A DNA stretch of 43,526 bases from a virus (taxonomy: Duplodnaviria > Caudoviricetes), in IMG/VR virus record IMGVR_UViG_3300023107_000005, positions 1 to 43,526 of that record; one strand, 5' to 3'. This document shows, one piece after another, positions 1-43,526 of this stretch. Both the position numbers and the translations under genes were made by a program. How positions within the stretch are numbered: position 1 is the first letter of the stretch; each line of letters opens with the position of its first letter. The notes under the pieces are model-generated. The model worked only from the letters and a program-made list of their open reading frames with translations. It ran no database searches and was not told the origin of the DNA.

Positions 1-352
1 CGACGGTCACGTACTCGTGGCTGTCGAGCGTGATGCTGCTCGTGCCCACCAGGTTCTCACTCCAGGCCAGCTGCTTGCGGCCGGCATTCATGCCGCTGAA
101 CAGCGCGTGGATCTTGCGCCGCTCGGTCACCACGAAGCCGTGGCCACCGCAGTTGATGCAGGTGGCCACGGCTGAGCCCGCGGTGGGCCCCGCGCAGGGG
201 CAGGGCGAGGTTACCTCCAGCCGGGCCTCGTTGCCCTTGTCGAAGGTCTGCCCGTCGAAGAGGGTGCCGTCGAAGCGTGCCTGCACCTGGCCCGGGGGAG
301 AGAGCTGCTGCGCCGGCGGCGGGCCGGTTACGGAAATAGGAGCCTGGTTCAC
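1..352 (-). CDS. Partial neck/head-completion-like protein with Zn-binding motif (runs off the window edge)
   Basis: Manual translation from a GTG at 352 that overlaps the stop of 349..726: VNQAPISV...CPCAGPTAGSAVATCINCGGHGF...; CPC-x-CxxCxGxG proteins follow the capsid genes in SPO1-like head/neck modules. Confidence 0.6.
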   Translation of the reverse strand, partial: MNQAPISVTGPPPAQQLSPPGQVQARFDGTLFDGQTFDKGNEARLEVTSPCPCAGPTAGSAVATCINCGGHGFVVTERRKIHALFSGMNAGRKQLAWSENLVGTSSITLDSHEYVTV

Positions 353-726
353 GGGCGGGCCTGTTGCTTGCGGAGGCGTTTTTCTTCCGCCCGGCGGATG
401 GTTTCGATTTCCTGGGGCGTGCGCACGTGGCCGTCAAAGAGGGACACGCGCGCCACCGGTGGCCGGCCGGGCGCCTGGTCGAGCGGCGCTCCTGGCCGCG
501 GCCGGAGCCCCCGGCGCCGGTGTTGCCAGTCGTCGAGGCCCAGCGTACCCAGTGGGTAGGGCTCGGGCGTGGGCTCGATGGAGACGGCCGTCGCCGGCTG
601 GGGCGCCGGGTCGGGCTCGTAGCTGGGCTTCAGGCGTGGACCTAAATGCTCCGGGTGCACCGCTCGCTGCGTGGCCATGAGCGCGGTGGCCATGGCGATA
701 ATGCCGAGGTTATATATTTTTCGCAT
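349..726 (-). CDS. Hypothetical protein with hydrophobic N-terminus
   Basis: ORF fills the gap between neighbours on the coding strand; MRKIYNLGIIAMATALMA resembles a signal peptide. Confidence 0.55.
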   Translation of the reverse strand: MRKIYNLGIIAMATALMATQRAVHPEHLGPRLKPSYEPDPAPQPATAVSIEPTPEPYPLGTLGLDDWQHRRRGLRPRPGAPLDQAPGRPPVARVSLFDGHVRTPQEIETIRRAEEKRLRKQQARP

Positions 727-734
727 CGGGGAAG

Positions 735-2300
735 TTATTCAGCGGGAGCGAGGCGGTCTTCCAGCGCCTGCAGGAAGTGGCCAGGCTGTTTGGGCTCGGC
801 CGGGGCCTGGCCCGAGGCGTCCTGCACGTGGACCAGCTCGTAGGCCCGACCGTTCTCGGCCATCCACTTGCAGTAGCGGCCGATCACCACGTCGAAGTAG
901 AAGGGGTCGATTTCGCAGCCGTAGCAGTTGCGCTCGTACTTCTCGCAGGCCAGCAGCATCGTGCCGCTGCCCAGAAAGCCGTCGTAGGCCCGGGCCCGGG
1001 GCGCGGAGCCATCGCGCAGCAGCCGGCCGATCAGCTCCACGGGCTTCATGGTGGGGTGATACGGGTTCTTGGTAGGCCGCTTCTCGTGGATGGCCGTGCT
1101 CAGCTGCGCTTTGAAGCCCCGGACCAGCTCCTGCAGCTCCTCATAGGTGAGCGTATCCAGGTCCCGGTCGTAGTTGAGCAGCGTGGTGGCCGTGGTGGCG
1201 CCGAAGAATTCATGCTTGCCTTTCCAGCCGTAGAGGATCAGCTCGTGCTGGGCCGAGTAGTCCTTGCGGCCGAATACGAAGGAATCCTTCAGCCAGGGCA
1301 GGTAGGAGCCGAAGCTGCCGCCGAACTCGTCCCAGGCCTGGCGCATGCTGTGCATCTCGGCATCCGACATGAACAGGTAGAAGGTGTTGTAGTCGGCCAC
1401 GGGAACGGCCCGCAGGAAGTCGCCAAAGAAGTTGTTGTAGTCCTCGATAGCGTCGTTTTCAATGCCCTCGCGCTGCTTGGTGAGCGTGCCGGTGTAGTTC
1501 ACGCCGTAGGGCGCGTCGGAGACCGTGATGTCGGCCACCTCGCCGGCAAACAGGCGCTCGACCTCGGCCGCATCGGTGCAGGAGCCGCAGAGCAGCCGGT
1601 GCACCTTGCCGTCCTCGGTGCGGATTTCGAACAGGTCACCGCTCTGGCTGACCGTAATCAGGTCCTGCAGGCGCGGGTCCATGTCGTCGCTCTCATCCTG
1701 ATCGGTACCGATGCTGCCGAAGTCGTCATCGCCGCGGGTGCTCAGGTCGATGCCGTCCAGGTCGCGCAGCTCCTTATCCTCGAAGCCGTACTCCTCGAGC
1801 TGGCGTTTACTGAAGTGCTCGGCCAGCAGGTCGCCGTCCCAGTCGCCGGCAATGTTCTTGTTGAGGCGGATGCAGAGCTCGTCCACTTCCTCGGCCGAGA
1901 GTTGCCGCTCACAGACCCAGCAGTCGGCAAAGGTCTGGCCCGAGCTGAGCAGCTCCTCGATGCGCTGGTGCCCCCCGATGATGGTGTGGTCCAGGTTGAC
2001 CACAATGGGCATGGCCAGGCCGAACTTGTCAATGCTTTTTTTCAGGTCCTTGCGGCCCTTTTCGTTGGCTTTGCGCGGGTTGTGCTGCAGCCGGTACAGA
2101 TCATCGAGCGGAATCTGCTTGTGCGTCCAGCGCAGCAGCTCCTTGGGCTCCTGGCTCTTTCGCTTCTTCTTGCCCGGGTTTTCGGGCGGGATGTCGTCAG
2201 CCGTGATCGGAGCGTCGAATACGCTTAATTGGTTGGGGCTGATGTCGTCGGGCTGGGCTTCAGCGACGATGTCGGTGAGGGGAACGGCTTGCTTAGCCAT
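735..2300 (-). CDS. ParB-like N-terminal domain fused to an N6/N4 DNA methyltransferase (beta-type motif order)
   Basis: HNPRK...SIDKFGLAMPIVVN...IIGGHQR (ParBc/Srx-like); HRLLCGS; motif IV SDAPYG; HPTMKPVEL; motif I YDGFLGSGTML; GCEIDPFY. Start moved to the ATG at 2300 (MAKQ). Confidence 0.9.
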   Translation of the reverse strand: MAKQAVPLTDIVAEAQPDDISPNQLSVFDAPITADDIPPENPGKKKRKSQEPKELLRWTHKQIPLDDLYRLQHNPRKANEKGRKDLKKSIDKFGLAMPIVVNLDHTIIGGHQRIEELLSSGQTFADCWVCERQLSAEEVDELCIRLNKNIAGDWDGDLLAEHFSKRQLEEYGFEDKELRDLDGIDLSTRGDDDFGSIGTDQDESDDMDPRLQDLITVSQSGDLFEIRTEDGKVHRLLCGSCTDAAEVERLFAGEVADITVSDAPYGVNYTGTLTKQREGIENDAIEDYNNFFGDFLRAVPVADYNTFYLFMSDAEMHSMRQAWDEFGGSFGSYLPWLKDSFVFGRKDYSAQHELILYGWKGKHEFFGATTATTLLNYDRDLDTLTYEELQELVRGFKAQLSTAIHEKRPTKNPYHPTMKPVELIGRLLRDGSAPRARAYDGFLGSGTMLLACEKYERNCYGCEIDPFYFDVVIGRYCKWMAENGRAYELVHVQDASGQAPAEPKQPGHFLQALEDRLAPAE

Positions 2301-2374
2301 GGGGTGGTAATGTGGAGCATATCGGGCGGTGGTGGTGCGCTGCAGTGGCGCGGGGGAGGGTGGTAGAACCGAGC

Positions 2375-2400
2375 AAAACCTATCGAATTCGATAGGTTTT
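2375..2400. repeat. Perfect 26-bp palindrome AAAACCTATCGAATTCGATAGGTTTT
   Basis: Read directly from the sequence. Confidence 0.95.
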
Positions 2401-2447
2401 CGTGCGGGCGGCCGGGTTTCGTGCGGGCAATTGGTTTTCGTGCGGGC
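2395..2447 (+). repeat. Three 15-bp direct repeats GG(T/G)TTTCGTGCGGGC with 19-bp period
   Basis: Copies at 2395-2409, 2414-2428 and 2433-2447. Confidence 0.95.
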
Positions 2448-2458
2448 TGCTATCTTTG
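2431..2458 (+). promoter_or_regulatory. Bacteroidota housekeeping-type promoter (TTG...TATCTTTG)
   Basis: TATCTTTG at 2451-2458 matches the TAnnTTTG -7 box; TTG lies 17 nt upstream. Confidence 0.6.
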
Positions 2459-2463
2459 TACCA

Positions 2464-2592
2464 GGCGCACGGTGCACGCCCTAGTAGCCAGTAACCCGAA
2501 AGGAGAGAAAACAAAGCGGCTGCGCTAAGGCCCTGGTTGCGACCCGCACTCGAACCCCCAGCTCGTCCGGAGAGCTGGGGGTTCTTGCGTTT
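2464..2592 (+). ncRNA. Candidate structured small RNA
   Basis: Lies between the + strand promoter and a + oriented terminator; no ORF; several possible stems (GTAGCC/GGCTGC, CC-GAAA-GG, GCGG/CCGC). Confidence 0.4.
2552..2592 (+). terminator. Intrinsic terminator-like hairpin
   Basis: GAACCCCCAGCTC-GTCCGGA-GAGCTGGGGGTTC followed by TTGCGTTTT on the + strand. Confidence 0.75.
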
Positions 2593-3353
2593 TACAGGAC
2601 CGTGAAGACCATGCCCTGGTAGATGCCGCGCAGCTGGTCGAGCTGCTTGCTGGTCTGGTCGATGGCCCCGGCAATGGTTTTGCCGAACGGGTCGCTGGTG
2701 CTCAGGCTCTGGCTGAGCCCGTCGAGCGAGATGCTCTGCGAGGTCAGCCCTGCCGGCAGCACCAGGTTGGCCAGCTTGTAGAGAGCCGGAATCAGGGCCA
2801 GGTTGCCCACCAGCTGCACGAGCTCCTCCGGGGCCTGGTCGTAGCCGGTTAGGTAGCTCAGGCGCCAGTAGCGGGGAAGGATGCCGTTTTGGGACCAGGA
2901 ATTCTGCATCATTAGCCCGGTAAAGGCTACCTGGTAGTTCAGCGGGCTCTGGCCACCGCCCTGGGGCACGACGAAGATCTTGCGCTCGTAGCCCGTGGGC
3001 TGATTCGTGCGCTTCACCTGCAGCCAGGCTTTGGGGTAGGACTGGGACTTGGCCTGCTCGGTAACGCCGCCCTTCAGCTCCACGGCATCCACAACGGGGT
3101 AGATCGTGCGCAGATAGAAAAAGCTGGTTTCGTCGATCCACTGGTCGAGGTCCTCGGTCACCAGCTGCCGGCTGATCTTGATGCCCAGCAGGTTTTCGAC
3201 CGTGCGCTCGGCCGCCAGCAGCCAGCCCCGGATGGCCTGGTCGCTGAGGCGGGTGTGGGCCAGGCCCGTGAGAAAGTCCCGCCGGAACTCTGGAGCCCCG
3301 AGCACGGGCGTGCTGGGCGTGGCGGTACGGATGGTAAAGGCAAAACTGCCCAT
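2592..3353 (-). CDS. Head completion/head-tail adaptor protein
   Basis: Downstream of the capsid; AERTVENLLGIKI, WRLSYLTGY...P, SQSISLDGLSQS resemble SPO1-like adaptor proteins; start taken at ATG 3353. Confidence 0.7.
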   Translation of the reverse strand: MGSFAFTIRTATPSTPVLGAPEFRRDFLTGLAHTRLSDQAIRGWLLAAERTVENLLGIKISRQLVTEDLDQWIDETSFFYLRTIYPVVDAVELKGGVTEQAKSQSYPKAWLQVKRTNQPTGYERKIFVVPQGGGQSPLNYQVAFTGLMMQNSWSQNGILPRYWRLSYLTGYDQAPEELVQLVGNLALIPALYKLANLVLPAGLTSQSISLDGLSQSLSTSDPFGKTIAGAIDQTSKQLDQLRGIYQGMVFTVL

Positions 3354-3436
3354 GGGGAAACGGCAAGCAGTCGGGGCGGTGGAAAAAGACACCGCCGCCG
3401 GCTTGGGGAAGGCCGGCGGCGGGTCAGGGCAGAGGA

Positions 3437-3817
3437 CTACTGGGCGGCGTCAGCTTCCTCGATAGCTGGCCGGAACACAGTATCGAGGGCAAAATCGATC
3501 AGCTCCTTTTTCGAGCGCATGTGCTTCCAGCTGGCCTCGGGCACCTGAGCGTCGGAGAGCACCTTCTGCAGCATGGGCACGCCCATCTTGCTGAGCTTCT
3601 CGGTGGCCTGCTCCAGCGTCAGGGGACCCGTGGAGGCCGCCTCTTCCTCCGTGAGCACCACCAGCGAGTTGGTGCGCTCCTTGACCAGGGCCTGCAGCTC
3701 GAGGCTGTCTTCTACTTCGGCCTGGCCGAGGCCGTCGAACTGTACCTCGCCGATGCCTTCGAACTGTACTTTCTGACCCCAGCGGTGGGGCTGGGTGGTT
3801 TGAATCTTTACTGCCAT
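3437..3817 (-). CDS. Hypothetical head-associated protein with C-terminal small helical (HeH/Rho-N-like) domain
   Basis: Directly after the capsid; VQFDGLGQAEV N-terminal part and LSKMGVPMLQKV...SKKELIDF C-terminal part. Confidence 0.65.
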   Translation of the reverse strand: MAVKIQTTQPHRWGQKVQFEGIGEVQFDGLGQAEVEDSLELQALVKERTNSLVVLTEEEAASTGPLTLEQATEKLSKMGVPMLQKVLSDAQVPEASWKHMRSKKELIDFALDTVFRPAIEEADAAQ

Positions 3818-3858
3818 GGGGCTGGGTTGTTGAAAAAAATGGGTTAGGGGAGAAAGAT

Positions 3859-3891
3859 AAAAAGCCGGCACTTAGCAAGTGCCGGCTTTTT
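3859..3891. terminator. Bidirectional intrinsic terminator after the capsid gene
   Basis: AAAAAGCCGGCACTT-AGC-AAGTGCCGGCTTTTT perfect inverted repeat. Confidence 0.9.
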
Positions 3892-3967
3892 ACGGATAGT
3901 ATGGGAGCCGCCGGCCGCTGGACGAAGGGGTGGGTCCTGAAGGGGTGGTCGGCCGGGGCTCCGATGC

Positions 3968-5437
3968 TTAGGCCACGTTGGAGCGGCGGCCGATGTTTTT
4001 GTAGACAACGCACTTGCCCATGGCATACGCCATCGGGGCACCGTACATCACCAGGGCGTAGCGGGTCGACAGGTCGATCTGGGCCAGCGGCACGCGCATG
4101 AGCGGCAGCAGCTTGGCGTACTCCAGAACTTCCTCGTCAAACTGGATCAGGAACGCCTTCTCCGTGCCGGCAATGTCGCGGTTCCGGTCACGAGTCAGGC
4201 CGTTGAGGGCCCCGTCGTAGCCGGCGCCGTCGATAGCGCTGGCGGGAATCGTGAAGATCGGGTAGAAGTCCACGTCGTTGATGTTCGTGTACACGGGGTT
4301 GGCCGTGGTCCGGTAGATCCGGAAGCCCGTGGCCACGATGCCGGCGGTAGCCGCAAACTTCAGATCCACGCTCTTGCCGGTGGCCACGCTGAGCAGGCTC
4401 GTGGTGAGCAGTTCCAGGGGGCTTTCACCGGCGGCATTCACGGCCGCAACGGCGTAGAGATAGTCACCCGTGAAGCCGGCAAAGCGGCTCAGCACGTCGG
4501 TAACGGCGGCCGCTGGGGCGGTGCCGTCCTTGGTGGGCTTGGGTGGTACCACGGTCGGACGGTCCGGCACGTAGGTGATCTTCTTGGGCTCGGAGCCCTG
4601 CCGCATGAACTTGTCAAACTGCAGGTTGATGTCGCCGAACTGGGAAGCAAACGTGTTCACGCGCTGGCCCAGGGTCACCGTGCGGCTCGATGCGTCGGCA
4701 ATCGTGCGGCGGGTGGCATTCACCGACTTGGAGTAGTCGTTGAGCACCGAAGGGGGCGCGAAGAACGTGTCGGCCGAGCCGTTGGCGTTCAGGATGACTT
4801 CCACGCCGTCCTCGAAGTGGCCGTCCTCCATTGGGCGGCCGCGCAGGTCGAACACGTTGGCGGCACCCGCTTGCTGCTCCAGGTTGGCGAACTGGTCGCG
4901 GTGCTGCTTGAATACGCCGTCGAATTCCTCCCCTACGATGGAGCTGTCGCCGTGGAAAAGGGCCGTGTTGCCCTCGCGCATCAGGTCGAGCGTGCCATTG
5001 TTGGTGGCTTTCTGCAGGGCGGTACCACCGATCTGCTGCACCAGCGTGGACTGATGGGTTACCCGGACCGTGCGGCCCAGATACTTCATCAGCATCATGT
5101 TGCGAACGTAGCTGCCGTCGTTTTCGAGCGGCATGCCACCCTCGCCGAAGAAAGCGCCGCCCTTCGAGCCGTAGCTCTTCTGCTGCACGAATTCCTCAAC
5201 GGTCGAAAACGCCGTCTTCTGGGGGATTTTCCGCCAGAAAACCAGGTCGCTTTCTTTGAAGGTGAGGGCCTTGATGGTTTTGTCCAGGGACTCCATCATC
5301 AGGTTGCCGATACCGGCCTGCGGTTGGCCGATGGTTTGGCCGCCCTGGGTGTGACCAGCCGTCATGGCTTTGGCGAGGTCGTTGGCATCGCTCGCGCCGA
5401 GGCGGTCGAGCGAGAAGTCGGTCAAATTGACTTCCAT
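3968..5437 (-). CDS. Major capsid protein, SPO1/A511 type, with internal Ig/Fn3-like insertion
   Basis: LAKAMTAG, ESLDKTIKALTF, STVEEF, KYLG, ALFHGDS...EFDG, DLRG, YLYAVAAVNAAGES, FRIYR, KLLPLMRVPLA, LVMYG, VVYKNIG; start ATG 5437. Confidence 0.92.
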   Translation of the reverse strand: MEVNLTDFSLDRLGASDANDLAKAMTAGHTQGGQTIGQPQAGIGNLMMESLDKTIKALTFKESDLVFWRKIPQKTAFSTVEEFVQQKSYGSKGGAFFGEGGMPLENDGSYVRNMMLMKYLGRTVRVTHQSTLVQQIGGTALQKATNNGTLDLMREGNTALFHGDSSIVGEEFDGVFKQHRDQFANLEQQAGAANVFDLRGRPMEDGHFEDGVEVILNANGSADTFFAPPSVLNDYSKSVNATRRTIADASSRTVTLGQRVNTFASQFGDINLQFDKFMRQGSEPKKITYVPDRPTVVPPKPTKDGTAPAAAVTDVLSRFAGFTGDYLYAVAAVNAAGESPLELLTTSLLSVATGKSVDLKFAATAGIVATGFRIYRTTANPVYTNINDVDFYPIFTIPASAIDGAGYDGALNGLTRDRNRDIAGTEKAFLIQFDEEVLEYAKLLPLMRVPLAQIDLSTRYALVMYGAPMAYAMGKCVVYKNIGRRSNVA

Positions 5438-5538
5438 TGGGGTTTGGGGTGGAAGGAAAGGGCGATTTGGGACGGATAACCCGTTCACGCGAATCGGCTG
5501 GGTAGGCCGGGCGGCTGGTGGCTAAGGTAGCAGCGGGT

Positions 5539-7161
5539 CTAGTCGATCAGCACTACCTGGTGCTTCTGCTGCAGCTCGGCAGCCACGGATTTGGAGATGG
5601 TCCCGATCTGCTCGAAGTGCATCATGTCGTCGAGCATGCCCTTGGAAACCGTGTTTTTGGGGTCGTCGTAATTGATGCGCGCGTCGAGCAGGTTGAGCAC
5701 CTCGTCGCGGTTGGCCTTCAGGCTCAGCACGCGGCGGCCGCCGGCGGCGCCAGGCTCGCCGTCGAGGCTTTTTTCCACGGTCTGACCGCTTTGCTGCACG
5801 AATGGGCGCTCCTGGAAGCTCTTAACCACGTTCTGGCTCTTGCGCGGGTTCGGCGCGTCATCGATGGCGTCGAGGCGCTGCTCGATGGCCGCCTGCATCT
5901 GGTCCACCTTGTCGAGCACATTCTCGAAGAGCACGCCCACCGAGGCAAAGCGGCTGTCGATGGCCGAGCCCAGGCCCTTGATCACCTCGTCGAGCTGCTC
6001 GCGCACGGCGGCAGTGACGCCAGCATTGTTTCGGCTCGGTTCGGCTGGCTTCCGGGTCGTTTGCGCGTTGGGCGTGCCAGACTTTTTACCGGGTGCGGGT
6101 TGCGCTGGCTCGTCTTCTTCCGGCTCGTCATCCTCGATGTATTCGGGCTCCGGGTTCGTGGCCTCGGGCTCCTCCTCTTCTTCCTCCTCTTGGCCTTCCT
6201 CGTCGGCGAACTGCGCGGCGGCGGTAGAAAAGGTGGTGGCGGCCGTCGGGGCGTCCAGGCCCTCATTGAGCAGGCTCTTCATAATCGTGGCGCGGCCCAG
6301 GCCCTGGCGGAGCATTTCGACGCTGGAGTCGATGCCTTTCTGGATCAGCTCATCGGGGTTGTCTTCGATGTCGTCCGGCTCGGCCGCTACGGCGCCGGCT
6401 TCTACGCTCGCAGTGGACCGTAGGGTTGCGAATGCCTTCTCAACGTGATCAGGCCGGATGATGGTGTTTTTGGCGGTTTTCTCAGCCATGGGGGTGGTAG
6501 CATCTGGGGCGGCGATAAATTCAATCAGCTCCATGATCTGGTCGGCCATGCCCTTCTCCAGGGCGGGGAAGGCGTCGAAGATCTGAGCATATACTTCCAC
6601 CTGGCTCAGGACATCCCCGTCGTGCATGGTCGAGTCGACGTGGCCTTTGAGGATGTCTGCGTAGGTATCAGGATTCTTGGGGTTGAGCGTGAGGGCTACG
6701 CCGGTCACCAGCAGGCGGGTGATGCGCTTGGGGTTTTTCGCGTCGCGCTCCAGCACCTTGCCCTCCACGCTCCAGCACATGCGGCGCTTGCTCTTATTGA
6801 GCTTGAGCGACTGCATGGTGCGGTAGGTGCTCTTGGCAATGGCATTATCCGAGTAGAGCTCCCCGGTAATGTGGAACTGGTTGTCGCGCACCTCGGCCGT
6901 TACCGGCTCGCCGATGTTGGCCTCCGGGTTCACCTTGCCCTGGTGGTTGTAGTTGATGAAACCGTGGGTGAGGAAATACGAGGTTTCGAAGCCGTTAGGA
7001 TCCAGCGACTCCTCGTCGAAGTCCACGGCCTCGGTCGAGGCGCAGCCGCCGACCTTCATCACCTTGATGCCCGCCTTATTGGTGCCCTTCTCGATGTAGT
7101 CGAGGGGCACATTGAACTTGATAAACTCGGTTTGCGACACGGGTCGGGCCTGGAGCTGCAC
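5539..7161 (-). CDS. Prohead protease with C-terminal scaffold-like region
   Basis: GCASTEAVDFDEE, GFINYNH, IGEP, WSVEGKV, VALTLNPKNPDT protease core; acidic/coiled-coil tail with many K[SAG] sites; directly upstream of the capsid. Confidence 0.88.
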   Translation of the reverse strand: MQLQARPVSQTEFIKFNVPLDYIEKGTNKAGIKVMKVGGCASTEAVDFDEESLDPNGFETSYFLTHGFINYNHQGKVNPEANIGEPVTAEVRDNQFHITGELYSDNAIAKSTYRTMQSLKLNKSKRRMCWSVEGKVLERDAKNPKRITRLLVTGVALTLNPKNPDTYADILKGHVDSTMHDGDVLSQVEVYAQIFDAFPALEKGMADQIMELIEFIAAPDATTPMAEKTAKNTIIRPDHVEKAFATLRSTASVEAGAVAAEPDDIEDNPDELIQKGIDSSVEMLRQGLGRATIMKSLLNEGLDAPTAATTFSTAAAQFADEEGQEEEEEEEPEATNPEPEYIEDDEPEEDEPAQPAPGKKSGTPNAQTTRKPAEPSRNNAGVTAAVREQLDEVIKGLGSAIDSRFASVGVLFENVLDKVDQMQAAIEQRLDAIDDAPNPRKSQNVVKSFQERPFVQQSGQTVEKSLDGEPGAAGGRRVLSLKANRDEVLNLLDARINYDDPKNTVSKGMLDDMMHFEQIGTISKSVAAELQQKHQVVLID

Positions 7162-7276
7162 CAGCTGGTGCAGGGTCGGGGCGGTGATCGGGCCAGCCGG
7201 CTTGGAAGCCTGGCGGCGGGTACTGTTGCTAAAAGCTACGCCGAACTAGCTAATAATGCCCCGCCGGGCCGGGCAC

Positions 7277-7308
7277 AAAAAAAGCCCCGACCGGTGGGTC
7301 AGGGCTTT
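7277..7308 (-). terminator. Intrinsic terminator
   Basis: AAAGCCC-CGACC-GGT-GGGTCA-GGGCTTT; the adjacent A-run reads as a U-tract on the minus strand. Confidence 0.75.
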
Positions 7309-7466
7309 GGGCGATGTGGGGGCGTCGGCTGCGCAGGGGAAAAAAGCGGAGCTCGAATGCGAATGGCCCGAGGGCCGAAAATGAAGAATAGGGGGGCGAT
7401 GAATAGAATAGGCCGTGAGGCCAGGGCTTTTTACGGGACCGGCCCCGGCCGGGTTACGACTTTTTA

Positions 7467-7757
7467 TCAGTCTTTTTCCGGGTCGTATTCCTGCCCGTCG
7501 AAGTCGAGATAAATAGGCACGTGGGTAAGCGTCACGTACTCCCCGTCGGCGACCAGCTCAATTCGTGCCTGCAGCAGCGTGTCCTGGTTAAAGTCCTCCA
7601 CGTTCACCATGCCATACCGCCGCAGGTAGCTGTCGTAGCCCGTGTCGCTGCTGCCGCTGAAACGGCCCAGCACACAGAATTCCTCGTAGCTCAGGTCGGC
7701 CAGGCGGTGGCGGGTTCCGTCCGCCAGGACCAGCCACTTCTCGATAGCGGCCGCCAT
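7467..7757 (-). CDS. Small acidic hypothetical protein (candidate immunity/partner)
   Basis: 96-aa ORF coupled (TAATG) to the upstream gene. Confidence 0.7.
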   Translation of the reverse strand: MAAAIEKWLVLADGTRHRLADLSYEEFCVLGRFSGSSDTGYDSYLRRYGMVNVEDFNQDTLLQARIELVADGEYVTLTHVPIYLDFDGQEYDPEKD

Positions 7758-8332
7758 TACTCGCTCTCGTCCTCGTCCGCGGGCAGGCCCACGAGCAGCC
7801 GGGTGTAGTTTTCCACGAGCTCCTCGCCCTTCTCGGTCAGCGCGGCGGCGTCCTGGCTCTGGGCGTAGGCACCGATGGCCTCGCGGTACTCGTGCAGGGC
7901 AATGGCAAACAGGGCCTGCGCGGCCGACTCGGGCTCCTGCAGGTGCTCGGCTTCTACCACGTGGCCGATGCGGCTCTGGATTTCCTGCGTGAGCGTGCGG
8001 CTGCTGGTGGGCGCCGGCGTGTTCCAGCCCACCAGGGGCGTGAAGCGTCTGTCCTGGCCGGTGAAGATGCGGGCCAGGCGCTTTACGGCAGCCTGGCTGG
8101 CCTCGCCGGCCTGGGCCGCGGTGAGGGTTTTCTCGCCCAGGGCAATGGCCCGGCCGAGCTCCTCGCTCAGGAAGGTGCGCACCAGGTCCTCGACGACCGA
8201 GTAGGTGGCCAGGTAGGGGGTGGCCTCACTGGGGGCGGCCGCGCTCAGCGCCTGGCTGATGCCGGTGCCGTCGTTTGTCCGGCTGGGGCCGGCCGCGGCA
8301 GATTCCGCGGCCGGCTGAGTAGGTTTTTTCAT
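7757..8332 (-). CDS. Helical hypothetical protein (candidate immunity/partner of the ART effector)
   Basis: Start ATG 8332 (MKKPTQP), 35 nt after the giant gene's stop; the longer ORF-track version overlaps the giant gene. Confidence 0.75.
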   Translation of the reverse strand: MKKPTQPAAESAAAGPSRTNDGTGISQALSAAAPSEATPYLATYSVVEDLVRTFLSEELGRAIALGEKTLTAAQAGEASQAAVKRLARIFTGQDRRFTPLVGWNTPAPTSSRTLTQEIQSRIGHVVEAEHLQEPESAAQALFAIALHEYREAIGAYAQSQDAAALTEKGEELVENYTRLLVGLPADEDESE

Positions 8333-8367
8333 AAAAAAGTATGTCTGGCTATACGTACGCGCCCAGC

Positions 8368-11300
8368 CTAGTGGTTGGGCAAAACTACGACATGGACCAC
8401 GGTCGTTCCGTAGCCCCCGAAACCGTCCGCATCGGCCCCCGAGGTGGGTTCCACCTTGGTGATCAGCATGCGCGTGTTGGAGGGCAGCAGCACCTCCAGC
8501 TCGCCGGCGTGGGTGCTGATGCCCGAGTGGGGGCCCAGCGAGCCCGTGCCCACGTACATGCCCTTCACGCCCGGGCCAATGGTCATCTTCAGCTGCACGT
8601 TGCCGCTCCAGATGTTGGGGTCGATGGTGGTGGAGCTGATGCCCTGCTCCTGAATCACGCTGCCCACGGCCCCGCTGAGCTGGGTGATCAGCGCGGGCGT
8701 GAGCTGGATCCGGCGGCTGAGCAGCGTGCCGGGCTTCAGCACGTGGCCCAGGGTCATTATCCCCTCGTGAGCCGCCTGCGCGGCGCCGCTCGGGTTCCCC
8801 GACCACAGGCTTTTGTTGATGGCATGGTAGCCCGAGCCGGTGTAGCTCTTCACGGCGTCTTTCTGCTGCTGGGGCATCTTGCTCCAGCCTTCCTTGGTTT
8901 CGGCCTGGTAGGTGGTCTGGGTGATCGTGCCGGCTTTGTAGCTGAGCTTCGCCCCGCCCAGCAGCTGCTCACTGCTGGGCAGCGTGCCGCCGTTGTTTTT
9001 CTTCAGCGCGTCGGCCGCCGAGCCCAGTAGCAGATAGTAGCCGATTTTCTTGGCCGTCAGCGCGGCCGGGCCCGTGATAGCTGGCAAGCCGTCCTTCAGC
9101 GCCGCCAGCGGGTGGCCTGAGCTCATGCGGAACTCTTTGGGCGGGTTGAGCTGCTGGTCGATTTCGTTGGCCAGCTGCTGGGCGTAGCCCTTTACCCACT
9201 GCGAGGGGTGCTGCAGGGCGAGCACCTCGCCCTGGCTGGTGCCGGTTTCCTTGTTGGGGACCATCACCTTGAGCTCCTGCAGGGCCTTTACGTCCCCTTT
9301 CTGAGCCGTTTTATAGATCAGGCGGGAGGCGTTGTGGTTGGCCTGGTTGTAGTGAATCGAGCTGGAAGGACCGGGCGCGCCGGTCGAGCCCCACTGCAGG
9401 AAATTCACCGGCTGGCTGAGCTTGCTGGCGTCGAAAGGCTTGGGGCCCTTCGGGGCCTTGGCCACCGGTGCAGCAGCGGCGGCCGCCGGCGTCGTTGCCG
9501 GCACGCTCAGACCGGACTGGGCCATGAGCGAGTCAATGGCCATCTTCTTAAACTTGGTCAGCGTACCGCTGTTGCCAGCGCTGAGCAGCTGCACCGCCAC
9601 CAGGGCCGCGGCGGGGGTCGTGTGGCCCTCGGCTACGGCCAGCAGCTCGCCGGCAATGGTGTTGTACACCTGCTTTTTCGCCGCGCCCAGCTTGGCAATC
9701 TGGTTGGGCGAGAGGTACACCGGCACCTGGGCCGAGGCCGGCAGCGGCGTGGGCACTAGGGGCAGGTCCGGGGGCGTGTTGGCCACGTGCGCGTTGAGGG
9801 CATCCGTGGCCATGGTCGAGAACTTGATCAGCGTGCCGCTGGAGCCGATCTTCATACTCTGAATCACCGCCAGGGCGGCACTGGCCTGCTTGCTGCCCGT
9901 GGCCACGGCCGTGAGCTCGGCCTGCATCTGCTGGTAGAGTGCTTTTTTGGCCGGGCCCAGGTTGCCGATCTGGCCCGGGCTCAGGTACACGGGGACCGTA
10001 AAGGTGGGCGCGGCCAGGTGCGTGGGCACCTTCGGGCCCTCGGGGGTGGCGTGCTTGCGGTGGCCAGGCGCCCCGGACCAGGCCAGCGAGAAGGCCTCCT
10101 CGGCCTGCTTATAGTCATAGCCCTGGGCCGTGTACTGCTCCAGCACGTTGGCCAGCTTGGTGGCGTTCTGCTTGATGGGCAAGTCCCCCGGCTGCGAGCA
10201 CATGCCGATGACCTTGTCCAGGAGCATCACGGCCAGGTCGGCCTCGATTTTACCCGCCTTAAAGTCCTTTACAAACGAGTCCATCTGCGAGAGCAGCAGC
10301 TTTTGCCCGGCCGTCACGCCGGGTACGTCCGTAGCCTTCAGCAGCGGAGGCAGCTGCAGGCTCTGGGCCGGCGTCGGGGGCTGCGGAGCCGCTTGCGGGG
10401 CGTCATCGGTCTGCTCGACCGGCTTGGGGCCGCCCTCCAGCACGTGGATCAGCTCCTGCACGTGGTTGAAGTACAGCTGCTCGGCCGGCGTGGTGGGCTC
10501 GTCGATCTGGTGGAAGTGCTGCAGCTGGCCGGCGATCTGCTCGGCCGAGGACTCGCCCGTGTTGAACTTCTGCATCAGGGCATTTACCTCGTTGGCCGAA
10601 GTAACCAGCCAGGCCGGCGCCTTGAGCTTGCCGAGCTGCTTGGGGTCAATGCCGATCATCGTGGCCGGCAGCGGGGCCTGCTCGGTGATGGGCTCGGGCG
10701 TGGCCAGCGGCTGCACCCCGGCCGCTGCTGGTGGGGCCGCCACGGCGCCCGCTGCGGCCAGGTGCAGGCCGGCCAGGATCTGGGCGTGATAGGTGCCCAC
10801 TTTCTTCTGGTAGGTCTGCACGCCGAAGGTCAGGCCCTGCAGCTGCTCGATGGCCTGCTCGGCCGTGAGCGTGCCGCTGGCAAAGCCATGGGCGGCGGCA
10901 TCGATGGCCAGCTTCTTGGCCCAGAGCTTCTGATTGAGCGGGTTGGTAACCGAGCTCAGGTGCGCCTCCGTCAGGGGTGAGGGGAAGGCTGGGGCCACCG
11001 GCGTGGGCGCATCGGGGGCCGGCTTCACGGGCGCCGCCGCGGGGGCCGGCTGCTGCTCAACCGGCAGCAGCTCGTTTTTACGCTTCACCAGGTCATGCTT
11101 GCGCGCGACCATTTTGGCGGCCAGCAGCTGGCGCTGCGCCGGCGTGCCGGGACCGTGGTTGAGGATGGTGTCGAAAACGAGCTTGTCGTCGAGCGCCTCG
11201 AGCTTGGCTACCGAGGCGATCAGCTGGTCGCTGGTCATCGAGCCGAAGACGGCGGCCGAGTTGGGGTTGTGGGTGAGCGAGCGCATCGTGTCCCACTCGG

Positions 11301-14300
11301 TCACGGTGGCGCCGAACTGCTCGCCCTTGGGCGTGCCCTGGGCGCGGTAGAGCAGCGCACCGCCCGTGTCGAGCACGGTGGGCTTGCCGTCGATGCCGGA
11401 CAGGTTGTCAAAGCCCAGCCCGACGACGTCCCAGTTGCTGAGCCAGGCGTGCACGGCGAAGTCGGCCTGCGTCTGGCTCAGGGCCTCGGAGCCCTTGGCC
11501 AGGTTCAGCGGGGCCGTCGTCGCCCACGTGGTGGCCGTGCCCAGCGCGCCGGGCTTGTGGCTCACGAGCTGGTAATCGACCACGCCCACGCCGGTGAGCT
11601 CGTAAAGCCGCGCGGCCAGCACCTCGTTGCGGGCGTGGTCGTTGCTCTTGGAAAACTTCACGTAGTGCTTTACGCCGTTCTCGTCGAGCATCACGGCCCC
11701 GGGATTGGAGCCCAGCTGCCCGCCGACTTTCTGCCAGCCGTCGGTGCTCTTGGGGTCAAGTGCTGCTGTCGTGTCAATTGACTCTGGGGCAGAATCACTT
11801 GCCTTTGCTTTACTTTTCTTGGGCTTGGTTGACTTGGGCGCTACTACGGGCGCCTCCGGACCGGGGACCGGGATGGGCAGCTCCGGCACGTGGGCCAGCT
11901 GCTGCTGCTTGGCCTCGTGCTTGGCCTGCACGTAGGCCAGGGCCAGGGCGTGGGCGGCCATGACGTTTTTCTGGTAGTTGTTAGCCCCGGCCCCGTAGCT
12001 GGGCTTCGTGGCCAGCAGCCCCTGCAGGTCGCCGGCGTTGGCCAGGGCCGTGATGGCGGCCAGCTTTTTCTGAGCCGTTACCACGCTGGAGTGGCCCTGC
12101 TTCCACTTGCTCGTATCCAGGCCCAGCACGAAGGGCGTGTCCAGCTCGCCCACGTGCACGGGGATGGCCCCGGGCAGCGCGCAGGAAATGAAGTGACCGT
12201 GCTCGTCGCGGCACAGGTCGCCGACGATGTGGCCGGCCCCGCCCCCGGTCGGCGCCGGCGCGGCTTGCGCTGGCTTGGGGGCCTTTTTGAGCTTCTTGGC
12301 CAGCTCGGCCAGGGCCTGCAGCGGCTCGGGTGCCGGCGCGGGTTTGCTCACCAGGGCGGCTTTCAGCGCCGCTGGTGCCGCCTCGTGGTGGGCATGCACG
12401 TGGGCCAGGGCCGCCGCGTGCGCCTTCAGTACGCCTTTCTGGTAGGCGTTGGGCTTGGGCGAGGACGGCAGTACCATCGTTTTCAGGCTCACCAGGTCGC
12501 CGGCGTGGGCCAGGTCGCTGATGTGGGCTATCTTCTTCTGGGCGGTTTTGGCCCCGCTGTGCTCCTGCTTCCACTTGGCCGTATCCACGCCGTGGGCAAA
12601 TGCCGGTTTTTCAGTGGAGAGGGTGCCATTAACGGGTATTCCCAGCTTAGCAAGGGCCTTTAGCAGCTTCGGGGTGACGTCCTGCTCGGCAATCTGAACG
12701 TTGGCGATGTATTCGGACGTGAACGGAACGCTGCCCATAATCATGTGCAGTTTCCCCTCTACTTGCTTACTGGCCGCCATAACCGGCTTATCAAGCTTTT
12801 TCGCCTTGATCGTAATAACAGCTGCGTTCGATTCCTCATCAGAGCCAAAGTTGATTTTGTCCTGAACCGAGGTGTAGATGAATTTGCCGTAGTGCTCCAT
12901 CCCCTCGTTCTCTTTCCACCACTTATGCTCCTCCTCGAAATGGTCCTCTGAGGGCATCAGAGCCCCTTTCTTCAGAATGGCCGAGAGATTAGCCACCGGG
13001 GTGAAATGATGTAAGGGCGGGAGCTTCTTATTGTCGGCAACCGGTTTTGCCCAAAACTCTTTTTTCACGAAATCCAGTACATCAGGCGCTTTGGCGGCCA
13101 GGTGCACCACGGCCGCGGCCTGGTGGCCCTCGGTGTGCTCGACGGCCTGCTTGTGGATGTCCTGCAGAACCTGCTTTTCCTCCTTGTTGAAGCTCTCGTC
13201 GGGCTTGAGGTTCTTGAGCTCCTCGATGGCGCCGGCATTGGCGTGGTCGGCAATCTGCTTGGCGTGCTTGCTGGCCGCGGCGCCCAGCGTGTGATCGGGG
13301 CTGAAGTGTGGGACGGCCGGACCGTGCTGGTTGCTGCTCGTGTCCACCCAGCGCTTTACGAAGGCGCCGCTTTTCGATTTAACGAACTGCAGCACCAGGT
13401 GCTGCTTGCTGGCCATGCCCTTCTCGATGAGCTCGTCGCTGAAGCCCTTAAACAGGCTCAGCTGCGGGCCGGCACTGCCGCCCTTCTTGCCGGTGGCCGA
13501 GGGCTTATAGTCCTTCAGCAGGTGGCCGTACTTGAGCAGCAGCTCGGCTTTGCTCAGCGGGGCGCTGCGCTCCACCGGCGGCGGTGGGGGCGGGGTGGGC
13601 GCGCCGGCGTGCTCGTGGGCCAGCTGCTGGTCGACCGGCTTGTTCAGGTATTGGTGCAGGAACTTGGGATCCACCAGCACCACGGCCTCACTCTCCCAGC
13701 CGTGATCGGTGGGCGTGCCGCCCACGCGCTTGGCGAAGTAGTAGCGCGCGACCGAGGTGTCGCGCTCCACGTCGCCGGCGTAGCCCGTGATTTCCACCTG
13801 CAGGCCGCTCTCCTCCCAGCTTTCCTTGATGGCGTTGGCCTGCATGCTCAGGCCCTCCTCTACGCCGCCCTTGGGGAAGGTGTAGCGGTAGCCGCCGAAA
13901 CTCTTGGTGGGCTTCACCAACCAGACCCGGCCGTCAGCCTCCTGGATGATCACGCCCGAGCCGAGCTTCTTGTGGCCCAGCTCCGGAACGGCCGGCTCGT
14001 GCAGGTCGGCGTTCTGGCCGGCCACGGCGGCCCAGCCCTCATCGGTGGTGGGCACGTCGGCCCAGGGTGCGAAGGGCACGCCGCCGAGCTTACCCTGCGC
14101 CGGGAAGGCACTGGTAAAGGTCAGCGTCGGCCGCGGCGCCGCGGCGGGCTTGGGGGCCGGCTTCTGCTTATCGGAGCCCACCACGCGCGTGCTCTGGTAG
14201 GTGCCGTGCTTGCCGTGCACGGTGACGGCCTGCTTGCGCTTGCCCCCGGGCTGGGCTTTCTCCACGAAGTCCGGCTCGCCGGCGAAGCTCTTCTTGGTTT

Positions 14301-15996
14301 TCTTGGACTTGTGCTCTTCCTCGGCTTTTTCCTTCATCTGGGCTTCCAGGGTGTTTTTTGCCTCTTCCTGCCAGTCGATTCCCTCGCGCTCGGCAAATTT
14401 TTTATCCTCGTACACCTGGCCGAAGTGGCGCATGGTGATGTCGGGGAACAGGTGCTCGTTTTCCTTGATAAAGTCGTAGATCTCCTTGCGCTCAGCGAAG
14501 GGTACGTCGGGTGCTTTGCCGTTCTCGTCGGCCCGTACGCCGATAAAAGGCAGGTTTTTGCTCATGGCAAACAGGATCTCCTGCCGGTCCATGGTGGCAT
14601 TGTGGGCGCTGCCGCGGCTCAGAATCGGCTGCAGCGCGACGGGGTTGGGCTTTTTGTTGGTGATAAACAGGATTTTGCCCTTGAATTCGAATTGTGGGGG
14701 CACCTCGCCACTGTCCTCAGCGGCCGCCGGCGCTGCACCAGGTGCAGCAGTAGCCTTGCCGGCCTTGAGCTGGGCCCAGCGGTCGTAGTCGGCCGGCTTG
14801 AGGGTCTTATCGCCGGCGCGCACGCGCTTGGTCAGCTCCTTGAGCTCAGCCGAGCTGGTATCCTTGGCCGCAGCTGCTGGCTTGGGGGCCGGCTTTTTAG
14901 CGCCCTCCGGGGTCACGCGCGAAACCATGCGCTTGGCGGCCGTATCCAGGGCCCCCTTGAACATATTAACCGTGTCCTCGTCGCGCAGCGCGCTGTCGCA
15001 GTCGTCGAGGATGATGAGCTTGTCGCGGTACTTGTACATCTGCTCATAGACCGCCTTAGGGGTGATCTTGCCGGTAATCTTCACATAGTCGCCGGTGCTG
15101 GGGTCATCGCCGAGGGTGATTTCCTTCTTGCCCTCCTCCTTGAGCTTTTTAAGCACATTGTAGGTTTTGCCGGCGCCGCCCTCCCCGTAGATGATGGCCG
15201 TTACGTCATTGCCATTAACCATCTTATCGACGGTCTTGGTGATGCTGCGCACGTTCACGTCGTAGGCCTTGCGCACTTCCTGTGAGAAGCTCTCGTCACC
15301 CGCCCAGTTTTTGGGCGTGCCTTTGGCCGCTCCGGGCATCTTCGAGACATCCGGTTGCTGCTTAGCTACTTGGGCTTTAGATGGTTTATTTTGGTTTATA
15401 CCAGTATTTACCTTTTCCGGGGTAGTAGGACTATTTTGTGCCTTCTTGTGCTTATCTACTTGATTAGCAGGCTCTTTTAGCTTTTTAATTGCCTCGTCTA
15501 CGTCCACTCCGCGGCTCTGAAGCTCGGCCTTAGCAATGTTGCGCTGCGCCCGGGGATTCTTCAGATTCTGCAGGTGCTCCAGCAGCTTATGGGTCGGCGC
15601 CTCGCCGGCCATTTCGTGCAGCTTATCGGCCGAGTGCTGCGGCGCCGCGGCCGCGGCGGGCTGCTTGGCCGCGGGCTTGCCCACCTGGTGGCGGTCTTCA
15701 CTGCCAGCCTCCTCACCGTTGGCGCGCACATAGACCGTAGTGCGCTTGCCGTTAGAGTCGGTAATCTGCTTTTTTACCAGGTTGCCCAGGCTGTGGGCCT
15801 TCTCCAGGTAGCCGGGGGCCGTGTCGGATTCGGGGCGCATCAGCGCCTCGCAGGCCAGCGGATTGCGGGCCCAGAGGCGCTCAAACTGCGCCTCGGTGCC
15901 CTGGAAAACGGCGACGCGTTCCGCGTCGGTAGAGGAAGGGGATGCGGCGCGCTGCGGGGTTTTCAGGGCGGCCAGGTGCTCGTGCACGTCAGGCAT
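8368..15996 (-). CDS. Giant polyvalent effector protein: AAA ATPase, Nudix, ART-like, kinase-like, helical repeats, VIP2-like ADP-ribosyltransferase
   Basis: Walker A GEGGAGKT and Walker B IILDDCD; Nudix box KGGVEEGLSMQANAIKESWEESGL; HHFT...IYTS; GSNPG...YVK...NEVLA...NWDVVG...DN...LDTGG; YTGSGYHAINKSL...SRR...SSTT...ELEVLL. Confidence 0.9.
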   Translation of the reverse strand: MPDVHEHLAALKTPQRAASPSSTDAERVAVFQGTEAQFERLWARNPLACEALMRPESDTAPGYLEKAHSLGNLVKKQITDSNGKRTTVYVRANGEEAGSEDRHQVGKPAAKQPAAAAAPQHSADKLHEMAGEAPTHKLLEHLQNLKNPRAQRNIAKAELQSRGVDVDEAIKKLKEPANQVDKHKKAQNSPTTPEKVNTGINQNKPSKAQVAKQQPDVSKMPGAAKGTPKNWAGDESFSQEVRKAYDVNVRSITKTVDKMVNGNDVTAIIYGEGGAGKTYNVLKKLKEEGKKEITLGDDPSTGDYVKITGKITPKAVYEQMYKYRDKLIILDDCDSALRDEDTVNMFKGALDTAAKRMVSRVTPEGAKKPAPKPAAAAKDTSSAELKELTKRVRAGDKTLKPADYDRWAQLKAGKATAAPGAAPAAAEDSGEVPPQFEFKGKILFITNKKPNPVALQPILSRGSAHNATMDRQEILFAMSKNLPFIGVRADENGKAPDVPFAERKEIYDFIKENEHLFPDITMRHFGQVYEDKKFAEREGIDWQEEAKNTLEAQMKEKAEEEHKSKKTKKSFAGEPDFVEKAQPGGKRKQAVTVHGKHGTYQSTRVVGSDKQKPAPKPAAAPRPTLTFTSAFPAQGKLGGVPFAPWADVPTTDEGWAAVAGQNADLHEPAVPELGHKKLGSGVIIQEADGRVWLVKPTKSFGGYRYTFPKGGVEEGLSMQANAIKESWEESGLQVEITGYAGDVERDTSVARYYFAKRVGGTPTDHGWESEAVVLVDPKFLHQYLNKPVDQQLAHEHAGAPTPPPPPPVERSAPLSKAELLLKYGHLLKDYKPSATGKKGGSAGPQLSLFKGFSDELIEKGMASKQHLVLQFVKSKSGAFVKRWVDTSSNQHGPAVPHFSPDHTLGAAASKHAKQIADHANAGAIEELKNLKPDESFNKEEKQVLQDIHKQAVEHTEGHQAAAVVHLAAKAPDVLDFVKKEFWAKPVADNKKLPPLHHFTPVANLSAILKKGALMPSEDHFEEEHKWWKENEGMEHYGKFIYTSVQDKINFGSDEESNAAVITIKAKKLDKPVMAASKQVEGKLHMIMGSVPFTSEYIANVQIAEQDVTPKLLKALAKLGIPVNGTLSTEKPAFAHGVDTAKWKQEHSGAKTAQKKIAHISDLAHAGDLVSLKTMVLPSSPKPNAYQKGVLKAHAAALAHVHAHHEAAPAALKAALVSKPAPAPEPLQALAELAKKLKKAPKPAQAAPAPTGGGAGHIVGDLCRDEHGHFISCALPGAIPVHVGELDTPFVLGLDTSKWKQGHSSVVTAQKKLAAITALANAGDLQGLLATKPSYGAGANNYQKNVMAAHALALAYVQAKHEAKQQQLAHVPELPIPVPGPEAPVVAPKSTKPKKSKAKASDSAPESIDTTAALDPKSTDGWQKVGGQLGSNPGAVMLDENGVKHYVKFSKSNDHARNEVLAARLYELTGVGVVDYQLVSHKPGALGTATTWATTAPLNLAKGSEALSQTQADFAVHAWLSNWDVVGLGFDNLSGIDGKPTVLDTGGALLYRAQGTPKGEQFGATVTEWDTMRSLTHNPNSAAVFGSMTSDQLIASVAKLEALDDKLVFDTILNHGPGTPAQRQLLAAKMVARKHDLVKRKNELLPVEQQPAPAAAPVKPAPDAPTPVAPAFPSPLTEAHLSSVTNPLNQKLWAKKLAIDAAAHGFASGTLTAEQAIEQLQGLTFGVQTYQKKVGTYHAQILAGLHLAAAGAVAAPPAAAGVQPLATPEPITEQAPLPATMIGIDPKQLGKLKAPAWLVTSANEVNALMQKFNTGESSAEQIAGQLQHFHQIDEPTTPAEQLYFNHVQELIHVLEGGPKPVEQTDDAPQAAPQPPTPAQSLQLPPLLKATDVPGVTAGQKLLLSQMDSFVKDFKAGKIEADLAVMLLDKVIGMCSQPGDLPIKQNATKLANVLEQYTAQGYDYKQAEEAFSLAWSGAPGHRKHATPEGPKVPTHLAAPTFTVPVYLSPGQIGNLGPAKKALYQQMQAELTAVATGSKQASAALAVIQSMKIGSSGTLIKFSTMATDALNAHVANTPPDLPLVPTPLPASAQVPVYLSPNQIAKLGAAKKQVYNTIAGELLAVAEGHTTPAAALVAVQLLSAGNSGTLTKFKKMAIDSLMAQSGLSVPATTPAAAAAAPVAKAPKGPKPFDASKLSQPVNFLQWGSTGAPGPSSSIHYNQANHNASRLIYKTAQKGDVKALQELKVMVPNKETGTSQGEVLALQHPSQWVKGYAQQLANEIDQQLNPPKEFRMSSGHPLAALKDGLPAITGPAALTAKKIGYYLLLGSAADALKKNNGGTLPSSEQLLGGAKLSYKAGTITQTTYQAETKEGWSKMPQQQKDAVKSYTGSGYHAINKSLWSGNPSGAAQAAHEGIMTLGHVLKPGTLLSRRIQLTPALITQLSGAVGSVIQEQGISSTTIDPNIWSGNVQLKMTIGPGVKGMYVGTGSLGPHSGISTHAGELEVLLPSNTRMLITKVEPTSGADADGFGGYGTTVVHVVVLPNH

Positions 15997-16026
15997 GGGG
16001 TGGGTAGCGAAAAGCTAGGGCGTTGG

Positions 16027-16527
16027 TTAGGCCTCGGTGATGGCCACGGCGGCAAGGCCGGTAATCAGCAGCGTTAGGCGCAGGCCGTCGGTGCTGCCCT
16101 GCAGCAGCTCGTCGACGGGAATCACCTTGCCCCCGATGCACCAGGCCGGCGTGGCGCTGAGCAGCAGCGGGCGGTGGGTACGCAGGCTGAGCGCACCCAG
16201 CGTGCGCGGCAGGCGCGTGGTGGCGCTCTGGTGGCTGCGGTGCCAGGAGCCAGGCTTGCGGTGCAGCGGGTCGTAGCCGGCCTGCAGCACCTGGTGGCCG
16301 GCGGCCGTGGCCACGGCCAGCAGCAGCTGGCCGGTGGGACCGCTCTTGCGGCCCTGGTAGGATTGGGCCTGCAGCACGGTGGCCAGCAGCTGCGGGCGGG
16401 CCGGCAGCGTGACCCGACCGTGCAGGTCCATGGGGAACGGGGAGAAGCCCAGCTGCAGTAGTTGCTGGAGCGTGGGGGTGTAGCTCACCAGGGAGCCTGG
16501 CTTGGGGTTGTTGATCGGGCGTTTCAT
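16027..16527 (-). CDS. Hypothetical protein
   Basis: ORF on the coding strand filling the gap. Confidence 0.55.
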   Translation of the reverse strand: MKRPINNPKPGSLVSYTPTLQQLLQLGFSPFPMDLHGRVTLPARPQLLATVLQAQSYQGRKSGPTGQLLLAVATAAGHQVLQAGYDPLHRKPGSWHRSHQSATTRLPRTLGALSLRTHRPLLLSATPAWCIGGKVIPVDELLQGSTDGLRLTLLITGLAAVAITEA

Positions 16528-16634
16528 CTTCTGGGGAAGGAAGAAGGGGGAGAAAGATGGCTGGGCACTCTTGGGTGCTTTGAAATTAGCACGCCGGCGG
16601 CAACTGAGCCAGCCCGGGCCAGGCCCAAAACCAA

Positions 16635-16663
16635 AGAAGCCGCCCCGAATCAGGGCGGCTTCT
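16635..16663 (-). terminator. Intrinsic terminator
   Basis: AGAAGCCGCCC...GGGCGGCTTCT inverted repeat just after the stop of 16687..17142. Confidence 0.7.
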
Positions 16664-16686
16664 GCAGGGGCAACAGCGGTGGGGGA

Positions 16687-17142
16687 CTACGGCTGGCCGC
16701 CGGCCGCTGGCGTGGCGCCCGGTCCCTGCAGCACGTGCCCTTCGGCACTGCCGTAGGCGGGGTCGGTGTGCACGGCGGCCCCGTCGACCAGCTGGCGCCA
16801 GTCCTCTTGGAACGACTGCCTGCTCGGGCTGAGCAGCACGCCGCGCCAGCGCCAGCTGCCGCACTGGGCGCGGTTGAGCTCGCCGGCGGGGTCTTCGTTG
16901 TGGTGGATGCTCATTTTGGCGACCAGCTCGCCGTAGGGCGTCGTTACCACGCAGTTGAGCAGCGTGCCGCCCTCCAGGGGCTGGGTAACCATAGCGGGCA
17001 GCTCGGTGGCGCCGTTGAAGCGCTGCTCCAGCCGCTCGGCAGCGGTGAGCACGTAGATGATGGTTTCGCCGATCATGGGCGCGATCAGCAAGGGCGGAAG
17101 CTGGGCATACCCGGCGCTTTGGGAAGAGGTGGTAGTCGTCAT
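16687..17142 (-). CDS. Hypothetical protein
   Basis: ORF 12 nt downstream of the MuF gene. Confidence 0.65.
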   Translation of the reverse strand: MTTTTSSQSAGYAQLPPLLIAPMIGETIIYVLTAAERLEQRFNGATELPAMVTQPLEGGTLLNCVVTTPYGELVAKMSIHHNEDPAGELNRAQCGSWRWRGVLLSPSRQSFQEDWRQLVDGAAVHTDPAYGSAEGHVLQGPGATPAAGGQP

Positions 17143-17154
17143 ATCCGGAAGCTA

Positions 17155-18084
17155 CTATCCTGCCGTCACTTTGATGCCGCTCCTGACGCGCGCACTCACG
17201 CTGCCTTTGATGGGCACGGTCCAGCCGCCGGTATCGGCCGAGTACTCGTAGTGGTCCGGATCCGCGTGGTGCAGCGGGCACCGGCACCAGGGGTGCTGGG
17301 GACCGACGACCGGCTTGTGCTCGGCGGCCGGCCGGCCGATGTTGGTGCCGTTGGCCAGCAGCTCGTCGAGGCGGAACAGCTTGGGCTTGCCCCCCACCAC
17401 GGGCTGCTCCAGCAGCAGCTTCAGGCACGAGGGGCACGCCCCCTTGCCCGGGCGCTTGAATACCCAGGCCCGGGCGCCGTGCAGGCGCTCGATGTCGGCC
17501 GCGCGCCCATGGTCGAAGGCCAGGTGGCTGGTGAAGTCGGCAATGCGCTGAAAGTCCCGGGAGCTGTCTCCGGTGAGCTTGAGCAGGCGCCGCCCCAGAT
17601 CCGGGGCCGCGTGGCGCAGCAGGACCGCGCGGGCCGTTTCGTCGTTGATGAGCTTCTCCAGCTCCGCGCGCTGCTGCATGTCGACCTCGATCAGCACGTG
17701 CTCGAAAGAGCCGCGCAGCCGGTTGCCCAGGCCCTTGATACCGATAGCGGCCGTGCGACGGGCATAGTCAAAGCTGGCCTGCTGCTGCGGCGTCATGGCC
17801 AGGCCCGAGGCCCGGGCTACCTGCTGGCGTAGCTCGGGAAACGTGAGCTCCAGCAGCTCGGCCTGGCTGAGCGTGGCGCTGAGCATGCCGAAGCGGAACA
17901 CGTCGGCCAGCGGGCCCTGGGCCGAGGCCGGCAGCGTGGCCACGTCGAAGCCGGCGGCCGTCAGCACGTCGAGCTCCGCCGGCGTGAGCATGTCGCTGCC
18001 CAGGCTCTGGCCAATGAAGTGGAAGTGCAGCTGCTCGATGATGGTGAGCAGCTCGGCAATCTGGTCGGGAGTAAGCAGGGTCAT
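17155..18084 (-). CDS. MuF/SPP1 gp7-like minor head (head morphogenesis) protein
   Basis: RDFQRIA, ACPSC and the hallmark PQHPWCRC; start ATG 18084 (MTLLTP). Confidence 0.85.
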   Translation of the reverse strand: MTLLTPDQIAELLTIIEQLHFHFIGQSLGSDMLTPAELDVLTAAGFDVATLPASAQGPLADVFRFGMLSATLSQAELLELTFPELRQQVARASGLAMTPQQQASFDYARRTAAIGIKGLGNRLRGSFEHVLIEVDMQQRAELEKLINDETARAVLLRHAAPDLGRRLLKLTGDSSRDFQRIADFTSHLAFDHGRAADIERLHGARAWVFKRPGKGACPSCLKLLLEQPVVGGKPKLFRLDELLANGTNIGRPAAEHKPVVGPQHPWCRCPLHHADPDHYEYSADTGGWTVPIKGSVSARVRSGIKVTAG

Positions 18085-18100
18085 GCCGGAATATAACTCA

Positions 18101-18132
18101 AAACGCCGCCCCATTGGCCTGGGGCGGCGTTT
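18101..18132. terminator. Hairpin/terminator upstream of MuF
   Basis: AAACGCCGCCCCA-TTGGCC-TGGGGCGGCGTTT. Confidence 0.7.
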
Positions 18133-18185
18133 CTTCGGGCTGCTTCTGGCAAAGCAGTGTACCTGGCACCTAACTCCTGAGCGCT

Positions 18186-18193
18186 CAAATATA
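18186..18193 (-). promoter_or_regulatory. Putative -7 promoter box TATATTTG
   Basis: CAAATATA on the + strand, intergenic, matches TAnnTTTG on the minus strand. Confidence 0.4.
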
Positions 18194-18213
18194 GGCCCGT
18201 TAGATGAATTTTG

Positions 18214-19425
18214 CTAGAGCAGGATCCGGGCCGAGAGGTAGGCGCCCATGGCCAGGCCTACCAGGACGCCCAGGACTACCTCGGCGACCAGGCGCGCGTG
18301 GAGCTGGGTGCGCCACCACTTCTTCAGGTCGGGCCCCCAGTAGCTAGCGCGCTCCTTCAGGTACTTGAAGTCGCCCCGGGCCGCGGCGCCGAAGTCGTGG
18401 CGCACCCAGCTCCACCAGACTTTCCAGGGGCCCTGGGGCGGCATGCTGGCGGCCGCACGCTGGAAGGCCGGGTTATAGCTGTCCATGTCCTTAGTGGCCA
18501 CGTCGTAGACCTGGATACGGTCGCCCAGGGCGCGCATCTGCAGCCACATCTCGTCGCTGCCATTATAGTTTCTGATCATGCCCTGGAGCAGGTTGTTCGT
18601 ATTCTGACGCTCGGCCGGCGTGGTGATGGGTGGCTCCTGCTTAATGAGCTCCAACTTAGCTAGGCCGGCCTGCTCCCGCTGCAGGTCGCGCTCCAGCTTG
18701 ATGTCCACCGTGTAGGACACATCGGCGTCGCGGACGGCTACGAAGACGATGGTGGGCCGATAGCTGCCTTGGAAGGTCTGCACTACCAGTTCCCCCAGCG
18801 GCACGTCCAACGTTACCGGGGCGCCGAGGTATCCGTCGTAGAGCTGTTCGCCCAGGCCAATCTCGTGGGCCTGCTTGAGCCGGTGGACCAACACGCGCGT
18901 GCTAGTGCGCAGCAGGCCCATGCACTCCCCCGGGCGAACCAGAGGAAGCTGGTGGTAAATGGTCAGCTTGGCAGTGAGCCTGGGGGCATCCGCCCCCGGG
19001 TGGTGGCTAAAGGTGCCGGTGGCGTCGGTGGCCACGCAGCTGCTCTGGCTGCCATCCAGGGCACCCTGAGCAGCCAGATCGAGGCGCGTGACCCCACCCG
19101 GTCGCAGCGTGAGCAGCTGCATGCTGCGGCGCACGTGGGTGAGATAGTGCCGGGTGGTAATCTCCAGCTCCTGATCGAAGGGCACGCGCAGCTTCAGCGG
19201 CGGGTGGCCGGCCTCCAGGGGCTGATGGTAGTACACGAAGGGCTCCTCGGCCGAGCCGATGTAGAGCCAGAGCGGCTCGGTACCTGAATAGCTGATCTGC
19301 AGGTTGTGGCCATGGTCCACAAATACTTGTACGTCGGTCGAAGGGCACGTCACAGTACGCTCCAGAGCCAGGCCCTGGTGATCCTGCCCGCACGCGCTGC
19401 AGCCTTTGATATTGAGAAATTCCAT
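18214..19425 (-). CDS. Hypothetical protein with N-terminal Cys/His motif and C-terminal transmembrane helix
   Basis: Start ATG 19425 (MEFLNIKGCSACGQDH); C-terminal LVAEVVLGVLVGLAMGAYL. Confidence 0.7.
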   Translation of the reverse strand: MEFLNIKGCSACGQDHQGLALERTVTCPSTDVQVFVDHGHNLQISYSGTEPLWLYIGSAEEPFVYYHQPLEAGHPPLKLRVPFDQELEITTRHYLTHVRRSMQLLTLRPGGVTRLDLAAQGALDGSQSSCVATDATGTFSHHPGADAPRLTAKLTIYHQLPLVRPGECMGLLRTSTRVLVHRLKQAHEIGLGEQLYDGYLGAPVTLDVPLGELVVQTFQGSYRPTIVFVAVRDADVSYTVDIKLERDLQREQAGLAKLELIKQEPPITTPAERQNTNNLLQGMIRNYNGSDEMWLQMRALGDRIQVYDVATKDMDSYNPAFQRAAASMPPQGPWKVWWSWVRHDFGAAARGDFKYLKERASYWGPDLKKWWRTQLHARLVAEVVLGVLVGLAMGAYLSARILL

Positions 19426-19426
19426 C

Positions 19427-20254
19427 TTAAAGCAGCTTGAAAAAGAAGTTGAACACGTACACGGCCACGCCGCAGCACACGCCGAGCAGGGCGGCGTAGA
19501 ACACCACGATGGCCACCAGGGCCAGGCCGATGCCGAGCAGGCCGCCGGCCCCCATGAGCAGCGCGGCCATCCAGGCCTGCACGATGTCGATGCGCCGCCT
19601 GGCCGCGGCGCGGAAGCGCTGCAGGCGACTGGGCATGGGCTTCTCAGGTGGTGCTGGGGCCTCCTGGTTAATCGCATGCTCTACCTCCAGGAAGCCGCGG
19701 AAGGTGCCGTCTTGCGGTGCTGAAGCATTGGGCTCCGTCAGGATGTTCAGGCCCCGCTCCCAGCGCTCGTGGTTGATCGAGCCGACCGGATAGGGGTTGC
19801 TGCTGGCGCGCGGCTTCTGCAGCGGTGCACCCCAGACCCGGGGCGTGTCCAGGTCATCCGGGAAGAAGTACTGCAGCTCCTCGGGCAGCTCGCGCAGCTG
19901 CTCGTCGGTCCAGCTGGTGAAGGCACTGTAGAGCACGGCTGTGCGATGAGCTGGACTGATTATGGCCAGCCCGATGCTCATTGGGCCCAGGACCGTGGCG
20001 CCCTGCAGCACGCCGCGCAGCACCAGCTCGTTGAGCAGCTCCGCGAAGGCCTCCTGCGGAACGACCGCCGCTTCGGGCGCCGTTAGCATCTGCTGGTGCG
20101 AGATGACGAAGATGGCGCCCACGCGCAGCGGCCGCAGGCCGAAGGGAATGGGCTGGTATTCGGGGTGCACTCTGTCCAGCAAGTCGCTGGCGGCGGGGGT
20201 GAGCCCCTGCAGGTGAAAGCCGGGGATGGAGTTGGGGGGGAATAGAGCACTCAT
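19427..20254 (-). CDS. Hypothetical membrane protein
   Basis: Long C-terminal hydrophobic stretch. Confidence 0.7.
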   Translation of the reverse strand: MSALFPPNSIPGFHLQGLTPAASDLLDRVHPEYQPIPFGLRPLRVGAIFVISHQQMLTAPEAAVVPQEAFAELLNELVLRGVLQGATVLGPMSIGLAIISPAHRTAVLYSAFTSWTDEQLRELPEELQYFFPDDLDTPRVWGAPLQKPRASSNPYPVGSINHERWERGLNILTEPNASAPQDGTFRGFLEVEHAINQEAPAPPEKPMPSRLQRFRAAARRRIDIVQAWMAALLMGAGGLLGIGLALVAIVVFYAALLGVCCGVAVYVFNFFFKLL

Positions 20255-20284
20255 GGGCGTTGGGGACTGGCTGGGTTTGGGGAA

Positions 20285-20941
20285 TTACTCGGTATCGGTC
20301 AGGGCCGCAATCCAGGCGCCGCGCTGCAGCTCGGGCAGCTCGTCGAAGGTGGGCATGGGCAGCTGCTGCCAGTTGAGGTAGCCCGTGTGCTGGGCGTAGC
20401 GACGGTAAGCCCTGCGGGCCCGGATCACGTCGGAGCTTTCCTGCAGGGGCGCGGGTAGCGGATAGAGCTTGGCCAGTTCGCCAGGCTGCTCTGAGTTGAA
20501 GAACATGGCCGCGTGGCTGAGAGGCAAGAAGCGCAGGTAGTGCCAGCTGTGGCGGGTGTAGCCGTAGCAGAGCAGCATGCTGCGCTCCGGGCCCCAGGGG
20601 CGCGTATCAAGGCTCCAATCACCAGAGCGCAGGGGCGAGCCGTAGTCATAGCTGCCGTCGGGGTTTACTCTGCCCGTCGTCAGGGGCATGCGGGCCGGGG
20701 GCAGCACCACGGCCCCCTCGATGTAGTCGTAGTGCACGGCCGTGTTAATCAGGCGCGCTAGGGTTTCTAAGTGCTCGTCGAGCACAGGACCCTCGACGAT
20801 AAAGCCCAGGCCGGCGTGGCGTGTGGGCGTGCCGTCGGCGAAGAACGGCAGGTAATGAGCGGCTTGCAGAAAGCTCTGGGCTTTGAGGCTCAGGCCCTGC
20901 AGGGAGAGCATTTCCAGATGCAGGGCATCGGTCAGATTCAT
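20285..20941 (-). CDS. Hypothetical protein
   Basis: ORF in the operon; C-terminal MPTFDELP...AW motif. Confidence 0.7.
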   Translation of the reverse strand: MNLTDALHLEMLSLQGLSLKAQSFLQAAHYLPFFADGTPTRHAGLGFIVEGPVLDEHLETLARLINTAVHYDYIEGAVVLPPARMPLTTGRVNPDGSYDYGSPLRSGDWSLDTRPWGPERSMLLCYGYTRHSWHYLRFLPLSHAAMFFNSEQPGELAKLYPLPAPLQESSDVIRARRAYRRYAQHTGYLNWQQLPMPTFDELPELQRGAWIAALTDTE

Positions 20942-20970
20942 GGGCGATGGAAAAAGGCTGGGTTGGGGTA

Positions 20971-21219
20971 TCAGAAGTCGAGACCGAAGCCGCCGACGTT
21001 CAGGCCGAGGCTGCCGTCGCCGGGGTCGAGCGTGAGCCCGCCTCCGAGGTTCAGGTCCAGGTTGCCGTCGCTGCTGAGCACGAACAGGGGCTCCGCTGGT
21101 GGCGCCGGTGCCGGCGGCGTGGGGACGGCCGCCGGCGTTGAGTGGGCCTGGTGGCCACCAGGCGTGGGCTGGGGTGGCCGCATCGGGTTGAGCAGGTAAC
21201 TAGGGCATCCGCGTCCCAT
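20971..21219 (-). CDS. Small Pro/Gly-rich hypothetical protein
   Basis: C-terminal DGNLDLNLGGGLTLDPGDGSLGLNVGGFGLDF. Confidence 0.55.
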   Translation of the reverse strand: MGRGCPSYLLNPMRPPQPTPGGHQAHSTPAAVPTPPAPAPPAEPLFVLSSDGNLDLNLGGGLTLDPGDGSLGLNVGGFGLDF

Positions 21220-21221
21220 GG

Positions 21222-21443
21222 CTAGGCTGGCTCGGTGAAGGTGGTGGCCAGATCCATCCAGTAGATCTGGGCCCAGGCGGGCAGCTCGGCAAAGGGCATC
21301 AGCCGCTTGCCCTGATCGCCCTGGCTTCGCGCGTGGGACTCGTAGCGGGCCTGGCCAGCCTGGTGCAGGTCGGCCGCCTCGGGGGTATCGAGCCAGGCGC
21401 CCACCTCGTGGATCAGGTCGAGGTACTCGGTGGTAGTGATCAT
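21222..21443 (-). CDS. Hypothetical protein
   Basis: ATGA overlap with the upstream ORF; MPFAELP...W motif. Confidence 0.65.
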   Translation of the reverse strand: MITTTEYLDLIHEVGAWLDTPEAADLHQAGQARYESHARSQGDQGKRLMPFAELPAWAQIYWMDLATTFTEPA

Positions 21444-21631
21444 GACTGGGCAGCGGGTTTGGGTGGGGCCGCGTAGCCGGCCAGCGCGCTGCCCAGCTTG
21501 GTGCTGATCTGCTGGAGCGTGCCCGCGTAGGCCGTCAGCCAGGGCAGCTCCAGCGGCGTGCTCAGGTGCGGAGCCATGGGCAGCTCCCGGGTGGCGGGAG
21601 CGGCGGCGGCGGCTACTTTCTTAGCGGGCAT
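21440..21631 (-). CDS. Hypothetical protein
   Basis: Short ORF overlapping both neighbours. Confidence 0.5.
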   Translation of the reverse strand: MPAKKVAAAAAPATRELPMAPHLSTPLELPWLTAYAGTLQQISTKLGSALAGYAAPPKPAAQS

Positions 21632-21875
21632 AGGCCAGCAGGGTGCGCTGGCTCCAGCGCTGATTAAAGGCCTGGCTGCCGAAGGCGTACTCGACGCGGG
21701 TTACGGTGCCCGTGGTACTCGTCTTGGTGATCAGCCAGCCGGGCGCGTCCTCGGGGGTGCCCAGTGGGGCGTAGCCCTTGTAGGTGGCGCCGGCGGCCGC
21801 ATCCACCAGCGGGGCGGGCTGACGCTCGGAGCGGGTGACGACCGCGGTTTCAGTTACGTGATTGTGTTGGTCCAT
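21621..21875 (-). CDS. Small phage protein, probably virion-associated
   Basis: YKGYAPLG...WLITK...YAFG...FNQRWSQR...Y pattern seen in small phage structural-region proteins; follows the portal. Confidence 0.7.
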   Translation of the reverse strand: MDQHNHVTETAVVTRSERQPAPLVDAAAGATYKGYAPLGTPEDAPGWLITKTSTTGTVTRVEYAFGSQAFNQRWSQRTLLAYAR

Positions 21876-21892
21876 TCGCTGGAAATGAGGTT

Positions 21893-23653
21893 TTAGAAGG
21901 TGAGTGAATCGTGGAAGGCCTTGAGGAAGGGGTTGCTCTCGTCATCGGGACCGCCCTCAGCCGTGGGATCTGTGAGGCGCCCGGCGTCGGCGGCCGGGTT
22001 GCCGCCGTCGTCCGGCGTGCCGGCGGCGCCCTGGGCAGCTTGCTGCTCCATCATCTTCTGCTGGGCGGCCTGCTGCACGGCGGCCGTGTAGATGGCGTTG
22101 CCGATGATGTCGCCGCCTTCGACGGGGGCCAGGTTGCGGCGCTTGCGGATTTCGTTGAAGGTCATGTAGGCCCCCAGCGCCTTCACGTCCTGCTCCAGCT
22201 CGTCGGCCTCGGTCAGGGCGTCGAGGCCCACGAACTGCAACTCGAACTGGGGATTCAGGCCATTGACGATGAACTTATTGCGGCGGGCGGCAATGCCCTT
22301 CAGAGTCGGATAGAGGCCTTTGTCACGACCGAATTTGATGCGGGCGGCATTGTTGCCTTCGAAGGCGGGGGCGCCGCCGTCGGCACCGGTACCGGTCTTA
22401 AAGCCGATTTCCTCTGGGTCGATCTTGTAGAGAGAGCACGTGAGCTTGAGCAGGTACTCGCTGAAGTGGGAGTACTCCATGTCCCGGTTGGTGTGGCCCA
22501 GGTCCACCCAGTCCACATCGGCCGGCAGCACCGGCGTGCGGTGCGAGTTCTGCACGCCGGCCATGAGCATGCGCCACTCGGTGCGGAACTCGTTGAGCGT
22601 GCCCCGGTCGACCGTACCCTTCACCTTCAGAAAGCCCTTGGGGGCGCTTCCCAGCTTGAAGAAGTTGCGGTTATAGGCATCCGCGTCGAGCATGGCCGTC
22701 ACCACCGTGATCAGGTCCTCCAGCTCCGAGATGCCGTAGCCGCCCAGACTGGAATCGGTGTGCAGGTTGCGGATACCCATGCTCAGCTCCCAGGGGTAGA
22801 ACTCGGCCACGATCTGGTTGTCGTGGATCTGCACGATGGTGGGTCGGTAGCCGTTCACGTCGGGCAGAATCGAGCGGCTGCTGGGCATGTGGATGATGCC
22901 GCGGCGCCGGTCCACCAGCTGCTCCTCGATGCCGGCGGTTTCGGCAAAGCGGAAGGTGGCCCCGTCGGCGGCGACGAATTCCACGGGGATGCCGCTGCGG
23001 CGCCCCCGGATCACCTCGAAGGCCTCCTGGTCCAGGACCAGGCTGTCGCGGGTGGTCTTGCGCAGGTGCTCCTCGAAGGTGTCGCCGTGCCACTGATTCT
23101 GGGCTGAGCCGCAGTTGAGCATGAATTCGGTGATGCGCTCGATTTCCCGCTCGTCGGCCAGCGTGAGCTTGGGCTCCTTGTCCTGCAGGCCCCAGGGGCG
23201 CTTCTTGACGATCTTGAAGCCCGTGGCGTACTTGCTGCTCTGGGGCACGGCGAAGGCGGCCACCTGCTCGATGCGGGTGTCGATGATGGAGCGGATCAGC
23301 GGGGTGCGCCCCATTTTGCGCAGCATCTCGTAGCTGAGCTGCTGCGGGGTCTGCTTGTCACGAAAGCCACTGCCGTTGCCCAGGAAGGTTTGCGGGTCGA
23401 GCGTGTAGGCCTTCTGGCCCGTGGGCTCGCGCACGGCCACATCCTTGAGCTTGGCATTGTAGAGCTCCTGCGCCTTGCGCGTGGCCACCACGGCCGTGGC
23501 CGGGTCAGAGCTGGCCAGGCCCTTCTCGATGGCAATAACCTCGGCCATCTGCAGCTCCTCTTTTTGGCGCTGAATGGTGGCGAGTTGTTGGGAAAGGCCG
23601 CCCGGGTTCACGGGTAGCGGGGTTCCCACCGGTGGGGTGGTAGCGTCTTGCAC
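21893..23653 (-). CDS. Portal protein
   Basis: IIDTRIEQV, DSLVLDQEAFE, GYGISELE, YNRNFFKLGSAPKGFL, NSHRTPVL, DMEYS, YKIDPEEIG, TFNEIRK. Confidence 0.92.
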   Translation of the reverse strand: MQDATTPPVGTPLPVNPGGLSQQLATIQRQKEELQMAEVIAIEKGLASSDPATAVVATRKAQELYNAKLKDVAVREPTGQKAYTLDPQTFLGNGSGFRDKQTPQQLSYEMLRKMGRTPLIRSIIDTRIEQVAAFAVPQSSKYATGFKIVKKRPWGLQDKEPKLTLADEREIERITEFMLNCGSAQNQWHGDTFEEHLRKTTRDSLVLDQEAFEVIRGRRSGIPVEFVAADGATFRFAETAGIEEQLVDRRRGIIHMPSSRSILPDVNGYRPTIVQIHDNQIVAEFYPWELSMGIRNLHTDSSLGGYGISELEDLITVVTAMLDADAYNRNFFKLGSAPKGFLKVKGTVDRGTLNEFRTEWRMLMAGVQNSHRTPVLPADVDWVDLGHTNRDMEYSHFSEYLLKLTCSLYKIDPEEIGFKTGTGADGGAPAFEGNNAARIKFGRDKGLYPTLKGIAARRNKFIVNGLNPQFELQFVGLDALTEADELEQDVKALGAYMTFNEIRKRRNLAPVEGGDIIGNAIYTAAVQQAAQQKMMEQQAAQGAAGTPDDGGNPAADAGRLTDPTAEGGPDDESNPFLKAFHDSLTF

Positions 23654-23685
23654 GGGGTGGTAGGTGCTTCAAATCGGGCGGTAAC

Positions 23686-23714
23686 AAAGCCGCCGCCCGG
23701 GGTCGGCGGCGGCT
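23686..23714 (-). terminator. Hairpin/terminator
   Basis: AGCCGCCGCC...GGCGGCGGCT with a short A-run. Confidence 0.55.
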
Positions 23715-23734
23715 GGACTGGCTGGGGAGCGGGG

Positions 23735-24382
23735 TTACTCGGCAGCTGCAGGGGCGGCGGGGAGCTTCACCCAGCGCTGCACCTGGTTGCCGCGGCGGTC
23801 GGCGACGGTGACTTCGTGCAGGCCGGCGCGGCCCTTGCTCACCAGGTCTTCGACGGCCGTGGGGCGAAAGCTCTTTTCCAGCAGCTGGGTGCGGTAGGCC
23901 GAGAAGCTCGCATCGGTGAAGATGTTCTCGGCGCCCACGGCGGCCACCAGCTCGGCATCGGTGGTGATGGTGGCCAGGTCCACGGGACCGCGGGCGGCGG
24001 GGGCACCCATGCCCTTGGCTACTTCCGCGGCCCGGGTTTCGGCCTGGAAGTGGTTCACGCTGGTGATGGTGGCCTGGTCGCGTGGATCAACGTAGGCAGC
24101 GGCCGTGGTGCCGTCGGGCTGGGCCAGCAGGTGCTTACGCATGCCGGCGCGGTGCGTGGCCACGTGGGAGAGTGCCTCGGCCGAGCTGAGGCCTTTCTCT
24201 ACCAGGGCCTCGGTGTAGGCGCCGAAGCTCTTCTCGGTGTAGGTCGGCAGGCCCGCGTAGCGGCGCTCAAACTCGGCTGGATCCATGGGCACCAGGACCG
24301 CGTCATCGGCCTGCTCGGTGATCAGGGAATTGAGGTACTCTTGCTGGGCGGCGTAATACGGGGTGAGGTTGTTTTCGGCCAT
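23735..24382 (-). CDS. Putative internal head protein with two internal repeats
   Basis: YTEKSFGAYTEALVEKG / FTDASFSAYRTQLLEKS repeats, each followed by [LM]-x9-G-x5-[YW]V. Confidence 0.75.
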   Translation of the reverse strand: MAENNLTPYYAAQQEYLNSLITEQADDAVLVPMDPAEFERRYAGLPTYTEKSFGAYTEALVEKGLSSAEALSHVATHRAGMRKHLLAQPDGTTAAAYVDPRDQATITSVNHFQAETRAAEVAKGMGAPAARGPVDLATITTDAELVAAVGAENIFTDASFSAYRTQLLEKSFRPTAVEDLVSKGRAGLHEVTVADRRGNQVQRWVKLPAAPAAAE

Positions 24383-24470
24383 AATCGGGGAATCGTTCAG
24401 GGTGTGCGGACGGTGTGCGGGCTCGTTTGATGGATCGGAGCGTACTGGTTTCCGGGTGTGTTTTGGCTCG

Positions 24471-25289
24471 TTAGCCGGTCACCTCCGTGGGGGCGGTGTC
24501 GCCGAAGCGTAGCGCCATCAGGATCGAGAGCGGCAGCTTATAGGTCGCCTCGCCGGGCAGCGCGGCCTGCAGGCGGCGGGCCGTCTGCTGATCGCGCAGG
24601 TTCTCGCGCAGGCGGTAGGCCAGGTCGTTGTAGGCGTCGCGGTTCTGGGCATCCTCCTTGCTCTTGGGCGCCCGGTCGGTGGTGGCCACGGCCTCACTGG
24701 TGGCGCCCCCGAAGGCGACGGCGGGCTCCTCGAAGCTCAGGTCGCGGCCGTCGCTGTTCTCGCTCCAGTAGGTTTCCTTCCACGGGTAGGTGGGCACGTC
24801 GATGTAGTCGCCGCTGGTGTAGCCCTTCAGCTGGGTGGTGTCGCGCGCCGGCGGGGCCACGCCGATGGTGGTTTGCAGCGTGCTCATGCTCGTGCGCAGC
24901 ACGGCCGCCTCGGCTTCCATCTGCGGCTGCAGCAGGCTGATCTGGGCCTTGATTTCGGTACCCTTCTTTTCCACGATGATGTTTTTAGCCTCACCGTAGG
25001 GGCCGAACACGTCGGAGAGAATGCCTTTCTCCACGGCATCGGAGAGCGGCTGCAGCGGCCGCACGTACATCGGGCAGGGCACCTCGCCCTCGCCGGGCAA
25101 GATCATCAGGCAGGGCTCCAGCTGCTCGAGCTGCGCGCGGTAGGTGGCCTCGGGCACGTCGTTCTGCACGCTCTTATTCACGAACTGGGACACTTTCTCG
25201 CGGCTGTACACCTCGTAAATGCCGGCCGCGCGGGCTTGCTCCAGGTCAGCCTGGTGCAGGAGTAAAATGGGTTTGGTCTGGTCGCTCAT
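24471..25289 (-). CDS. Putative internal head protein
   Basis: Start ATG 25289 (MSDQ); FVNKS and AVEKG sites; N-terminal region resembles the repeats of 23735..24382. Confidence 0.75.
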   Translation of the reverse strand: MSDQTKPILLLHQADLEQARAAGIYEVYSREKVSQFVNKSVQNDVPEATYRAQLEQLEPCLMILPGEGEVPCPMYVRPLQPLSDAVEKGILSDVFGPYGEAKNIIVEKKGTEIKAQISLLQPQMEAEAAVLRTSMSTLQTTIGVAPPARDTTQLKGYTSGDYIDVPTYPWKETYWSENSDGRDLSFEEPAVAFGGATSEAVATTDRAPKSKEDAQNRDAYNDLAYRLRENLRDQQTARRLQAALPGEATYKLPLSILMALRFGDTAPTEVTG

Positions 25290-25355
25290 GGCGGACTGCT
25301 GGGGGTGAGGGTGAGGGGGTACTTTAAATTTAGCTGCTGCAGCGGCGGGGGCCAC

Positions 25356-27053
25356 TTAGACACTACCCCAGCGGAAGACTTGCTGCTGGGCCGTTTGCAC
25401 GGCTTTCCACAGGCCCGACGGGCCGTCATCGTGGGAGCCCACGCCCTGGATACCCTTGTTGGTGTAGGCCATCGAGCCCAGCTGGCCGAAGAGCCAGTCC
25501 ACCTCGTTGCGGGAATGCTCATCGCCCACGGGGAAGTGGAAGCGCCCCTGCTGGAAGAGGACCACCAGCGACGGAATGCCCTTCAGCAGCGAGTTCTTAT
25601 CCACGCCGGTGGTAATGCCGATAACCGGCAGGCCGGCGCGCTCAGCCTCCTGGCGGAAAATGTCCTGCATGGCATTGTCCTCCATGCCGATCAGATCATG
25701 CCGGAACTGCTGCCAGAGCATCTTGATGATGCTTTGCTGGTCATTGTAGCCGATAGCGTTGCCGCGGAAGATGTTCAGCAGCCAGTAGTGCTCCACGTCG
25801 CCGCGCATCTCCACGCCCAGGGTCACGAACACGCTATCATCGCTGCCCACGTTACCGCTGATAGCAAAGTCGCATCCCATGACCACCCGGGAAAAGGGCA
25901 TAGGGGCACTTTGGATGTTGCTAATTAGCGAGTACACCTCCATGCCCCGGGTGGCCATCTCCAGTGTCTGCCGCGGGAAGAGCGTGGTATCGTTGCTCAC
26001 GGCGTTTACCAGCAGCTCCTGGGTGAAGGCGATAATGCCCAGGTCGCGCTTCTTGTCCATGATAGCCTGGTAGCTGTGGCGGGCCTCGTAGAGCAGCGTA
26101 CCGTCGGGGAACAGGGCCGGGTACTCCAGGTAGCGGAAGGACTTCATCTTCTTCCGGATCTGGGCGTACAGGTCATTCTGGTGCAGGGGCGTGCCCACGC
26201 CGATCAGCTGGCCGTGGGGGACGATCATGGGGATCATCACCCGGGTGAAGAAGGCCCACATCTTATCGCGCGCCGTCTGGGAGTAGGTCATGCTCTCGTC
26301 GAGCAGGTCATCGAACACACCCCAGCCTGGGTGCAGGCCCCGCTTGGTCGGGTAGGACTTCACCATCAGGTTGGCCCCGTTGGCCGTGCGGATCTTCTCG
26401 GCGCCCCACGTGCCGGCCGCCGTACGTCCCCGGGGCAGCATGACCTCGCGCAGCATCTCGGTTTCCTCGATAGCCGTCTTGATCTCCTCCAGGAAGCCTT
26501 TGCCCAGGTCGAGGCTGTTGGTGAACAGCACGCCTTTCTCACAGAGCCGGTAGCGCAGGGGCTGCTGCAGGTAGCTCGTGCTCTTGCGGTAGCGGTAGAG
26601 CATCCAGAGCGGGTAGGCAAAGGAGAAGAAGTAGCTCTTGCCGTGGTCCCGGGCGGCGAGTATGCAGAGCTGCCGGTGCCACTGCACCATTTGGGCCCAC
26701 TCCACGGTATGCCAGTTCAGATCGAAGCTGGGCAGGGCCGTTTGGATGAAGTAGAGCAGGTTTTCCCGCATGCACGTTTCGTGCATGGAGTCGGCCAGGT
26801 TGGGGATGAGCTGGAGCGCGTCGGCCTGGGGCGGAATCACGCCGACGGCGGAGGGGTCGAGCAGCCGACGGCTCTCGGCGATGATGTCGTCGAAGATGCC
26901 CTGCAGATCGGCCTCAGAGCCGCCGTTGAGCAGCTCGAAGACCAGCTCGTCGGGCAGTTGGTCGATAACGCTCTTGCCTAGCTGCAGGGCATGCGTATCC
27001 TGGGAAGGCAACAGCAGGCTGGGGCGGCCGGCAGGCGGGGTGGTGGTGAGCAA
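25356..27053 (-). CDS. terL: Terminase large subunit
   Basis: Walker A AARDHGKS, RGLHP...VFDD, GVGTP, FTQEL, nuclease GCDFA...SDDS, HDD. Confidence 0.95.
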   Translation of the reverse strand: MLTTTPPAGRPSLLLPSQDTHALQLGKSVIDQLPDELVFELLNGGSEADLQGIFDDIIAESRRLLDPSAVGVIPPQADALQLIPNLADSMHETCMRENLLYFIQTALPSFDLNWHTVEWAQMVQWHRQLCILAARDHGKSYFFSFAYPLWMLYRYRKSTSYLQQPLRYRLCEKGVLFTNSLDLGKGFLEEIKTAIEETEMLREVMLPRGRTAAGTWGAEKIRTANGANLMVKSYPTKRGLHPGWGVFDDLLDESMTYSQTARDKMWAFFTRVMIPMIVPHGQLIGVGTPLHQNDLYAQIRKKMKSFRYLEYPALFPDGTLLYEARHSYQAIMDKKRDLGIIAFTQELLVNAVSNDTTLFPRQTLEMATRGMEVYSLISNIQSAPMPFSRVVMGCDFAISGNVGSDDSVFVTLGVEMRGDVEHYWLLNIFRGNAIGYNDQQSIIKMLWQQFRHDLIGMEDNAMQDIFRQEAERAGLPVIGITTGVDKNSLLKGIPSLVVLFQQGRFHFPVGDEHSRNEVDWLFGQLGSMAYTNKGIQGVGSHDDGPSGLWKAVQTAQQQVFRWGSV

Positions 27054-27111
27054 GCGAGCGGGCGTAAAACGACCGAGGCGATGATGTCACACCGAGCAGG
27101 GAGCGATTGGG

Positions 27112-27726
27112 CTAGGCGCCGTGCAGCTCCAGAGGTTCTTTCTGGTTGGCTAGGCGGGCTTCGTTGAGGCGGGCGTGGGCCGCGTCACGCTCTGCGCGGG
27201 TGGTAAAGGCTACTTGGAAGTTAGCATAGGGCGTGCGCTCGCCGGCGCCCGGGTTCAGGATCAGCACGTACTCCGGGGCGCACCGGTTGTAGTCGTAGCC
27301 GGTCTTGATCGTGGCCGTGTAGATTTCGAAGGCCTCAATCAGGTGGGGCCCCACGTACACGGCCGGCGAGGGCACGGGCGCGTCCTCGGCGCCGAGCAGC
27401 TGGCCCAGGCTCAGCCCACTGCCCTGGGAGCCCTCGCGCCGGCCGGACTGCTTTAAGTGCTGCAGCAGGCCGCGTTGGGCTACGGGGGAGCCATCGGTGG
27501 CCATCTTCTGCTGCCTGAAGAGCAGGTCGCTCTCGTACTTACTGCGAATGTGCCCCGCGTAGAGCGTGTAGCCCTGCTTGCCCGGCGCGTTGGCCAGGCA
27601 CCAGGCGTCGAGCTCCTCGGGGCTGCAGTTAAAGTAAAGGGCCGCGCCGTTGAGGTCGCGGCCCTGCTGAGCTTGTATTCTAATCTCCTTTAGGAGATAG
27701 GCTGGGTCGTTAAGATGCGGAAGCAT
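27112..27726 (-). CDS. terS: Terminase small subunit (putative)
   Basis: Upstream of TerL; HTH-like AALYFNCSPEELDAW followed by LLFRQQKMATDGSPVAQRGLL, as in HTH-type TerS. Confidence 0.65.
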   Translation of the reverse strand: MLPHLNDPAYLLKEIRIQAQQGRDLNGAALYFNCSPEELDAWCLANAPGKQGYTLYAGHIRSKYESDLLFRQQKMATDGSPVAQRGLLQHLKQSGRREGSQGSGLSLGQLLGAEDAPVPSPAVYVGPHLIEAFEIYTATIKTGYDYNRCAPEYVLILNPGAGERTPYANFQVAFTTRAERDAAHARLNEARLANQKEPLELHGA

Positions 27727-28199
27727 TTGTCGTGGTGGGGATAGCCCGGCACCTGGTGATGCTCCGGCGTGGTGACAACGTAGAACGAGAAGGTGCCGGG
27801 CTCCCGGCCGGTCATCTCAAAGAATTTTAGCGCTAGGTTCTTGCAGTTGAGCACCGCGCCGAACTCGAGCAGTGTGTCGACCGTTGCGGTGCTGCTCTTG
27901 CTCTTGCCGCGGCGCAGCTTGATCAGGTAGCCGCTCTTATCAGTCGAGCTGACTGGGAACAGGAACCAGTCCATGGGACTATCCTTGTGGTAGAGCAGCT
28001 TCAGGCGGCTGCCATCCCCCAGTTCCATGGCCTGAATCAGTAGCTTGGTGATGTAGATGTTGCCGCGCTCATCCAGGCGCATGCAGGCCTTATCGCGCAG
28101 CGTGCGCTGCTTGATATTCTGGTCCAGCACTTCGAAAGGGCTGTCGAGGGGGGAGGCTGGGGTGGTGGGGGAATCGGGGGCGTTCGAAGCAGCGCTCAT
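27690..28199 (-). CDS. Hypothetical protein, possibly AbrB/MazE-like DNA-binding
   Basis: RLDERGNIYITKLLIQAMELGDGSRL resembles the AbrB swapped-hairpin signature. Confidence 0.55.
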   Translation of the reverse strand: MSAASNAPDSPTTPASPLDSPFEVLDQNIKQRTLRDKACMRLDERGNIYITKLLIQAMELGDGSRLKLLYHKDSPMDWFLFPVSSTDKSGYLIKLRRGKSKSSTATVDTLLEFGAVLNCKNLALKFFEMTGREPGTFSFYVVTTPEHHQVPGYPHHDKCFRILTTQPIS

Positions 28200-28302
28200 C
28201 GGCGAGGTGAGAGAAGAAAATGTGGGGAGGGGTACCCTGAAAGATACTCAGACGGGCAGCGAGTTCCCCGCAGCTGGTGGCCACCACGTGGCTGCAAAAG
28301 AA

Positions 28303-28345
28303 ATGCCCCGCCGATCAAGCTGGGGCGGCAAAATCGGCGGGGCAT
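28303..28345. terminator. 13-bp stem hairpin
   Basis: ATGCCCCGCCGAT...ATCGGCGGGGCAT flanked by an A-rich run. Confidence 0.6.
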
Positions 28346-28559
28346 CAGAGTTGCAATAGGGGTACTCAGGGCAGCGGCTGGGTTGGGCTGGGTTGTTGCA
28401 ATGGGCAATCGGGTCAGGGCAAAACCGGCGGTGGGTAGCCGCCGGGCAATAAAAGACGGGGGAAGCAGCTGGCTCCGTTGGGGAGCCGGGCCAGCACGCT
28501 GATAAGGCGGGGTTAGGAAGTTAGAGTAACAGGTAAGAAGCGGTGGGGCGCCGCGGGGA

Positions 28560-28822
28560 CTTTCCGACTACCTACAAACCTAATGGCTTATAATTAAGTA
28601 GCCAAATCAGACTTGTAAATAGGGTCCTATTTTTACGTAATAGTTGTCTTAGTGGACAATTAAGTTTAGAGGTGAAAGGGTAATTTAATGACTAAGTAGC
28701 TCTCTAATACAATGCCAGAGCCGTTAATTACTTAACTGATGGGGCACAAATATATTTCATTAGGACGCAAAAAACCTCCCTATTTCTTGCTGAATTAGGG
28801 AGCCTTTTGGGCATTTAAATAA
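28560..28822. promoter_or_regulatory. AT-rich control region with minus-strand TATATTTG box (28747-28754) and terminator (28769-28808)
   Basis: Marked AT enrichment; CAAATATA; CTCCCTA...TAGGGAG hairpin with A-run. Confidence 0.6.
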
Positions 28823-29143
28823 CTACTCTGGCCGGCGGGCGTTCGGGTTGGGGCTGATTAAGGCTCGGTCAAACACCTCGTAAAGCGCGTCGAGGTGGTG
28901 TGCTTGAACCCGTTTCAGTGTGCCAGCGAAGAGCGCCTTGACCAGCGAGTGGCTGAGTTTGGCTTTCTTCGCTATCCAGGAAAGGGAGAATAACCCCTTC
29001 CGGAAGGCATACCACTCTAATAGTCCGTTATATTCCTCCAAAACATTCCGCCCCGGTGGATCGGGGCGGGGTGGACGTCCTGGACGGGGTCGGCTGGGCA
29101 AATTCGGCTGCGGTGGGTCTGCATCACTGTCTGGTGTTTGCAT
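28823..29143 (-). CDS. Cro/XRE-like HTH transcriptional regulator
   Basis: SLSWIAKKAKLSHSLVKALFAG HTH-like; N-terminal RPGRPPR (AT-hook-like). Confidence 0.65.
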   Translation of the reverse strand: MQTPDSDADPPQPNLPSRPRPGRPPRPDPPGRNVLEEYNGLLEWYAFRKGLFSLSWIAKKAKLSHSLVKALFAGTLKRVQAHHLDALYEVFDRALISPNPNARRPE

Positions 29144-29208
29144 GGGGGTTGGACTGGTCTGAACTGCAAATAGAGCAGTTTGGACGCTTTTTTTTACTCC
29201 TGGTTAAT

Positions 29209-30180
29209 TTAACGGTAGCGTTTAGTAAGGGCAGAAACGATGAAGGGCAGGAGCTCGCGCTCGGGCAAGCCCAGTCGGCGCACCATAGCGAGGGCCACAT
29301 CCTGGCGCAGCTTGGCGGCGCCGGTGATGCCGTTGTCGCGCAGCAGCTGCTGCAGCTCTTTTACCCAAAGTGCAATTTCAGGGCTCCGCCGAAGCGGGGA
29401 GGGGCGGGCTACGCGCAGCTCATTTAGATGCGCCTGGCCACCGCCGGCGGGCGCCACCACGAGCAGGCCCACCCAGTCGGGGACCATGTCGGCTACTTTC
29501 TGGGCATATACGTTGCCCGTCACCACGGTAATCTTGTGGAAAAACTCCCCGTAGCCCTCCAGCTGCTTGGCCAGGCGGGTGAGGCTGTCGTGGTCAGACT
29601 TGATTTCGTAGGCATGGAAGCTGTGGTTTTCGAAGATGGCCACGTCGGGCCGGGTATTCCAGAGCTGCCCCCACTCCTCCTTGATCAGCACGCCGGGCGT
29701 GGCGTGGCGCTGCTTCAGCCAGGGGCGCAGGTGCACCCGAATGTCTTTATCCTTCATTACGTAGGGACGATTCCAGGCCTTGATGGCCTGATCAGGCGTT
29801 TTGTGGGGCGCCGTTTCCGGGCGAACGGGGCAGCTGGGCTCCTGGCAGAGCAGCCGGTAGGCCAGGCCGCCCGCGTGCTGGTAAAGATGCAGCTGCGGCT
29901 CGGCTTCGAAGTCGAGGCAGGGCACTACCTGGCAGAAGGGGCAGGCCGCCGCCGGCAGCACGGGCGCCGGCGGCGGGGCCAGCTGCAGGCGCTGCTGCAC
30001 GGCGCGGATGATGCGCCCCCGGGCGGCCGCGTGCTCTGCCTCGGGCAGGCCCTGCAGGGAGGTGAGCAGCTGCTGCGTGTTCAGACGCAGGCGCCACTCG
30101 GGGAAGTTCTGGTGCACGCCGAGCACGTGGCTCCAGTGCTCCGGATCCGGGTGGCTGAGGTAGTCACGCCAGGAGCTCAT
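29209..30180 (-). CDS. Lar-like Zn finger fused to a sce7726-like PD-(D/E)xK nuclease
   Basis: CPFC...CQEPSC...AIKAWNR, then KDKDIR...RPDVA...AYEIKSDHDSLTRLAKQLEGY; start ATG 30180, internal ATG at 29757. Confidence 0.75.
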   Translation of the reverse strand: MSSWRDYLSHPDPEHWSHVLGVHQNFPEWRLRLNTQQLLTSLQGLPEAEHAAARGRIIRAVQQRLQLAPPPAPVLPAAACPFCQVVPCLDFEAEPQLHLYQHAGGLAYRLLCQEPSCPVRPETAPHKTPDQAIKAWNRPYVMKDKDIRVHLRPWLKQRHATPGVLIKEEWGQLWNTRPDVAIFENHSFHAYEIKSDHDSLTRLAKQLEGYGEFFHKITVVTGNVYAQKVADMVPDWVGLLVVAPAGGGQAHLNELRVARPSPLRRSPEIALWVKELQQLLRDNGITGAAKLRQDVALAMVRRLGLPERELLPFIVSALTKRYR

Positions 30181-30202
30181 GCGCCGGGGCGCCGGCCAGG
30201 CG

Positions 30203-30616
30203 CTACTTGGGCTTGCGCGAGGGGGGCACAGCCTGGTAGGTGAAGACGGCGCCGTAGTCGCTGAGCAGCACCAGGCGCGAGGGCGTGATCGTGCGCAGAA
30301 ACCAGTAGCCGGTGCGAGCCGGCGAGGGAGAGCTGGTATCGAGCCGCAGCACGTTGGACGGGTGCGTGCTGAGCTCGTAGCGGCCGGCCTGGCCGGCACC
30401 GGTGGCCGAGGCGACGCGGAACGTGCCGTCCGCGCGCAGGCGCAGGATGGCCCGCTGCGTGGCCGTGGCCAGGATGCGCCCTTCCGGGCTCTGTACCTGG
30501 GTCAGGCGCCAGCCGGCCGGCCGTCGAAGCAGGCGTAGCGTGTCGATGGGTACCTGAGCAACCAGGCAATAGCTCAGCAGCAGGCAGCTGAGCAACGCGG
30601 AAAGGAACAGCTTCAT
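30203..30616 (-). CDS. Secreted lipocalin-like protein
   Basis: Signal peptide MKLFLSALLSCLLLSYCLVA; GWRLTQV...LRLRADGTF...GRYEL; TACATTTG box at 30657-30664. Confidence 0.65.
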   Translation of the reverse strand: MKLFLSALLSCLLLSYCLVAQVPIDTLRLLRRPAGWRLTQVQSPEGRILATATQRAILRLRADGTFRVASATGAGQAGRYELSTHPSNVLRLDTSSPSPARTGYWFLRTITPSRLVLLSDYGAVFTYQAVPPSRKPK

Positions 30617-30712
30617 TCGGGGTCTGATTGGTACTTTGGCGCGGGTCGGAGAGGCGCAAATGTACAAACTGACGCGTAAAGGACTGTTTTAGGCTTTTTG
30701 AGTTGGGTTTTT

Positions 30713-31240
30713 TCATGTAAAAGGCTGCCTGGGATGCTTCAGGGCCAAGTACAGGGGGTGGCGGGGAGTCCCACTGCGCGTAAGCCCCAGGCACTGCACG
30801 GGCTTGCCGCAGCCGGCCAGCAGCAGCCGCACCTGGTCGGCACGGTCGGCGCCGGCGTTGGCACCCCAGGCCACCAGCACCTCATCGGCCGCCTGCAGCG
30901 CGCGCCGGATCCGCTCGTCGTTGTCGGGCCCGACCGGGTCGGCTACCTGCAGCAGCTGCCGCGGGTCGGTGGAACGCCAGGCGTAGAGGTTCACCACGTC
31001 GAGCCCACCGAAGCCCCAGTACTGGGCCAGGCGCCGGCACTGGCGGATGGTGGCATCGTCGAGCCGGCCGTCGGCCGTACTGGGGTTGAGCATGATAAAG
31101 AGCACGCGCCGGTGCACCCCGAACGACCAGCTCCGGCTCAGGTAGTAGCGGTAGCGGCCGCAGGGGCTCAGCTCGGCCGAGGCCGGCGCGGGCGCGTCGT
31201 CGAATACAAGGCCGCCGGGGGTGGGGACCGGGCTGCTCAT
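30713..31240 (-). CDS. DUF1643 family protein
   Basis: YRYYLSRSW, FIMLNPSTAD...DATI, VVNLYA, LVAWG, PRHPLY. Confidence 0.9.
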   Translation of the reverse strand: MSSPVPTPGGLVFDDAPAPASAELSPCGRYRYYLSRSWSFGVHRRVLFIMLNPSTADGRLDDATIRQCRRLAQYWGFGGLDVVNLYAWRSTDPRQLLQVADPVGPDNDERIRRALQAADEVLVAWGANAGADRADQVRLLLAGCGKPVQCLGLTRSGTPRHPLYLALKHPRQPFT

Positions 31241-31701
31241 GCCCGGGCCGCGCTGAGCTCGGGCATCGTCAGCTCGTGGTAGAGGTAGTATTCCAGCAGG
31301 GCCTTGCAGAGGGCCACCTCGATGGTGTCGGCGCGGCCGAAGCCACGGCGGTACTTACCCTCCAGCACCACGCTCCAGCCGTCGACACCCTGGGTAATGC
31401 TCAAGCGCCGGCGGTCACTCTGCGGATCGTGGGGATGGCCTTGCTCCAGCACCCGGTGGGCGGCCCGGTAGACTTCTACGGGGTTGTTGGAATAGGCCGG
31501 CACCTGCACGCCGTTGAGCAGGTTGCCCTTAATCTGCTTATGCCGCAGGCCGGGCGGCAACATAATGCGCCGGGGCGTGGCCAGGGGCTTGCCCTGGGCG
31601 TCGGCTGTTACGGGCAGCTCCAGCCAGCCGCAGCAGGTGGTGGCCACGAGCTTGTCGAGCTGCTCGCCGGCGACCAGCTCTTCGATTTCTTTAGTAGTCA
31701 T
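31237..31701 (-). CDS. Phage ABA-sandwich (BC1872-like) protein
   Basis: GEQLDKLVA...GW, PAYSNN, C-terminal ADTIEVALCKALL. Confidence 0.7.
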   Translation of the reverse strand: MTTKEIEELVAGEQLDKLVATTCCGWLELPVTADAQGKPLATPRRIMLPPGLRHKQIKGNLLNGVQVPAYSNNPVEVYRAAHRVLEQGHPHDPQSDRRRLSITQGVDGWSVVLEGKYRRGFGRADTIEVALCKALLEYYLYHELTMPELSAARA

Positions 31702-32090
31702 TCGGGTAGTTGTTGGGTGAAGCAGTCCAGGTGTTCGATGGCGCCGAAGCGCACGGGCAGCGCTGCCGGCATGGGCGTGCAGGCCAGGGCCGAGACCGCG
31801 GCCGCGTTCCAGCAGCCGTGCTCCAGCACAAAGCCGGTCAGATCATCGAAGGGGTCGACCGCGCGCAGCAGCAGCTTTACATTACTGAGCACCACGTGCA
31901 CCGTGTCGGCCTGGTAGCGCTCGGCCAGCTCGCGCAGCCTGGCCACGTCGAGGTACCAGCCACCAGGCTTGGGATCGTCGAGGCGCAGCTGCTCCCGGAT
32001 GCGGCGACTGTGGACCGGATCCGCCGGCCAGCTCGGGCGCAGAAAGGTGGGCGGGCCTACGAAAAACTTGAGGTACTCTTCTGGGCTCAT
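31698..32090 (-). CDS. Hypothetical protein
   Basis: ATGA-coupled ORF. Confidence 0.65.
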   Translation of the reverse strand: MSPEEYLKFFVGPPTFLRPSWPADPVHSRRIREQLRLDDPKPGGWYLDVARLRELAERYQADTVHVVLSNVKLLLRAVDPFDDLTGFVLEHGCWNAAAVSALACTPMPAALPVRFGAIEHLDCFTQQLPE

Positions 32091-32251
32091 GGGGCAATCA
32101 GCAGGTAAAGCAGCACGTAGCCGCCGGCAGCAATGCAGCTATCCTGCAGCATCTCTTGCGGGGTGTGGGCGGGGTGAAAGACCTGGCCGATCAGGAACGA
32201 GGTGGCCACGCCGAGCAGGTAGTCCTTCAGGCGCCAGCGGGGCTTGCTCAT
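32087..32251 (-). CDS. Small membrane protein (54 aa, below the ORF-track cutoff)
   Basis: MSKPRWRLKDYLLGVATSFLIGQVF...GGYVLLYLLIAP; ATGA overlaps at both ends. Confidence 0.55.
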   Translation of the reverse strand: MSKPRWRLKDYLLGVATSFLIGQVFHPAHTPQEMLQDSCIAAGGYVLLYLLIAP

Positions 32252-32802
32252 AGGTGGGACCGGTAAAAATCGACCAGGGCGGGAGCCCAGGGCTTGGGCT
32301 CGGTCAGGTTGGTGGCCAGGTGCACCAGCACGGCGTAGGGCAGCTGGGTGAGCAGCGCCGCCGGCGGGATCCAGAGCCCCTGGTGGCCACCGCAGTCAAT
32401 CGGCTCCGGGAACGCGAGCGGGGCCTCCATTTTCCAGCCGAAGCGGCCGTCGTCGAAGTTGCCAAAGGCCAGCTCCTGGGGCATGGTGAGCCGGTCGGCT
32501 TTCACCTGCTCGGCCGGCCGCACATCGCTCAGGAAGACGGCGCCCACCAGGCCGCTGCGGGCGTGGCCGCGCAGCTTACCGCGGTAGCTCATGCGCATGT
32601 AGTCGACCAGGTCCTGGTTTTCTCGCCAGCCCTTGAATTCCTCTTTGCCGGCGTGGATCAGCAGCCAGCCGCGGTAGCTCACCGACCAGCTGCGGGTTTC
32701 GTGGTGTTTGTGGCCGTCGACGGAAAGCGAGGCGTAGGGCTGCTGCAGCGTGAGGGCCCGCAGCGTGGCCAGCTGCTGCACCAGGTGCAAGATATGTTTC
32801 AT
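32248..32802 (-). CDS. ASCH domain protein
   Basis: ALTLQQPYASL...GHKHHETRSW...YRGWLLIHAGK...GHQGLW. Confidence 0.9.
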   Translation of the reverse strand: MKHILHLVQQLATLRALTLQQPYASLSVDGHKHHETRSWSVSYRGWLLIHAGKEEFKGWRENQDLVDYMRMSYRGKLRGHARSGLVGAVFLSDVRPAEQVKADRLTMPQELAFGNFDDGRFGWKMEAPLAFPEPIDCGGHQGLWIPPAALLTQLPYAVLVHLATNLTEPKPWAPALVDFYRSHL

Positions 32803-33050
32803 AGGGCGGGGCTGTAGGCGGCTAAAAGGTTATCATGGGCCTTGGCAATGCGGGAGACTTCGGCCGTGGCCAGCGCATCGAGGGCCTCGCGGATGCGGCA
32901 ATACAAAATGTACCACGTGTAGAAGAACTCATACTCGTCTTTGCCGGTCAAGAAGCGAGTCCGGAGAGCGTCTTGCTCAAGCACGCGCTCCGCGCGCACG
33001 ACCAGCGCAACCAGGTGGCGGGCCAGCGTGGGCAGGGACACGCTATTCAT
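32799..33050 (-). CDS. Hypothetical protein
   Basis: Start ATG 33050 (MNSVSLP), overlapping the upstream stop. Confidence 0.6.
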   Translation of the reverse strand: MNSVSLPTLARHLVALVVRAERVLEQDALRTRFLTGKDEYEFFYTWYILYCRIREALDALATAEVSRIAKAHDNLLAAYSPAL

Positions 33051-33969
33051 CTTTCTGGGCCTGGGGAAGTGCATGGTATTCTTGCAGCGCCTGCTGCCAC
33101 GTGGCGAAGGTGGCCGTACCCCGGCGCGGTACCGCGGCATCGAGCAGCTCCTCGAGTGCGGCCAGGCCACGGCCCACGGCAGAAGCATCGCGGGCAATGG
33201 CGTTGAGGTTGGAAAACTCCAGGCCCTCCCGGGCCACGCGGATGCGCTCGCGCAGGTGGCGGGCCCGGGTCAGGACCGGCGAGGCGGGGTTGATGCCGCG
33301 GTAGCTCTTGTACCAGTCCACATCCTCGCAGAGCTGAGTGGCCAGGTCGAGCAAGTGCAGCAGGGGTTTGCCGGGAAGTTTAGGGGGAAGGGGCACGGGG
33401 TGGATGGTGGTGTTATAAGGTTTGGATTGCCCGAGCTGCTCAGGCGTCACGCCGTAGGTGCTCAGAATCTGGTCGCGCATGTGCTCCTGCAGTTGGTTCT
33501 GATCCACAAGACCAGGATCATCAAGTACCACCCAGTCAATCTTGAGTGGCTCGATGCGAAAGGGGCCAGGATCCAGGCGCGGCCGCGGTCGAAAGTCCAG
33601 AGTAGGGCCCGGGCGATACAGCAACTGCCGGTGGAACCGCTCGGCCAGCATCATTTGGTGCACCACGTCGAGGGCACCGAGCAAATGTGAGGCGGGGTAG
33701 TATCGCGCGCCGGCATGTAGGGTGCCATGGTTGTCGACGGCCACAATGCGCTTGATCGCCTCGGCTACGTCGGGCTTACTGAGCAGGAAGCGCTGGCTCT
33801 GCCGGCGGCGGCGCACCAGCTGAGGACCGTTGAGCAGGCCTACTTCCGCCGTGTGAATGTCGCGGTTGAGCACACGCGGCAATAGGCGCTCAAGCTCAAG
33901 CCGTTCGGCCCGCCTGGCTCGTTGAGCACGTGAGGTGATGCAGATGCGCTTGGGGCGTTTCAGGGGCAT
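33043..33969 (-). CDS. Hypothetical protein
   Basis: 308-aa ORF in the overlapping gene array. Confidence 0.65.
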   Translation of the reverse strand: MPLKRPKRICITSRAQRARRAERLELERLLPRVLNRDIHTAEVGLLNGPQLVRRRRQSQRFLLSKPDVAEAIKRIVAVDNHGTLHAGARYYPASHLLGALDVVHQMMLAERFHRQLLYRPGPTLDFRPRPRLDPGPFRIEPLKIDWVVLDDPGLVDQNQLQEHMRDQILSTYGVTPEQLGQSKPYNTTIHPVPLPPKLPGKPLLHLLDLATQLCEDVDWYKSYRGINPASPVLTRARHLRERIRVAREGLEFSNLNAIARDASAVGRGLAALEELLDAAVPRRGTATFATWQQALQEYHALPQAQKDE

Positions 33970-34268
33970 AAAACGAGTTGATCGAGGGTGTAATAGTGCC
34001 AGTCGCCCAGCGCGCCGGCGCCGACTTCCTTCAGGCAGTAGAAGGTCAGCCCGTGCACGTGCCAGGGCTCCTGGTCAATGAAGAGCAGCACCAGCTCGTA
34101 GCGGCCGCCGGCGTGGCAGTAGTCGTAGGCGCGCTGGGTCTGCCACTCACTGCCCACGCCGAACAGCAGCTCGTACTCCCGGGCCAACAGCACGCCCAGC
34201 TCGGTGACCTTGGCCAGCTTGCCGCAGTACTCGGGCATGGGCCACGTGGCCAGGCGCCGCGTGGGCAC
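33960..34268 (-). CDS. Hypothetical protein
   Basis: Coupled ORF. Confidence 0.6.
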   Translation of the reverse strand: MPTRRLATWPMPEYCGKLAKVTELGVLLAREYELLFGVGSEWQTQRAYDYCHAGGRYELVLLFIDQEPWHVHGLTFYCLKEVGAGALGDWHYYTLDQLVLCP

Positions 34269-34480
34269 TACAGGATCAGCCGCAGTGGATACACCTCGAT
34301 GGGCGGGCGGTGCTGCTGCAGCTCCCGCTCAAACTCGGCCTGGTCGGCTTCCGCCGGCGCGGCAATGCGCGTGATGAAGGCGTGCACGGGGATGCCGGAA
34401 TCGGTCTGGCCTTCCCATACGCGGGCTGGCACGCCGTTTAAATCGACGATTTGGCTGGTAGAATGGAGCTCAACGTTCAT
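34268..34480 (-). CDS. Hypothetical protein
   Basis: GVPARVWEGQTDSGIPVHAFITRI; coupled ORF. Confidence 0.7.
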   Translation of the reverse strand: MNVELHSTSQIVDLNGVPARVWEGQTDSGIPVHAFITRIAAPAEADQAEFERELQQHRPPIEVYPLRLIL

Positions 34481-34495
34481 AGTCTGGTTGGAGAA

Positions 34496-34738
34496 TTACT
34501 GAGGAAATACTTCGTAGCCCTGTGCATCATAGCACTTGCCATCCAGAAACTCACCCGTTTCCGGAATGAGCATAATAACTGCACTCTCGGCGTGGAAATC
34601 AGGGTCAAGCTCTTCGGTTTTGTGCACGGGTTCAGCGCCTTCCTGAATGACGTGCAGAGTGCCCGATGCCGGCATTCCATAGTGAGCGAGCAGGTTGGTG
34701 ACATGTTCGCGGACGGCTTGTTCTTTGGCTGGTGACAT
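34496..34738 (-). CDS. Small acidic hypothetical protein
   Basis: Start ATG 34738 (MSPAKE). Confidence 0.6.
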   Translation of the reverse strand: MSPAKEQAVREHVTNLLAHYGMPASGTLHVIQEGAEPVHKTEELDPDFHAESAVIMLIPETGEFLDGKCYDAQGYEVFPQ

Positions 34739-34807
34739 GGTGATTGGTGGTTGATTTTCCCGTAATGCCACGGGCGGCTAATCCTCGCCTTTAGGCGCAA
34801 ACTTTAG

Positions 34808-35092
34808 TCAGGCTTCGATTTCCAGAATAATGCGGTGACCAATGCCGATTTTATTTGGGTCCGGGTGCGGCTGGTACCAGCAGAGGTACCAGCCGTCTTT
34901 TTGCGCTCGCTTCCAGCATTTGCCGTCGTAAGTACCGCTCGGGTAGCTACTGGAGTAATCCATCAACTCAGCCACTTGCTCTACTGAGAGCAGCACGTGC
35001 GAATCGTCCATCGGTGCCTGTCGAATGTCGAATGGCTGGCGCCAATGACGGCCCAGCGGGTCGGTCATGGCGGGAATGGCGTTCAAATCCAT
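34808..35092 (-). CDS. Hypothetical phage protein
   Basis: Start ATG 35092; IPAMTDPLGRHWRQP...YSSSYPSGTYDGKCWKR...WYLCW. Confidence 0.7.
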   Translation of the reverse strand: MDLNAIPAMTDPLGRHWRQPFDIRQAPMDDSHVLLSVEQVAELMDYSSSYPSGTYDGKCWKRAQKDGWYLCWYQPHPDPNKIGIGHRIILEIEA

Positions 35093-35136
35093 TGGGTCTG
35101 ATTCTGCTTTTGTAGGAGAGTGTTTTTTTTGGAGCA

Positions 35137-35883
35137 CTACCAGCCCTGGGTCGGCGTCGGCAGATAGACCTGGGTTTGCGTCCGGATCTTGTTGTAAGCC
35201 GGGCGGGGCGTGTTGCGCGAAACCCGGGCAAACCAGCGCCACCCGCTATGCGTGGCCGGCGAGCCGCGGTGGAAGCTCTGGTCGTTGAAGGCCAGCAGGC
35301 GCCGCTCCGGGGCGTAGGCCTCGCCCAGCGGACCGTGGCCAGCGGCCAGGAGCGGGCGCGGACCGTGCAGGCACCGCTCGATGTCGTCGTGCCACTTGCC
35401 GTAGATGCTGGTTTCGGGGAAGATGCCCCCGGGGCCCAGCTGGCCATCGGGCACATCCTGCAGCACGATGTCGCCGACCAGGAAGGCCGTGCGCGAGCAG
35501 TTGCCCACCAGGGCCAGCACGTGCTCGGCCCGGTAGCTGGGGTTGGCATGCTCGGGCTGGCCATCGGCTCGGGTGCGGGGGATATCATCCAGGTGCCAGC
35601 CCGGAATGCAGGGATACCAGCCCTCCATGAGCATGTGCACGCGCGAGTCAAGTATCACGTCGGCGCCGCGCCAATCCGGCGGCAGCAAGGTCAGAAAGGC
35701 GTGGGTAATGGGCCCACCAAAGTGCTGGGCGTAGGCCAGGTCGGCGGAGAAGAACTGGGGCTCCTGCTCAATAGTGAGCGGGTCAAAGTCGGGCAGAACG
35801 CCCGGCAGCAGCGTGTAGCTGGAGTGGAACAGAATCTCGGTCGTGGGGAAGCCGTAGGTAGCGGCGGGGGCTGGGTTGGGCAT
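35137..35883 (-). CDS. 2OG-Fe(II) oxygenase-like (DSBH) protein
   Basis: IPGWHLDDIPR (HxD), distal FHRG and WRWFAR. Confidence 0.65.
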   Translation of the reverse strand: MPNPAPAATYGFPTTEILFHSSYTLLPGVLPDFDPLTIEQEPQFFSADLAYAQHFGGPITHAFLTLLPPDWRGADVILDSRVHMLMEGWYPCIPGWHLDDIPRTRADGQPEHANPSYRAEHVLALVGNCSRTAFLVGDIVLQDVPDGQLGPGGIFPETSIYGKWHDDIERCLHGPRPLLAAGHGPLGEAYAPERRLLAFNDQSFHRGSPATHSGWRWFARVSRNTPRPAYNKIRTQTQVYLPTPTQGW

Positions 35884-35890
35884 GGGGCGG

Positions 35891-36253
35891 TTAGTCGTTG
35901 TCGATCCAATAGGACCAGGTGTCGTCGAGGCTCTGCATCTCGCTAATCGAGAAGGGGCGCAGGTCGGTAGTGGCGCGCACGGGGATGGCGTCTGCCACGG
36001 CCTTGGTCAGGGCCCGGGTAATCTCCTGCCCGTGGGCCTCGGGCTGCAGCAGCGAGGCGGCCGTCAAGGCCAGGCGCTGCCAGTTCTCGATTTCCTGCTG
36101 GAATTCGGTGGCCAGCGCTTCGAACTTCTTATCCATCTCGCGCACGTGCTCGGCCGTGGCGCCGTCGGTCAGGCCGATGGCCAGGTCAGCTTGCAGGTCG
36201 CGGGCCTGCTCCTGAAGCTGTTGCAGGGCTAGGGTTTTGGGACGGTCAGGCAT
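35891..36253 (-). CDS. Hypothetical protein, paralogous to the C-terminus of 36817..38172
   Basis: Shared NWQRLALTA[AG]SL motif. Confidence 0.7.
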   Translation of the reverse strand: MPDRPKTLALQQLQEQARDLQADLAIGLTDGATAEHVREMDKKFEALATEFQQEIENWQRLALTAASLLQPEAHGQEITRALTKAVADAIPVRATTDLRPFSISEMQSLDDTWSYWIDND

Positions 36254-36309
36254 TTGGAGTGGGGTTTGGATCGTTTTGGATGGTTTTGGATAGTAGCGGC
36301 CTTGTGGGC

Positions 36310-36789
36310 CTACGGCAGCGAGAGGACCTGTTCCGGGTGCTGCACGCCGGCAAAGCGTAGCCGCAGGTAGAGCGCCACCAGGCTGGCCGAGCCATGGTCG
36401 AAGTCCACGCCGTCGGCTTTGTCGTCGATGGTGCCGGTAATGGGCAGGTTCGCCATGCGCAGCAGCTCATGCCAGCAGACCAGATCCATCGCCATAGGGC
36501 GGACCGTAGCCCGGGGGAAGAGCTTTTGCATGGTCGCCTCCGGCAGAAAGTCGGGCACGATGGTCAGAATGCGCTGGAGCACGTTTACCAGCGCCTCAAC
36601 CCACGTAGTAGAAGCGCCGGCGCAGTAGTCCACGACCGCGCAGGGTTGGTGCTGGCGGGCGTCGCGCAGCTGCACGCGGTAGCCGAAGATGACGCGCTCC
36701 ACTTCTAGGCGCCAGGTACCGTTTTCACTTTGCCAGGCCTGCACGTTGCAGGGGTTTTCTGGGTCGCGGGGTGCGGGAGTAAATTGCAT
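36310..36789 (-). CDS. Hypothetical protein
   Basis: ORF in the array. Confidence 0.7.
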   Translation of the reverse strand: MQFTPAPRDPENPCNVQAWQSENGTWRLEVERVIFGYRVQLRDARQHQPCAVVDYCAGASTTWVEALVNVLQRILTIVPDFLPEATMQKLFPRATVRPMAMDLVCWHELLRMANLPITGTIDDKADGVDFDHGSASLVALYLRLRFAGVQHPEQVLSLP

Positions 36790-36816
36790 GGGGCTGGGTC
36801 TGACAGCGGTGGGAGG

Positions 36817-38172
36817 TTATTGCGGCCGGTGGGGCCACTGATCTTTGAAGGCCGCAAAGTGCTGCGGCGTCAGGTTGATGATTTCAGTTCCCTTCGGAGC
36901 GTGGGCAACAGCCAAGCCCAGGCACATGCCCACCAGCACCGACTCGTTGCCGAAAGGCTCGCCCCGGGAAATGATGGAGTGCCCCAAACTGCCGGCGGTA
37001 AGCGCTAGGCGCTGCCAGTTGAGCAGCTCGCGCTGGTAGTTGGCCAGCAGCACGGCCAGGTGCGTGGCCACGTGCTCGAGCGTGCGCACCAGGTGCTCGC
37101 TCGTCTGCCCACTCTGAAACTGATGGCGCGCCAGGTCGCGGGCGGCCTCCAGCGTGCGCAAGAGCACCTTACCCCGCTCCAGGTAGGGCATCTTCAGCAT
37201 TTCCGGGTGCTGCATCGCACGCCGGGAGTAGTCCTGCTCCAAGGCCGTCAGCAGCTCATCAGGATTGCCGTCGATCAGATCGGCCAGCTCGTTTACCGTG
37301 GCGGCGTCAGAGTAGCCAGGAGGAAGTGTAGCCGGCGGCCGCTGATCGCGCTGCAGCTGGCTGGCCAGACGCTTTACCAGCACCCAGCCGGCCCGCTCGG
37401 TGAGCGAGGGGTCATCCGTGCGCAGCACCAGATTCTCTGGATCCAGCTGGGGCATGTCCAGGATGTTGGCCAGCACTTCAGCCCCGACCGGCGCATCCGG
37501 ATCCAGCAGCACGGCCACGCGGTATTTCTCGTCCTCGGCCGGCACCGGGGAGCCATACAACATGGCATTCGCCAGCACTGGGCGCGCGACCGGGCGCTGA
37601 TCAGCGACCAGGCCCCGCACCAGGCGCATGGCCAGGCGCAGCAGCAGAATGTAGCCGGAGGAGTACTCGGCATTCAGCGCCTGATGGTGCACGTCGTACA
37701 GGACCGGCACATCAGCCAGGCTCTCCCCGCGCTGGGCCATACGCTCCGTTTCCGCGTGGGTATCGTGCAGCCACTGGTAGATGTTCGGAATTTCGGCAGG
37801 GGTGATGGGACGCTCAGTGTCCGAGTAGATCATGGCCGGGAATTCGTCCGGCTTCGGTCCTTTCCCGAAGGTGTGCAGCACTTCCAGGATGGAGGCGTTG
37901 CGGGTGACGAAAATGCCGGCATTCCGGCTTTCGTGCCGCCGGTAGGCCTCGAAGCGGTAGGGGCCCTGCACCAGGACAATGCGGCTGTTGCGCACTTCCA
38001 CGCCGGCGGCTTCGGCCAGCTGCTTCAGGGCCGTGAATTCCGCTTTCTTCAGCTTCACGGCGTGGTTGTGGTGTGGCTGCTGCTTGTCGCGCAGATGCTC
38101 CAGTAGGGCGTCGAGCAAGGCCTGGCGTGCCGGCGTTTGCTCCAGAGTGATGATGTCGCGCATGGTAGTCAC
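36817..38172 (-). CDS. Hypothetical protein
   Basis: 451-aa ORF. Confidence 0.75.
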   Translation of the reverse strand: MTTMRDIITLEQTPARQALLDALLEHLRDKQQPHHNHAVKLKKAEFTALKQLAEAAGVEVRNSRIVLVQGPYRFEAYRRHESRNAGIFVTRNASILEVLHTFGKGPKPDEFPAMIYSDTERPITPAEIPNIYQWLHDTHAETERMAQRGESLADVPVLYDVHHQALNAEYSSGYILLLRLAMRLVRGLVADQRPVARPVLANAMLYGSPVPAEDEKYRVAVLLDPDAPVGAEVLANILDMPQLDPENLVLRTDDPSLTERAGWVLVKRLASQLQRDQRPPATLPPGYSDAATVNELADLIDGNPDELLTALEQDYSRRAMQHPEMLKMPYLERGKVLLRTLEAARDLARHQFQSGQTSEHLVRTLEHVATHLAVLLANYQRELLNWQRLALTAGSLGHSIISRGEPFGNESVLVGMCLGLAVAHAPKGTEIINLTPQHFAAFKDQWPHRPQ

Positions 38173-38177
38173 TTGCT

Positions 38178-38525
38178 CTACTCAATAGGAGGCAATGCCT
38201 TGATAAAGGGCTCGTCGCTGAGGCCGATAATCAGCCAGTCCTCGCAGGCGGTGACCTGGTTGGTCACTTCGACGGCGGTGTAGTCGTTTAGGCTCAGGCC
38301 GGCGAGCATAAAGGGCTGCTTCAGGATGGTGTTACCGTAGCGGTAGCACACGAGGAGCTGCTCGCCGTTGTAACTCACGGTGTGGCCGTAGCAGATGGCT
38401 TTACCGTTTTTGTCGGTCGCGCCGATGGGGTACTGTTCCCACTTGCGCAGGAAATCGGTGGCGGAAATGCGAACCTTAACAGGCTCGGCCGGCGGGGTGA
38501 TGGTGGGGGTGTCTTGGGTATTCAT
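38178..38525 (-). CDS. YopX-like protein
   Basis: QYPIGATDKNGKAICYGHTV resembles the YopX QxTGxxDKNGxEIYEGDIV motif. Confidence 0.55.
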   Translation of the reverse strand: MNTQDTPTITPPAEPVKVRISATDFLRKWEQYPIGATDKNGKAICYGHTVSYNGEQLLVCYRYGNTILKQPFMLAGLSLNDYTAVEVTNQVTACEDWLIIGLSDEPFIKALPPIE

Positions 38526-38559
38526 AGGGCGATTTGAAAAAGGCTGGGTACTGGGGATG

Positions 38560-38718
38560 CTATGGCTTGCGGATCTGGTAGCGCTCGTGGTCAGGCAGCA
38601 GCAGCAGCTGGTTGAACTCGGCTAGGGTGGCGTCTAGCGCTTTCGAGGCGGCTATCACTTTGGCCTGGGCGACTCGGTACTTGCGCAAGTACTCGGGGCG
38701 CATTTTGGGGCGGGGCAT
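38560..38718 (-). CDS. Small hypothetical protein (52 aa)
   Basis: Manual translation MPRPKMRPEYLRKYRVAQAKV...; fills the gap. Confidence 0.45.
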   Translation of the reverse strand: MPRPKMRPEYLRKYRVAQAKVIAASKALDATLAEFNQLLLLPDHERYQIRKP

Positions 38719-38769
38719 TGTTTTTTTGTATCTGTTTGATTATCTTGTACTTACTTAACATAAGGTAAA

Positions 38770-39345
38770 TTATAAGACAAATGAGCCGCGACCTTTATGG
38801 TACTCCGCCATCGGTCGCCAATAATCTTTTCCCTTACTGCGCACACCGATGCCCCCATACAATCCGGTACCCTTTAGTTGGATGAAGCGGTATTCTGCCC
38901 AGGGTAGTAAGCGCTGATAGATCAGCCGCACCAGCCAGCGCTCGTACCAGGGCAAACGCTCACGGTACTGCTGCTGAAGCCAAGCTTGCTCACGGGCGTA
39001 GGCATCTTTAGCAGCCTGATCCAATTGAGCTACAAAGGCTGGATTGGGCTCTGTTCTGGATCTGGGATGACTCCGGTGAATCTGGTAGTTCATTGGTTGG
39101 GCTTTTTCAGTAGGGCTGTTTTCTGGGGGTGGCCCGGCTTCGGCGGGTTTGGTAGTCGCTGCAGGTGGCCAGGGCTCGGCGGCCTGCCAGCCGGGCTCGT
39201 ATGGTGGCCACGGATTGAGGCCGGCTGCCTGCCGGGCCTGAAAGATGGCCACTTGCTCGGCTGTGGCATTGGGCGCCTGGCTGAAGGCATCCAATGCGCC
39301 GCGGCAGGCATCAAGCAGTGCGGCGGCGTAAGCGATATTTCCCAT
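38770..39345 (-). CDS. Hypothetical protein
   Basis: ORF; an internal start is possible at MNYQ. Confidence 0.55.
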   Translation of the reverse strand: MGNIAYAAALLDACRGALDAFSQAPNATAEQVAIFQARQAAGLNPWPPYEPGWQAAEPWPPAATTKPAEAGPPPENSPTEKAQPMNYQIHRSHPRSRTEPNPAFVAQLDQAAKDAYAREQAWLQQQYRERLPWYERWLVRLIYQRLLPWAEYRFIQLKGTGLYGGIGVRSKGKDYWRPMAEYHKGRGSFVL

Positions 39346-39369
39346 TGGTGGTTTGTTCTTGGCCTTACA

Positions 39370-39837
39370 TCAAGGCGATGTTTGGAGAAGTAGCTGGGTA
39401 TTCAAGCTTTCGAGCTCCTGCTTTAATCGTTCTAGCTTGGCCGCGGCCGCCTGGTACTTCGGGTGTTCTGTGACGGGAAACATTTCGCGCCAGTTGGAGC
39501 GAACAACCTCCATTTTGTTGCTTATCTCTGTGATTTTGGCCTTTTTGGCTCTTATCTTATTCTGAAGATCTATAAGGTCGGATTTCGGCTTCGGGGTTAT
39601 ACCCCAGCGCATATCCACGTAAGCCCGCGGATTCTGAACCTGGGCCAGCGCAGCGCGGTATTTAAAATACCACCCCCATTTATTGCGGACGTCCCAAGTA
39701 AGATTTTCCCACTTCAGGAAGCCTATCCGGGGGCCTCCAAGTCGTTCCTCAATCACGATAGCAACCCAGAAAGTAGAGTCATTAACGGCATCATAGGCGG
39801 GCTCTAGCCTCATCGATGATTTGGCTTTCTTGACCAT
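39370..39837 (-). CDS. Hypothetical coiled-coil protein (AT-richer)
   Basis: WGWYFKYRAALAQVQNPR and a C-terminal coiled coil. Confidence 0.65.
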   Translation of the reverse strand: MVKKAKSSMRLEPAYDAVNDSTFWVAIVIEERLGGPRIGFLKWENLTWDVRNKWGWYFKYRAALAQVQNPRAYVDMRWGITPKPKSDLIDLQNKIRAKKAKITEISNKMEVVRSNWREMFPVTEHPKYQAAAAKLERLKQELESLNTQLLLQTSP

Positions 39838-39842
39838 AGCGA

Positions 39843-40316
39843 CTACTTCTCCCAGAAAAGCTGCACCACGTATGGGCCGCCGAGCCAACTGGCATTAGCA
39901 TCTACAGCCAGTCTTAGTGCCCCCCGCAGGTACAATGCTGCTGCACCTTCCCGATCAGGTAGCCCGCCCTGGTAAGCGTCGCGCTCGGCTTCGGTCAGGA
40001 CCACATACTTACCCGGGGGCGAAATCACCCAGAGTGGTTCTGGGAACAGCAGCCAGTGCGTAACGCCGGCAAACAGCATCCCGTCTTTCCCATTTTTGGC
40101 CACAATGCCGCTGCTGGTGGAGTCGCTGTCGCATTCCCACACGTAGGGCATGCCCTTGAATTGCTCGTCGCGCAGGATGTCTTCTTCGGGCAGAATTGGC
40201 CACCCGTTCACGATGTTGCCGTCCCAGAGAAAGGCCACGCGGCCGATGGGGAAGTTTTCTTTGTCCGGCAAGCCGTCTTTAGCTATTTCGTAAAGCGTAA
40301 CGTTGAGCGTCTGCAT
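39843..40316 (-). CDS. Hypothetical protein, DUF551-like
   Basis: IAKDGLP...VTHWLLFPEP. Confidence 0.6.
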   Translation of the reverse strand: MQTLNVTLYEIAKDGLPDKENFPIGRVAFLWDGNIVNGWPILPEEDILRDEQFKGMPYVWECDSDSTSSGIVAKNGKDGMLFAGVTHWLLFPEPLWVISPPGKYVVLTEAERDAYQGGLPDREGAAALYLRGALRLAVDANASWLGGPYVVQLFWEK

Positions 40317-40339
40317 GTTGAGGTCGGTTTTATAGCTCG

Positions 40340-40612
40340 CTAGAGATTCAGCGAAGCCTGTTTTTCGGGGACTGAGCAGGCTGGGCGCTCCGTTACCGCT
40401 GCGGCACCGGGCATCAGGAAAACTTCTGTCCAATAAGGGTTCGTCTTTCGGCGCTCCTTCACGCAGCCGCATTTGGTGCACGTGGCCGACTCGCCCCAGG
40501 CCGCTTTGCGGTCCCATTTGTGGCGCTCAGCGCTCGGCACTACCCGCGGTGGGGTCACCGTCTGCAGGTGGACCGTAATCGGTCCGTCTGAAGTCTGAAT
40601 AGTGGTAATCAT
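40340..40612 (-). CDS. Small Zn-finger-like protein
   Basis: RHKW...CTKCG...RPAC. Confidence 0.6.
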   Translation of the reverse strand: MITTIQTSDGPITVHLQTVTPPRVVPSAERHKWDRKAAWGESATCTKCGCVKERRKTNPYWTEVFLMPGAAAVTERPACSVPEKQASLNL

Positions 40613-40616
40613 GGTT

Positions 40617-40868
40617 TCAGAGGTAGGTGTGTTCGATATACTTGGGCAGCTGCAGCAGCTCAGCGACCCGCTGGTCCCGGGCTTCCGGGGTGGCAAAGCC
40701 CTTTTCCAGCACGTACCACCGCCGGCGCTCCCCGTACTTGGCCCGGATCTGGGGCCGCCAGATCAGGTGGGTGCCGCGACCGTCTGGGTTCCGAACCCGC
40801 TTCAGGCTGCTGAATTTCTCCAGCACGATGAAGCCTTCGTCGAGCAGCTTTTCTACCGCTGTCGACAT
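40617..40868 (-). CDS. Hypothetical protein
   Basis: ORF in the array. Confidence 0.65.
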   Translation of the reverse strand: MSTAVEKLLDEGFIVLEKFSSLKRVRNPDGRGTHLIWRPQIRAKYGERRRWYVLEKGFATPEARDQRVAELLQLPKYIEHTYL

Positions 40869-40870
40869 GC

Positions 40871-41248
40871 TCAGAAGGGCGTGTAATAGAGCCAGAATGG
40901 CTCTTTCACTGAGACCATTGATTCATTGGCGAAGCAGGCAGGCAGCTCCACGTAGAGCTGGCTCTCGTGGCACTCCAGCAGCTGGGCGGCCTGTTGGCGC
41001 AGCACGTAGGGCAGCGCCGCGCGCTGGTCCTGCTCCATCAGGTCGAAGGTGGCCACCAGGTCGCCGGGCCAGCGAGGATCCGGGCCGGCGGCAACAAACA
41101 GGTTGGCCGGGGCCTTGCCGGTGGTGGCCAGTTCTTGGGTAACGAGCACCAGGGCGGCGCGGCGGCCGACCCGGAGCGCGTCGTACTCAGCGGTATCAGG
41201 GCGCGTAAATCGAGGCAGGTACATAGCTGGCTTAGTTGGTACCGTCAA
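40871..41248 (-). CDS. Hypothetical protein
   Basis: ORF in the array. Confidence 0.6.
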   Translation of the reverse strand: MTVPTKPAMYLPRFTRPDTAEYDALRVGRRAALVLVTQELATTGKAPANLFVAAGPDPRWPGDLVATFDLMEQDQRAALPYVLRQQAAQLLECHESQLYVELPACFANESMVSVKEPFWLYYTPF

Positions 41249-41450
41249 TGAATTCGCGCATCTGGGCCGGCGTGCTCAGCAGCCCGCCCAGGATCTGCAG
41301 CATGCCCAGCTCGATGGCTGTGTGCCCGGCCAGCTCGGCATGCTTGCTTAGGTCGGAGACAAAGGAGGTCCAGCCGGTGCTCACGTCGCCGGCATCGATG
41401 TATTCGAAGGCCCTGTTTTTGGCCCACTGGAGGTGTTCTGCTCGCTTCAT
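41232..41450 (-). CDS. Small phage protein
   Basis: MKRAEHLQWAKNRAFEY...SDLSKH...MREFIDG. Confidence 0.7.
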   Translation of the reverse strand: MKRAEHLQWAKNRAFEYIDAGDVSTGWTSFVSDLSKHAELAGHTAIELGMLQILGGLLSTPAQMREFIDGTN

Positions 41451-41570
41451 CGGTGAAAAAAAGTTAGTTGTATCGGGCCCACCAGCCGCGCAGGCTGATG
41501 CGAATTGTTGGGAGTCTGGCACGCCGCCACTCGTAGAGCCGGCGGCCGTGGCAGTCGAAGCGCCGGCGCT

Positions 41571-41813
41571 TCACTGCTCGGGGACCAAGTGGCTGCCTAC
41601 CGTGTGGCCATGGCGGCGCAGTACCTCGGCCGCCTCGTGGCTGGCCACGGCCAGGATCGTGCGGGTACCCAAGCTCCAGGGCTTGAGCAGACTCTGATCG
41701 TAGGCCAGGCCCCGCTCACAGAGCTGCTCGACGGTGTGCCGCTTCCCGTCGATGGTGTACACGCCCTCGGAAACGGGCGTCTTGATAACTTCTGCGTTTT
41801 CTAGCTGATTCAT
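41571..41813 (-). CDS. Hypothetical protein
   Basis: ATGA-coupled ORF. Confidence 0.6.
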   Translation of the reverse strand: MNQLENAEVIKTPVSEGVYTIDGKRHTVEQLCERGLAYDQSLLKPWSLGTRTILAVASHEAAEVLRRHGHTVGSHLVPEQ

Positions 41814-42448
41814 TGCTGTTCGCCGCTAAGAGGTGTAGCAAAGCGCCACGTGCGCCAGTTTTCCGGCTTCATTTCGACATCCATATCAAGGGCAGGGGCG
41901 GTTTCACGCATCCACCGCATGGCGAAATCCCACTGCTGCTCATCGCTCATGGCGTACCAGCCCTCCTCATCATTGGCCGGCCAAACGCTCACACCAGCCA
42001 GGTACAGGTGGCGGCTGGGGAAGCTCTCGCAAACCGAGTAGCTCATTACCACCGGACTGCTGGCATCCTGCCGTAACAACTCCTGTAGTCCCTCCCACCC
42101 CATCTCGGCCCGCAGCACGCCGGCGGCACGAGCCCGACCAATCAGCTCGGCCAGCCAGGCCCGGTTGGGCCCGTCGACCCAACCCCAGAGCTCACAGGTG
42201 CCGTGGATACGGGCAGCCAGGTTGAGCACGTCGGACTCAAGCACGGTGAGCCGGTCGAGCATCTCACAAAAGCGCCCCACTTCGAACCCGTAAGGCGTAG
42301 GCTCCCCGGGCATCCTACTGCCAAACTGCCTGGTAGCACCAATCAGCGCGTTGGCGATGTTCTGGGTCAGCAGCGTGAGGTGAGCACGCTCGCGGCCTTC
42401 TACCCGGTAGGAAGGCTGATTTTTTTGATGAAAATAGATAGCGGACAT
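41810..42448 (-). CDS. Hypothetical protein
   Basis: LAARIHGTCELWGWVDGPNRAWLA...PVVMSYSVCESFP. Confidence 0.7.
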   Translation of the reverse strand: MSAIYFHQKNQPSYRVEGRERAHLTLLTQNIANALIGATRQFGSRMPGEPTPYGFEVGRFCEMLDRLTVLESDVLNLAARIHGTCELWGWVDGPNRAWLAELIGRARAAGVLRAEMGWEGLQELLRQDASSPVVMSYSVCESFPSRHLYLAGVSVWPANDEEGWYAMSDEQQWDFAMRWMRETAPALDMDVEMKPENWRTWRFATPLSGEQQ

Positions 42449-42451
42449 CGG

Positions 42452-42940
42452 CTACTCGTAGGTCAAGGGCGCCATGGGCACCGGTGGTGGGGAGGACTGC
42501 AGGTGGCACCCGGGCACGCCGGCCACACGCAGCGAGTCGAGGAAAGGCAGCGTGGCAATGGCGGATGCCTGGCAGCTGGCCGCAAACTGTTCCTGCAGGA
42601 CCGGATCCGGGATCATATCGGCCAGCTCGTCGAAGGTGAGCACGATCTTGGCCAGCACCTGGGTGAGCTCCTCCAGGGCATGCTGCTCCAGGCTCAGCGC
42701 GACGGGCGCATCCGCTGGCAGCACCTTCGGCGTGCCCAGGGCTGGCACGCCGGCGTCTGCCATGGCCTGCAGCAACGGCTCCTTGCCGGCGCGAATGCGC
42801 GCCACGATGCCCTGCACGATCAGCTTGATTTCGGCTTGGGTCAGCGCAAGGCCCAACGCATTAAGCTGCGCCTGAGCAATGTTCAAGGCCTTTAGGATAG
42901 CGACGAGCTGGTCGTAGCGCAGGTGGATGGTGTAGCGCAT
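42452..42940 (-). CDS. Hypothetical protein
   Basis: ORF in the array. Confidence 0.65.
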   Translation of the reverse strand: MRYTIHLRYDQLVAILKALNIAQAQLNALGLALTQAEIKLIVQGIVARIRAGKEPLLQAMADAGVPALGTPKVLPADAPVALSLEQHALEELTQVLAKIVLTFDELADMIPDPVLQEQFAASCQASAIATLPFLDSLRVAGVPGCHLQSSPPPVPMAPLTYE

Positions 42941-42963
42941 CGGATTCTGGTTAAAAGGTGTAC

Positions 42964-43221
42964 CTAGCGGGGGTTGGTTAAGGCAATGCGGTCGAAGTAT
43001 TCACGCCAGATCAGGCCGGCCGTCAGGGCCAGCAGCAGCTGGCTGCCGAGCCAGAAGCACCAGACGCACCAGCCCAGCCAGGAGGCAGGTAGGGGCTGAA
43101 AAGCCGTGTGCACGCCGCCGGCAAACATGAGGCTGATACCCGAGGCCAACAGGCCCAGGGCTTTGTCGGAAAGCAGGCGAAACAGGTGCAGGAAGCGCTT
43201 TAGGCGCAGGAAGCGTTTCAT
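42964..43221 (-). CDS. Small two-helix membrane protein
   Basis: Start ATG 43221 (MKRFLRLKRF); two hydrophobic segments. Confidence 0.6.
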   Translation of the reverse strand: MKRFLRLKRFLHLFRLLSDKALGLLASGISLMFAGGVHTAFQPLPASWLGWCVWCFWLGSQLLLALTAGLIWREYFDRIALTNPR

Positions 43222-43526
43222 CAGAATTGATCTAGGGCCCGACCGCGGGCGTTCATAATGCGCAGCTTCAGCTCCTCTCGGCGCTCGTCGGCCACGATGG
43301 AGAAAGTTGCCGTGAGCAGCTTGCGGGCCTTCTCGCGGATCACGTCGGCCGTGGCATTCCGCGGCAGCTCCAGCACCAGCCACCAGGGCTCCTCCCCTAC
43401 TACCGGCTCCGGGCCGGCCGGCAGCGCCAGACCGGCGTAAGCAGCGGCCTGCACCTGGGAGGTGCCGTGGCGCTCGATGGCTCGCAGCGCTTCCAGGGTG
43501 CGGCGCACGGCCTGCAGGTTATGCTC
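43221..43526 (-). CDS. Partial phage J-domain-like protein (5' end outside the window)
   Basis: HNLQAVRRTLEALRAIERHG...LALP...WWLVLELPRNATADVIREKARKL; frame is open to the window edge. Confidence 0.7.
   Translation of the reverse strand, partial: EHNLQAVRRTLEALRAIERHGTSQVQAAAYAGLALPAGPEPVVGEEPWWLVLELPRNATADVIREKARKLLTATFSIVADERREELKLRIMNARGRALDQF

Follow-up and report, generated by a model that had tools for sequence, protein, structure and literature searches.

The head-gene block of a Caudoviricetes phage (IMG/VR virus record IMGVR_UViG_3300023107_000005; the whole stretch of 43,526 nucleotides analysed is called the window) bears on the question of how injected phage proteins, polyvalent ones among them, enter the head, are cleaved, stay there and are ejected. 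Between its portal and protease genes lies a gene for a giant protein that joins several unrelated enzyme domains in one chain (Table 1). By eye, residues ~1430-1640 of this protein also look kinase-like, with no Pfam match. The initial annotation had noticed a recurrent motif, [LM]-x9-G-x5-[YW]V, in the giant and its neighbours, and read it as a beta-hairpin address docking cargo onto the procapsid or scaffold, analogous to the T4 capsid targeting sequence (CTS). The motif is real, and the observation as a whole was partly confirmed.

Table 1. Head-block features of the window (all on the minus strand; a slash marks a predicted cut)
Feature	Position	Strand	Remarks
Terminase large subunit	25356..27053	-	upstream edge of head block
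Gene 24471	24471..25289	-	parent domain, then VEK/G (25023-25034), then ~180-aa domain; putative start 25289
Degenerate acidic hairpin ending the 24471 N-terminal parent domain, not portable	25062..25121	-	leader matches module profile, 6.4 bits; alignment
Pre-portal protein, 215 aa	23735..24382	-	two tandem copies of ~110-aa leader+hairpin parent domain
Degenerate hairpin, end of pre-portal repeat 1, not portable	24089..24142	-	weak end-to-end module-profile match; predicted hairpin aa 82-98
Predicted cut VSK/G	23831-23842	-	4 residues before 23768 copy
Tag copy, C-terminus of pre-portal protein	23768..23821	-	PSSM rank 2, 24.6 bits; HMM 9.0 bits
Portal protein	21893..23548	-	N-terminal IEK/G 23519-23530; putative start 23548
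Conserved minor head protein	17155..18114	-	no Pfam or PHROG match
Giant polyvalent-type cargo, 2,542 aa	8368..15996	-	AAA-like phrog_1250 aa 178-359; Nudix 678-780; C-terminal ADP-ribosyltransferase
Predicted cut LEK/A	15796-15807	-	6 residues before tag copy 1
Tag copy 1, canonical	15727..15780	-	giant aa 73-90; heads AAA+ fragment; HMM 33 bits, PSSM rank 1
Predicted cut VEK/A	14254-14265	-	before 14179 stretch
Possible degenerate tag, uncertain	14179..14241	-	giant aa 586-606; heads Nudix fragment; PSSM rank 9; position fits
Predicted cut IEK/G	13417-13428	-	7 residues before 13345 copy
Tag copy, divergent	13345..13398	-	giant aa 867-884; heads C-terminal fragment; PSSM rank 3, 11.0 bits
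Prohead protease	5539..7161	-	phrog_1028; long C-terminal scaffold-like extension, partly very acidic; four h-E-K/[AGS] sites
Major capsid protein, SPO1/Herelleviridae-like	3968..5437	-	LAK/A 5366-5377 aligned to VVK/S of phage 812-type capsid

A six-frame search returned exactly four matches to the motif, and the four copies claimed to have exact spacing, each an 18-mer, were present as described. Both of the stretches put forward as looser copies (14179 and 25062) also exist. Block-shuffled sets of 18 genes (n = 200) gave a mean of 0.165 matches and a maximum of 2, a comparison that is circular because the expression was derived from these same copies. Profiles built without the window rows were less circular, though their members were first collected using window seeds. 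Among 10,851 positions, a fixed-spacing PSSM of this kind gave its three highest scores to the copies at 15727-15780 (45.4 bits), 23768-23821 (24.6) and 13345-13398 (11.0), in that order; the third of these falls short of the 95th percentile of best null scores (11.6) yet exceeds the largest third-best score in the null (9.1). The stretch after Lys580 (14179) ranked ninth with 3.1 bits, within the null, and was not matched by a longer-loop variant profile. The 24089 copy was absent from the top 15 positions, and 25062-25121 scored -17. An HMM from the same set matched only the 15727 and 23768 copies (null maximum 8.6 bits) and missed the 13345 copy. A longer leader+hairpin profile placed the giant's first copy (20.0 bits), both repeats of the pre-portal protein (6.6 and 3.3) and the N-terminus of gene 24471 (6.4) at ranks 1-4 of 1,063 frame segments, against a null with a 95th percentile of 1.3 and a maximum of 5.2 bits. 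Judged by these profiles, three of the six proposed copies (15727, 23768 and 13345) are portable tags and one (14179) is uncertain. The other two (24089 and 25062) are ends of a parent domain, with the nearest upstream cut site 17-18 residues away.

The head protease is predicted, by homology, to cut after h-x-Lys with a small residue next. In the window, the head genes (5,202 aa) contain 11 h-E-K/[AGS] sites, and the other genes (4,932 aa) contain none. The LAK/A site of the window capsid aligns with VVK/S of a homologous staphylococcal capsid protein, and PDB chain 9ROW_B begins at Ser25, directly behind V-V-K of the 463-aa 5LII chain. In the window capsid, h-x-Lys followed by a residue of the Ser/Ala/Gly class therefore stands where homologous capsid proteins are processed, as predicted for a substrate of an SPO1-like prohead protease. 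The Herelleviridae-type structures (PDB 9VEL, 5LII, 9ROW) share the homologous capsid protein and the aligned site, and bear on the cut site only, not on the tag. The 5539..7161 protease is the likely cutting enzyme. If VSK/G is cut, the pre-portal protein would release a peptide of roughly 32 aa that consists of the tag only. The ~180-aa domain of gene 24471, conserved in 45 loci, normally stands behind such a site, and the gene product is likely a head core protein. The minor head protein we take to be MuF-like from its H-P-x-C-R-C motif.

Whether each fragment of the giant begins with a copy, as had been proposed, depends on which sites are cut. The statement holds only if cleavage is limited to the three h-E-K/[AG] sites; it fails if the 19 looser h-x-K/[AGS] sites are used, one of which lies within the 13345 copy. 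The IEK/G site is itself preceded by a second site, LFK/G. Tag-like stretches in the giant follow only the three h-E-K sites, which, together with the fixed spacing from the site, would suit a hairpin that acts as a prime-side exosite ligand directing the protease to cut just upstream. We give this reading a small chance, as 47 copies have no upstream site, the capsid, portal and protease sites have no tag, and the same tag stands behind both Lys and Glu sites.

Beyond the window, sequence comparison identifies the tag as an unnamed family on polyvalent-type phage head cargo. It spans up to 745 protein clusters (50% identity), an upper figure because at least two of the top 150 (P0123, P0128) are repeat proteins that match only in part, over several stretches. 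In the sample scanned, most carriers had no Pfam match. The tag is common to otherwise unrelated proteins with many unrelated domains, presumed head cargo, and 22 of 23 strong copies lay inside head-gene blocks, bearing out the proposal of a modular tag on unrelated head-cluster cargo. Family, position and confinement to head-gene blocks are direct observations. Among 235 distinct copies, 165 followed an h-x-Lys/small site, 47 a start Met and 13 a Glu site; these classes hold 225 copies, against a background of ~15% for the Lys and Met classes and 12% for the Glu class. The first Leu lay 6, 7 or 9 residues past the cut in 60/66 and 84/99 cases. Copies past residue 150 were found in 32 of 146 cases, and 17 of 128 proteins carried at least two. 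In P0001, three copies each stand ahead of different enzyme domains. Lambda-type portal fusions made up 7 of the 11 Glu-site proteins (one under the Pfam cut-off), and one further copy stands behind a Mu-type portal; in all, the portals that accompany the tag belong to three families, and the predicted cuts are of two specificities. Tag-only peptides also exist. Net charge of the 18-residue core was always positive (mean +4, minimum +1).

At least four other tag families fill the same slot and mix with this tag in single loci, and are unrelated by hhalign (probability <=16%); most loci have only one or two tag types. For further candidate types E, G, H and I, regex seeds gave fewer than three sequences each. 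Among cultured phages, Bordetella phage PHB04 carries this tag, in gp34; it is absent from Bacteroides phage DAC19 and Chryseobacterium phage MA9V-3, which carry sister tags. The publication on MA9V-3 contains no mass spectrometry. A first pattern scan of DNA was unspecific: among its 13 stretches, 5 (from 3 distinct proteins) proved to be tags and 8 were unrelated. In a scan of genome contigs 11 of 27 were tags, 5 were bL28-like and 11 were chance matches or outside an ORF. The bL28-like genes, which we take to encode ribosomal protein bL28, match in its second hairpin, a basic hairpin with the same spacing. The RNA-binding ribosomal likeness gives no support, since the genes were selected by the pattern itself and the hhalign score is circular; weak PDB matches to bL28 reached E 1.3-1.7. 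We rejected homology and treat the likeness as convergence.

The hairpin proposed for the motif was recovered in structure prediction. Profiles and the predicted structure together suggest that the tag derives from the C-terminal hairpin of a ~110-residue parent domain in a small head protein, in which hairpin and leader form a single predicted fold. Short motifs are easily missed in family and fold searches. Within this limit, 44 tag sequences gave no significant match in Pfam (best E 0.033), its LPD models included, or in NCBIfam; PDB sequences gave at best E 0.41, and two parent domains had no match in PHROG. Against PDB structures, the leader+hairpin model reached at best E 0.93 with Foldseek and Z 3.9 with VIA-align among 48,161 chains, a result that is no evidence for a new fold. 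Searches of open-access literature, taken without the PMC5512222 supplements, found no account of the tag.

This origin raises the reading that the tag is a passenger left over from pre-portal fusions, the removed leader being the true targeting signal and the hairpin functionless on cargo. It fits the homology with the parent-domain end, the many cargos that carry the whole leader, and the finding that copies of one genome resemble each other more (0.62) than copies of different genomes do (0.51), which local duplication would produce. Against it, the tag is conserved although cargo leaders vary in length between roughly 5 and 125 residues or are missing altogether, and the tag persists behind lambda- and Mu-type portals. 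We consider this the least probable of the explanations.

The T4 analogy was not supported. In the text of PMC9026906 covered here, the CTS of IPI-III is a 10-19-residue propeptide that stands before the cut and is removed by gp21. As described there, it resembles this tag as a short N-terminal module on divergent cargo that is tied to a prohead-protease site and proposed as a route for adding new proteins to the head. By contrast, 178 of the 235 copies stand behind a predicted site and 47 at the start Met; the tag would stay on the trimmed fragment, is found repeatedly within polyproteins and is predicted to form a basic beta-hairpin. It is the removed leader that takes the CTS position here. 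Repetition within polyproteins and behind portal domains, where loading is already assured, and the unrelated portal families also speak against a T4-like address.

The specific docking address of the initial annotation, taken apart from the T4 likeness, deserves more weight. The hairpin could extend a beta-sheet or occupy a pocket of some head protein, load the prohead and hold fragments until ejection; the capsid inner face, the portal, the minor head protein, the core protein and the leader part of the pre-portal protein are candidate partners. The 47 copies that start leaderless proteins behave as an address would, and this part of the initial interpretation stood alongside the hairpin and the modular tag. 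In leaderless proteins the tag was the only shared feature seen: of 20 such proteins, 18 lacked a site within the C-terminal 30 residues and 10 lacked one anywhere. Two loci hold seven leaderless tagged proteins each, hairpin and leader form one fold in the parent domain, and sequence conservation is position-specific. Yet loading needs no tag in portal fusions or internal polyprotein positions, the tag occurs with unrelated portal families, and several unrelated tags per locus would need several receptors. We regard such an address as possible but unlikely. A removable C-terminal signal in leaderless carriers was also considered and rejected, being present in 2 of 20.

An N-terminal tag might instead act as an ejection leader, first engaging the portal/tail channel or host import so that the fragment is threaded out unfolded, and contribute to neither loading nor retention. 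This would suit the tag's strict position at the N-terminus of every predicted fragment, behind cuts of either specificity, and the single tag per fragment in both the giant and P0001. A tag-only peptide, however, would carry no cargo to eject, proteins without a leader would require some loading signal all the same, and channels differ among the carrier phage groups, making this reading improbable.

The reading we prefer, at a probability of roughly 0.45, is that the tag is a polyanion-binding handle that retains cut fragments, exits with the DNA and perhaps also loads leaderless cargo. The tag sits a few residues behind a likely protease cut or behind the start Met; it likely stays on the trimmed fragment, and this short basic peptide, a predicted beta-hairpin, likely binds polyanions. 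Copies past residue 150, multi-copy proteins and portal fusions argue for a role after cleavage. A generic ligand is suggested by the three portal families, the two cut specificities, the four unrelated tags in the same slot, the positive charge and the tag-only peptides, and the protease gene carries a long acidic tract. As profiles and predicted structure suggest, the tag would be the C-terminal hairpin of a small head protein whose helical leader is cut away, and whole, trimmed and hairpin-only versions would have been fused to many effectors. During assembly the basic tag may bind the acidic scaffold, which would suffice for loading cargo that has no leader. Once proteolysis and packaging are over, the tag may pass to DNA, so that fragments are held in the head and then ejected bound to the genome. 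We know of no normal route by which DNA-bound proteins would enter via the portal, and leaderless cargo therefore needs a protein partner at assembly; binding to an acidic scaffold is our guess for this step. Against a charge-based handle, the 23768 copy has a net charge of only +1 and tag family F a mean of +0.6. Conservation of Leu, Gly, Val and Trp/Tyr, together with the constant spacing from the new N-terminus, suggests a specific pocket rather than charge alone, and a lineage-specific receptor would give the same pattern of one or two tag types per locus.

Related systems share the cargo and the setting. In P1, as far as PMC9024508 was covered, the N-terminal 30 residues of DarB suffice to package a reporter and Dar N-termini have no consensus; DarB-type cargo (methylase plus SNF2 helicase) is also found behind this tag, which, unlike the Dar N-termini as described there, forms one family common to a wide range of cargos and phages. 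Phage-type polyvalent and MuF- or portal-fused effectors (PMC5512222, PMC9503650) have the same head-gene context and, in the parts covered, share the domains ART-PolyVal, InPase, PBECR1/3, RadC, LPD1/3, RelA-SpoT, GNAT, Nudix and methylase-helicase. Those descriptions attribute processing to built-in zincin metallopeptidases, and among them no unit of cut site plus hairpin appears.

To the question of loading, cleavage, retention and ejection, these results contribute a ~25-residue element, a cut-site rule anchored in a solved structure, cultured carriers and a probable origin in a small head protein. The tag argues that genes of the AAA plus kinase-like type, where they lie between portal and capsid, encode early-acting cargo; a similar pair, in phages that may belong to this group, was read as late-acting in the covered text of PMC8008677. 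More broadly, and tentatively, many tailed phages may draw on a set of exchangeable basic hairpin handles that evolved independently, are set in a cleavable leader fold or behind the start codon, and are exposed by the protease at the front of every cargo fragment. One handle would then serve loading, retention and DNA-coupled ejection in unrelated heads, and fusion alone would make any protein an injected effector. As an annotation flag, the tag would mark likely virion-delivered enzymes among its protein clusters, and a portable, retained tag could serve protein delivery into bacteria.

The hairpin tag is a real, unnamed and widespread module. Its consensus is L-x-K-x-x-I-x-D-K-x-G-x4-V-[WY]-V, commonly with D-x-S-K in front. 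A blind DNA pattern omitting the first Leu and the cut site gave 28 hits spread over 20 viral contigs, all but one of them in-frame. The Leu was present in 27/27, and 20 of the set had a head gene detectable using the window's proteins. Two further DNA patterns were less specific, tags making up 5/13 and 11/27 stretches. Profile searches retrieved 109 proteins and up to 745 clusters (50% identity) among 1.84 billion, with details covering the best 150 of the 745. The tag had no match among Pfam, NCBIfam or PDB sequence families. The majority of the 104 carrier proteins scanned had no Pfam match; polyvalent-type domains found in carriers were ART-PolyVal, InPase, PBECR, RadC, LPD1/3, RelA-SpoT, zeta toxin, topoisomerase IB, SAM lyase, GNAT, Nudix and methylase-helicase. 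Ribosomal bL28-like genes at five loci (L178, L182, L191, L197, L199) also fit the exact pattern, a warning against annotation by pattern alone.

Ten whole records held 23 strong copies distributed over eight records, and 22/23 lay within a head-gene block, the other having no established context. No strong copy was found in the whole records of DAC19 and MA9V-3. The cultured Bordetella phage PHB04 carries one copy, in the gene next after portal.

In the window, the four exact-spacing copies first reported were all present, and a six-frame search gave no others. Not all are tags. Against a profile built without window rows, copies 15727, 23768 and 13345 ranked 1-3 of 10,851 positions; the looser copy after Lys580 of the giant cargo protein ranked 9, within the null, and copies 24089 and 25062 were unmatched. 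An HMM from the same set recovered only 15727 and 23768. This test is not fully independent because the profile members were originally collected with window seeds.

The window is an entire 43.5-kb virus record (G+C 64%) with its head block on the minus strand. The nearest cultured capsids belong to Bacteroides DAC phages (39%) and Chryseobacterium phage MA9V-3 (32%). The giant contains AAA-like, Nudix and ADP-ribosyltransferase domains; its R-D-x-x-G-x-F stretch resembles a different short motif seen in proteins associated with phage heads. The conserved domain of gene 24471 usually lies after an h-x-K↓[SG] site (arrow, predicted cut), often at the end of polyproteins, and is a candidate head core protein.

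Features of the window and of related tagged loci
Feature	Coordinates (strand)	Remarks
Terminase	25356-27053 (-)	head block
Gene 24471	24471-25289 (-)	head block
Gene 23735	23735-24382 (-)	head block; pre-portal
Portal; conserved minor head protein	(-)	head block
Giant, 2,542 aa	8368-15996 (-)	head block
Prohead protease with long tail; SPO1-like capsid protein	(-)	head block
Conserved domain	24471-25025 (-)	~150-180 aa, no family name; 45 loci
ParB-like nuclease + DNA methyltransferase fusion	735-2477 (-)	downstream of capsid and conserved gene 2592-3392
Giant, 50-70-residue repeats	~11900-12600, ~9200-10200 (-)	by eye; two at aa ~1135-1200 and 1290-1355, two at aa ~2020-2150
Giant, R-D-x-x-G-x-F	12190-12210 (-)	aa 1263-1269; just downstream of LKK↓A site
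Giant, kinase-like		aa ~1430-1640; by eye, no match in Pfam scan
Head blocks	L103:4199-18259; L113:434-19163; L070	L103 and L113 with seven small enzymes apiece that carry the tag and lack a leader
Lambda-type portals extended by cargo	L174:5223-7592; L188:1813-3054	also P0072, P0114, P0161, P0181, P0183, P0195
Tag family A		G-E-x-R-x-W-G-G-x-x-Y-x-K...W
Tag family B		G-G-x-x-I-G-H-T-x-S-G-x-x-I-Y
Tag family C		G-x-Y-x-D...N-R-R/K-L-x-R-V-G
Tag family F		H-x-V-G-D-x-H-P-N-G-x-W-V-W...W
Loci with families A/B/C/F		L005, L008, L010, L035, L050, L071 (DAC19), L072 (MA9V-3), others

The tag appears to descend from a small pre-portal protein. A profile of 17 small standalone proteins, encoded directly before portal, aligned end to end with cargo leader plus tag (best E 4e-11). 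AlphaFold models of one module of this kind and of the first repeat in gene 23735 each terminate in a two-strand hairpin (pLDDT 85-95) at the motif, and each retrieved the same ten uncharacterised viral proteins, the alignments behind the two models overlapping. No matching fold was found among solved structures. Each of copies 24089 and 25062 is the terminal part of such a parent domain. Cargo leaders vary from ~5 to 125 residues or are absent, whilst the hairpin is kept throughout.

Position relative to the predicted cut was consistent. Among 235 distinct copies, 165 followed an h-x-Lys↓[AGS] site, 47 lay no more than 14 residues from the start, 13 followed a Glu site and 10 fell into no class; background for the Lys-site and start classes combined is ~15%. 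The search profile started six residues ahead of the Leu, leaving the cut site outside it. The stricter h-E-K↓[AGS] occurred 11 times in window head genes vs 0 in a comparable total length of other genes. In the capsid protein of the window, LAK↓A aligned to VVK↓S of 5LII, a chain of 463 aa; the shorter chain 9ROW (439 aa) starts at that Ser, taken as the mature capsid start. The tag thus probably sits on the retained side of the predicted cut.

At least four other tags, unrelated to the hairpin tag or to each other by hhalign (families A, B, C and F), fill the same slot: 31/32, 13/13, 34/34 and 18/19 lay after a site, counts that are partly circular because seeds were chosen there. Single loci mix them with the hairpin tag. 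Additional candidate post-cut tag types were also noticed.

The initial annotation likened the tag to the T4 capsid targeting sequence. This analogy failed on its defining position, since the T4 sequence is a propeptide that is removed (PMC9026906); propeptides in general are expected to exit the head (PMC10052503). A leader helix, R-x-x-[IL]-x-x-x-F, predicted to be removed, recurs before the first cut site at the N-termini of many head-block proteins (L001-L073) and occupies the place of the T4-type sequence. By analogy with that sequence and the P1 DarB signal (PMC9024508), the tag would still work as a cargo-handling signal. Its carriers are polyvalent proteins (PMC5512222, PMC9503650, PMC7824862), and the passages of these papers covered here held no description of the cut-site and hairpin unit. 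Nor did our literature search find one, although the supplements of PMC5512222, outside its scope, could contain it.

Three lines of evidence suggest that the tag acts after the cut: copies repeated within polyproteins (32/146 lie past residue 150), portal fusions, and peptides consisting of the tag alone. In fusions the tag stands behind lambda-type and Mu-type portal domains, where the portal already does the cargo loading and the site is changed to Glu. In lambda-type fusions the tag comes after a Glu↓Ser and a Glu↓Ala site, a pairing that matches the double Lys sites of the giant in the window and suggests that phages of that group have a Glu-specific protease. One finding points to a loading role, namely leaderless carriers (seven in each of two loci; 10/20 without any site). 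By eye these enzymes of L103 and L113 are topoisomerase IB-like, RelA-SpoT-like, ADP-ribosyltransferase-like and others; several across the L103, L113 and L070 blocks finish with a short helix preceded by an h-x-K↓A/S site.

Docking at a specific site on a head protein would explain the position-specific conservation and fixed spacing, but it seems less likely, since the tag's portability is difficult to square with receptors that vary from one head system to the next. A generic polyanion fits that portability. The tag core is net positive in every copy and the protease tail carries an acidic tract, and our best reading, at a probability of roughly 45%, is therefore that the tag may be a polyanion handle. 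Its ligand would be acidic scaffold while the head assembles and DNA afterwards.
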